From Macrostomum lignano (lineage: Eukaryota), in assembly GCA_002269645.1 (NCBI GenBank), contig NIVC01000460.1, positions 525,984-589,983 of the forward strand: a DNA stretch of 64,000 nt, written 5' to 3'. Of the stretch, positions 1-64,000 are shown piece after piece. The translations under genes were made by a program, and so were the position numbers. The notes beneath the pieces were generated by a model. The model was not told where the DNA came from. It ran no database searches and saw only the letters and a program-made list of their open reading frames with translations. Each line of letters opens with the position of its first letter. Position 1 is the stretch's first letter.

Positions 1-690
1 CCTGAGTTCCTGAGTTCCTGAGTTCATGAGTTCCTGAGTTCCTGAGTTCATGAGTTCCTGAGTTAATGAGTTCCTGAGTTCATGAGTTCCTGAGTTCATG
101 AGTTCCTGAGTTCCTGAGTTCATGGGTTCCTGAGTTCCTGGGTTCCTGAGTTCATGAGTTCATGAGTTCCTGGGTTCCTGAGTTCATGAGTTCATGAGTT
201 CATGGGTTCCTGAGTTCCTGGGTTCCTGAGTTCATGGGTTCCAGAGTTCATGAGTTCCTGAGTTCATGGGTTCCTGAGTTCCTGGGTTCCTGAGTTCCTG
301 GGTTCCTGAGTTCCTGGGTTCCTGAGTTCATGAGTTCCTGAGTTCATGGGTTCCTGAGTTCATGAGTTCCTGAGTTCATGGGTTCCTGAGTTCATGAGTT
401 CCTGAGTTCATGGGTTCCTGAGTTCATGAGTTCCTGAGTTCATGGGTTCCTGAGTTCCTGGGTTCCTGAGTTCCTGGGTTCCTGAGTTCATGAGTTCCTG
501 AGTTCATGGGTTCCTGAGTTCATGAGTTCCTGAGTTCCTGGGTTCCTGAGTTCATGAGTTCCTGAGTTCATGGGTTCCTGAGTTCCTGGGTTCCTGAGTT
601 CCTGGGTTCCAGAGTTCATGAGTTCCTGGGTTCCTGAGTTCCTGGATTTATGTGTTATTGAGTTTATGAAATTATGAGTTCATGAGTTCA
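1..690. repeat. 9-bp minisatellite (C[C/A]TG[A/G]GTTC)n, truncated by window start
   Basis: Direct tandem of CCTGAGTTC/CATGAGTTC/CCTGGGTTC/CATGGGTTC, degenerating after about 640. Confidence 0.95.
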
Positions 691-1119
691 GGGTTCCTGA
701 ATTATTTAAATAGCCCTTAAAAACTGCATCACTAATTGCTTGGCCATAGTTTAATTGGCTACGTAAAATCTGCTCAAAAAGAGCATCTCTCAGCCGCAGA
801 TCTGTCCCTTCTGCGTAGATTTTAATTGACTGTTCGTCATTTCTGTTCCCGGGGATTATAAAGCCTGTGACGGTTGGGGGTCTTTCTTCTTGAAACTAAA
901 AATGATAGCTGGGGAATGGTGCTAATAATAATTACCTTTGTGTGGCCGCAGTCCTACCTGTCTGCCTGTTTAAGAAAACCGTTAGTCGACTGGATTCGAG
1001 ATTAAAAACCTCCACTAGGTTTAAAAAATTGGTTGTCAATTTATTAACTGATGGTTGATGAGTAAGAAGATTGGCTGACTTCACAAACGACGAAGTTTTA
1101 TTAATAGAAATATCTTGTA

Positions 1120-1362
1120 GCGGGCGGCCCGCCAAGTCTCTCTATCTGGCCCTCGGGTCCTTTGAAACTTCACAATAGCAATCCGGCCCGCTCAAGCCAA
1201 GGTTGGTGTCGCTTTTCAGCTCTCTTCTCTCTCCAATCTCCTCTCCTCTCCTCTCCCCTATATTCTCTCTTCTATCCCTTGTTCTATCCTTTCTCCTCTT
1301 CTCTCTCCTCTTCTCTTCTCTCCTCTCTCGGGCCCGGGAGATAGAGTTTGCCAACGGCCCTG
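1120..1362. mobile_element. Fragment of a CT/GA-rich non-autonomous DNA transposon (hAT-like), related to the copy at 7893
   Basis: Shares CTCTATCTGGCCCTCG..TTGAAACTTC..CAAGGTTGGTGTC plus a CT tract with 7925-8140. Ends in GAGTTTGCCAACGGCCCTG, the reverse complement of the CAGGGGTTGGCAAACTC end of the second copy. No TSD found. Confidence 0.5.
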
Positions 1363-1624
1363 CTAAAAAAGTCCGTATTCAATGGTAGCTACAAAAGGAA
1401 AATGATCATTTAGCCTAGAGAAATTTACGCCTAAAAGTTTCAATGTAAACTAATTTTTTTCAAAATAAATGAACTGAACTTATATAAGGTTTAATTAGAG
1501 TCTTCGACTTTCATCTCTTTTAGACTACGAGTATCTTAATTGTACTAAAAGTGACGCGATTATGAGTGTAATCCGGACAAGAATTACACTAAGTTTGGCG
1601 GATTATTTGCTGGTCCTGCCGGCG

Positions 1625-2600
1625 TCCATGTAGGCGGAGCGCTTCGATCTTACTGGTGTCCCTGGAGGCGGAACGCATCTTACCGGCGTCCCTGGAGGCG
1701 GAGCGCATCTTACCGGCATCCCTGGAGGCGGAGCGCATCTTACCGGCGTCCCTGGAGTCGGAGCGCATCTTACCGGTGTCCCTGGAGGCGGAGCGCTTCG
1801 ATCTTACGGGTATCCCTGAAGGTGGAGCGCATCTTACCGGCGTCCCTGGAGGCGGAGCGCTTCTTACCGGTGTCCCTGGAGGCGGAGCGCTTCGATCTTA
1901 CGGGTATCCCTGAAGGTGGAGCGCATCTTACCGGCGTCCCTGGAGGCGGAGCGCATCTTACCGGCGTCCCTGGAGGCGGAGCGCATCTTACCGGCGTCCC
2001 TGGAGGCGGAGCGCATCTTACAGGTGTCCCTGGAGGCGGAGCGCATCTTACCGGCGTCCCTGGAGGCGGAGCGCATCTTACCGGCGTCCCTGGAGGCGGA
2101 GCGCATCTTACCGGCGTCCCTGAGGCGGAGCGCATCTTACCGGCGTCCCTAGGCCTGGAGGCGGAGCGCATCTTACCGGCGTCCCTGGAGGCGGAGCGCT
2201 TCGATCTTACGGGTATCCCTGAAGGTGGAGCGCATCTTACCGGCGTCCCTGGAGGCGGAGCGCTTCGATCTTACGGGTATCCCTGAAGGTGGAGCGCATC
2301 TTACCGGCGTCCCTGGAGGCGGAGCGCTTCGATCTTACGGGTATCCCTGAAGGTGGAGCGCATCTTACCGGCGTCCCTGGAGGCGGAGCGCTTCGATCTT
2401 ACGGGTATCCCTGAAGGTGGAGCGCTTCTTACTGGTGTCCCTGGAGGCGGAGCGCTTCTTACCGGCGTCCCTGGAGGCGGAGCGCTTCTTACCGGCGTCC
2501 CTGAAAGTGGAGCGCATCTTACCGGTGTCTTTGGAGGCGGAGCGCTTTTTACCGGTGTCCCTGGAGGCGGAGCGCTTCCTGCCGGCTTACCTAAGAGGGG
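1625..2600. repeat. GC-rich 30-bp minisatellite with 34-bp variant units
   Basis: Unit CCTGGAGGCGGAGCGCATCTTACCGGCGTC; the variant carries a TTCG insertion, giving a 30+34 higher-order pattern at 2160-2420. Confidence 0.95.
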
Positions 2601-2889
2601 GATGAGACTGGTGTTAGGACTACAATTGCTTATTCGTTCCTACAGTGGCACTTAATTCCTTAAAAATGGTACTGCACTTCTAAAAGAGGTCAAGCTGAAG
2701 ATAGCAACACGCATACATCGAGCCAACAACTTAATGGAATGAGAAATCTTGCAACCAAGACTTCAATTTCAGTTTGTAGACTATAGGCCGGGAAACGGAC
2801 CTACATAGCATTACCAAATATTTTGAGATGTGTATAGGGGTTTAATATTAATAATAACTGATTACACCTGCCTAATAGTCAGATGTGCA

Positions 2890-3146
2890 ATCGACAGCTC
2901 AGCCGCAGCTATTGCGCGGCGCATCTGAAGGCTGCGTACGGCTGTTCAGTCCAAGGACTGGGGGTCGCCACACACACCCTCAATTACCCCAGCTAATGCT
3001 GGCACCCATTTTACAGCTGAGTGAACTGAAGCAATGCAGAGTTAAGTATCTTTCTTAAGGACACAAATTGCTCCGAGTGGGTCGGGAATCGAACCCCCGA
3101 CCTTCCAGTCGTGAGTCCGACGCTCTCACCACTAGGCTACAACCCC
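2890..3146 (-). mobile_element. tRNA-derived CORE-SINE
   Basis: Minus strand reads GTAGCCTAGTGG (A box)...GGTTCGATTCC (B box), then TGTGTCCTTAAGAAAGATACTTAACTCTG...CAGCTGTAAAATGGG, matching the MIR/CORE domain as recalled (TGTGACCTTGGGCAAGTCACTTAACC...CATCTGTAAAATGGG). 3' end is approximate. Confidence 0.75.
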
Positions 3147-5179
3147 CAGGTTTAGAAAAATAATATATCAGAGGTTGAAAATTTGACTGCATGACCTAAG
3201 TATAGGCATCAGCAACAAGTCTCTGCACATGGTGTCATGAAATTTCCTTATACTTCGAATCGAATGTTAGCAGCTGTGTAAAAATAACTGAGTTTTGTTT
3301 GTTTAAAATCAATTTAATCGATAGATTTCTAGCTGACACTTTCTCATTCGCCTCTGCAGGCTTAAGCCAACCTGCTGCAGAGTGTCTGATAATAGATTAA
3401 CCCAAACCAAATTAAGCCAATGGGAACAAATTGTGCATCCAAATCCATTAAGCAGATTTCGGCTGTCGGCAATTGATGCTTAGAGTCATATAAAAGATCT
3501 CTCTGAGCTCCAATATAATTTATTTCCCTAGCTAGCCGCGGGCGATCGGTACAAGCGCAGTGTACATGTGTGCAGCTGTACATGTAGAGATTAAATTATG
3601 CTATTCGGGTGTATCCTCCGGACTGTTTTGTACGGGCCGAGAATTCGCTTAACGTATTCAGAGAATGAAGTCGCAAGACTTGACAAATCTCTCAAGATGT
3701 TATGTTATGATCGCAGCGGAGCCTTTCTGCCTGATTGAGACGTCGATCGGGATGCGTCATTGGGAAGATGGAGGGATAAGAACGGTTTTAGACAATATTT
3801 ATCTCCGTTAAGTGCAATCTGACTTGATTGAAGTGGTTTAATGCCGAGTCCTGACTTTTTCTCGTTAACTAATTTTATCCTTTGTTTTTATTTCTGCAAG
3901 AATCGACCTTTATGGTCCGCAGTTTAGAACTATTTTCATTTTAGTATATAGGATACATGCAGATGATGCTGCTGATATTGGACAATATTTGTATTGATTT
4001 CAGTTTCACAACTGGGATTATTTTTGCTAGCTACGATCTAATTTTTGCGCAGGTGGTCACTGGGAGTGGTGCGACAGAATTATGGCATATTACAACAGAC
4101 GCTCATGTTATAGATCGAGAGAAGCTGTATATTTAAACTCATAAAGAGGACTGCACAGTTCATGGTTGCCGTTCAAGTATTAGCTCTCGTTAAAAACCTG
4201 TGCAATGTACGTCTGCATGTATAGGTAATAAAATTCTTTGATCACCTTAATTAATTTCGCCCCTAATAGTAGTCTTTCCCCTCGACCCTCGATCACATCA
4301 TATAGTCTCCCCTGACCAGATTAAACATGTATAGTCTCTCCCCTGACAAATACTATGCATCCAATATTGTATGACTCATGAGCAGTAGAGTTCAAATCTC
4401 CAATGGTATTGAATGTTGAATCCCAAAAAAGTCATTAGAAAGTGAAAGGTTTTTTCTGTTTTAATTTTTAGCCTAATATAATTCTATATATATGGTATAA
4501 TTAACATTACTTAAACTTTATTGGACATACTTATTGGAAAGCTTAATTGAACTCGCTTAGCCTTAGGGTAGGCCTAGAGGATTCATTTGTTATTCCTACT
4601 AAATGGTAAATTTTCGAATTGAATTTCGGCGAAATCTTTATAAATGAAATAAAAGAGCTAAGTCGATAGTTCTCTGCCAAGTTTCGTTCGTACAACTCGT
4701 ACCATAAGCATGATGGGTCTACTATGGCGAGCATGCAGCATAAGCCTAAGCCTAACTTGGGCGAGGCTCTTAAGTAAATAAAATAGCGGAAAGCTGTCAG
4801 TTAAGGCCTATTCATTTAATTTGATAAACTTAGGCTAGGCCTAGTCTTATTTATTTTATGGCCTAGATGGACAAAGTCTAAGCGGCCCCTAAGCCTTAAG
4901 TAAACTAGAAAACTTATAATTTTTTGATGATCCTTTATTTGTTATGCAACAGAAACTCAATGTACTCTTTAAAAGCTTTAAAGCGTGTTGGGCATAAACC
5001 ATTTTCAAGGTAGTCATTATTTGCATAGTACCTTGTAAATAGTGCCAGTGTTATTTACACAGTAACTGAAATAAATACCTTATAAGTAGTTATCCTATCA
5101 AGGACTACCCACTATTTGTCTCTGTATCTTTTATTTTCATAATGAGTTTAAACTAGGCCTAATTAAAGTTGGTAGATGG

Positions 5180-5581
5180 TAGAGGTCAGATGGGATTGAA
5201 ATTGGGCAGGATCGGGATCAGGAATAATTTTTTTCTTGGGATCCGGATCGGGATTGGGATTCAAGAATCGGGATCAGGTCTTTTAGTGTATTGTCCATGT
5301 AAAGTTAAACAAAATTGAGAAAAGATTGTCAAGATCAAGCAGTAAAACACAACGAAATTGATATGGTTTTGTAACCAACAAAGTAAATAATGTAACGAGT
5401 ACAAGTTAAAGCAAAATACCTTCAAGTAATCACTATTACACTAATTCTGTAAATTTTTAATCAAAAGACTTGTTCCCGAATCTTGAGTTTTTTAGGGTCA
5501 GGATTCTGGTCCCGCGGGAATTTAATTTTCTTCGGGATCCTAAGATTTCGGGATCAGGATCGGGATTCCGTCCAATCTCTA
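5180..5581. mobile_element. hAT-type MITE, 402 bp, with 8-bp TSD
   Basis: TSD GTAGATGG at 5172-5179 and 5582-5589; imperfect TIRs TAGAGGTCAGATGGGATT / GATTCCGTCCAATCTCTA; subterminal GGGATC/CGGGAT motifs at both ends. Confidence 0.8.
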
Positions 5582-6826
5582 GTAGATGGAGTTTATGTGT
5601 GATTTATATGTTAATAGCTTAGCTTTTTTATTAACTTGTAGTACTTGTACTATTATTAATGCAAAGTATGAAGGTTTCTCAAAACAAACAAACAAGAATT
5701 AGCCTTCAAAAGGATAGATTTGTGGTCAAATGTTATTGGACCATAGAATAGTATATAATAATATATACAAAAATATATAAAAAAATGTTGTAGAAACAAA
5801 AAGCTATAAAATAACACCTAACTAAAACACTAAAATCAGTTATAAAATTAAAAAGTTACAGATATTTTACTGCAAAAAACATGCTTTTTTGCCCAAAAAC
5901 AGTATAGTTTTTACTGTATTTGAAATAAGGAAAGAACATTTTTTTAAAGAAAAAACTTCATAACTTTTTTATTATTTGATCAATTTTCTAAAGTCTAGTG
6001 TCATTTCACTCATAATATCCAGGGCTACAACATGGCATGGTTAAAACTTTGGATTTTGAATTTTTTTCTCATTAGACCTCTTAACCATAGCTATAAGTAT
6101 ACTAGATAATATATAAAACTAGTCTTTTTTAGTTACTGTGTAAACAATAACTGCATTATTTATACGGTACCATGCAAAAAACAAGTGCCCATTTTTGAAC
6201 CTAATAATAACATTGAGAAAATTAAAATTTGTTCATTTATTAATTAGGCATAATTTATCTAACTAGCTTAACCCTAAGAACTAGGCCTAACAAAAAACTT
6301 TGGGTAGCAGGGCTAAAAATTCCTTTATATTTAAAGCTAAGATTAGGCAAAAAGTGGCTAGAATTAGGTATATTAGACAATTCAAAATTAAATAGCTTAG
6401 GGCCTAGCAGATGCACACAAATTTGGCAATGAAAAAATTCAGCAATATAAATTTTTAATATAGAAAATTTAGCAAAAGCAAACTTGGCAACAATCTAGAC
6501 AAATTTGGTGACACATCTTTTTATATCTAGACAGATTTAGTAAAATTACATGTAGGCCTAATACTTTCTCAAAATGCTTATAAAAGTTATAAATGTGAAA
6601 TAATAGCCACATACATACATGCGCAACTGCTGGCCGACCTGGCCGATCCGGCCACCGTAAATCGTGGCTGACCACGGGTAAGTCGCTAAATTGAGTCAAC
6701 CAAAAACCAAAAAACACAAGAACCAAGACAGGCAAGAGGAAAGCGAAAGAAAGAGCAGTTCAGGGAAAATGGTGAAGCAAAAGAAAAACAATTCGCAAAA
6801 GAAGCAAGCTAAGTTGTAAAAATAAT

Positions 6827-7720
6827 CAGGTAAGTCGCAAAAAGGATTAGGTAAGTCGCAAAAGAAGAAAACTAAGTCGCAAAAAGGATCAGGTAAGTCG
6901 CAACAGGAATCAGGTAAGTTGCAAAAGAAGCAAACTAAGTCGCAAAAAGGATCAGGTAAGTTGCAAAAGGGTTAGGTAAGTCGCAAAAAAGATTAGGTAA
7001 GTCGCAAAAAAGAATTAGGTAAGTCGCAAAAAGGATTAGGTAAGTCGCAAAAAGGATCAGGTAAGACGCAAAAAGGATCAGGTAAGTCGCAAAAAGGATT
7101 AGGTAAGTCGCAAAAAGGATTAGGTAAGTCGCAAAAAGAATCAGGTAAGTCGCAAAAGGATCAGCTAAGTCGCAAAAAGATTAGGTAAGTCGCAAAAGGG
7201 TTAGGTAAGTCGCAAAAGGATTAGGTAAGTCGCAAAAAGGATTAAGTAAGTCGCAAAAAGGATTAGGTAAGTCGCAAAAAGGATTAGGTAAGTCGCAAAA
7301 AGGATTAGGTAAGTCGCAAAAAGGATTAAGTAAGTCGCAAAAAGGATTAGGTAAGTCGCAAAAGGGTTAGGTAAGTCGCAAAAGGATTAGGTAAGTTGCA
7401 AAAAGGATTAAGTAAGTCGGAAAAAGGATTAGGTAAGTCGCAAAAGGGTTAGGTAAGTCGCAAAAAAGATTAGGTAAGTCGCAAAAGGATTAGGTAAGTC
7501 GCAAAAATGATTAGGTAAGTTGCAAAAAGGATTAAGTAAGTCGCAAAAAGGATTAAGTAAGTCGCAAAAAGGATTAAGTAAGTCGCAAAAAGGATTAGGT
7601 AAGTTGCAAAAAGGATTAAGTAAGTTGCAAAAAGGATTAGGTAAGTCGCAAAAAGGATTAGGTAAGTCGCAAAAAGGATTAGGTAAGTCGCAAAAAGGAT
7701 TAGGTAAGTCGCAAAAAGAA
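6827..7720. repeat. 21-bp minisatellite (TAGGTAAGTCGCAAAAAGGAT)n, about 43 copies, inside the hAT element
   Basis: Direct tandem; explains the 7-aa periodic ORFs at 7429-7823. Confidence 0.95.
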
Positions 7721-7892
7721 GCAACAAATCGCAATAAGAGGGAAGTAAGTCACAATCAGAGGCAATCAGGGGGTAGTAGGTGCAAGTGTGGCAGGAGAGC
7801 AAAAACAGAATAGAAGCCTTCAACCACAGACAAGATCTTTGAAATCAGAAGCCCGCATCAACAGTTTCCCATTGATTTCTTAAACTCTGGAG

Positions 7893-8640
7893 CAGGGGTT
7901 GGCAAACTCCGGCTCGCGAAGCCCCTCTATCTGGCCCTCGCCCCTCGGGTTCCTTGAAACTTCCTAACTAGCAAGGTTGGTGTCTCTTCAACTCTCATCT
8001 CTCTCTTCTTCTCTACCTTGCCTCCCCTCTTCTCTCTCTCCCCCCTTTTCCCTCTTCTCTCTCCTCTCATTTTTACTCTCCTCTCTTCTCCCCCTTTCTC
8101 TCTACCCTTTCTCCTCAATGCCCTCTTCTCTCCTCTTATCTTCAGCAAAAATATGTGCATATTTTCTTACTTCAAAGTAGAGGGAATAGAAGATTAGAGA
8201 TAAGCAAACAGAGGAGAGGCGAGCGTTGCGATGGAAGAAAAGATAGAAGAGGAGAGAAAAGCTGAGGGAGAAAAAAGAGATGAGAGAGAAGAGGAGATTA
8301 GAGGAAAGAGGAAAGAAAAGATGATGGATGAGATCAGAAGAGAGGAAAGAGGAAAGAGGAGAGAGTAGATGAGAGAAGAGAGGATAAAGAGGAGATGAGA
8401 GGAGAGTGAAGAGAGGAGAGATGAGAGAGGAGAGATAAGATGAGAGAGTAGAGTGGAGAGAGACGAGAGGGAAGATAAGATGAGAGAGTAGAGTGAAATG
8501 GAGAGAGACGAGAGGAGAGATAAGAATGTAGAGAGGAGACAGAAGAGATAGGAGAGGAGAGGAAAGAGAGAAGGGATAAGGGATGAGAGAGAAAAGAAAA
8601 AGAGGATGAGAAGATTGAGGAATGGAGAGAATTTGCAAAG
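7893..8640. mobile_element. Nested fragment of the CAGGGGTTGGCAAAC-ended element followed by CT- and GA-rich low-complexity tracts
   Basis: Starts CAGGGGTTGGCAAACTCC at 7893; homologous to 1120-1362; right TIR not found. Confidence 0.5.
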
Positions 8641-11600
8641 GCCTCAAATCTTAGTTTAACATGCATTACTCCCATCTTTGCCTTTTTCCTAACTGTTAAC
8701 AAGTTTTTGTTTGAGCATGACTTCAAATTTAGAATCTATGCAAAAATAGTTCCGGGAATTAGAATTCAGTGGTTTAAAAATCTGTGGGTTTTCACAGCTT
8801 GTATCTCTACTGGATTCGTATTCTGCATCTGATGAGCCATCTGAATCAGGGCTCTCATCTTCCATGCCAAATCGTCTAGCAAATCGTTCTTGAGCTATAG
8901 GTCACACTGTATTCACTTCACTTACTTCTGGACATTCATGAATCATGACTTTTGTAGTATGCTCACTACACTGTACTGACAATTTACTAATTGCTTCATG
9001 CCGCCACTAGATGACATACTGATTAGCTGTTATAAAAACGCGGAATCTGCACGCAGCACTAATTAGCTGGCGAGGTATTTAGCTTTAAAAATATGGTCAT
9101 AGTTACTCCTGCCGTTTACCTAAAGTTTTTGCTTGGCTCTTTCATAGGTAAGTCGCATTTTTTATCGAAAACTAAGTCGCACGGCCAGCGTAATTTCAGA
9201 AGTTGCGCATGTATGGCCACATAGGTATATTAAAAAACCAAAAAAGTATTTTGTGAAATTCAACATCCTCTATCTTTGAGATTATAATGGTGCATGCGGG
9301 CCACTTAACATTTTAAACTTTGTCATTTTTCATTGCATGGCATATTTTTGCAAATCCTTTTCTCCAACATTGTAACCAAGTAAAGGACATTATTAGGCAT
9401 ACAAGAAAATTGTGCTTCTCATTTTTCAAGTCTAAAAGGTTTTTGCTTATGAGGCCACCCAACTTTAAATTGACATAGAGATGAAAGAAAGAAAAATTTG
9501 TCAATTAGTTGGTGATTTGCTGATACCAATGAAGTGGGATGGTTCAATTCTGAATTTCTGCCACAAGTTATACTAGTTATACCCTTGCAAGTAAATGACT
9601 CAATATAAAGCTATGTCAAATATATATACAATTAAAAGAAACTAGTAAGCAAGGTATTAAAATGAAAGGTGATAAAATATTAAAAGTAGCAGGTTAGGAG
9701 AGAGGCATAAGAACCATGTGGCCTGGACCAGGCCTTATAAATAGTAAGCAGAAACATTAGATCCACACATGGGGTGACAGATAGGGCAAGTGCAAGGGCA
9801 ATGGGTAGGGCAATAGATGGGGCCATAGAAAACAAACAAACAAAACAAGGCTGACAGAGGGGGAAAAGAATGGGACAGGGGAAGGCCGCCAGAAGGAGCA
9901 AGTGATAGAAAATATGTCATGCAAATGTCTATCAAATAACTAGTAGTAGTTTGCCTTACCATAGGTGTAGGGGCACTGTGCAATGACAAACAAAGATAGT
10001 CTCCTAGCTGTTACTGGAGTTGTCCATCATAGGATGAGCCGGAAGTGCATCTGCCGCAGCCAGATATGCGAGATTCGTGCTCTGCCTAGCCATACTAGCA
10101 AGACGGCCTTGGTGGCAAAGCTATAAGATAGCTGGCAGCATGCCTTGGCCTAGAGTGGTAGCATACTCAACCCCTAGGTCAACAATAGCATTAACAAAAA
10201 AATTAGGGGCTTCACAAAGTAATGGAAATGCAATTGAGCAATAATTTACTGTATCACATATATATTATGCATATGAAAAATAATTTCTAAAAGATAGCAA
10301 ATGTCCATAGATTGACAGGAATAGTTGCCTAAGCAGCCTTAGTTGCCTAAGTTGCTAATCACTTCTTGCTCCTTTCAGTGTGCTCTACCAATTCCTAAAT
10401 GTTGGCCTCTAGAAACTTAGTGAACATTCTTTGTCTACTGCAATTCTTGTAGAGTATCCAAGCATTATAAAGCTTCAAAAACTACTTTTTTATTTTCTTA
10501 CCTGGCAGATGGGGCTGCATATGACTATGTAATCTGTAAATGTTACCTATGCACCAATTGTAGGAAAGTGTTGACCTATTTTTTGTACTATTGTTTCTAC
10601 TCCTTAAATATTTTTTGGGTCTAAACCTTCTTAGCCACCTCTTTTATGTCTAGCAAATATAGTGTCTTCATTCTATATCTTTTCAATTTTATAGCCAATG
10701 CATCATTTTTGTGCATGAAGGCAATGTTGTTATGTTAGGTGGCACATAAAGCTATCTAAACTCAACTGGCACTGGCACACATTAAAATTCCTTGAGTCAG
10801 CATGTATTTCAACAGTAGATAGGATCTGAACCACTTTTTAACTAAGATGTGGTAGCCTTGGTTTAGCAGATAGTAGCAGAGCTTGACTAAAACCTTGCAA
10901 TGGTTCATCAAACTGGTAGTTCTGCTGTAGGGTTGATTAAACATAGAAGTTATATAAGTGGCCCCTTGCTACCCCACATGCAAAGTACAACTTTGTGCCA
11001 TACATTAACTTTGTCTCTTGTATAGCACTAAAGAGTTGTCTATGCTTATGTCCTCCTCAGGCTTATACACATTACTTGTAACGAAAGCATCTGTCTATGT
11101 TTGTAGCAATTGGCAAATCTAAGAAGGTGATTTGTTAATGGCCAGATCTTCGGCATAGTCAAAAACAGAGCAGACACAGAAGCTGTTTGAAGCAGTCATG
11201 AGAGAAAGCTTCAGCTACTTAAAAGTAAGGTGTTGTGTAATAGTTGCCTGTGTTCCAATACTCATTTATTTTAGTAATCTTGTCAGAGACTATGTAGAGA
11301 TGCATTCCTAGGGCTTTCTTTATCTGATTTGCACTGCAGTCTCTCCATTGCCCAAAACTCACAGGTAGGTCCTCAGCATTGACTGAGTGAATTGCTGCTT
11401 GTTGGTCCACTTTGCAAGGTCTTCAGAGGCTTATCTAGCAAAATAGCCTAGAAATAAGGCAGTAATTGCTCAACAATTTTCAACTGTAATTCCTGGATTC
11501 AGTAATTATGCCAGAAATCGATTGACTGTCTGTTTCATCCAGCAATAGTGCCATAGTTTTGAGTAGTAGATACTTTAAGAACGACTTGTTTCAGTTGCAA

Positions 11601-12182
11601 AATATATTTAAGTTAGTTTATGAAGGCTTTGATTTTAGATTTTTCCCTAGGCTATGCATTTTTAGCAGACTAAGGTGGCATAGTCATAGACTGGGAAAGC
11701 TATCCTTAAGTGGAATATATTTTTATATTTATCAAAAAGTGGTACTCACCTTTTAAAGGATACCAGCTGCCATATCGATCCAAATTCTGGAATTTCAGGT
11801 ATACAATTTCCTCTACCAAGTAATACTTATGTATTGTGTATGTTTTTTATTCAATTTGTGACATATCTTGGGACATGTTTTATAGTATAATCTATCCAAT
11901 ATTAACTTTTCAGATTCTAACCTGACACATTCAATATTTAGCTTTAAAAGCTTTCTTAACGTGCTGTTTAAAACTTTGAAAAATTGAATTTCGACACTAT
12001 CTATGAGCATAAAAATGGACAACAATGGTGTTCTTGATGATGATTTGGCAACGAAAGTGAGTAACCAATTAAAATTATGATACTTCTAATGTATAGCACA
12101 AATATTAAAAATTGCAAGCTAGTATTAGGTTGCTTTGTATCCACTAATTGCCACTGATTCCGATTTCTAAAAACCTTATAAA

Positions 12183-12487
12183 TATGATCCACAGGATACT
12201 GACCCTATGATCCACAGAATACTGTCCCTATGATCCACAGACTCCTGACCCTATCATCCACAGACTCCTGACCCTATAATCCACAGACTCCTGACCCTAT
12301 GATCCACAGACTCCTGACCCTATCATCCACAGACTCCTGACCCTATGATCCACAGACTCCTGACCCTATGATCCACAGACTCCTGACCCTATGATCCACA
12401 GACTCCTGACCCTATGATCCACAGACTCCTGACCGTATCATCCACAGACTCTTGACTCTATGATCCACAGACTCCTGACCCTATGAT
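12183..12487. repeat. 23-bp minisatellite (CTCCTGACCCTATGATCCACAGA)n, about 13 copies
   Basis: Direct tandem. Confidence 0.95.
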
Positions 12488-12603
12488 GTAGGGAATATTT
12501 TCTCTTGTGAACTATCCTAGTTCATTCCATCCGTTTAACAATTATAGCGCTCTCCACTGATATTTAGTTATATAGATTAATTTTTTTTCTATTAAAAATT
12601 CAG

Positions 12604-18701
<6,098 letters not shown>

Positions 18702-19150
18702 GGTTCGAGTCTGAGCACTGCTCATGCTTTGAGAGTCCACTGCCTTAGCCCCAACCCCTGTCTGTTGATCGGCTCACTTCACTTTCACTGATATATATAA
18801 AAGTTGTTTTTTAAAAACAATGAAAATTGAAGCAATGTAAGCTTTATATTATAATATTCGGTTTCGTATGAAGGCTTACTAAGTCAAGTTAATGAAGGCC
18901 TTAGTTTAAGTTGTAAAAAGTGCCTGTTTATTGCTGCGCTGTGTCTGCGAGAGATCAGATATTAGCCTGACTCTACATGTATGCTATATTTTATTACAGG
19001 TTTGATGCGCACTATGCAGCCTGCCATTTATAGAATATACCCGGGAGTCTGTATTGATGTAGTCCTAGCTCGTATACTCAGCTGAGGTTAGGGCTCAGTT
19101 GTTGAACCCCCTATGCATGTAGTGATGACCTGCATAGCTGGTTAGATCTT

Positions 19151-19485
19151 CCCCTATCGCCCTCTTCCCCTCTCGCCGTCTCCCCTCGCCTTCCCCCCTC
19201 GCCTTCTCCCCCTCTCGCCGTCTCCCCTCGCCTTCCCCCCTCGCCCTCTTCCCCTCTCGCTGTCTCCCCTCGCCTTCTCTCTCTCGCCCTATTCCGCTCG
19301 CTGTCTCCCTTCTCGCCCTCCCCCTCTCGCCCTCTTCTCCTCTCGCCGTCTCCCCTCGCCTTCTCCCCCTCTCGCCTTCTCCCCCTCTCGCCGTCTCCCC
19401 TCTCGCTTTCTTCCCCTCTCGCCCTCTTGCCCTCTCGCCCTCTTCCCCTCTCGCCCTCTTCCCTCTAGCCTTCTTCCCCTCTCTT
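19151..19485. repeat. Pyrimidine-rich degenerate repeat (CCCCTCTCGCC..)n
   Basis: Direct inspection. Confidence 0.85.
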
Positions 19486-19850
19486 CATATCATTTCCCTC
19501 CGAGCCCATTAAAACCAGCATTCACCTACTATGACTAATTCAGTATAATTGCATATTACTAATTGTCAATTGCTATCTACAGAACTGCTTTCACAACAAA
19601 TTTGGTCTGCCTGCTATTATTTATCAAATTACGTACCAGTGTCACTCTGATCCGATATGTATCTTGCTTTCTACGAGTATTTAATCTGGTGCGGCTGCCG
19701 CCCTGCCGTTATGATGCTAAGCAGATTAAATTAATCTGTCTTCCTCTCACCGAGTTTTGTTCGCATCGATTTATTGCTTTCAGTGGAGTCTGTTGGTAGA
19801 AATATTATATGAGTTTTGTCTGTTAAAATCATAATTTGACTAAATTCTTT

Positions 19851-21614
19851 GGGATCTGACAATTAGCTCCTATGGGATCTGACAATTAGCTCCTGTGTGA
19901 TCTGACAATTAGCCCCTATGGGATCTGACAATTAGCCCCTATGGGATCTGACAATTAGCCCCTATGGGATCTGACAATTAGCCCCTATGGGATCTGACAA
20001 TTAGCCCCTATGGAATCTGACAATTAGCCCCTATGGGATCTGACAATTAGCCCCTATGGGATCTGACAATTAGCCCCTATGGGATCTGACAATTAGCTCC
20101 TATGGGATCTAACAATTAGCTCCTATGGGATCTGACAATTAGCTCCTATGGGATCTAACAATTAGCTCCTATGGGATCTGACAATTAGCTCCTATGGGAT
20201 CTGACAATTAGCCCCTATGGGATCTGACAATTAGCTCCTATGGTATCTGACAATTAGCCCCTATGGGATCTGACAATTAGCTCCTATGGTATCTGACAAT
20301 TAGCTCCTATGGGATCTGAAAATTAGCTCCTATGGGATCTGACAATTAGCTCCTATGGGATCTGACAATTAGCCCCTATGGGATCTGACAATTAGCTCCT
20401 ATGGGATCTAACAATTAGCTCCTATGGGATCTGACAATTAGCTCCTATGGGATCTAACAATTAGCTCCTATGGGATCTGACAATTAGCTCCTATGGGATC
20501 TGACAATTAGCCCCTATGGGATCTGACAATTAGCTCCTATGGGATCTAACAATTAGCCCCTATGGGATCTGACAATTAGCCCCTATGGGATCTGACAATT
20601 AGCCCCTATGGGATCTGACAATTAGCTCCTATGGGATCTGACAATTAGCTCCTATGGGATCTGACAATTAGCCCCTATGGGATCTGACAATTAGCTCCTA
20701 TGGGATCTGACAATTAGCCCCTATGGGATCTGACAATCAGCCCCTATGGGATCTGACAATTAGCTCCTATGGGATCTGACAATTAGCTCCTATGGGATCT
20801 GACAATTAGCCCCTATGGGATCTGACAATTAGCCCCTATGGGATCTGACAATTAGCTCCTATGGTATCTGACAATTAGCTCCTATGGGATCTGAAAATTA
20901 GCCCCTATGGGATCTGACAATTAGCCCCTATGGGATCTGACAATTAGCCCCTATGGGATCTGACAATTAGCTCCTATGGGATATGAAAATTAGCTCCTAT
21001 GGGATCTGACAATTAGCTCCTATGGGATCTGACAATTAGCTCCTATGGGATCTGACAATTAGCCCCTATGGGATCTAACAATTAGCCCCTATGGGATCTG
21101 ACAATTAGCTCCTATGGTATCTAACAATTAGCTCCTATGGGATCTGACAATTAGCTCCTATGGGATCTGACAATTAGCCCCTATGGGATCTGACAATTAG
21201 CCCCTATGGGATCTGACAATTAGCCCCTATGGGATCTGACAATTAGCTCCTATGGGATCTGAAAATTAGCTCCTATGGGATCTGACAATTAGCTCCTATG
21301 GGATCTGACAATTAGCTCCAATGGGATCTGACAATTAGCTCCTATGGTATCTAACAATTAGCTCCTATGGGATCTGACAATTAGCTCCTATGGGATCTGA
21401 CAATTAGCTCCTATGGGATCTGACAATTAGCTCCTATGGGATCTGACAATTAGCCCCTATGGGATCTGACAATTAGCTCCTATGGTATCTGACAATTAGC
21501 TCCTATGGGATCTGACAATTAGCTCCTATGTGATCTGACAATTAGCCCCTATGGGATCTGACAATTAGCCCCTATGGGATCTGACAATTAGCCCCTATGG
21601 GATCTGACAATTAG
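19851..21614. repeat. 23-bp satellite (GGGATCTGACAATTAGC[C/T]CCTAT)n, about 76 copies
   Basis: Direct tandem with no spacers, between LRRFIP and the plakin-like cluster. Confidence 0.97.
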
Positions 21615-22359
21615 TTTCGGTGCTTCATTTTTATTATAAAGTACATTGAACCGTGCTCACTGTTCGCCAGCCTTCAGCATAGAGTGACCACGCGATTGGG
21701 TTCACTTTGTCTGTACATCAAATAATTGCTACAGCTTTTTAACAAAATTCAATCAAGTTCACTCGCACTTAGCTTTGAAAATTGGAGTTAGTTGTGTACT
21801 TAGTATGCTAAATATAATTTCGTGATATATCTAGGCTGATGCACCAGTTCAGACTTCATAGCCTGTAAAGTTTAACGAAATTTATGATTGATTCATTTGT
21901 GTCACTTGCCCTGTCACGATTGCAACAACCCCTGTTGTCCCTGTCCGCGTACGTGTGTTTAAATATATTATTCTATCTATATGAATATTGTTTTTGATTA
22001 ACGATTAAAACTGCAATTTTAAATTCAGCAGCACGTGCTGTGTGTTTGTAGCTGAGCTAATTATGGCTAATTATAATTGCAATTTCTTTATCTATTATGC
22101 CCAGTGGTGAGGTCTCATCACAATGGCATACATGTAACAGTGTCTGCACCGGTTCGCTCGTACTTACCAGTTAACTGTCTCACCTATGCTAGTCAAAAAG
22201 CATTGAGAATTGGCACATGGCGTCTGTGGCTTCAAAGTCTGGGAGTCTACGAATGGTTTTGAGTTTCGCGAATATCCCGCAGCTGTACCCTAACCTGTTT
22301 CTGAACCTATTTTCCCTGCCTGCTACCCTTTCTACCTACTTCTCTCCCTACCTATACTC

Positions 22360-24610
22360 TTCGATGCAGAACTGGAGACTGCAGGACGTCAAGTCCAACT
22401 TCAAGGCCAACCAAGTGCGTCTTAAAAGTTTGCACTAGTTGTTAAATAGCAGTATTTATTATTTAATTTCATTTTTATTCCTTTGTCATTATAAAAATTT
22501 CCCTACCGCTGCTCTACGATAAATCTTCCCTCTCAATCATGCACAGCGTCACAGGTGGGCTAGCCGTGTCAACGCGAACTCGATATGTTCCAGACACTGC
22601 TCGGACAGAGGAGCAGTACAGCATCAATATCCATGTCCAGGACACATCCTCTTCGGAATTCCAAGCAGCAGTGCAGTGTAGGCTGAAGCACACAAGTCAG
22701 GGTTCTCTGCTCTTGTTGCGTCATGGAGTGGGTTCAACGACCAAGTTCGTCGCTACGTAAAGGCCAACACCTGAATTTTCAGACCTCTTTACCTCATGGA
22801 GCGGATTCCAGGACGAAGTCCGCCGGTACGTAGAGCAGTACACATCGAGATTCTGTGGCATATTCACCTCATGGAGCGGCTTCGATGCTCAAGTGCGGCA
22901 GTATGTACTAAGCCATGAAGGAGAATTCGCTACACTTCTTGGAGTGAGCTCTAAAGCTCCAGACACTTCATCGTCGGAATTCCGTGCTTTAGTTCTTAAA
23001 TACATCGAAGAAAACAAAACAGCGAGACTTCACTTAATATCTTTGCAAGTTGGAACACTTGGCGATCACACGCGTCTCTATTTGAAGGCCCATACCTCCG
23101 AGTTTTTCGACATTTACCTCGTGGAGTGGCTTTGAATCACAAGTTCGAATATATATCCAAACGTATAAAGAGCAATTCAGCGACTTAAAACTCTCCAAAA
23201 CAGAGGAGATTGACACATCTCCAGAATTCCGCGCCTTGGTGCTGAGGTACTCCCAAGAGCACAAGCCAGAGTTCTCAGCCATGTTCATCACATGGAGCGA
23301 GTTTGGCGACCAAGTGCACCGCTACGTGAAAGAGCACACGTCGGAGTTCTCCAACATCTTTGTCTCGTAGAGCGGATTCCGCAGCCAAGTGCGTAGCTAC
23401 GTGCAGGAGAACACTTCGGAGTTCTCTGACATCTATCTCAACTGGGAGGGTTTCGAGCCGCAAGTGCGTGAATATGTGCAGAAACAGGAAAGCAAGTTTG
23501 TCGAGCTTCTCCCCGTCAAGACTAAAGAGATTGACACTTCGTCGCCAGAGTTCCGCGCCATGGTGCTGAGATACGTTGAGGAGCACGAATCGGAGTTTGC
23601 CTCTATCTTCGCCACGTGGAACATTTTCAGCGACTACTTGCAGCGCTACGTTAAAGAGAACACGTGGGAGTTCACAGAAATCTTCTCCTGGAGCGGAGTC
23701 GAAAGTCAGATTAGAAATTATTTGCGTAAGAACTCAGAGAAATTCTCCGCCCAGCTCACTGTGCAGGCGAAGGAGATCGACACGTCGTCGCCAGAAGTCC
23801 AAGCAAACAAGTCAGAATTTACTGCCATGTTCGTTACCTGGAACGAGTTCGAGGATCAAGTGCGCCGCTACGTCGAAGAGCACACACATCGGAGTTCTCT
23901 AGCATCTTTGTGTCGTGGAGTGGATTCGAAACTCAAGTTCGGCAGTATATTCGAACACACGAATACAAGTTTAGTGAGCTGAAACAGCCTGATTCCTCGT
24001 CACCGGAGTTTCGCTCAATGGTTTTAAAGTACGTTCGAGAACACTTTTCAGAGTTTCTATGACCTTTACATCTTGAAGCCTTTGAAGCTGAAATTCGGCG
24101 TTATGTTTTTCAGCACGATACAGAGTTTAGTTTATTGCGTTGCTTGGCTGCATTCGTGAAAAGGATAAACAGACTTTGCAACTGATTTCCTCCAGTGGCT
24201 GTTGTAATGAGATTTCATGGACAATTTCTGAATCTGGTTTTCACTATGAACGAAACGATGAATCTTTATCTGTGATCCATTCAGGCAAATCAGCCGTTGG
24301 AATGACGGCCTTTGAGCCACCAAATGCAGCTGACGAAAGACTTGAAAGGAATTTGTCTGACTTAAGCACAGGATTCTCGTTCGTTCATAGACCTACGCTC
24401 GTACAACATCTGGCGACATCAAAACAACTGAATCAAGAGAGTACATGTCGTTCGGATCTCGAACAGAGTCGGTTCCCGTCGGTTTTCAGGGCATTGTATC
24501 GGGAGCTACTGGGTCACGCGCCGGTTACATCGGACGGAGAGATGCTAGACTTATCCGGATCGAGAACTCAACAGTTTTATAACTCATCTATTAGTATAGC
24601 ATTTGAATAG
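22360..24610 (+). pseudogene. Plakin-like paralogue copy A: 5'-truncated remnant (end of exon 8, intron, degenerate repeat exon)
   Basis: 22360-22510 is near-identical to 30783-30930 of copy B. The segment carrying the giant-exon acceptor in B (TCCTGTAAACATCGCAGAGAGCACCGCAAC) is deleted. TGG>TAG at 23368-23370 in an SWSGF motif; several frameshifts. Holds about 6 decayed DTSS.EFR units, an SSSGC motif and one 69-aa unit. Confidence 0.8.
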
Positions 24611-25770
24611 GATATGAAGCTCAAAAAAAAGTAAAATATTTTAGCATAACTTACAGAAACCAACTACCAAAAAAGCAGTTTAATTGAAGTGCATACTTTG
24701 CTGTTGGGATTTTTTCAGCGACTATTTATCCACAGTTTTTTTTATTTTCGCACTGTTTAGAAAATCGATTTTAACCCTGGTTATTAAGTTTTTACGCTCT
24801 TAAGTTTTACTTTGAACCAAATCTTTATATATAGTGTGTAGTTGTCTTTAGTTTTAACAAATTTAACTAACGTAGAATTATAATTAAAACTTATCACTAC
24901 TAGCTCTTATTTATTGTTTTTTTAAAGATTTTTCTGAATAACAAAGTTACCCATAATTACACATTTTGCTGAGTAGAAAGAATTTCAATTAGCTGCGAAT
25001 TCTTTTACGTAACAATAAATTAACCATTTCTCTTTCGCCAAAAAACTTTTTTACATATTTTTTAAATTAAATATATACCAACTAAAGTGCGAAATATTTA
25101 ACACTCATTAAAACACGATAACTAGTACCCAATTTCTTGTTAATCTTTATTTATTACGTCAACGGAAGCGATGTTCTGTAAGGCGTAAGAGGCACACTGA
25201 ACAAGTGCGCCATAAGCTTAATTCTCTTGATACTCGGGTGTCCACGGAGAAACCTAGTTGTTTTCCAATTACGAGCGTAAATGAAAAAAAGAGAATTAGA
25301 AGAAAACGAAGGTATGGAAAATAAGATTGGAGCAGAGGGGGTGTAAAGATGAATTCAACTCAGCGAGCAGAGCTTTGCAAAGCAGTTGCGATTCATATGG
25401 AGCTCAAGCGGCCAAGCCAAGGAGTGATGGCGAAAGGCTGCGGCTAAAGATGGAATTCTTGCAAACTTTGGAAAACTGTCCACCTTGCTTCCTTTTATGA
25501 GGCAAAAAGTGCCTTATTATTCAAAGCCAGCCGTAAAAGGCGTAAACGTTTTTACCCCGCGAGAGGGGTCAGAGTGAGCCTGCCAGGGGGGGGGGCAAGA
25601 AGAGATGCAGACAGCCCTGAGTCCGTGGGTCGTTCGGTGCGCTTCAAGTAAGTTGGGCGGCAGACTGTCTGGCCTGCTTTAGAAATGCAGTTCTTCCCAC
25701 TGTGCCACTCTGCTCTGGTGTGTTGTTTTACGTCTGCGCCTCCATTCTGCTCTGTCTGTGCTTCTCCGCC

Positions 25771-25809
25771 ATCTATCAATCTATCTATCTAGCTATCTAT
25801 CTATCTATA

Positions 25810-25840
<31 letters not shown>

Positions 25841-25905
25841 TTATCATCTATCATCTATCTATCTATCTATCTATTTATCATCTATCATCTATCTATCTAT
25901 TTATC

Positions 25906-25959
<54 letters not shown>

Positions 25960-25990
25960 TTATCATCTATCATCTATCTATCTATTTATC

Positions 25991-26040
<50 letters not shown>

Positions 26041-26083
26041 TTATCATCTATCTATCTATCTATCTATCTATTTATCATCTATC

Positions 26084-26129
<46 letters not shown>

Positions 26130-26134
26130 TTATC

Positions 26135-26196
<62 letters not shown>

Positions 26197-26392
26197 TTAT
26201 CATCTATCTATCTATCTATCTATCTATCTATTTATCATCTATCATCTATCTATCTATCTATTTATCATCTATCTATCTATCTATCTATCTATTTATCATC
26301 TATCTATCTATCTATCTATCTATTTATCATCTATCATCTATCTATCTATCTATTTATCATCTATCATCTATCTATCTATCTATCTATCTATC
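25771..26392. repeat. (ATCT)n microsatellite with TTTATC/ATCATC interruptions
   Basis: Direct inspection. Confidence 0.97.
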
Positions 26393-26956
26393 CCCTATTA
26401 TCTGTCCACATTAATTATTTATTTCTTTCTATTCTCTCGTGCAGAGCCATCTTTCCATTTCTATCTCACTTGGTTTTGTTGCATTTTTTTCACTCAATGC
26501 TGGCTTGAAAAGCTGTAAGAGTTTTTGCTGCATCTACTCGCTGTTCAAGCGTCGTCAATAGGCTTACTTTGGACTCGGGAGGAGCAGTTGAGAAGCTCCA
26601 CCGCCACTGGACAGTTGCTGAATGAATGCTAAAGGAACAATAGCCAGGCAAAAAAGAGATTCGGTGGGTCTTTCAATGCCTTTCAATGTTGGGGTTATTA
26701 AAGCGGGCAGCCATCTCCAGTATGCGCCTTCTCTGCGGCCCACAGAACCCAGCACTGTTTTTCTCGAAAGACAGCCCCAGTTCTGACTAAAAATTAGCAA
26801 AGCTTTTCAGCGCATCAAACCTGCAATTGCTTAACTCTCCTTGTATTTCAGAAATCTTAACTACCCTTTTTCCGAACGGAAGAATCGAGATTTAGTGAGT
26901 GATTTATTTTTTTTCGAATCGCTGGAAATTCGATATAGTACTGTATGTTGCTATAT

Positions 26957-27186
26957 GGGACTGGAGTGGGATTCTGTAGGGACTGAAGTGGGATTCTGTA
27001 GGGACTGAAGTGGGATTCTGTAGGGACTGGAGTGGGATTCTGTAGGGACTGAAGTGGGATTCTGTAGGGACTGAAGTGGGATTCTGTAGGGACTGGAGTG
27101 GGATTCTGTAGGGACGAGTGGGATTCTGTAGGGACTGGAGTGAGATTCTGTAGGGACGAGTGGGATTCTGTAGGGACTGGAGTGAG
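26957..27186. repeat. 22-bp minisatellite (GGGATTCTGTAGGGACTG[A/G]AGT)n
   Basis: Direct tandem, about 10 copies, ending about 100 bp upstream of copy B exon 1. Confidence 0.95.
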
Positions 27187-27289
27187 ACAATTAAACATCT
27201 TTATCATTTGCTTTTGCATGGACCTTGTTGGCATTTTTCGGTTATGGTGAAAAAATTTTTCGTGAACTTCACCAAATACTCGCTGACAG

Positions 27290-30200
27290 GTGACCCTTGA
27301 TCGCCTCTCAATGACGGCTGTGGCGACGGCGCATCAGCAGGAGATTGATCAGTGGCTGCATGACAACCGAAATGACGTGGAGTCAGCTGCCATCGGCTGC
27401 ACTCACCAGGCGCTGCTGTTTCAGCAAACCAAGCAGTCGGTCCTGCTGGAGGAGATCCAAGCGCTTGAGAGCAGGCTGGACGAGTCCAACAAGTCAGCGG
27501 CAGCGTCCCTCACCAAGCTGAAGGCAATGGAGAGTCAGATTGGCGTGAACCAGGAGGCGCTGACTTACCTCCAGCAGGTGACGTCGCTTGAGACGGCAGT
27601 TATGTCAGCCGGTCAGCAAGTGATGGAGAAGGCACTGCAGATGTCCAAAGTGACCGATGGAGTCGTCCTGAAAGCCAAGAAGGTGAGAAAAGAACTCAAC
27701 CTTATTGAAAATCTGTGCGAATACAGTTGACCAAAAAAATCTACATACGAGCCTCGTATGTCAATTACTAAGCTGCAAGGGAGTAAGCTAATAAGATTGG
27801 GGTGAATTTATGAGTATGCCATGTGTATGAAGGTCCGGTGTTACGATGGGCGGCAACCTTGCATGTGATCTGGGTGTATGAGTTTATCAAACTCAGGCGT
27901 CGACAAAATCTACATCCAGAGACAGATGAGAGAGGAAATTGAGAAGAGAGAACAGTTGAGAGAGTAGAGAGGAGAGAGAAGATTAGATGAGAGGTAGGAT
28001 CAGAAAGTCTAGAAAACAATTTAATGTCCTATTTCAATCCAAAATCTTGACGGCTCTCTAGGAGCTACTGGTAGAACAAGACAGCTGATGAAGCAAGAAA
28101 CGGGTAAAGCCATATTATACGCTACTCGTAGTTAGAAAATCGAATTGGCGAATATTTTCTCCCAGGAGTTGTCGGCCGAGGTCCACGGCACCTGGAGCTG
28201 GGTGAGCCAGCTGGCCGACCTGAACCGGCTCCACACCCGCAACGCCGCGGACTACCAGACCTTCCACCACAGCGCCTACGAGCTCAACGCCATGCTGAAC
28301 AGCCGAGCCAGCAGCAGCAGCTCCGCCATTGCCGCCATTCCCGCCAACAAGATGCTGGGCTCCATCAAGCGCATAAACACCGTGCTCACTGTGAGTAACC
28401 TCTTGTCAGTTTCAATATCGGAAATACTCAAATCGCACACTTCAAAAGTAAAAGCCTCCTCGAAACCTCGGCAGGACAACTTGGCCCAGTTCAACCGGCT
28501 GTGGCAGCTGTCAGTCGACCTGACGCAGCGCAGCCGAGCTGTGGTGCCGCTGCACCTGCGTTTCAGCACTGACGCCATCCCGTTCGCGGGCAAGAACGTG
28601 TTCAAGTTCGATGACGGCGAGGTAAGTGCCAACTGTATTGCAGAGTGAATTGCATATTTGATGGCGCTCGTCCTATCATATTCGGACACCTGCGAGTGGA
28701 AGTTGTGCCTGAAAACCTCTGCACACTACTGACTGAGTAGTGCGGAGAGAAAATGAAATGAAAATAAAAAACGGCAAAGCAATTAGCATACCAACAATAA
28801 AAATGATGGGTGTCTACACGTACTCCTAGAATGCGGGACTGGTCCTGGGCTATCGCAAGGTTGTTTTACTTCTTCCTAGCCTTCCGTTACTTTTTCTCCT
28901 AATTGGAAACCAAGCCCTTTTGAGTGGCGCATTTGCCAGTATTTCAAATATTTTCACAAAAAAATTCTGCTGTCTTCCGTACGATCGTATGGCCTCTCAA
29001 TCCCCACAGACGGTCCTGGAGCCGGGAGAGCAGGTGACTGTCATCGACAACTCCCAGTCCTACACGTGGACGGTGAGGCGCTCGGACGGAAGCGAGGTCG
29101 AAGTGCCCAGCACCTGCATCTGGCTGCCGCCGGCCGATCCGCAGGCAGTGCAGCTCGCTATCGGGTTTGTGGGAATATTATTATAAAAATACTTCTTTAT
29201 TGCTCACTCCTTGTCTTGAGCGCATGAAGTCTTAAAAGTGCTTTGATAATTAAAAAAAGATTAGGCATTTAGAAAAGCAGTCGTTTTGTATTTAAGAACT
29301 GAAAAGCGAACTCGTTGCGGTTTTTAGGCTGAGAAGAAAGCTGCTGAACACCTGGTCTCAGGTTCTGAACAGTCTGCGACAGTGGATCGCCGAGTTCTTT
29401 GATTCCTACTTGACCCAGATGCTCAAGAGCCCTGTGGTGAGTGCTTTTTGATCATTCGAGTGAAAAATTTCTGATCATAATAACCATACCGTTTATCATT
29501 GAAATCGTATAGTATTCTTTTTTTACACCTAAAAACAAAAGCCAGCTTTAGCGTGTAGTTAATATATAGGACAGCAGTTTGCGTCGTTTGCAAAGTGCTT
29601 TCGGAGCGGAGATACTGAACGATCTCTGTTCGCTTTTTCTTTTATTGCAATCGAAACTCGCGACGAAATCGACTGCTTTGGGTGCGGTGGGCACTCTTCA
29701 GTTCTCAAAAAGCCAGGCGCAACAGTCAAGCTGTATCGGTGCACGCCTTAAAACAAAATTGTGCTATTCCTTGAACATTTAATCGTGCAGACAGATTCTT
29801 TATTGCATTTTGGTATTTCTTTTTATATAACACCAAATATGAAAAGTGATACATAGAATGGCTTTATTTCAAGTTGAAACATTAGTTTTTAGCTACTTTT
29901 ATAATAGCATCCAAGGATTCTCCACCTCAGCTTATACATACGCCACTTGCATATAAATATACTTATGTATAGACATGCTTTTTATAGTACTCGTAAAAGT
30001 ACAATTTTCAAATCTACCCATTGCCGTCTACAGGGGGTAGCCAAAAAAAATCAAGGACGCTGTGACTGAATTTCTTAATTCGCTGCGTCAGTCGAGCCAA
30101 ACATTCCTGGGCGTTGACGATCAGTTTACGGATCGCATTGTCAAATCCATCGATAAAGTGCTTGAAAAGATGACAATCTGCGGTGAGAATCTGATTCAAA

Positions 30201-33200
30201 AATACCTTATTAATACCAGAATACTTTTCTGTAAACCAACTAATTCGATGCAAGTTTTAGTGAAGAAATGTAACCGTAAATGCAGAAGTAAAGTACTTTG
30301 ATGCTTATTAATGTCCAATGAACGAATTTTTTGTTTACTTTAGAAGGTCCAACGGCATCCCTAGTGGACAGAGAACTAATAATTCTACAGGCCTGCCTAG
30401 CCAAGCTACAGGAGCACCTGAACGAATGGCGTCATTGCTCAAATGAAGCTACAGAAGCTGAGACCGAGCTGCAAGGCCGGACCGCTTTATCGAAGGAGTC
30501 TTCTGAAGTTCTGGTGCGCATCGAACTGCTTTCGTAAGTCGGACGGACCATTTTGATTTGCTGGAATTTATCTTGTTAGGCGTGGCGTGCGTTCTGACAC
30601 CTCCCACCTCTGAAGGCCACTTGTGGTCGGCGTGAGGTGCAAATTTTTGTTGTTCTTGTTAGACTTTTGTAATCACACGTGATTAAAATACATGTAGTCT
30701 AAAGGGACTGCACTTTAATTTCTCTTTTCACAAGCAGACAGCTGCAAGAAGAGTCCCAGTCTAAGTTTGAGGAGCTACAGCGTTCGATGCAGAACTGGAG
30801 ACTGCAGGACGTCAAGTCCAACTTCACGGCCAACCAAGTGCGTCATAAAAGTTTGCACTAGTTGTTAAATGGCAGCATTTATTATTTAATTTCTCTTTTT
30901 AATTAGTCATTATAAAAATTTCCCTACTCCTGTAAACATCGCAGAGAGCACCGCAACCGCTGTTCTACGATATATCTTCGCTCTCAATCATGCACAGCGT
31001 CACAGGAAGACCTGCCGTGTCAACGCGAACTCTTAATGTTCCAGACACATCTGAGACAGACGAGCAATACAATAAAAGATCAGAAGAAAAAGTTACTGCT
31101 GAACTAACGGTGAAAAAATACAATATTGACACTTCGTCTTCGGAATTCCGTGCACTGGTACAGAAGTACGTCGAAGAGAACAAGTCGGATTTCGCAGCGA
31201 TCTTTCGCACCTGGAGTGAGTTCAAGGAGCAAGTGCGTCTGTACGTCGAGGAGCACACGTCAGAGTTCTTGAACGTTTTCACCAAGTGGAGTGGCTTCGA
31301 TGATTATGTTCGAAAATATGTGCAGCAGAACCAAGAAAAGTTCATCACAGTGCCTGCCGTCAAGACTAAGGAGATAGACACTTCATCTTCGGAATTCCGT
31401 GCACTGGTGCAGAAATACGTCGAAAAGAACAAGACCGAGTTTATCGCCTTATTCGTTACCTGGAGTGAGTTCGAAGAACAAGTGCGTCGCTACGTCGAAG
31501 AGAACACATCGAAGTTCTCTAGCATCTTTTTTTCGTGGAGCGGATTCGAAAGAAAAGTCAAGCAGTACGTGGTGAAGAATGAAGAGAAGTTTGCTACGCT
31601 TCTTCCCGTCAAGACCAAAGAGATAGACACTTCGTCTTCGGAATTCCGTGCACTGGTACAGAAGTACGTCGAAGAGAACAAGTCGGATTTCGCAGCGATC
31701 TTTAGCACCTGGAGTGAGTTCAAAGAGCAAGTGCGTCTGTACGTCGAGGAGCACACGTCAGAGTTCTCGAACGTTTTCACCAAGTGGAGTGGCTTCGATG
31801 ATTACGTTCGAAAATATGTGCAGCAGAACAAGAAAAGTTCATCACAGTGCCTGCCGTCAAGACCAAAGAGATAGACACTTCGTCTTCGGAATTCCGTGCA
31901 CTGGTACAGAAGTACGTCGAAGAGCACAAGACCGAGTTTACCGCCATGTTTGTTACTTGGAGTGAGTTCGAGGAGCAAGTGCGTCGCTACGTCGAAGAGA
32001 ACACATCGAAGTTCTCTAGCATCTTCTTTTCGTGGAGTGGATTCGAAAGCAAAGTCAAGCAATACGTGGTGAAGAATGAAGACAAGTTTGCTACGCTTCT
32101 TCCCGTCAAGACCAAAGAGATAGACACTTCGTCTTCGGAATTCCTTGCACTGGTACAGAAGTACGTCGAAGAGAACAAGTCGGATTTCGCAGCGATCTTT
32201 AGCACCTGGAGTGAGTTCAAAGAGCAAGTGCGTCTGTACGTCGAGGAGCACACGTCAGAGTTCTCGAACGTTTTCACCAAGTGGAGTGGCTTCGATGATT
32301 ACGTTCGAAAATATGTGCAGCAGAACGAAGAAAAGTTCATCACTGTGCCTGCCGTCAAGACTAAGGAAATAGACACTTCGTCTTCGGAATTCCGTGCACT
32401 GGTGCAGAAGTACGTCGAAGAGAACAAGTCGGATTTCGCAGCGATCTTTAGCACCTGGAGTGAGTTCAAAGAGCAAGTGCGTCTGTACGTCGAGGAGCAC
32501 ACGTCAGAGTTCTCGAACGTTTTCACCAAGTGGAGTGGCTTCGATGATTACGTTCGAAAATATGTGCAGCAGAACCAAGAAAAGTTCATCACAGTGCCTG
32601 CCGTCAAGACCAAAGAGATAGACACTTCGTCTTCGGAATTCCGTGCACTGGTACAGAAGTACGTCGAAGAGCACAAGACCGAGTTTACCGCCATGTTCGT
32701 TACTTGGAGTGAGTTCGAAGAACAAGTGCGACGCTACGTCGAAGAGAACACATCGAAGTTCTCTAGCATATTTTTTTCGTGGAGTGGATTCGATGAAAAA
32801 GTGCGTTGGTATGTCGAAAGCCATGTGTCTAAGTTTAGTGATATCTTCGTTAATTGGACCGGTTTTGAAGCAAAAGTTCAACAGTACGTGATGCAAAATG
32901 AAGAAAAGTTTAAAATATTGTTTGATGTTAAAAGCACTGAGCCTGATCTTTCATCACCAGAATATCGGGAATTGGTTTTAAAGTACATTCAAGAAAACAT
33001 GTCCGAGCTTTTTATCATTTTTACAACCTGGAGTGGTTTTACGGCTCAAATCCGTCGCTATGTTCAGCAGCACGAAGACGATTTTATTAAGCTGCTAGGC
33101 TGCGTTCGCGAATCAAAAAGTTCAATCCACACAGGCGAATCGCTTAAAATATCGGATACAGTGAAGACGACCGAAAGCAGCGAGTACAAGTCGTTCGGAT

Positions 33201-36200
33201 CTCGAACGGAGACGGCTCCTGTCGGTGTTCAGGGCATTGTATCGGAAGCTACTGGGTCACGCGCCGTTAACATCGGCGGATCGGACGGAGAGATGCTAGA
33301 CTTATCCGGATCGAGAACTAGCCGATATTCCGCCTTCCCAGGAGAGTCGTATGGAACGTCGGATACAGTGAAGACGACCGAAAGCAGCGAGTACAAGTCG
33401 TTCGGATCTCGAACGGAGACGGCTCCTGTCGGTGTTCAGGGCATTGTATCGGAAGCTACTGGGTCACGCGCCGTTAACATCGGCGGATCGGACGGAGAGA
33501 TGCTAGACTTATCCGGATCGAGAACTAGCCGATATTCAGCCTTCCCAGGAGAGTCGTATGGAACGTCGGATACAGTGAAGACGACCGAAAGCAGCGAGTA
33601 CAAGTCGTTCGGATCTCGAACGGAGACGGCTCCTGTCGGTGTTCAGGGCATTGTATCGGGAGCTACTGGATCACGCGCCGTTAACATCGGCGGATCGGAC
33701 GGAGAGATGCTAGACTTATCCGGATCGAGAACTAGCCGATATTCAGCCTTCCCAGGAGAGTCATATGAAACGTCGGATACAGTGAAGACGACCGAAAGCT
33801 ACGAGTACAAGTCGTTCGGATCTCGAACGGAGACGGCTCCTGTCGGTGTTCAGGGCATTGTATCGGAAGCTACTGGGTCACGCGCCGTTAACATCGGCGG
33901 ATCGGACGGAGAGATGCTAGACTTATCCGGATCGAGAACTAGCCGATATTCAGCCTTCCCAGGAGAGTCGTATGGAATATCGGATACAGTGAAGACGACC
34001 GAAAGCAGCGAGTACAAGTCGTTCGGATCTCGAACGGAGACGGCTCCTGTCGGTGTTCAGGGCATTGTATCGGAGCTACTGGGTCACGCGCCGTTAACAT
34101 CGGCGGATCGGACGGAGAGATGCTAGACTTATCCGGATCGAGAACTAGCCGATATTCAGCCTTCCCAGGAGAGTCGTATGGAACGTCGGATACAGTGAAG
34201 ACGACCGAAAGCAGCGAGTACAAGTCGTTCGGATCTCGAACGGAGACGGCTCCTGTCGGTGTTCAGGGCATTGTATCGGGAGCTACTGGGTCACGCGCCG
34301 TTAACATCGGCGGATCGGACGGAGAGATGCTAGACTTATCCGGATCGAGAACTAGTCGATATTCAGCCTTCCCAGGAGAGTCATATGAAACGTCGGATAC
34401 AGTGAAGACGACCGAAAGCAGCGAGTACAAGTCGTTCGGATCTCGAACGGAGACGGCTCCTGTCGGTGTTCAGGGCATTGTATCGGAAGCTACTGGGTCA
34501 CGCGCCGTTAACATCGGCGGATCGGACGGAGAGATGCTAGACTTATCCGGATCGAGAACTAGCCGATATTCAGCCTTCCCAGGAGAGTCGTATGGAATAT
34601 CGGATACAGTGAAGACGACCGAAAGCAGCGAGTACATGTCGTTCGGATCTCGAACGGAGACGGCTCCTGTCGGTGTTCAGGGCATTGTATCGGGAGCTAC
34701 TGGATCACGCGCCGTTAACATCGGCGGATCGGACGGAGAGATGCTAGACTTATCCGGATCGAGAACTAGCCGATATTCAGCCTTCCCAGGAGAGTCATAT
34801 GAAACGTCGGATACAGTGAAGACGACCGAAAGCAGCGAGTACATGTCGTTCGGATCTCGAACGGAGACGGCTCCTGTCGGTGTTCAGGGCATTGTATCGG
34901 GAGCTACTGGGTCACGCGCCGTTAACATCGGCGGATCGGACGGAGAGATGCTAGACTTATCCGGATCGAGAACTAGCCGATATTCAGCCTTCCCAGGAGA
35001 GTCGTATGGAACGTCGGATACAGTGAAGACGACCGAAAGCAGCGAGTACAAGTCGTTCGGATCTCGAACGGAGACGGCTCCTGTCGGTGTTCAGGGCATT
35101 GTATCGGGAGCTACTGGGTCACGCGCCGTTAACATCGGCGGATCGGACGGAGAGATGCTAGACTTATCCGGATCGAGAACTAGTCGATATTCAGCCTTCC
35201 CAGGAGAGTCATATGAAACGTCGGATACAGTGAAGACGACCGAAAGCAGCGAGTACAAGTCGTTCGGATCTCGAACGGAGACGGCTCCTGTCGGTGTTCA
35301 GGGCATTGTATCGGAAGCTACTGGGTCACGCGCCGTTAACATCGGCGGATCGGACGGAGAGATGCTAGACTTATCCGGATCGAGAACTAGCCGATATTCA
35401 GCCTTCCCAGGAGAGTCGTATGGAATATCGGATACAGTGAAGACGACCGAAAGCAGCGAGTACATGTCGTTCGGATCTCGAACGGAGACGGCTCCTGTCG
35501 GTGTTCAGGGCATTGTATCGGAAGCTACTGGATCACGCGCCGTTAACATCGGCGGATCGGACGGAGAGATGCTAGACTTATCCGGATCGAGAACTAGCCG
35601 ATATTCAGCCTTCCCAGGAGAGTCGTATGGAACGTCGGATACAGTGAAGACGACCGAAAGCTACGAGTACAAGTCGTTCGGATCTCGAACGGAGACGGCT
35701 CCTGTCGGTGTTCAGGGCATTGTATCGGGAGCTACTGGGTCACGCGCCGTTAACATCGGCGGATCGGATGGAGAGATGCTAGACCTATCCGGATCAAGAA
35801 CTAGCCGATATTCGCCTTCCCAGGAGAGTCGTATGGAACGTCGGATACAGTGAAGACGACCGAAAGCAGCGAGTACAAGTCGTTCGGATCTCGAACGGAG
35901 ACGGCTCCTGTCGGTGTTCAGGGCATTGTATCGGAAGCTACTGGGTCACGCGCCGTTAACATCGGCGGATCGGACGGAGAGATGCTAGACTTATCCGGAT
36001 CGAGAACTAGCCGATATTCAGCCTTCCCAGGAGAGTCGTATGGAACGTCGGATACAGTGAAGACGACCGAAAGCAGCGAGTACAAGTCGTTCGGATCTCG
36101 AACGGAGACGGCTCCTGTCGGTGTTCAGGGCATTGTATCGGAAGCTACTGGGTCACGCGCCGTTAACATCGGCGGATCGGACGGAGAGATGCTAGACTTA

Positions 36201-38206
36201 TCCGGATCGAGAACTAGCCGATATTCGCCTTCCCAGGAGAGTCGTATGGAACGTCGGATACAGTGAAGACGACCGAAAGCAGCGAGTACAAGTCGTTCGG
36301 ATCTCGAACGGAGACGGCTCCTGTCGGTGTTCAGGGCATTGTATCGGAAGCTACTGGGTCACGCGCCGTTAACATCGGCGGATCGGACGGAGAGATTCTA
36401 AACTTATTCGGATCGAGAACTAGCCGATATTCAGCCTTCCCAGGAGAGTCGTATGGAATATCGGATACAGTGAAGACGACCGAAAGCAGCGAGTACATGT
36501 CGTTCGGATCTCGAACGGAGACGGCTCCTGTCGGTGTTCAGGGCATTGTATCGGAAGCTACTGGGTCACGCGCCGTTAACATCGGCGGATCGGACGGAGA
36601 GATTCTAAACTTATTCGGATCGAGAACTAGCCGATATTCAGCCTTCCCAGGAGAGTCGTATGGAATATCGGATACAGTGAAGACGACCGAAAGCAGCGAG
36701 TACAAGTCGTTCGGATCTCGAACGGAGACGGCTCCTGTCGGTGTTCAGGGCATTGTATCGGAAGCTACTGGGTCACGCGCCGTTAACATCGGCGGATCGG
36801 ACGGAGAGATGCTAGACTTATCCGGATCGAGAACTAGTCGATATTCAGCCTTCCCAGGAGAGTCGTATGGAATATCGGATACAGTGAAGACGACCGAAAG
36901 CAGCGAGTACAAGTCGTTCGGATCTCGAACGGAGACGGCTCCTGTCGGTGTTCAGGGCATTGTATCGGAAGCTACTGGGTCACGCGCCGTTAACATCGGC
37001 GGATCGGACGGAGAGATGCTAGACTTATCCGGATCGAGAACTAGCCGATATTCAGCCTTCCCAGGAGAGTCGTATGGAACGTCGGATACAGTGAAGACGA
37101 CCGAAAGCAGCGAGTACAAGTCGTTCGGATCTCGAACGGAGACGGCTCCTGTCGGTGTTCAGGGCATTGTATCGGAAGCTACTGGGTCACGCGCCGTTAA
37201 CATCGGCGGATCGGACGGAGAGATGCTAGACTTATCCGGATCGAGAACTAGCCGATATTCGGCCTTCCCAGGAGAGTCGTATGGAACGTCGGATACAGTG
37301 AAGACGACCGAAAGCAGCGAGTACAAGTCGTTCGGATCTCGAACGGAGACGGCTCCTGTCGGTGTTCAGGGCATTGTATCGGAAGCTACTGGGTCACGCG
37401 CCGTTAACATCGGCGGATCGGACGGAGAGATTCTAAACTTATTCGGATCGAGAACTAGCCGATATTCAGCCTTCCCAGGAGAGTCGTATGGAATATCGGA
37501 TACAGTGAAGACGACCGAAAGCAGCGAGTACATGTCGTTCGGATCTCGAACGGAGACGGCTCCTGTCGGTGTTCAGGGCATTGTATCGGAAGCTACTGGG
37601 TCACGCGCCGTTAACATCGGCGGATCGGACGGAGAGATTCTAAACTTATTCGGATCGAGAACTAGCCGATATTCAGCCTTCCCAGGAGAGTCGTATGGAA
37701 TATCGGATACAGTGAAGACGACCGAAAGCAGCGAGTACAAGTCGTTCGGATCTCGAACGGAGACGGCTCCTGTCGGTGTTCAGGGCATTGTATCGGAAGC
37801 TACTGGGTCACGCGCCGTTAACATCGGCGGATCGGACGGAGAGATTCTAAACTTATTCGGATCGAGAACTAGCCGATATTCAGCCTTCCCAGGAGAGTCG
37901 TATGGAATATCGGATACAGTGAAGACGACCGAAAGCAGCGAGTACAAGTCGTTCGGATCTCGAACGGAGACGGCTCCTGTCGGTGTTCAGGGCATTGTAT
38001 CGGAAGCTACTGGGTCACGCGCCGTTAACATCGGCGGATCGGACGGAGAGATGCTAGACTTATCCGGATCGAGAACTAGCCGATATTCAGCCTTCCCAGG
38101 AGAGTCGTTTGGAACATCAGGTGCCGTCACCCACTTCAGTGAAAGTGACAGTGCTAGTCCTCTATTCTCATTCACGGGTGGCCGCATGCGAAATATTGTA
38201 GACTAG
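27290..38206 (+). CDS. Plakin-domain protein with giant repeat tail, copy B (about 2900 aa). Exons 27290-27682 (probable ATG 27311), 28166-28390, 28475-28621, 29010-29164, 29328-29436, 30041(or 30034)-30182, 30344-30533, 30738-30837, 30945-38206
   Basis: AG/GT boundaries with compatible phases, and the same exon structure as copy C. GTWSWVSQL..LHTRNAADYQTFHH resembles the plakin QWSWLLQL..H..Y.QFF motif. The last exon needs four single-base restorations (about 31829, 34074, 35814, 36227) to be one ORF (7262+4=7266 nt, divisible by 3). Confidence 0.75.
29010..29164 (+). CDS. Plakin-type SH3 domain exon (copy B)
   Basis: TVLEPGEQVTVIDNSQSYTWTVRRSDGSEVEVPSTCIWLPPADPQAVQLA matches the plakin SH3 pattern GE.C.L.DNS...W.V....G.E..VPSVCF..PPP..EA (recalled). 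Confidence 0.85.
31128..33110 (+). repeat. Coding repeat I of copy B: eight 249-bp (83-aa) Trp/Phe-rich helical units built of 25-aa subunits
   Basis: DTSSSEFRAL starts at 31128, 31377, 31626, 31874, 32123, 32372, 32621 and about 32945; two variants in the order A-B-A-B-A-A-B'-C. Confidence 0.9.
33152..38115 (+). repeat. Coding repeat II of copy B: 24 x 207-bp (69-aa) Ser/Gly/Thr-rich units
   Basis: Unit SDTVKTTESSEYKSFGSRTETAPVGVQGIVSEATGSRAVNIGGSDGEMLDLSGSRTSRYSAFPGESYGT; period 33152 to 33359 = 207. Confidence 0.93.
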
Positions 38207-40684
38207 ATTTCTTTACCTGAGCTGGAAATTCTCAGGTAGGAAAGAAGCTGAGCGAAAAGTTAAAGAATTTTGGAACCTGCGCTCACTAACGTAAATTGTT
38301 TGGAGGAAATGGCTTTTTAGCTTTTTAGTACTTTTTTTGTAACAGTTGTATTACATTTTTTCATATCGCCCTTCATTTTTTAGCGGAAAAACGTTGCGTT
38401 GTTTTAATTTCACCAGCGAATTCTTTACTAGCGAAAGTGTCTCCAAAGTAACCATAGTGTTTGTATGGAATGTGTTTTAATTTTCCCTTGGAAGTTTTTA
38501 GCCATTGTTATTGTTGGTTTCTTGAGTCCTACTGGTAGGCCTTAAGCAAATTTTCAATCACAATACCGTAGAAACATAACAATTAGATAGTTCACTCTGG
38601 TGCATTTTTGCTCTACATCTCAGGCTGGAATTGAAAAAGCAGAGAAGTTGCCAAAACTTCAGTTAGTGAGCTTTAGAGAGCAGTATATTGTATTGTCCAA
38701 GTCAATATCGTACTTGCAGATAGGAAAAGTATTAATGGCTGCTACTGAATCTGTGGTGAGTGGACTATCTAGTGTTTAAATTACTCGTAGTACCTTTATC
38801 CTTATCCAAATTTGAAATTAATTTGTGTTAATACATGCATTGCACGTCGCGTGTTATATTTTATGCTTAGAAAAGTAACCCCACACCAAGACCATTTTTT
38901 CCATCTAACAACATCAATATTTATTTTTTAGCGCCTTAGTAGAGTTTCCAATAAAAATATATACTTTACTCTCTCGATGACTAGGTTGACTAGATGCTTT
39001 ACGCTACATTAACACAGCATTGATTGATTCCGCACCGCTCACCACTCAAGTACTCGTAGAAGTAAAAAGCTCATTAGCGAATTAAGGAATTTTCCTGTTC
39101 CTAGCAGCAGCAAATTTTACTTGAGCCATCTCTGGCTTGCGTTATATCATGATAGAACATTCACAACGATATGATTATGTGCCGTCGTGCCGAGATCTCC
39201 CACAAAAAAGACCGAAGACTTCGTGACCTATGCCGCTGAGAAAACTTCACAACAAGCGATTTTTCCCGCACCCTTGCAGCAAGAACCCATGTTCTATCTA
39301 ACTATCTATCTATTGTATATACGCTAGTATAAACGTCTGTATTAACGTTTGAAGTTTGAGAAGACCCACTCGTACTCTCATCTGAAGTTAAACAAGAAAA
39401 ATCAGGAGGACTGTCGCAGCCGTCACGAAAAAAAGTACTAAACCGATATTTCCACTGTGGACTGGCCTTCGTCAGGGCTGCCAGCATATTCAACAAAATG
39501 CAATGAAAACATATGGTCATTGAGGACTAAAAATATGCATTGAGAGTTAATTTATACCCGGTAAAGTTGTGGTGACCCCGTCGCACGCTGCTCCATTGCT
39601 CACTCTATTGATAAAGATTTAATCAATGCCATCAGTGAGGCTAGGCAGTTTAGAGGGCAGAGAATGTCCTTTAGAGAGCGTGTTCGAGTGTACGCAGCAG
39701 CAGTTGCCCTTGTATATGGTTTCAGACAACAGCGCGAATTTCGTGTACAATGTTTGTAGACCTGGGGACAGTGCTATGAAGCTCGGATTAGGAGTCAAGT
39801 GTCTCCTAACTCTTGATGCAGCAGCGCGTGCTAAGAAGAAGGAGCAAAGTCTGGGAGTTAGAAGTGAATGAGGCCATGTTAGGGGTGAACTTAAAAAAGT
39901 GAGCGTATTATAAAACTAGGACTAAATATTCCACTCCTAACTGCTAAGCCAAGCGTTCAAGAGCCAAGATCAATCAAGAATAAGTCGTAGAGCATAAGAG
40001 ACTGCACAAGACTGCAAATCAACTTAGACTTGATTTAGATTGCGTAACCATATTGTTAATTGCTATGACTTCTTCTCTAGAGGAAGACAGTAAGACAAGA
40101 TCAACAATGGTGGATTGTATATAGTAGGTAACCTCGTGAAATAATGGCCAAACGCGAGTGCGCTAACGCACAGCGATGGTTCAATGAAAAAATTTTTAGC
40201 GGTCATTTCAGCCTATTTGAGTTTCGCGCGGCCATTGTTTCAGGCTAGCGAGGGCGGCCATTATTCAGCCCAACTGAAGGGACAGGGTTGATTTGACCAT
40301 AGACTATAAGAAACAGTATAGACTTGAACCAAGTGGGGTTCGGAACTTTGCATAAATGATCACGAATTCAGACTTTTAGTTGAAGTTTGGTCCCTAAAGC
40401 TTTCTGCTTTTTAACAGTTATTTTTATTTTTTATTATGGTGCTTTTTGCCTGGTCCAATCTTCCATTGGACAGCCTAGACGAAGTGAGTAGCAAAGAATT
40501 AGAGTTTCTTTCTGAGATAAGTTTAAACGAGCATCAAAATGACACCGGCTTGAGCGAGTTCATCAACTGGATTGAAAATCCTGCGGCTGAGTCTGCAGAC
40601 CTGCCCGAGCTGCCTATCGACGAAGATGCAATCTGCTCAATATTGCCCTTGTAGTACCTCAGTAGTACCTCAGGTACTGCTTCT

Positions 40685-42432
40685 GTCGTGCAGGCAGTTG
40701 TCGTGCAGGCAGTTGTGCAGTCAGTTGTCGTGCAGGCAGTTGTGCAGTCAGTTGTCGTGCAGGCAGTTGTCGTGTTGTCGTGCAGGCAGTTGTCGTGTTG
40801 TCGTGCAGGCAGTTGTCGTGTTGTCGTGCAGGCAGTTGTCGTGTTGTCGTGCAGGCAGTTGTCGTGCAGGCAGTTGTCGTGTTGTCGTGCAGGCAGTTGT
40901 CGTGCAGGCAGTTGTCGTGCAGGCAGTTGTCGTGTTGTCGTGCAGGCAGTTGTCGTGCAGGCAGTTGTCGTGCAGGCAGTTGTCGTGCAGGCAGTTGTCG
41001 TGCAGGCAGTTGTCGTGTTGTCGTGCAGGCAGTTGTCGTGCAGGCAGTTGTCGTGTTGTCGTGCAGGCAGTTGTCGTGCAGGCAGTTGTCGTGTTGTCGT
41101 GCAGGCAGTTGTCGTGCAGGCAGTTGTCGTGCAGGCAGTTGTGCAGTAAGTTGTCGTGCAGGCAGTTGTCGTGTTGTCGTGCAGGCAGTTGTCGTGTTGT
41201 CGTGCAGGCAGTTGTCGTGTTGTCGTGCAGGCAGTTGTCGTGTTGTCGTGCAGGCAGTTGTCGTGCAGGCAGTTGTCGTGCAGGCAGTTGTCGTGTTGTC
41301 GTGCAGGCAGTTGTCGTGCAGGCAGTTGTCGTGTTGTCGTGCAGGCAGTTGTCGTGCAGGCAGTTGTCGTGTTGTCGTGCAGGCAGTTGTCGTGCAGGCA
41401 GTTGTCGTGCAGGCAGTTGTCGTGCAGGCAGTTGTCGTGCAGGCAGTTGTCGTGTTGTCGTGCAGGCAGTTGTTGTGCAGGCAGTTGTCGTGCAGGCAGT
41501 TGTCGTGCAGACAGTTGTCGTGCAGGCAGTTGTGTTGTCGTGCAGGCAGTTGTGTTGTCGTGCAGGCAGTTGTCGTGCAGGCAGTTGTCGTGTTGTCGTG
41601 CAGGCAGTTGTCGTGTTGTCGTGCAGGCAGTTGTCGTGTTGTCGTGCAGGCAGTTGTCGTGTTGTCGTGCAGGCAGTTGTCGTGCAGGCAGTTGTCGTGT
41701 TGTCGTGCAGGCAGTTGTCGTGCAGGCAGTTGTCGTGCAGGCAGTTGTCGTGTTGTCGTGCAGGCAGTTGTCGTGCAGGCAGTTGTCGTGTTGTCGTGCA
41801 GGCAGTTGTCGTGCAGGCAGTTGTCGTGCAGGCAGTTGTGCAGTCAGTTGTCGTGCAGGCAGTTGTCGTGTTGTCGTGCAGGCAGTTGTCGTGTTGTCGT
41901 GCAGGCAGTTGTCGTGTTGTCGTGCAGGCAGTTGTCGTGTTGTCGTGCAGGCAGTTGTCGTGTTGTCGTGCAGGCAGTTGTCGTGTTGTCGTGCAGGCAG
42001 TTGTCGTGCAGGCAGTTGTCGTGTTGTCGTGCAGGCAGTTGTCGTGCAGGCAGTTGTCGTGTTGTCGTGCAGGCAGTTGTCGTGTTGTCGTGCAGGCAGT
42101 TGTCGTGTTGTCGTGCAGGCAGTTGTCGTGTTGTCGTGCAGGCAGTTGTCGTGTTGTCGTGCAGGCAGTTGTCGTGTTGTCGTGCAGGCAGTTGTCGTGC
42201 AGGCAGTTGTCGTGTTGTCGTGCAGGCAGTTGTCGTGTTGTCGTGCAGGCAGTTGTCGTGTTGTCGTGCAGGCAGTTGTCGTGCAGACAGTTGTCGTGCA
42301 GGCAGTTGTCGTGCAGGCAGTTGTCGTGCAGGCAGTTGTCGTGCAGGCAGTTGTCGTGCAGGCAGTTGTCGTGCAGGCAGTTGTCGTGCAGACAGTTGTC
42401 GTGCAGGCAGTTGTCGTGCAGGCAGTTGTCGT
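40685..42432. repeat. Intergenic minisatellite of 15-bp GTCGTGCAGGCAGTT units irregularly interspersed with 8-bp GTCGTGTT
   Basis: Direct inspection; produces the CRAGS/VVQAV ORFs in all three + frames. Confidence 0.95.
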
Positions 42433-43253
42433 AGAAGTAGAACTATCTAAATTTGGGGGATCTGGAACGAGGTTGCTCTGAAAAAAACTTCCGCCCCCCC
42501 CCGAAGACAGGTGGCCTAATCTAAGGAAAAATCCTCCTGACTACACATTAGCATACCCGTGTCCGTCCCAAAAATTTAAACGAGAGAGAGAGAGAGAGAA
42601 GGCTGTGACAAAAAATAAATGGGTAAGCTTCACAAACGTCCTCCAGCACAATGTCTGGCAAAATTGCGCAGGTCTTGCACGGCAGCAAGGCACAAGAAAG
42701 GTTAGGAAGCGGGTGGTGACTGGTTCTGTGCAAAGTTCGAGGCATTTTGTCTCCTTCTTTCTTCCTTACTTTTTGCTAGCATAACAATAGCTTATAGCTA
42801 AAAACCTAAAGAACTGTGGAGTGTGGAGGCAGGACAAGGTTAGGTTGTGAGCTCCGAGTTGCCGCACCGAACTCCGCTCGCACCAGCAAAATCTTAGACG
42901 GCTGAGACTGCTAGACGTTCTATCGTTCAGAGGAGACCAGCCGCCAGAGGAGACACAAGTCTGGCAGCTTGGGGGGGGGGGGGGGTTGGCAGAGGAGACT
43001 TCCAGTCCGCTTTGTCTGAGTCGGGTTGGTTCAGTGCAGCCCACGCCATTGTGCGTAGCTTCTGTCTCGCCTAGCCATACACTTTTAAGGCTGCATGCGT
43101 AACAAGAAGCTTCTAGAAGCAGCTCTTCGGCTGTCTGCCGAGTTTCTCTCTGGTTTGGACTGAGCAGTTAACGCCTAAACTTCTTGTCGGTCACTCGGTA
43201 CATTCGAAACTCGACTGGCTGCTCAGCTTGCTGTTTATTCGTGCTGAAAACGG

Positions 43254-43976
<723 letters not shown>

Positions 43977-44970
43977 TTTTAGCTATGAAATATTTTCATA
44001 AAGTTTTAATTTTTGTGGCCACAAGATAGATAGATGTAACGCCTCGGGCAACCTTTTGTTGGAGTTTTTCATCTTCTTATTTTTTGCCCCGGCATTGATA
44101 TTAGACTGCTTTCAGAAGAGGTGCAATAGAATCTCTTCTCTTTTGAGCTCGTGTACTCGTAGCAGCTCGCTGTGGCCCAGCGCGCGTGAATCTCAGACTG
44201 AGGTTGCCGGCGGGGACAGGCTTGGAAAAGGATTGTAACAGGTGGTATGTCTGGATTTTATGGAGTATTACCGAGCACGGTTGAGGGACAATGGACAGAA
44301 ACTCTGGCTGTGGCGAACGTATAAATACAGACGGCGGTCTAATTTAGCAAATTTTCTAAGGCACCTGAAAGAGAATTTTTCCTATTTGATTCTAGCATCA
44401 AAGACAAGCACTAGGTCTACTGAGATAAATTTATCTAATAGGGTTGTTCTGATACATTATTTTGCTATTTTGGTTTATCTCTATCAAAGAAACTAAGAAA
44501 CTCCATCAGGTTGCCCATTAGGTAAGTCCTGGCTGCACACAGTTGTTTGAGCCTGAGAAAGACTTATTTCTCGGTACATGAAGAGCAACTCCATCATGAA
44601 ATCTGTCCAAACTCACCCTCAATATGCTAGTTCAATTGAAGTCTCCTGCTGTGTATTTATAATGGCCCTCTCTCTTTAAATGAATCTCGTACTCCAGTAA
44701 GAGTTGAGTAGCTTGGGGAATGCCAAGTTTTTGGGCTTTAGAACAGAAATTTCACTTGGAGCCAAAATGAGAACATCGATGGACTGTCTCGGCTTTTCCG
44801 TTGGACTGGTCTGGCAAGTTGCCGATTGCTTCAGGCTCCGCTCCAGAGCCCTCAGTTGACATCTCCTCTATTGGCTTTTGAGGCTCCTGGAGTAAACTTT
44901 TGGATAGTGCTTCTTTTGTTTCAGCCAATGATGTTTGTGTCAATAGGGGACACCAACTATTCATCCGCAG

Positions 44971-47900
44971 GTGAATTCGGTCAAGATGTCGTTCATGCTG
45001 GCGGCGCATCAGCAGGAGGTTGAGAAATGGCTGCAGGACAACCGAGATGACGTGGAGTCAGCCGCCATCGGCTGCACTCACCAGGCGCTGCTGGTTCAGC
45101 AAACCAAGCAGGCGGTCCTGCTGGAGGAGATCCAAGCGCTTGAGAGCAGGCTGGACGAGTCCAACAAGTCCGCGGCAGCGTCCCTCACCAAGCTGAAGGC
45201 AATGGAGAGTCAGATTGGCGTGAACCAGCAGGCGCTGACTTACCTTCAGCAGGTGACGTCGCTTGAGACGGCATTCGTGTCCACGGGTCAGAAAGTGATG
45301 GAGAAGGCACTGCAGATGTCCAAAGTTACTGACGGAGTCGTTCTCGAAGCCAAGAAGGTGAGAAAAGAGCCTTCATTTTATTGACAGTACATGAACGAGT
45401 CAAGGACAACTGAAGCAACGTCTATACAGGACGCTTCACTCGAAATCTATGGAAAATGTTTTGAAGGCCACTTTTTGCCGAAAAATACACTACGGAGATA
45501 GGAAGTTTTAATTTTTTAAGCTTCAGCTTCAGCTTCGTTCAGAAAATTAGAATTTATGTTATTTTTCATTCTGGTACAACTGCTCATGTCCTGTGCCTAA
45601 AAATCATAAAAATGGCACGGCTCGGCTCATTGGTTTTATTAATCTATTTTGGCATTCTTAGCTGACTGTGTAACAATATGTGTAACAGATGTGATAAAAT
45701 ATATTCATGTACGACTCGTAACCAAAGATTCGATAACATAGAATCGTAATTTCCTAAAACTTCCTAAAACTCTTCCTAAAATCCTAAAACTTCCTATCTC
45801 CGTAGTGTATTTTTTGACGAAAAGTGGCCTTCAAAACATTATCCATAGATTTCGAGTGTTGCGTCCTTCTACTCTAGTAGTCCTTTGAACGAGTATGCTT
45901 GAGCAATGAGCAGCTATTAAATTTGAACCCAACACATATCAATAAGACATAAGTAGTTTTTACCGGCGACATTTTACATCGTGCCAGATAAAAACTTTAT
46001 ATAGTAAATTAAAATGCAATTTTTTTTGTTTGAAGTTGGAGTTAGAAGAGCGTAAAATCTGGAATTGAGTGTAATAGTGTAAGCAGCAAGAATCTGAACT
46101 TCTAGGTGTATATGCATCAAACCTCGAAAATATTTCCTCCCAGGAGCTGTCGGCCGAGGTCCACGGCACCTGGAGCTGGGTGAGCCAGCTGGCCGACCTG
46201 AACCGGCTCCACACCCGCAACGCCGCGGACTACCAGGCCTTCCATCACAGCGCCTACGAGCTCAACGCCATGCTTAACAGCCGAGCCAGCAGCAGCAGCG
46301 CCGCCATTGCCGCCATTCCCGCCAACGGGATGCTGGGCTCCATCAAGCGCATAAACACCGTGCTCACTGTGAGTAACCTCTTGTCAGTTTCAATATCGGA
46401 AATACTCAAATCGCACACTTCAAAAGTAAAAGCCTCCTCGAACCTCTGCAGGACAACTTGGCCCAGTTCAACCGGCTGTGGCAGCTGTCAGTCGACCTGA
46501 CGCAGCGCAGCCGAGCTGTGGTGCCGCTGCACCTGCGTTTCAGCACTGACGCCATCCCGTTCGCGGGCAAGAACGTGTTCAAGTTCGATGACGGCGAGGT
46601 AAGTGCCAACTGTATTGCAGAGTTAATTACATATTTGATGGCGCTCGCCCCATCATATTCGGACACCTGCGAGTGGAAGTTGCGCCTGAAAACCTCTGCA
46701 CACTACTGACTGAGTAGTGCGGAGAGAAAATGAAGTATGAAATTTAGAATACCGATAAATGGCGATAATAAATATGAGTGTCTTAGAATGTGTGTACGGT
46801 TGTAACCCTGAATTTTAAGGGACCGCACTATGTTTGCTGGTGTAGTCCTGGCTTGTCTGTGGGGACTGGTCCTATTGCTATCTTATTCTTCTGCCTCTCT
46901 GACGATGGTACCAAGCGTCTATACTTCTAATCAACTAAATAAGTCGAAGGTTCGGTAAGTTTCTCTCGATCTTCAACCCTCAACGCGGATGTTTATTTCT
47001 ATTCCTGATGGTTGCAATTTCAATAGATAATGAGCATGCAAATGATTTAAGCAATTTAGTGGAATGAAAAAGGGCTACTTATCTATACTGGTGTTCTTCG
47101 ATCTTGACGTCTCTAAATGGTCTCTAGATCTACTTATCTATACTGGTGTTCTTCGATCTTGACGTCTCTAGATGGTCTCTAGATCTACTTATCTATACTG
47201 GTGTTCTTCGATCTTGACGTCTCTAGATGGTCTCTAGATCTACTTATCTATACTGGTGTTCTTCGATCTTGACGTCTCTAGATGGTCTCTAGATCTACTT
47301 ATCTATACTGGTGTTCATCGATCTTGACGTCTCTAGATGGTCTCTAGATCTACTTATCTATACTGGTGTTCTTCGATCTTGACCTCTCTAGATGGTCTCT
47401 AGATCTACTTATCTATACTGGTGTTCTTCGATCTTGACGTCTCTAGATGGTCTCTAGATCTACTTAGCTATACTGGTGTTCTTCGATCTTGACCTCTCTA
47501 GATGGTCTCTAGATCTACTTATCTATACTGGTGTTCTTCGATCTTGACGTCTCTAGATGGTCTCTAGATCTACTTATCTATACTGGTGTTCTTCGATCTT
47601 GACGTCTCTAGATGGTCTCTAGATCTACTTATCTATACTGGTGTTCTTCGATCTTGACGTCTCTAGATGGTCTCTAGATCTACTTATCTATACTGGTGTA
47701 CTTCGATCTTGACGTCTCTAGATGGTCTCTTTGTTAGATCGGGAGTCTCGGCTCGATTCAAATGAAGTTGCTTCCTTGTCGTTTTTTTGAGTCTGTTAGT
47801 GACGTTGGATGAGAACTCTGGATGGAGGGCGGAGTAGGAGTAGAGGAGTAGCTGGAGCAAAAGGAGGAGCAAGAGAAGGCGGGAAAAAGGAGGCGGGAGC

Positions 47901-50900
47901 TTTATTTTCACTGAACGCTAGTATTAGTAGTATATATATGATTTCTATAACGCATTTCATTGTTGTTGGCTTCCCGCAATAGGATCTTTACTGCCGCAGA
48001 AGCATGCGCTGTACTTTCCAGATAGAAAAACCTTCAAGGTTCGCATTAGACTCAAAAATAGCATTGGGCATAACATGTATAAATTAAGATCACTGCACTA
48101 GTTTTTCTCCTATACATTAAAATCCAGGCCTTCTGAGCTGCGCATTTGCCAGTATTTAACTAAACATTTACACAAAAACTACTGCCGCCTACCGTACGAT
48201 CGTATGGCCTCTCACCCCCACAGACGGTCCTGGAGCCGGGAGAGCAGGTGACTGTCATCGACAACTCTCAGTCCTACACGTGGACGGTGAGGCGCTCGGA
48301 CGGAAGCGAGGTCGAAGTGCCCAGCACCTGCATCTGGCTGCCGCCGGCCGATCCGCAGGCAGTGCAGCTCGCTATCGGGTTTGTAGGGCTTTTGACAGAA
48401 CTGGCAGTTATCTCATTGTCTTTTTATTTTGTCAAAGCCTCATGTTTATTTATTTATGAAAGTGGCTTATAGTTAAAGATAAACATCACAAGTGACAATG
48501 AGGAAAAACATCTCTGCACATTATGCCACTCCCTGGCTCTTTGGCAAATCGAATTTCTTCCGTTTACAGGCTGAGAAGAAAGCTGCTGAACACCTGGTCT
48601 CAGGTTCTGAACCAACTGCGTCAATGGAGTGCCGAGTTCTTTGATTCCTATCTGAGCCGCATGATCCAGAACCCAGTGGTGAGTAATATTACACTTTTTA
48701 TAGCTACGTGTAAAGTTTGCGGCCTTTTAAAGCCTCTTTTCATCGTTTTTGGAATACCAAAACTTAATTAGCAGATGTCGTTATCGGAATAAATCGTTTT
48801 TAAAGTTTAATTCTCAGCCAAATAGTTGAACTTCCTTCATCAGATGATCAGCTCAAAAATCAGAGACGGATCTCTCGCGTTCTTCGAGAGGTTGCGCCTG
48901 TCCAGCCGCACCTTCTTGGGCGTCAACGATCAGCAGGCAGAGCGCATTGACAGTTCCATTGGCAAGGTAGTTGACAGGATTACGATAACCGGTGCGTGTC
49001 TCAAATTGATATTGTTCGTTTAAATTCACCAAAGCAGACATGCAGACCTTTGATACGATTTTTTAGATGGCCCGATGGGCTCTTTAGTTGAGAGCGAGCT
49101 AGCCGTCCTGCAGACGTGCCTGATGAAGCTGGAGGAGCACCTGAACCAGTGGCGCCATTGCTCAAGAGAAGCTCTTGAAGCCGAAAATCAGGAGCGAAGT
49201 CAGACTGACCTATCTAAGGAATCCTCGGAGGTCCTGGCACGCATTGAACTGCTTTCGTAAGTCTAATGGACTTAAAAAACATTTTCATGTATTTTAAACC
49301 TAATAAAATATTAGGTACTCAGGATTTTTATTTAGGAATAGAAGCATGTCGACCATGGTATGGCATGACTCGTCAGTTGTGTTGTACCCATGGATGAAGG
49401 AATAGAAAGGATCGCTGATCTGAAAGCGAGTCTATGGCCAATGCAGTACTTCCTAAAAGTTGGGATATTCCCCTCATGAATTTCATTGGCTGCTGGAATT
49501 TAACAATAGACCCCCCTAAGTTCTTACTGGCTGAAGCTTGTACGCGAGGGAAATTCCAAAGTCACGATTAACGTTAGACATTAATAACTGCTTTTTTCCT
49601 CTGGGCCACGACGGCTTAAGGGATTTAGAACAAGAGAAAAAGTTATCTACGAGTAGTATGTTAGTGTTACAGCCTAGCATGCGCGTTAATCGTGAATTCC
49701 CCCGCATACAAGCTTCAGCCATTAAGAACTTAGGGGGGACTATTATTCAATTCCGGCAGCCAATGAAATTAATTGGGGGGGAATCCCAATTTTCAGGAAG
49801 TCTTGGCCATAGACTTGCTTTCAGATGAGCGATTCTTTCTATTCCTTCATCCATGGTTGTACCCCCCCCCCCGGGATGGCCTGGGAGCTGCGAACCGGCT
49901 AGGGTAGCAGGGGCTGCCTAGCTGGGAGACACCCAGGTCCCGCCTATTCCTGTCCCTAACGCTGCGAGAGTTCACGGGGGCCTCGAGCTGGCGAAAGTTC
50001 ACCGGCCCGACCTCTGGGTGCTGCGAGAGTTCACAGTAAAACTTCCGGCTGGCAAAAGTTCGCTTGTCGGCCCCTGAACACTGCGAGAGTTCACAGTATA
50101 GCTCGATCCCCGCGCGGCACCCCGGAAGGAAATGAGACTCACACCTGCAGTTCGATCCAGCTCCAACAACATGCGGTATACCCCGAACTGAACGTTACGT
50201 GTGTGTATTGATATTAACTGCACTGCCGTCAGCGGGACAAGGGGGGGGGCGGGACGGGGCGGGGGGCGCGCATTAAATAGCAAGGCAAAAGGGGGAGGAG
50301 GGTAGACAGACAGACAATAAGCAAGTACAAACCACCCTGCGGCCAGCCAATCACAAGCCGCCAGCCGGGGGAGGGGTGGAGCAAATTGAGCCGGCCCGCG
50401 CACGAGACCGGCGGCCTGGGCAGGCCGAGGCCAGACTAGGGAGAGACTTAAGCCCCCAAACCCCAGCCCGACCGGCGGCACAACCCAGCGCGATGGGGGG
50501 GGGGAGAAAGAGAGAGAGAGAGAAAAGGGCCGGGAGGGTGAAGCCCTCGCAGACGCAGCACTGCACAACAGTTATTAGCTTTTAACTGGTTTATCAAGCA
50601 TAAAGCAATGCTTTCTGGAGAATTTCTTAGTCGTAAGGTCCAGTTAGTTTCATTGATAAGACAGAACTTAATTACATAAATAGCTCGAGCACTAATCATG
50701 AATTATTTTGTAATGGCTATTGGAGGACTACTTTCATAAGAACCGCCACGGCAACCCGAATTCAACGGGTATTCATACGCTCGTGCCGAAAATGCATAAA
50801 AATACTTGTAGAGAATCAAAGATTCTTTCGTGAAAGCCATCTCTGTACTTTAAAAGTAAGGATAGATGAAACAGAGGCAAATTCTGCGATACTATGAAAT

Positions 50901-53900
50901 AGAAGCACCTAAACGTGGCATGAATTTGTTGAACTTGCAGACAGCTGCAAAAGGAGTCACAGTCTCAGTTCCGTGACCTGCAGCGAAGCATTTCTAATTG
51001 GAGGCTTCAAGATGTGGCGTCGAAGTTCCAAGTCACCAAGGTAATTAATATTTAAACTGCATGCTGTAGCTTCATTGGCTTTATTCAAGTCAGCTAATCG
51101 GTATGTTTTACTTCGATCCCACAGATTTCGCGACAGCCGCTGTTCTACGACAAATCATCGCTTTCCGTAATGGACAGCGTCACAAGAGCGTCGGGGAAAT
51201 CGGAAGAGAGACAGACAGCAGAGTGGCGGCTGATTGGAACAATCCAAGGGAGAGCAGAAGGAAACTCAGCGGTGAATGTGACAGCAAGCGGTTGTCACGC
51301 ATCTACAAATCAATATCACATTGGATTCAAATCTGCAGAAGAAGTAACAAGCTCGAGAGCTGCCGTATACAGGTCTGAAGAGAGACCAAAATCAGAAAGT
51401 AAAAAGATTCAAGTAGTTTCTAGCGGCTGTCATAAAGAAATTTTGCCAAGTAAAGAGCCAGACACTTCGTCGCAGGACTTCCAAGCGTTGGTGCTGAAGT
51501 ACGTTGAACAGCACAAGTCGGAATTCTTCGCCATATTTGCTACATGGAGCGACTTTCAAGCAGAAATTCGTCGCTACGTACGCGAGCATGCTTGGGAGTT
51601 TTCTGATATCTTCTCCTGGAGCGGGTTCAGCGACCAAGTTCGAAAGCACGTTTTGGAGCACAAAGAGGAATTCATTGCGCTGCTTGGCCTAAACAAAGAA
51701 GTGAACGTAGAGCGACGCATTACACTTGAAAGGCCACCAGTGCAAGTGTCGCAAACTCAGTGCTGGAGAGAGATCAAAGAAAGTGAATCTGCTGTCAGTT
51801 TTGAACAAAGACAACAAAAACCTGCAATTTCAGTCACAGAAGCCTACAGAGAACAAGCCGATAAGAAGACTGAACTGAAGAGTGCAGGATGCTTCATAGA
51901 AAAAGTCTTCGTCAGTGCCAAAGTTCAGAAAACAACCCCAGAGCTAATAATATTTTCTCACGGGGCATTCAAAGAACGCACATTTTCTACCGCAAGCATC
52001 AAAGTCGAAAACAAGTCGAACACAACCGGAAGTGGGTGCTACTCAGAGTGGCAATTATCGGAAAAATCGGTTTACTTCAAAGAGACTATAAAACAAAATG
52101 TAACTTCCTGCCATTCCGAAACACAGTATCAGGACTCTCGAGCCAAATTCGATATTTCAAGTCCAAAAATAAGCGCAAGCGGCTGTTTCAAGCAAATCAC
52201 GCTCGAGCCGGCTTCCGTGACGTGCGATTGGAGGCCGAAATATGACAACTCCGGCTGCTACTACGAGACAAGCTACCAAGCCAGTAGCGCAAAGTTCATC
52301 TCACCGGCGCCAACGCTTACTGCAAGCGGCTGTTTCAAGCAAATCACGCTCGAGCCGGCTTCCGTGACGTGCGATTGGAAGCCGAAATATGACAACTCCG
52401 GCTGCTACTACGAGACAAGTTACCAAGCCAGTAGCGCAAAGTTCATCTTACCGGCGCCAACGCTTACTGCAAGCGGCTGTTTCAAGCAAATCACGCTCGA
52501 GCCGGCTTCCGTGACGTGCGATTGGAGGCCGAAATATGACAACTCCGGCTGCTACTACGAGACAAGTTACCAAGCCAGTAGCGCAAAGTTCATCTTACCG
52601 GCGCCAACGCTTACTGCAAGCGGCTGTTTCAAGCAAATCACGCTCGAGCCGGCTTCCGTGACGTGCGATTGGAGGCCGAAATATGACAACTCCGGCTGCT
52701 ACTACGAGACAAGTTACCAAGCCAGTAGCGCAAAGTTCATCTTACCGGCGCCAACGCTTACCGCAAGCGGCTGTTTCAAGCAAATCACGCTCGAGCCGGC
52801 TTCCGTGACGTGCGATTGGAGGCCGAAATATGACAACTCCGGCTGCTACTACGAGACAAGTTACCAAGCCAGTAGCGCAAAGTTCATCTTACCGGCGCCA
52901 ACGCTTACGCAAGCGGCTGTTTCAAGCAAATCACGCTCGAGCCGGCTTCCGTGACGTGCGATTGGAGGCCGAAATATGACAACTCCGGCTGCTACTACGA
53001 GACAAGTTACCAAGCCAGTAGCGCAAAGTTCATCTTACCGGCGCCAACGCTTACCGCAAGCGGCTGTTTCAAGCAAATCACGCTCGAGCCGGCTTCCGTG
53101 ACGTGCGATTGGAGGCCGAAATATGACAACTCCGGCTGCTACTACGAGACAAGTTACCAAGCCAGTAGCGCAAAGTTCATCTTACCGGCGCCAACGCTTA
53201 CTGCAAGCGGCTGTTTCAAGCAAATCACGCTCGAGCCGGCTTCCGTGACGTGCGATTGGAGGCCGAAATATGACAACTCCGGCTGCTACTACGAGACAAG
53301 TTACCAAGCCAGTAGCGCAAAGTTCATCTTACCGGCGCCAACGCTTACCGCAAGCGGCTGTTTCAAGCAAATCACGCTCGAGCCGGCTTCCGTGACGTGC
53401 GATTGGAGGCCGAAATATGACAACTCCGGCTGCTACTACGAGACAAGTTACCAAGCCAGTAGCGCAAAGTTCATCTTACCGGCGCCAACGCTTACCGCAA
53501 GCGGCTGTTTCAAGCAAATCACGCTCGAGCCGGCTTCCGTGACGTGCGATTGGAGGCCGAAATATGACAACTCCGGCTGCTACTACGAGACAAGTTACCA
53601 AGCCAGTAGCGCAAAGTTCATCTTACCGGCGCCAACGCTTACCGCAAGCGGCTGTTTCAAGCAAATCACGCTCGAGCCGGCTTCCGTGACGTGCGATTGG
53701 AGGCCGAAATATGACAACTCCGGCTGCTACTACGAGACAAGTTACCAAGCCAGTAGCGCAAAGTTCATCTTACCGGCGCCAACGCTTACCGCAAGCGGCT
53801 GTTTCAAGCAAATCACGCTCGAGCCGGCTTCCGTGACGTGCGATTGGAGGCCGAAATATGACAACTCCGGCTGCTACTACGAGACAAGTTACCAAGCCAG

Positions 53901-56900
53901 TAGCGCAAAGTTCATCTTACCGGCGCCAACGCTTACCGCAAGCGGCTGTTTCAAGCAAATCACGCTCGAGCCGGCTTCCGTGACGTGCGATTGGAGGCCG
54001 AAATATGACAACTCCGGCTGCTACTACGAGACAAGTTACCAAGCCAGTAGCGCAAAGTTCATCTTACCGGCGCCAACGCTTACCGCAAGCGGCTGTTTCA
54101 AGCAAATCACGCTCGAGCCGGCTTCCGTGACGTGCGATTGGAGGCCGAAATATGACAACTCCGGCTGCTACTACGAGACAAGTTACCAAGCCAGTAGCGC
54201 AAAGTTCATCTTACCGGCGCCAACGCTTACCGCAAGCGGCTGTTTCAAGCAAATCACGCTCGAGCCGGCTTCCGTGACGTGCGATTGGAGGCCGAAATAT
54301 GACAACTCCGGCTGCTACTACGAGACAAGTTACCAAGCCAGTAGCGCAAAGTTCATCTTACCGGCGCCAACGCTTACCGCAAGCGGCTGTTTCAAGCAAA
54401 TCACGCTCGAGCCGGCTTCCGTGACGTGCGATTGGAGGCCGAAATATGACAACTCCGGCTGCTACTACGAGACAAGTTACCAAGCCAGTAGCGCAAAGTT
54501 CATCTTACCGGCGCCAACGCTTACCGCAAGCGGCTGTTTCAAGCAAATCACGCTCGAGCCGGCTTCCGTGACGTGCGATTGGAGGCCGAAATATGACAAC
54601 TCCGGCTGCTACTACGAGACAAGTTACCAAGCCAGTAGCGCAAAGTTCATCTTACCGGCGCCAACGCTTACCGCAAGCGGCTGTTTCAAGCAAATCACGC
54701 TCGAGCCGGCTTCCGTGACGTGCGATTGGAGGCCGAAATATGACAACTCCGGCTGCTACTACGAGACAAGTTACCAAGCCAGTAGCGCAAAGTTCATCTT
54801 ACCGGCGCCAACGCTTACCGCAAGCGGCTGTTTCAAGCAAATCACGCTCGAGCCGGCTTCCGTGACGTGCGATTGGAGGCCGAAATATGACAACTCCGGC
54901 TGCTACTACGAGACAAGTTACCAAGCCAGTAGCGCAAAGTTCATCTTACCGGCGCCAACGCTTACCGCAAGCGGCTGTTTCAAGCAAATCACGCTCGAGC
55001 CGGCTTCCGTGACGTGCGATTGGAGGCCGAAATATGACAACTCCGGCTGCTACTACGAGACAAGTTACCAAGCCAGTAGCGCAAAGTTCATCTTACCGGC
55101 GCCAACGCTTACCGCAAGCGGCTGTTTCAAGCAAATCACGCTCGAGCCGGCTTCCGTGACGTGCGATTGGAGGCCGAAATATGACAACTCCGGCTGCTAC
55201 TACGAGACAAGTTACCAAGCCAGTAGCGCAAAGTTCATCTTACCGGCGCCAACGCTTACCGCAAGCGGCTGTTTCAAGCAAATCACGCTCGAGCCGGCTT
55301 CCGTGACGTGCGATTGGAGGCCGAAATATGACAACTCCGGCTGCTACTACGAGACAAGTTACCAAGCCAGTAGCGCAAAGTTCATCTTACCGGCGCCAAC
55401 GCTTACTGCAAGCGGCTGTTTCAAGCAAATCACGCTCGAGCCGGCTTCCGTGACGTGCGATTGGAGGCCGAAATATGACAACTCCGGCTGCTACTACGAG
55501 ACAAGTTACCAAGCCAGTAGCGCAAAGTTCATCTTACCGGCGCCAACGCTTACCGCAAGCGGCTGTTTCAAGCAAATCACGCTCGAGCCGGCTTCCGTGA
55601 CGTGCGATTGGAGGCCGAAATATGACAACTCCGGCTGCTACTACGAGACAAGTTACCAAGCCAGTAGCGCAAAGTTCATCTTACCGGCGCCAACGCTTAC
55701 CGCAAGCGGCTGTTTCAAGCAAATCACGCTCGAGCCGGCTTCCGTGACGTGCGATTGGAGGCCGAAATATGACAACTCCGGCTGCTACTACGAGACAAGT
55801 TACCAAGCCAGTAGCGCAAAGTTCATCTTACCGGCGCCAACGCTTACTGCAAGCGGCTGTTTCAAGCAAATCACGCTCGAGCCGGCTTCCGTGACGTGCG
55901 ATTGGAGGCCGAAATATGACAACTCCGGCTGCTACTACGAGACAAGTTACCAAGCCAGTAGCGCAAAGTTCATCTTACCGGCGCCAACGCTTACCGCAAG
56001 CGGCTGTTTCAAGCAAATCACGCTCGAGCCGGCTTCCGTGACGTGCGATTGGAGGCCGAAATATGACAACTCCGGCTGCTACTACGAGACAAGTTACCAA
56101 GCCAGTAGCGCAAAGTTCATCTTACCGGCGCCAACGCTTACTGCAAGCGGCTGTTTCAAGCAAATCACGCTCGAGCCGGCTTCCGTGACGTGCGATTGGA
56201 GGCCGAAATATGACAACTCCGGCTGCTACTACGAGACAAGTTACCAAGCCAGTAGCGCAAAGTTCATCTTACCGGCGCCAACGCTTACTGCAAGCGGCTG
56301 TTTCAAGCAAATCACGCTCGAGCCGGCTTCCGTGACGTGCGATTGGAGGCCGAAATATGACAACTCCGGCTGCTACTACGAGACAAGTTACCAAGCCAGT
56401 AGCGCAAAGTTCATCTTACCGGCGCCAACGCTTACCGCAAGCGGCTGTTTCAAGCAAATCACGCTCGAGCCGGCTTCCGTGACGTGCGATTGGAGGCCGA
56501 AATATGACAACTCCGGCTGCTACTACGAGACAAGTTACCAAGCCAGTAGCGCAAAGTTCATCTTACCGGCGCCAACGCTTACCGCAAGCGGCTGTTTCAA
56601 GCAAATCACGCTCGAGCCGGCTTCCGTGACGTGCGATTGGAGGCCGAAATATGACAACTCCGGCTGCTACTACGAGACAAGTTACCAAGCCAGTAGCGCA
56701 AAGTTCATCTTACCGGCGCCAACGCTTACCGCAAGCGGCTGTTTCAAGCAAATCACGCTCGAGCCGGCTTCCGTGACGTGCGATTGGAGGCCGAAATATG
56801 ACAACTCCGGCTGCTACTACGAGACAAGTTACCAAGCCAGTAGCGCAAAGTTCATCTTACCGGCGCCAACGCTTACCGCAAGCGGCTGTTTCAAGCAAAT

Positions 56901-59900
56901 CACGCTCGAGCCGGCTTCCGTGACGTGCGATTGGAGGCCGAAATATGACAACTCCGGCTGCTACTACGAGACAAGTTACCAAGCCAGTAGCGCAAAGTTC
57001 ATCTTACCGGCGCCAACGCTTACTGCAAGCGGCTGTTTCAAGCAAATCACGCTCGAGCCGGCTTCCGTGACGTGCGATTGGAGGCCGAAATATGACAACT
57101 CCGGCTGCTACTACGAGACAAGTTACCAAGCCAGTAGCGCAAAGTTCATCTTACCGGCGCCAACGCTTACTGCAAGCGGCTGTTTCAAGCAAATCACGCT
57201 CGAGCCGGCTTCCGTGACGTGCGATTGGAGGCCGAAATATGACAACTCCGGCTGCTACTACGAGACAAGTTACCAAGCCAGTAGCGCAAAGTTCATCTTA
57301 CCGGCGCCAACGCTTACTGCAAGCGGCTGTTTCAAGCAAATCACGCTCGAGCCGGCTTCCGTGACGTGCGATTGGAGGCCGAAATATGACAACTCCGGCT
57401 GCTACTACGAGACAAGTTACCAAGCCAGTAGCGCAAAGTTCATCTTACCGGCGCCAACGCTTACTGCAAGCGGCTGTTTCAAGCAAATCACGCTCGAGCC
57501 GGCTTCCGTGACGTGCGATTGGAGGCCGAAATATGACAACTCCGGCTGCTACTACGAGACAAGTTACCAAGCCAGTAGCGCAAAGTTCATCTTACCGGCG
57601 CCAACGCTTACGCAAGCGGCTGTTTCAAGCAAATCACGCTCGAGCCGGCTTCCGTGACGTGCGATTGGAGGCCGAAATATGACAACTCCGGCTGCTACTA
57701 CGAGACAAGTTACCAAGCCAGTAGCGCAAAGTTCATCTTACCGGCGCCAACGCTTACTGCAAGCGGCTGTTTCAAGCAAATCACGCTCGAGCCGGCTTCC
57801 GTGACGTGCGATTGGAGGCCGAAATATGACAACTCCGGCTGCTACTACGAGACAAGTTACCAAGCCAGTAGCGCAAAGTTCATCTTACCGGCGCCAACGC
57901 TTACTGCAAGCGGCTGTTTCAAGCAAATCACGCTCGAGCCGGCTTCCGTGACGTGCGATTGGAGGCCGAAATATGACAACTCCGGCTGCTACTACGAGAC
58001 AAGTTACCAAGCCAGTAGCGCAAAGTTCATCTTACCGGCGCCAACGCTTACTGCAAGCGGCTGTTTCAAGCAAATCACGCTCGAGCCGGCTTCCGTGACG
58101 TGCGATTGGAGGCCGAAATATGACAACTCCGGCTGCTACTACGAGACAAGTTACCAAGCCAGTAGCGCAAAGTTCATCTTACCGGCGCCAACGCTTACTG
58201 CAAGCGGCTGTTTCAAGCAAATCACGCTCGAGCCGGCTTCCGTGACGTGCGATTGGAGGCCGAAATATGACAACTCCGGCTGCTACTACGAGACAAGTTA
58301 CCAAGCCAGTAGCGCAAAGTTCATCTTACCGGCGCCAACGCTTACCGCAAGCGGCTGTTTCAAGCAAATCACGCTCGAGCCGGCTTCCGTGACGTGCGAT
58401 TGGAGGCCGAAATATGACAACTCCGGCTGCTACTACGAGACAAGTTACCAAGCCAGTAGCGCAAAGTTCATCTTACCGGCGCCAACGCTTACCGCAAGCG
58501 GCTGTTTCAAGCAAATCACGCTCGAGCCGGCTTCCGTGACGTGCGATTGGAGGCCGAAATATGACAACTCCGGCTGCTACTACGAGACAAGTTACCAAGC
58601 CAGTAGCGCAAAGTTCATCTTACCGGCGCCAACGCTTACCGCAAGCGGCTGTTTCAAGCAAATCACGCTCGAGCCGGCTTCCGTGACGTGCGATTGGAGG
58701 CCGAAATATGACAACTCCGGCTGCTACTACGAGACAAGTTACCAAGCCAGTAGCGCAAAGTTCATCTTACCGGCGCCAACGCTTACCGCAAGCGGCTGTT
58801 TCAAGCAAATCACGCTCGAGCCGGCTTCCGTGACGTGCGATTGGAGGCCGAAATATGACAACTCCGGCTGCTACTACGAGACAAGTTACCAAGCCAGTAG
58901 CGCAAAGTTCATCTTACCGGCGCCAACGCTTACCGCAAGCGGCTGTTTCAAGCAAATCACGCTCGAGCCGGCTTCCGTGACGTGCGATTGGAGGCCGAAA
59001 TATGACAACTCCGGCTGCTACTACGAGACAAGTTACCAAGCCAGTAGCGCAAAGTTCATCTTACCGGCGCCAACGCTTACTGCAAGCGGCTGTTTCAAGC
59101 AAATCACGCTCGAGCCGGCTTCCGTGACGTGCGATTGGAGGCCGAAATATGACAACTCCGGCTGCTACTACGAGACAAGTTACCAAGCCAGTAGCGCAAA
59201 GTTCATCTTACCGGCGCCAACGCTTACCGCAAGCGGCTGTTTCAAGCAAATCACGCTCGAGCCGGCTTCCGTGACGTGCGATTGGAGGCCGAAATATGAC
59301 AACTCCGGCTGCTACTACGAGACAAGTTACCAAGCCAGTAGCGCAAAGTTCATCTTACCGGCGCCAACGCTTACCGCAAGCGGCTGTTTCAAGCAAATCA
59401 CGCTCGAGCCGGCTTCCGTGACGTGCGATTGGAGGCCGAAATATGACAACTCCGGCTGCTACTACGAGACAAGTTACCAAGCCAGTAGCGCAAAGTTCAT
59501 CTTACCGGCGCCAACGCTTACCGCAAGCGGCTGTTTCAAGCAAATCACGCTCGAGCCGGCTTCCGTGACGTGCGATTGGAGGCCGAAATATGACAACTCC
59601 GGCTGCTACTACGAGACAAGTTACCAAGCCAGTAGCGCAAAGTTCATCTTACCGGCGCCAACGCTTACCGCAAGCGGCTGTTTCAAGCAAATCACGCTCG
59701 AGCCGGCTTCCGTGACGTGCGATTGGAGGCCGAAATATGACAACTCCGGCTGCTACTACGAGACAAGTTACCAAGCCAGTAGCGCAAAGTTCATCTTACC
59801 GGCGCCAACGCTTACCGCAAGCGGCTGTTTCAAGCAAATCACGCTCGAGCCGGCTTCCGTGACGTGCGATTGGAGGCCGAAATATGACAACTCCGGCTGC

Positions 59901-62307
59901 TACTACGAGACAAGTTACCAAGCCAGTAGCGCAAAGTTCATCTTACCGGCGCCAACGCTTACCGCAAGCGGCTGTTTCAAGCAAATCACGCTCGAGCCGG
60001 CTTCCGTGACGTGCGATTGGAGGCCGAAATATGACAACTCCGGCTGCTACTACGAGACAAGTTACCAAGCCAGTAGCGCAAAGTTCATCTTACCGGCGCC
60101 AACGCTTACCGCAAGCGGCTGTTTCAAGCAAATCACGCTCGAGCCGGCTTCCGTGACGTGCGATTGGAGGCCGAAATATGACAACTCCGGCTGCTACTAC
60201 GAGACAAGTTACCAAGCCAGTAGCGCAAAGTTCATCTTACCGGCGCCAACGCTTACCGCAAGCGGCTGTTTCAAGCAAATCACGCTCGAGCCGGCTTCCG
60301 TGACGTGCGATTGGAGGCCGAAATATGACAACTCCGGCTGCTACTACGAGACAAGTTACCAAGCCAGTAGCGCAAAGTTCATCTTACCGGCGCCAACGCT
60401 TACCGCAAGCGGCTGTTTCAAGCAAATCACGCTCGAGCCGGCTTCCGTGACGTGCGATTGGAGGCCGAAATATGACAACTCCGGCTGCTACTACGAGACA
60501 AGTTACCAAGCCAGTAGCGCAAAGTTCATCTTACCGGCGCCAACGCTTACCGCAAGCGGCTGTTTCAAGCAAATCACGCTCGAGCCGGCTTCCGTGACGT
60601 GCGATTGGAGGCCGAAATATGACAACTCCGGCTGCTACTACGAGACAAGTTACCAAGCCAGTAGCGCAAAGTTCATCTTACCGGCGCCAACGCTTACCGC
60701 AAGCGGCTGTTTCAAGCAAATCATTTACCAAAACTCTGCTGCTATATTTGTGCCAAAAGTCGATGTAACTGCGTCGGGCTGCCTTAAAGAGCTTTCATTT
60801 GATAATTCGTCGGTGACAGCGACCGCAAATGTGACAGTCGCTGCCTCTGGATTCTTTAGTGAGTCTCTTTCTCATCTTCGGGTCGTCAAATTTACTGATG
60901 TTTCAACAAAAGTTTCTGCTTCTGGTTGCTTCCATGAGAATCCTCTAAGTCTGAGATGGCTTCAAGTGGATGTTTCAAGGAAATTCAGAGGAGCACATCG
61001 TCTGCAAGATTTCTCTTCCAACTGCCAACTACGGCATCCGGAACGTTCAACGAGCGAGTCGCTGTTGAAGAGTTAAAAATAAGCACACCGCCTTCGATGC
61101 CAGTCATACGAAGCATGCCAATCGTTGATTCGGGCTGCGAGTTCGTTGGATCGACTGCTGAACTCATTTCAGAAAGTCGCGTTGACGAAAGACAAGTTCA
61201 GCAGCAGCACAGTAGCAGCATGTAAGTTTCGTGGATTATGGGTTCCTATTGAATACTTCAATTCTAAGTTTCTTTTTCGTTTCCGAACGTTCCTCACAAC
61301 ACGCGAGATTTTGCATTTTAGATATGCACTAAGCGTCGGTCAGAGCAGTTCTGCCAGTAGGGCGACCAGGACCTCCGAGGCGCAGACTGATTTGAACTAC
61401 AAGTCCGCATTGTGGAACATGTTTGTATTGAAGAACGGTCGCGTTGACGTCAACCTCTCCTTCATAGTTTCGTATTTCGGAGTCGAAGCTTTCGCTCGCG
61501 AGTACATGTTACTTCGCGAATTTCGAACGTTGCAACGCAAGTTGGCGAAGGAGGGGAAGTCGGATTCGCGACGGCGTCATCCAGAAGCGCCAATCTCATT
61601 CAGAGCAGGTCGTTTGAGTCGCAGTCGAGTGCGTCTCGTGTCTATGGATCTGGTGTTGTCAACATTGGTGGATCTAGCGGTGGGATGTTAGACCTTTCTG
61701 ATACGAACACCAGCAGGATCTCGACTATCCAGAGACAGTCATCCGGAACATCTGGAGTCGTGAGGATTAATGGAAGCAACGAGTTTACGTCATTTGGCTC
61801 ACGAACAGAATCGGTTCCTGTGGTATCCAGGGAGTTGCATCTGGAGATCCTAGATCAAGTGTAGTCAGCATTGGCGGATCAGAAGGAGAAATGTTGGACC
61901 TGTCCAGTTCGTTCGCCACCAGGCTTCCATCAGTCCAGAGACAAATAGAATTTAATAATTTTTCTGGTGCACATGCCGATGTTTCCGACCTGTCCGGTGT
62001 GATCAGTTCTGCAAGCGGTACGTCTGCTATTCAGCGGCAGTCGTCAGGCCGTTCAGGTGAAAGGATCGTGACGCAGAGCAGCGGCAGCGGCATCGTCAAT
62101 ATGTCTGAGACGGTCAGCTCCGGTTCGCGAGGCTTCGCAGTGTCTGGGGACGGCCTGTCCAGCGTTTACCGATCGGTCTCTGGAATCGACGGCTCTGATG
62201 GCAGTGTGCAGGCAGCCCTGGCCTCCATGGTGAGCGTAGGCGAAAGTAACAGCGGCATTACTCGACTCTCCACCCTGGAGGGTCGCATGCTGAACCTGTC
62301 AGACTAG
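44971..62307 (+). CDS. Plakin-domain protein with giant Cys/Tyr-rich repeat tail, copy C (about 4200 aa). Exons 44971-45357 (probable ATG 44986), 46144-46368, 46452-46598, 48224-48378, 48570-48678, 48826-48991, 49067-49256, 50941-51040, 51125-61221, 61322-62307
   Basis: Exons 2, 3, 4, 5, 7 and 8 have lengths identical to copy B (225, 147, 155, 109, 190, 100 nt) and the same phases; canonical splice sites. Single-base restorations are needed at about 52908, 57611, 60940, 61500-61600 and 61821. The intron at 61222-61321 has GTAAGT...TTTTAG. Confidence 0.75.
45428..45867. mobile_element. MITE-like fold-back element with about 82-bp inverted repeats, in copy C intron 1
   Basis: AGGACGCTTCACTCGAAATCTATGG...TACGGAGATAGGAAGTTTTA is inverted at about 45785-45867 with few mismatches; no clear TSD. 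Confidence 0.7.
47076..47730. repeat. 55-bp minisatellite, about 12 copies, in copy C intron 3
   Basis: Unit TACTTATCTATACTGGTGTTCTTCGATCTTGACGTCTCTAGATGGTCTCTAGATC; period 47076 to 47131. Confidence 0.97.
48224..48378 (+). CDS. Plakin-type SH3 domain exon (copy C)
   Basis: Same peptide as the copy B SH3 exon; CAG acceptor at 48221-48223, GT donor at 48379. Confidence 0.85.
49389..49855. mobile_element. 467-bp MITE with about 190-bp TIRs and 8-bp TSD (P- or hAT-superfamily)
   Basis: Ends CATGGATGAAGGAATAGAAAG / CTTTCTATTCCTTCATCCATG; TSD GTTGTACC at 49381-49388 and 49856-49863; inverted similarity continues to TCACGATTAACG. Confidence 0.85.
52175..60720 (+). repeat. Coding repeat of copy C: 58 x 147-bp (49-aa) Cys/Tyr-rich units
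   Basis: Unit SGCFKQITLEPASVTCDWRPKYDNSGCYYETSYQASSAKFILPAPTLTA; period 52175 to 52322; (60699-52175+2)/147=58. Confidence 0.95.
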
Positions 62308-64000
62308 ACACCTGTGCTGGAGACGTGGGCCCGTTTTTTAATGGACTGAAACAATGATGAACCCGTTCGTACAGTAGTTGCTTCTTACCCTTCTAACCTA
62401 CGCTAGCTAGTAGAAGTAGATTATTCCGAAAGTTCTATAACTTATTAGATTCAACTTATTTGATCCGCTAATGATTTTTACCGGGGTCCGAGTGCTCAAT
62501 ACCTGATAGTGTGCATCACAGCGCGGAAATGAATTCGATATTTATTTCCGAGGTCTACGAGGTCTCGTAAAAACGAGTTTCTTGAGCCATCTTGTGATTC
62601 AACAGCTGAGAAGCAGCGCTTCGCTTATAATGTTGTTTCGGCCGTTTGAACAAAGTAATTGAAGGTGTAAAGTTAAGAAACTATTTTTAATTTTAAAAGG
62701 GTTTTATGTCAAAGGGAAAAATGACTTGCATTCTTGAATTTACGAAATCTAAGCTTTGCTCAAACGGCTCACGCCCATCTGAAGTTACTCCGTAAAAAAG
62801 CGCCTGAAGCTGCGCTTCTATGGCGACCTGGCCATGATCAATTAGATATTTTTTCTGTCATTCAGAAACAGTAGAATTCTAACACACCATATTTATTACT
62901 CACTATACTGAGTAGCTACCCATCTAATAAGAGTTTACATTTCTAAATTTCTAAAATTATTAACACGTACCATTAGGGCAAATTTTGTTTTAACTACAAA
63001 GTAGCTGTATATTTTTAAAAAGGCACTATAAAGTATCTTTTTTTATAGACGAAATACACAGCAGATTTTCCTATAACAGCTATTTTCCCTCACTAGTAAT
63101 AAAAAATTATTGATAATAAAGAAAATAATAATTTTATGGTTGCTTTTGCATATTGTGAAAGCAATCTTAGCTAATAGATTGAAAATTTTAGTTAAAAACA
63201 ATGTAATAATGCATTGAAACCAGCGGACCAGCTTGATTGATCTAATGGTCTGGTGCTGGTGGGCATAGCTGCAAATATAGTTAACGCCACAGAAATAATC
63301 TATTGAGTACAGGTGCATAAAAGTTAACTAATCAATAATTATAAGTTTAGCGGTAATTTAATTGGGTGACTTAAAAATCAGTCTAAATTCAAACATTTCC
63401 GTTCGTGCCGGAGGACTACTTTAATTAATACGAACAGACTGGCAAAGTTGGTTCAAAGTTGAGATTCCGCTTCAAAGTGACTTTCAGGCTTATCAACGAA
63501 CTGCTATCAACAGAAGCCGGTGCTGCTGTGCTTACTATCTATAAGTCGAAAGCCGGCCAATTTATGCTGACAGATTTTGCGCAATGACCAGTTCGTGTGG
63601 CGCTTATCGGCGCTGGAATTTGACTGGCGATATATAATTAGCCAAGTGCTGAGCGAATCCAGTATTCTTGCAAACTCTTCTTTGCTTCTCAGCCTCATGT
63701 CGTCGCTGTCAAAGAAGAGCGCCTACAATAGCCCGGGCGAGAGGGAGCGGCACCGAAAGAACTGTCTTCTCTGCTAGACATTGCTGGCGTGGAATACCGG
63801 TTCGTTCGGCTGTTTCGCGGCGTTCCCGTGTGCCCTTTTCCCGGAGTAAAGAGGCGCCTGCAGGTAACCGAATGTTTTCAGATTGATGCAACATGCCGCG
63901 TCGTCTGCCCCCAGCCTAGTGAAAATGGCGTGTCGTGTACCGTATTTTATAGGACACATTTTATCATAGACAGGATGGATTACACAACCTGGCGCACTTT

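What the first reader, a model, noticed from the sequence alone, without database searches (positions are those of the whole stretch)
51270..61150. Giant Cys/Tyr-rich SGC array: 58 x 49 aa grown from a 24/25-aa ancestral motif
Each unit is two SGC half-repeats (24+25 aa) with 3 Cys, 4 Tyr and 1 Trp, giving about 174 Cys and 232 Tyr over about 2840 aa. Degenerate single SGC motifs flank both sides (VTASGCH, VSSGCH, KSAGCF, TGSGCY; then TASGCL, SASGCF, ASSGCF, VDSGCE), so one doublet of an older diverged array was recently amplified. No signal peptide is evident at the probable start, so this would be a cytoplasmic Cys-rich polymer. It is a candidate for disulphide/dityrosine cross-linking or metal binding, as in cornification-type proteins, or a beta-solenoid (inference).
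Basis: partly seen in the sequence, partly recalled or inferred. Interest (0 to 1): 0.75.

Follow-up and report, generated by a model that had tools for sequence, protein, structure and literature searches.

The report
Giant repeat exon of flatworm plakin
The 58 near-identical 49-residue Cys/Tyr-rich repeats are real and form most of a 10-kb exon in an uncharacterised, cytoplasmic plakin-type cytoskeletal linker gene of the flatworm Macrostomum lignano, one of a family whose members each carry their own huge repeat array.

Summary
The array is real: 58 units of 147 bp at window 52174-60723. They are virtually identical, with one synonymous C/T site. Each encodes 49 aa with 3 Cys, 4 Tyr and 1 Trp, and degenerate SGC motifs flank both sides.

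An independent M. lignano assembly has the same locus with 44 units and its own, different 1-bp deletions. The breaks are therefore most likely long-read consensus errors.

The array lies in a 10,097-bp exon (51125-61221) of a multi-exon gene starting near 44971. Its N-terminus is a plakin domain: spectrin repeats with an embedded SH3 (Pfam SH3_10; plectin and desmoplakin are the best structural matches). So the protein is cytoplasmic, though its start is about 6 kb upstream of the one assumed.

A divergent paralog has more than 60 tandem 24-aa units, TGSGCFRETSYNESRVRFKEEIAV. This supports descent from a 24-aa motif. The Cys is not conserved across paralogs, which weakens the cross-linking and metal-binding idea.

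No fold could be predicted and no expression data were found. The best reading is a lineage-specific plakin cytolinker with a rapidly turning-over structural repeat rod.

The parts
44971..45357 (+). Exon 1 of 'gene B'. Probable start (MSFMLAAHQQEVEKWLQDN...) and first spectrin-like repeat of the plakin domain. There is no hydrophobic signal sequence.
   Evidence: ORF and translation. tblastn of the M. lignano models P0002/P0003. GT donor at 45358. Weak Pfam Spectrin hit, E = 0.003.
46144..46598 (+). Exons 2 (46144-46368) and 3 (46452-46598), separated by a short intron. They encode plakin-domain spectrin repeats.
   Evidence: tblastn at 94-97% identity to P0002. Canonical AG/GT junctions. They fall within the stretch aligned to plectin 3PE0 and desmoplakin 3R6N.
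48224..48678 (+). Exons 4 (about 48224-48376) and 5 (48570-48678). They encode the plakin-type SH3 (…VEVPSTCIWLPPADP…) and the following helix. The exon 4 end is approximate.
   Evidence: Pfam SH3_10 PF17902, E = 8.7e-10, 39 bits against a cut-off of 22.8. PDB plectin 3PE0 E = 9e-4 and desmoplakin 3R6N E = 4e-3 on this exon alone.
48844..51040 (+). Exons 6 (48844 to about 48991), 7 (about 49066-49256) and 8 (50941-51040). They encode the last helical part of the plakin domain and the linker (…QLQKESQSQFRDLQRSISNWRLQDVASKFQVTK).
   Evidence: tblastn to P0002. Junction sequences and codon phases are consistent. AF2 predicts helices up to residue 474 with pLDDT 75-90 for residues 290-430.
51125..61221 (+). 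Giant exon 9, 10,097 bp. It contains everything the finding describes. The acceptor is …cccacag|ATT and the donor is …AGCAT|gtaagt.
   Evidence: Sequence. It is continuous with P0002 on the 5' side and with P0001 on the 3' side.
51270..52173 (+). N-terminal flank. It carries degenerate SGC motifs (VTASGCH, VVSSGCH, KSAGCF, TGSGCY, ISASGCF), the last three spaced 49 aa apart. It also holds one copy of the family's helical 'EFxxxFxxWSxF' module, at about 51461-51695.
   Evidence: Translation and motif spacing. The helical module matches the repeats of paralog gene A and is predicted helical at low confidence.
52174..60723 (+). The SGC array: 58 units of 147 bp (49 aa), about 99.9% identical to one another.
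   Evidence: Exactly one frame is open per unit; the other two carry 1-2 stops per unit.
52908..52909 (+). 1-bp deletion in unit 5 (ACC/ACT-G becomes AC-G). It shifts the frame.
   Evidence: It is absent at this unit in the other assembly, which has different deletions.
57611..57612 (+). 1-bp deletion in unit 37, at the same within-unit site as the deletion in unit 5. It shifts the frame again.
60724..61150 (+). C-terminal flank. It carries degenerate 24-26-aa motifs (TASGCL, AASGFF, SASGCF, ASSGCF, TASGTF, VDSGCE). A 1-bp deletion after 60936 (GAAGAA becomes GAGAA) shifts the frame relative to L001 and P0001.
61858..62307 (+). Last exon, encoding a Ser/Gly-rich tail (…SIGGSDGEMLDLSSS…SSGSRGFAVSG…RMLNLSD*). 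One or two small exons lie between 61222 and 61857; they were not mapped precisely.
   Evidence: tblastn of P0001 residues 353-501 at 98.7% identity. The tail motif is shared with the 69-aa unit of paralog gene A.

Best explanation
The SGC array is the coding core of a single 10.1-kb exon in a Macrostomum lignano gene. The gene encodes a protein of about 4,100 residues, with no signal peptide, that belongs to the plakin cytolinker superfamily.

Shown:
- The N-terminal 470 residues or so form a plakin domain: about four spectrin repeats with the family-specific SH3 inserted.
- The giant exon follows. It contains degenerate copies of a motif of about 24 aa, [VLT]-[TA]-x-S-G-[CV]-[FY]-x-E…, one helical module, and the 58-unit array.
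- A Ser/Gly-rich tail ends the protein.
- The gene is one of at least 5-6 M. lignano paralogs. Three lie in tandem in this window. They share the plakin domain, but each has amplified a different segment into its own homogenised array: 49 aa x 58 here, 69 aa x 24 in the neighbour, 24 aa x more than 60 and 57 aa x at least 16 elsewhere.
- Every unit length is a multiple of three.

Inferred:
- The 49-aa unit is a doublet of the 24-aa motif. It was amplified recently, or is kept uniform by unequal crossing-over, and its copy number is unstable (58 versus 44 in two assemblies).
- The three frame breaks are long-read consensus errors, so the real product is uninterrupted.
- Mechanistically, the plakin domain docks the protein to a junctional or membrane-cytoskeleton partner. 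The array takes the place of the coiled-coil rod and plakin-repeat region of classical plakins. It would then form a long, aromatic- and Cys-rich, probably beta-hairpin-based rod or self-associating scaffold that gives mechanical strength.
- Oxidative cross-linking is possible but is not required by the motif.
For: Array and unit:
- TRF and segmentation and the translation.
- One frame only is open per unit.

Gene structure:
- Canonical splice sites with consistent phases.
- Colinearity with the M. lignano gene models P0002 on the 5' side and P0001 on the 3' side.

Plakin domain:
- Pfam SH3_10, E = 8.7e-10, above the gathering score. The same domain is found in every paralog.
- phmmer against PDB: plectin 3PE0 at 1.1e-8 and desmoplakin 3R6N at 2e-8, over residues 126-315.
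- Foldseek on the AF2 model: the top hits are the desmoplakin four-spectrin-repeat fragment 3R6N (E = 5e-6, 468 aligned columns) and plectin 3PE0.

Frame breaks as errors:
- The independent assembly GCA_002269645.1 is colinear at 95-99% identity.
- It has 44 units, with five 1-bp deletions at other units. All sit at dinucleotide runs or at the polymorphic site.
- It lacks the 60936 deletion.
- Its copy of the neighbouring gene A array has no indels, whereas the window's copy has three.

24-aa ancestry:
- Motif spacing, the paralog array and the shuffle tests.

Selection for frame:
- The coding arrays have periods of 147, 207, 249/498, 72 and 171 bp, all multiples of 3.
- Most of the roughly 17 non-coding minisatellites in the window do not.

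Lineage restriction of the repeat:
- An exhaustive HMMER scan of 1.84 billion representatives found only M. lignano proteins as credible homologues.
Against: - No transcript or protein evidence was obtainable here. The gene IDs do not appear in the searched full text or in the supplements of four M. lignano expression papers.
- Both available assemblies carry frame-breaking deletions in the array, so an intact ORF has not actually been observed end to end.
- Because the units are nearly identical, the absence of stop codons in 58 units says nothing about purifying selection.
- AF2 gives no confident structure for the units (pLDDT 40.7) or for the motif-bearing flanks (pLDDT 22-27). 'Beta-rich rod' therefore rests only on composition, strand-turn patterning and low-confidence DSSP.
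- The binding partners and the cell type are unknown.
Confidence: 0.7

Rival explanations
1. This is a decaying pseudogene or a neutral minisatellite. The frame-shifting deletions are real, the giant exon is no longer translated, and the array is simply one more product of a genome that makes tandem arrays everywhere.
For: - There are three 1-bp deletions in the window's giant exon and five in the other assembly's array.
- The window holds about 17 other minisatellites in 64 kb.
- Near-identity of the units means the open frame is uninformative about selection.
- The NCBI model for this gene terminates out of frame in unit 1.
Against: - The deletions are at different units in the two assemblies, and all are single-base losses at 2-base runs or at the one polymorphic site. 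This is typical of long-read consensus error.
- The 60936 deletion is absent from both L001 and P0001.
- Gene A's array is intact in L001.
- All five coding arrays of the family have periods divisible by 3, which would happen by chance with probability about 0.004, unlike the non-coding arrays.
- The array joins both flanks in frame.
Confidence: 0.12
2. The protein is a cross-linked, 'cornification-like' or sclerotised intracellular material. The Cys and Tyr of the units are the functional residues, forming disulphide or dityrosine bonds or binding metal, to harden a structure such as the epidermal cell web, the copulatory stylet or the sperm bristles.
For: - The region has 174 Cys and 232 Tyr, and aromatic residues make up 14% of it.
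- The context is cytoplasmic.
- Plakin relatives envoplakin and periplakin scaffold the mammalian cornified envelope, and Cys-rich cytoplasmic proteins harden hair and sperm accessory fibres (own knowledge).
- Identical beta-prone units favour intermolecular assembly (inference).
Against: - The motif's Cys is replaced by V, A, S, T or F in 8 of 19 motif copies across paralogs.
- The sister arrays have 0 or 1 Cys per unit: the 69-aa unit of gene A has none.
- The cytosol is reducing, so disulphides would need cell death or a specialised compartment.
- There is no metal-binding pattern of the CxxC or His-Cys kind.
- Nothing is known about the tissue of expression.
Confidence: 0.2
3. The units are Ig-like, FN3 or cadherin-like beta-sandwich domains, two units per domain. 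UniProt's name for P0001 ('Fibronectin type-III domain-containing protein') suggests this, as do hits to prokaryotic 'putative Ig domain' and 'tandem-95 repeat' proteins.
For: - HMMER hits P0007, P0008, P0009 and others, with E from 2e-16 to 5e-4.
- Two units make 98 aa, about the size of one such domain.
- The units share the word T(C/F)DW(R/T)P(K/D)(Y/F)xxSG(C/S)Y..T(S/F)Y.
Against: - Only every second unit aligns, and then only over about 20 residues. The pairwise BLASTP E-value is 6e-5 at 27% identity, inflated by repetition.
- Other prokaryotic hits match different words of the unit: FKQITLP in P0011 and ILPFPILTASG in P0014.
- Pfam finds no Ig, FN3 or He_PIG domain at E <= 1.
- The PDB sequence search finds nothing.
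- AF2 builds no sandwich.
- Identical half-domains are not how such folds are built.
Confidence: 0.04
4. The size and uniformity of the array are assembly artefacts. The true locus has far fewer units, or more heterogeneous ones.
For: - Copy number differs between assemblies, 58 against 44.
- The C/T pattern along the array is unrelated in the two assemblies.
- The indel errors show imperfect consensus.
- The older assembly behind P0001 breaks inside the array.
Against: - Three independent assemblies or annotations all contain the same unit at the same locus.
- Arrays of 6.5-8.5 kb are within long-read length.
- Several paralogs show the same kind of array.
- M. lignano is a recent polyploid with chromosomal polymorphism (PMC7053086), so differences between haplotypes are expected.
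Confidence: 0.08

Closest known systems
Plakin family cytolinkers (plectin, desmoplakin, BPAG1/dystonin, envoplakin, periplakin)
   Same: - The N-terminal plakin domain is made of spectrin repeats with an SH3 inserted in one of them. Evidence: SH3_10, sequence hits to 3PE0 and 3R6N, and Foldseek top hits 3R6N and 3PE0.
- The protein is cytoplasmic and very large.
- Most of its length is encoded by one huge exon.
- It has a Ser/Gly(/Arg)-rich C-terminal tail.
   Different: - There are no plakin repeat domains (Pfam Plectin, PF00681, is not found).
- No coiled-coil rod, calponin-homology, EF-hand or GAR domains were detected.
- The region after the plakin domain is built from an unrelated 24-aa motif and a helical 'WSxF' module. 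Both are known only from M. lignano.
Giant plakin-repeat exon of invertebrate spectraplakins (Drosophila shot, PMC2173965; C. elegans VAB-10A, own knowledge)
   Same: A single very large exon encoding a long series of tandem repeats follows the plakin domain in an invertebrate cytolinker gene.
   Different: - Those repeats are canonical 38-aa plakin repeats and have diverged from one another.
- Here the repeats are a novel 49-aa unit in 58 virtually identical copies.
- This gene lacks the rest of the spectraplakin architecture.
Epiplakin, and epidermal repeat proteins with homogenised single-exon arrays (involucrin, filaggrin/hornerin, trichohyalin); own knowledge
   Same: - Long arrays of near-identical units within one exon.
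- Copy number that varies between alleles.
- A structural role in tough epithelial cytoplasm.
- Epiplakin is itself a plakin with nearly identical terminal repeats.
   Different: There is no sequence relationship. These are vertebrate-specific proteins. Their cross-linking chemistry (transglutaminase on Gln/Lys) is not suggested by the SGC unit.
Paralog Mlig024865 (P0010/P0018/P0019) and other M. lignano SH3_10 proteins (P0003, P0023-P0027)
   Same: - The same plakin domain (28-76% identity).
- The same 24-aa SG[CV][FY]xE motif.
- The same habit of carrying a homogenised array. SGCFRETSYNESRVRF aligns with SGCYYETSYQASSAKF.
   Different: - The unit is 24 aa (or 57 or 69 aa in other paralogs) instead of 49 aa.
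- Cys content is lower: 1 per 24-aa unit (Mlig024865), 1 per 57-aa unit (P0025) and 0 per 69-aa unit (gene A), against 3 per 49-aa unit here.
- All are annotated only as hypothetical or 'SH3_10 domain-containing'.

Membership tests
Plakin family | Plakin domain: tandem spectrin repeats (SR3-SR6 or beyond) | tested here: met
   phmmer against PDB gives plectin 3PE0 at E = 1.1e-8 and desmoplakin 3R6N at E = 2e-8. The AF2 model is helical over residues 7-474. Foldseek's best hit is the desmoplakin four-spectrin-repeat fragment 3R6N (E = 5e-6, prob 1.0, 468 columns), followed by plectin 3PE0, 5J1I and 5J1H. The TM-scores are low (0.2-0.4) because the model's confidence is modest.
Plakin family | Plakin-type SH3 domain embedded in a spectrin repeat (Pfam SH3_10) | tested here: met
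   PF17902 scores E = 8.7e-10, 39 bits against a gathering score of 22.8, on the exon at 48224-48376. It is present in all paralogs. The hallmark VPSxCxxxPPP is conserved.
Plakin family | Plakin repeat domains (38-aa plakin repeats, Pfam PF00681) that bind intermediate filaments | tested here: not met
   No PF00681 hit at E <= 1 in the N-flank plus units, nor at E <= 0.01 in P0001, P0010, P0023 or P0025. This feature is also absent from some accepted family members, such as periplakin (own knowledge), so it is not strictly required.
Plakin family | Central coiled-coil rod for dimerisation | tested here: inconclusive
   No long heptad region follows the plakin domain. AF2 predicts coil with pLDDT 22-27 for residues 480-598 and 669-895 of P0002. 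No dedicated coiled-coil predictor was run.
Spectraplakin subfamily | N-terminal calponin-homology actin-binding domain and C-terminal spectrin rod, EF-hands and GAR domain | tested here: not met
   Exon 1 starts directly in a spectrin repeat, and the upstream sequence belongs to paralog gene A and to satellites. The gene ends at 62307, and a sulfotransferase gene follows. Pfam finds none of these domains.
Ig-like / FN3 / He_PIG ('putative Ig', tandem-95) repeats | Beta-sandwich domain of about 95 aa recognisable by profile | tested here: not met
   Pfam gives no hit. The similarity to P0007 is confined to a word of about 20 aa in alternate units. AF2 builds no sandwich.
Beta-solenoid repeat proteins | Regular coil of short strands, one or more rungs per repeat | tested here: inconclusive
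   AF2 on 4 units gives about 22 short strands, but with mean pLDDT 40.7 and pTM 0.28. A profile of the 24-aa motif finds nothing in the PDB.
Secreted Cys-rich matrix or adhesive proteins | N-terminal signal peptide and extracellular domains | tested here: not met
   The N-terminus, MSFMLAAHQQEVEKWLQDNRDD…, is hydrophilic and helical and forms part of a cytoplasmic plakin domain. No signal-peptide predictor was available; this is judged from the sequence.

The most novel reading that the evidence does not exclude
M. lignano has evolved a private family of plakin-domain giants. In these proteins the intermediate-filament-binding plakin repeats are replaced by a new 24-aa beta-hairpin motif (SG[CV][FY]xE…). 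In each paralog this motif is blown up into a hyper-uniform array that self-assembles, and in the Cys/Tyr-rich gene B version cross-links, into a novel intracellular skeletal material. Candidates for that material are the epidermal cell web, the anchor-cell core, the stylet and the sperm bristles.
Probability: 0.15. Interest if true: 0.7.

Novelty: new variant of a known kind. Interest (0 to 1): 0.45.

Why it matters
Plakins are the universal linkers between junctions and the cytoskeleton. Their filament-binding end is thought to be conserved: plakin repeats, or a spectrin rod with a GAR domain.

Here a flatworm keeps the docking (plakin) end but has swapped the other end for a lineage-specific short motif. 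That motif is repeatedly and independently amplified into arrays of 1.5-8.5 kb that differ between paralogs and between haplotypes.

If the proteins are expressed, two things follow:
- They give a tractable example of how giant structural proteins are invented and remodelled by unequal crossing-over. M. lignano has RNAi and transgenesis.
- They are candidates for the unidentified proteins of flatworm intracellular skeletal structures.

Practically, the locus also shows that frame breaks in such arrays in long-read assemblies should not be read as pseudogenisation. It also shows that current gene models there are chimeric or truncated.

Tried and rejected
- Pfam on the N-flank plus units, on P0001 and on the paralogs found nothing but SH3_10. 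The hits of the gene A helical repeats to VQ, DUF285 and others are repeat-inflated noise.
- PDB sequence searches with three units, with the helical module, with P0001 and with a 24-aa motif profile gave no hits.
- The TAL-effector 'hits' to the SH3 exon query came from about 20 intronic residues matched many times over. They were discarded.
- AlphaFold2 on 4 units gave pLDDT 40.7, so I did not send that model to Foldseek.
- AF2 on P0002 with an 11-sequence paralog alignment was confident only in part of the plakin domain.
- The prokaryotic 'putative Ig' and 'tandem-95' hits were examined and rejected as homologues.
- The literature holds nothing on Mlig010347 or on Macrostomum with plakin, desmoplakin or plectin.
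- The supplements of four M. lignano expression papers do not contain the gene IDs of this family. Tissue of expression therefore stays unknown.
- A charge-hydropathy calculation puts the unit only slightly on the 'folded' side, which is not decisive.
- A tRNA scan of the window found none.
- I considered whether the motif could be a degenerate plakin repeat. The period (24 against 38 aa) and the lack of any PF00681 signal argue against it, but no profile-profile comparison with plakin repeats could be run.

Full report
1. The observation

Tandem Repeats Finder reports a single array at 52174-60723 with period 147, 58.2 copies and 99% matches.

I anchored on a 21-mer and cut the array into units:
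- There are 58 full units and a diverged 59th.
- 39 units are identical to the consensus.
- The only recurrent variant is C/T at unit position 143, a synonymous ACC/ACT Thr site.
- Units 1-2 carry three or four further substitutions.

The unit encodes ASGCFKQITLEPASVTCDWRPKYDNSGCYYETSYQASSAKFILPAPTLT, with 3 Cys, 4 Tyr and 1 Trp. All eight flanking SGC-type motifs are also there.

- Units 5 and 37 are 146 bp long. Both have lost the base at the polymorphic site (…CTTAC-GCA…).
- A third single-base loss lies after 60936.
- The mechanical ORF list therefore shows three abutting ORFs in three frames: 51170-52954, 52951-57657 and 57654-61076.

2. Organism and an independent copy of the locus

The sequence is eukaryotic, with GT-AG introns and dense minisatellites. 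Protein searches return only Macrostomum lignano entries:
- P0001, a 501-aa fragment, begins inside the array and runs to the stop.
- P0002 (BOX15_Mlig010347g1) covers the 5' exons and ends in the first unit.

The contig that encodes P0002 is NIVC01000773.1 of GCA_002269645.1, fetched as L001. It is colinear with window 19.6-64 kb at 95-99% identity.

In L001 the same array has 44 units and five 1-bp deletions. All of them sit at two-base runs or at the C/T site, and all are in different units from the window's deletions. L001 and P0001 both read straight through the 60936 position.

The neighbouring paralog's array has three 1-bp deletions in the window and none in L001.

The simplest reading is that the frame breaks are long-read consensus errors, and that copy number differs between haplotypes or subgenomes. 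M. lignano is a recent polyploid with chromosomal polymorphism (PMC7053086). An end-to-end intact ORF has nevertheless not been seen in any assembly.

3. Gene context

The ATG at 51170 is internal. The exon starts at 51125 (…cccacag|ATT) and ends at 61221 (…AGCAT|gtaagt), a length of 10,097 bp. Upstream exons at about 44971-51040 have canonical junctions and consistent phases, and they match P0002.

These upstream exons encode a plakin domain. Three lines of evidence agree:
- Pfam SH3_10, E = 8.7e-10, above the gathering score.
- phmmer against PDB: plectin 3PE0 at 1.1e-8 and desmoplakin 3R6N at 2e-8.
- An AlphaFold2 model built with an 11-sequence paralog alignment is helical through residue 474, with SH3 strands at 256-287. 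Its best Foldseek matches are the desmoplakin four-spectrin-repeat fragment 3R6N (E = 5e-6) and plectin 3PE0.

The N-terminus (MSFMLAAHQQEVEKW…) has no signal-like hydrophobic stretch.

No plakin repeats, CH, EF-hand or GAR domains are found. After the giant exon, small exons and a last exon (61858-62307) encode a Ser/Gly-rich tail. The estimated product is about 4,100 aa.

4. A family with paralog-specific arrays

The window holds three tandem relatives:
- Gene A, 27290-38203. Its plakin exons are 83-98% identical to gene B's at the protein level. It also has 83-aa helical 'EFxxxFxxWSxF' repeats and a 69-aa x 24 array.
- Gene B, the subject of the finding.
- A partial gene C, at 22.4-24.6 kb.

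More paralogs lie elsewhere in the genome. All have SH3_10 and all are from M. lignano.

The most informative is Mlig024865 (P0010/P0019). It has a plakin domain, then scattered SG[VC][FY]RE motifs, then more than 60 tandem 24-aa units of TGSGCFRETSYNESRVRFKEEIAV. P0025/P0027 carry at least 16 units of 57 aa that contain the variant MGAFDE.

Several results support the claim that the 49-aa unit grew from a doublet of a motif of about 24 aa:
- Half 2 of the gene B unit aligns with the 24-aa unit: SGCYYETSYQASSAKF against SGCFRETSYNESRVRF, shuffle z = 6.1.
- Half 2 also aligns with the degenerate last unit (z = 7.1).
- Half 1 keeps only the SGCF[KR][EQ] head (z = 4.0 against the 24-mer, and 1.8 against half 2).
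- C-flank motifs are spaced 24-26 aa apart and N-flank motifs 49 aa apart.

An alignment of 19 motif copies shows only the Gly invariant. The 'Cys' position is C in 11 copies, V in 5, and A, S, T or F in the others.

All coding arrays of the family have periods divisible by three (147, 207, 249/498, 72, 171 bp). Most of the window's roughly 17 non-coding arrays do not. This is the only signal of selection for frame that such young arrays can give.

5. Distribution and spurious relatives

An exhaustive HMMER scan of 1.84 billion representatives, using the first 594 residues of the giant exon, found 15 hits.
- The credible ones are all M. lignano proteins: P0002, P0001, P0003, P0006 and P0010.
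- The rest are prokaryotic 'putative Ig domain', 'tandem-95 repeat' or PKD-type proteins.
- These each match a different word of 10-20 residues in the unit. P0007 matches TCDWRPKYDNSGCYYETSY only in alternate units, P0011 matches FKQITLP, and P0014 matches ILPFPILTASG.
- I treat them as chance matches inflated by repetition.

UniProt's 'Fibronectin type-III' label on P0001 has no support from Pfam.

6. Structure

AlphaFold2 on four units, without an alignment, gives about 22 short strands at mean pLDDT 40.7. In the P0002 model the motif-bearing regions have pLDDT 22-27.

The composition is neutral in charge, 14% aromatic and 8% Pro. It lies slightly on the folded side of the charge-hydropathy boundary.

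The strand-turn pattern, together with the amphipathic RVRFKEEIAV strand of the 24-mer, suggests one beta-hairpin per 24 aa. This is inference.

7. Mechanism

Shown: plakin-domain head, novel repeat body, Ser/Gly tail, no secretion signal, array turnover.

Inferred:
- The head docks to a junctional or cortical partner, as in other plakins.
- The body replaces the rod and plakin-repeat region as a long, possibly self-associating scaffold.
- Uniformity is maintained by unequal exchange.
- Cross-linking through Cys or Tyr remains possible for gene B specifically, but it is not a property of the family motif.
- M. lignano anchor cells use a cell-type-specific intermediate filament (PMC4016567). 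A plakin partner there is plausible but untested.

8. What could not be established

Transcription, translation, tissue and partners remain unknown. Full-text and supplement searches for the gene IDs found nothing.

9. Verdict

The evolutionary inference (a 24-aa motif amplified as a doublet) is well supported. The 'cytoplasmic' call is right for a better reason than the one given. The chemistry (cross-linking or metal binding) and the solenoid fold are unsupported so far.

The object is an unstudied, lineage-specific variant of a known kind, a plakin cytolinker with a novel homogenised repeat rod. Interest is moderate.

Noticed in passing
window 27290-38203: This is a tandem paralog, 'gene A'. 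Its plakin-domain exons are 83-98% identical to gene B's. A giant exon follows, with 83-aa helical 'EFxxxFxxWSxF' repeats (31128-32796, period 249/498 bp) and a 69-aa x 24 array (33152-38115; the unit contains NIGGSDGEMLDLSGS and has no Cys). The window copy has three 1-bp deletions. The other assembly has 17 units and no indels.
   Followed up: partly
window 22360-24600: This is a partial third paralog, 'gene C'. It has only the linker exon, about 6-7 degenerate helical WSxF repeats and a short tail motif. No plakin-domain exons were detected in 1-22 kb.
   Followed up: partly
window 1-50000 (e.g. 1-644, 6810-7718, 14059-15423, 19850-21614, 40684-42432, 43254-43975, 47075-47730): Non-coding micro- and minisatellites are exceptionally dense: about 17 arrays with periods of 4-77 bp. 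They include (GTCT)n over 1.4 kb, (CTAT)n over 0.7 kb, a 23-bp unit x 77, and a 15/23/38-bp array of 1.7 kb that is open in all three frames.
   Followed up: no
L001 10001-33123 (NCBI model BOX15_Mlig010347g1 = P0002): The public gene model looks chimeric. Its first exon matches gene A's exon 1 (window 27290-27682, 98%) better than gene B's (84%). It then uses gene B exons. It ends out of frame inside SGC unit 1 because of a 1-bp deletion in that assembly.
   Followed up: partly
window 60718/60724 and 60864/60880: Two pairs of compensating 1-bp indels, relative to L001 and P0001, change short stretches of protein: KQIIYQ against KQSSYQ, and SESLSHLRVVKF against SESSFSSSVVKF. It is unclear which assembly is right.
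   Followed up: no
P0019 (UniProt A0A1I8I886, 4429 aa; not in the window): The paralog with the 24-aa array is fused, in its UniProt model, to about 1,700 residues of retroelement-like sequence (RNase H / reverse-transcriptase-like) at the N-terminus. This is almost certainly an annotation artefact.
   Followed up: no
window about 63630-64000: A sulfotransferase gene (Pfam Sulfotransfer_1 on the L001 annotation) begins just downstream of gene B and runs off the end of the window.
   Followed up: no
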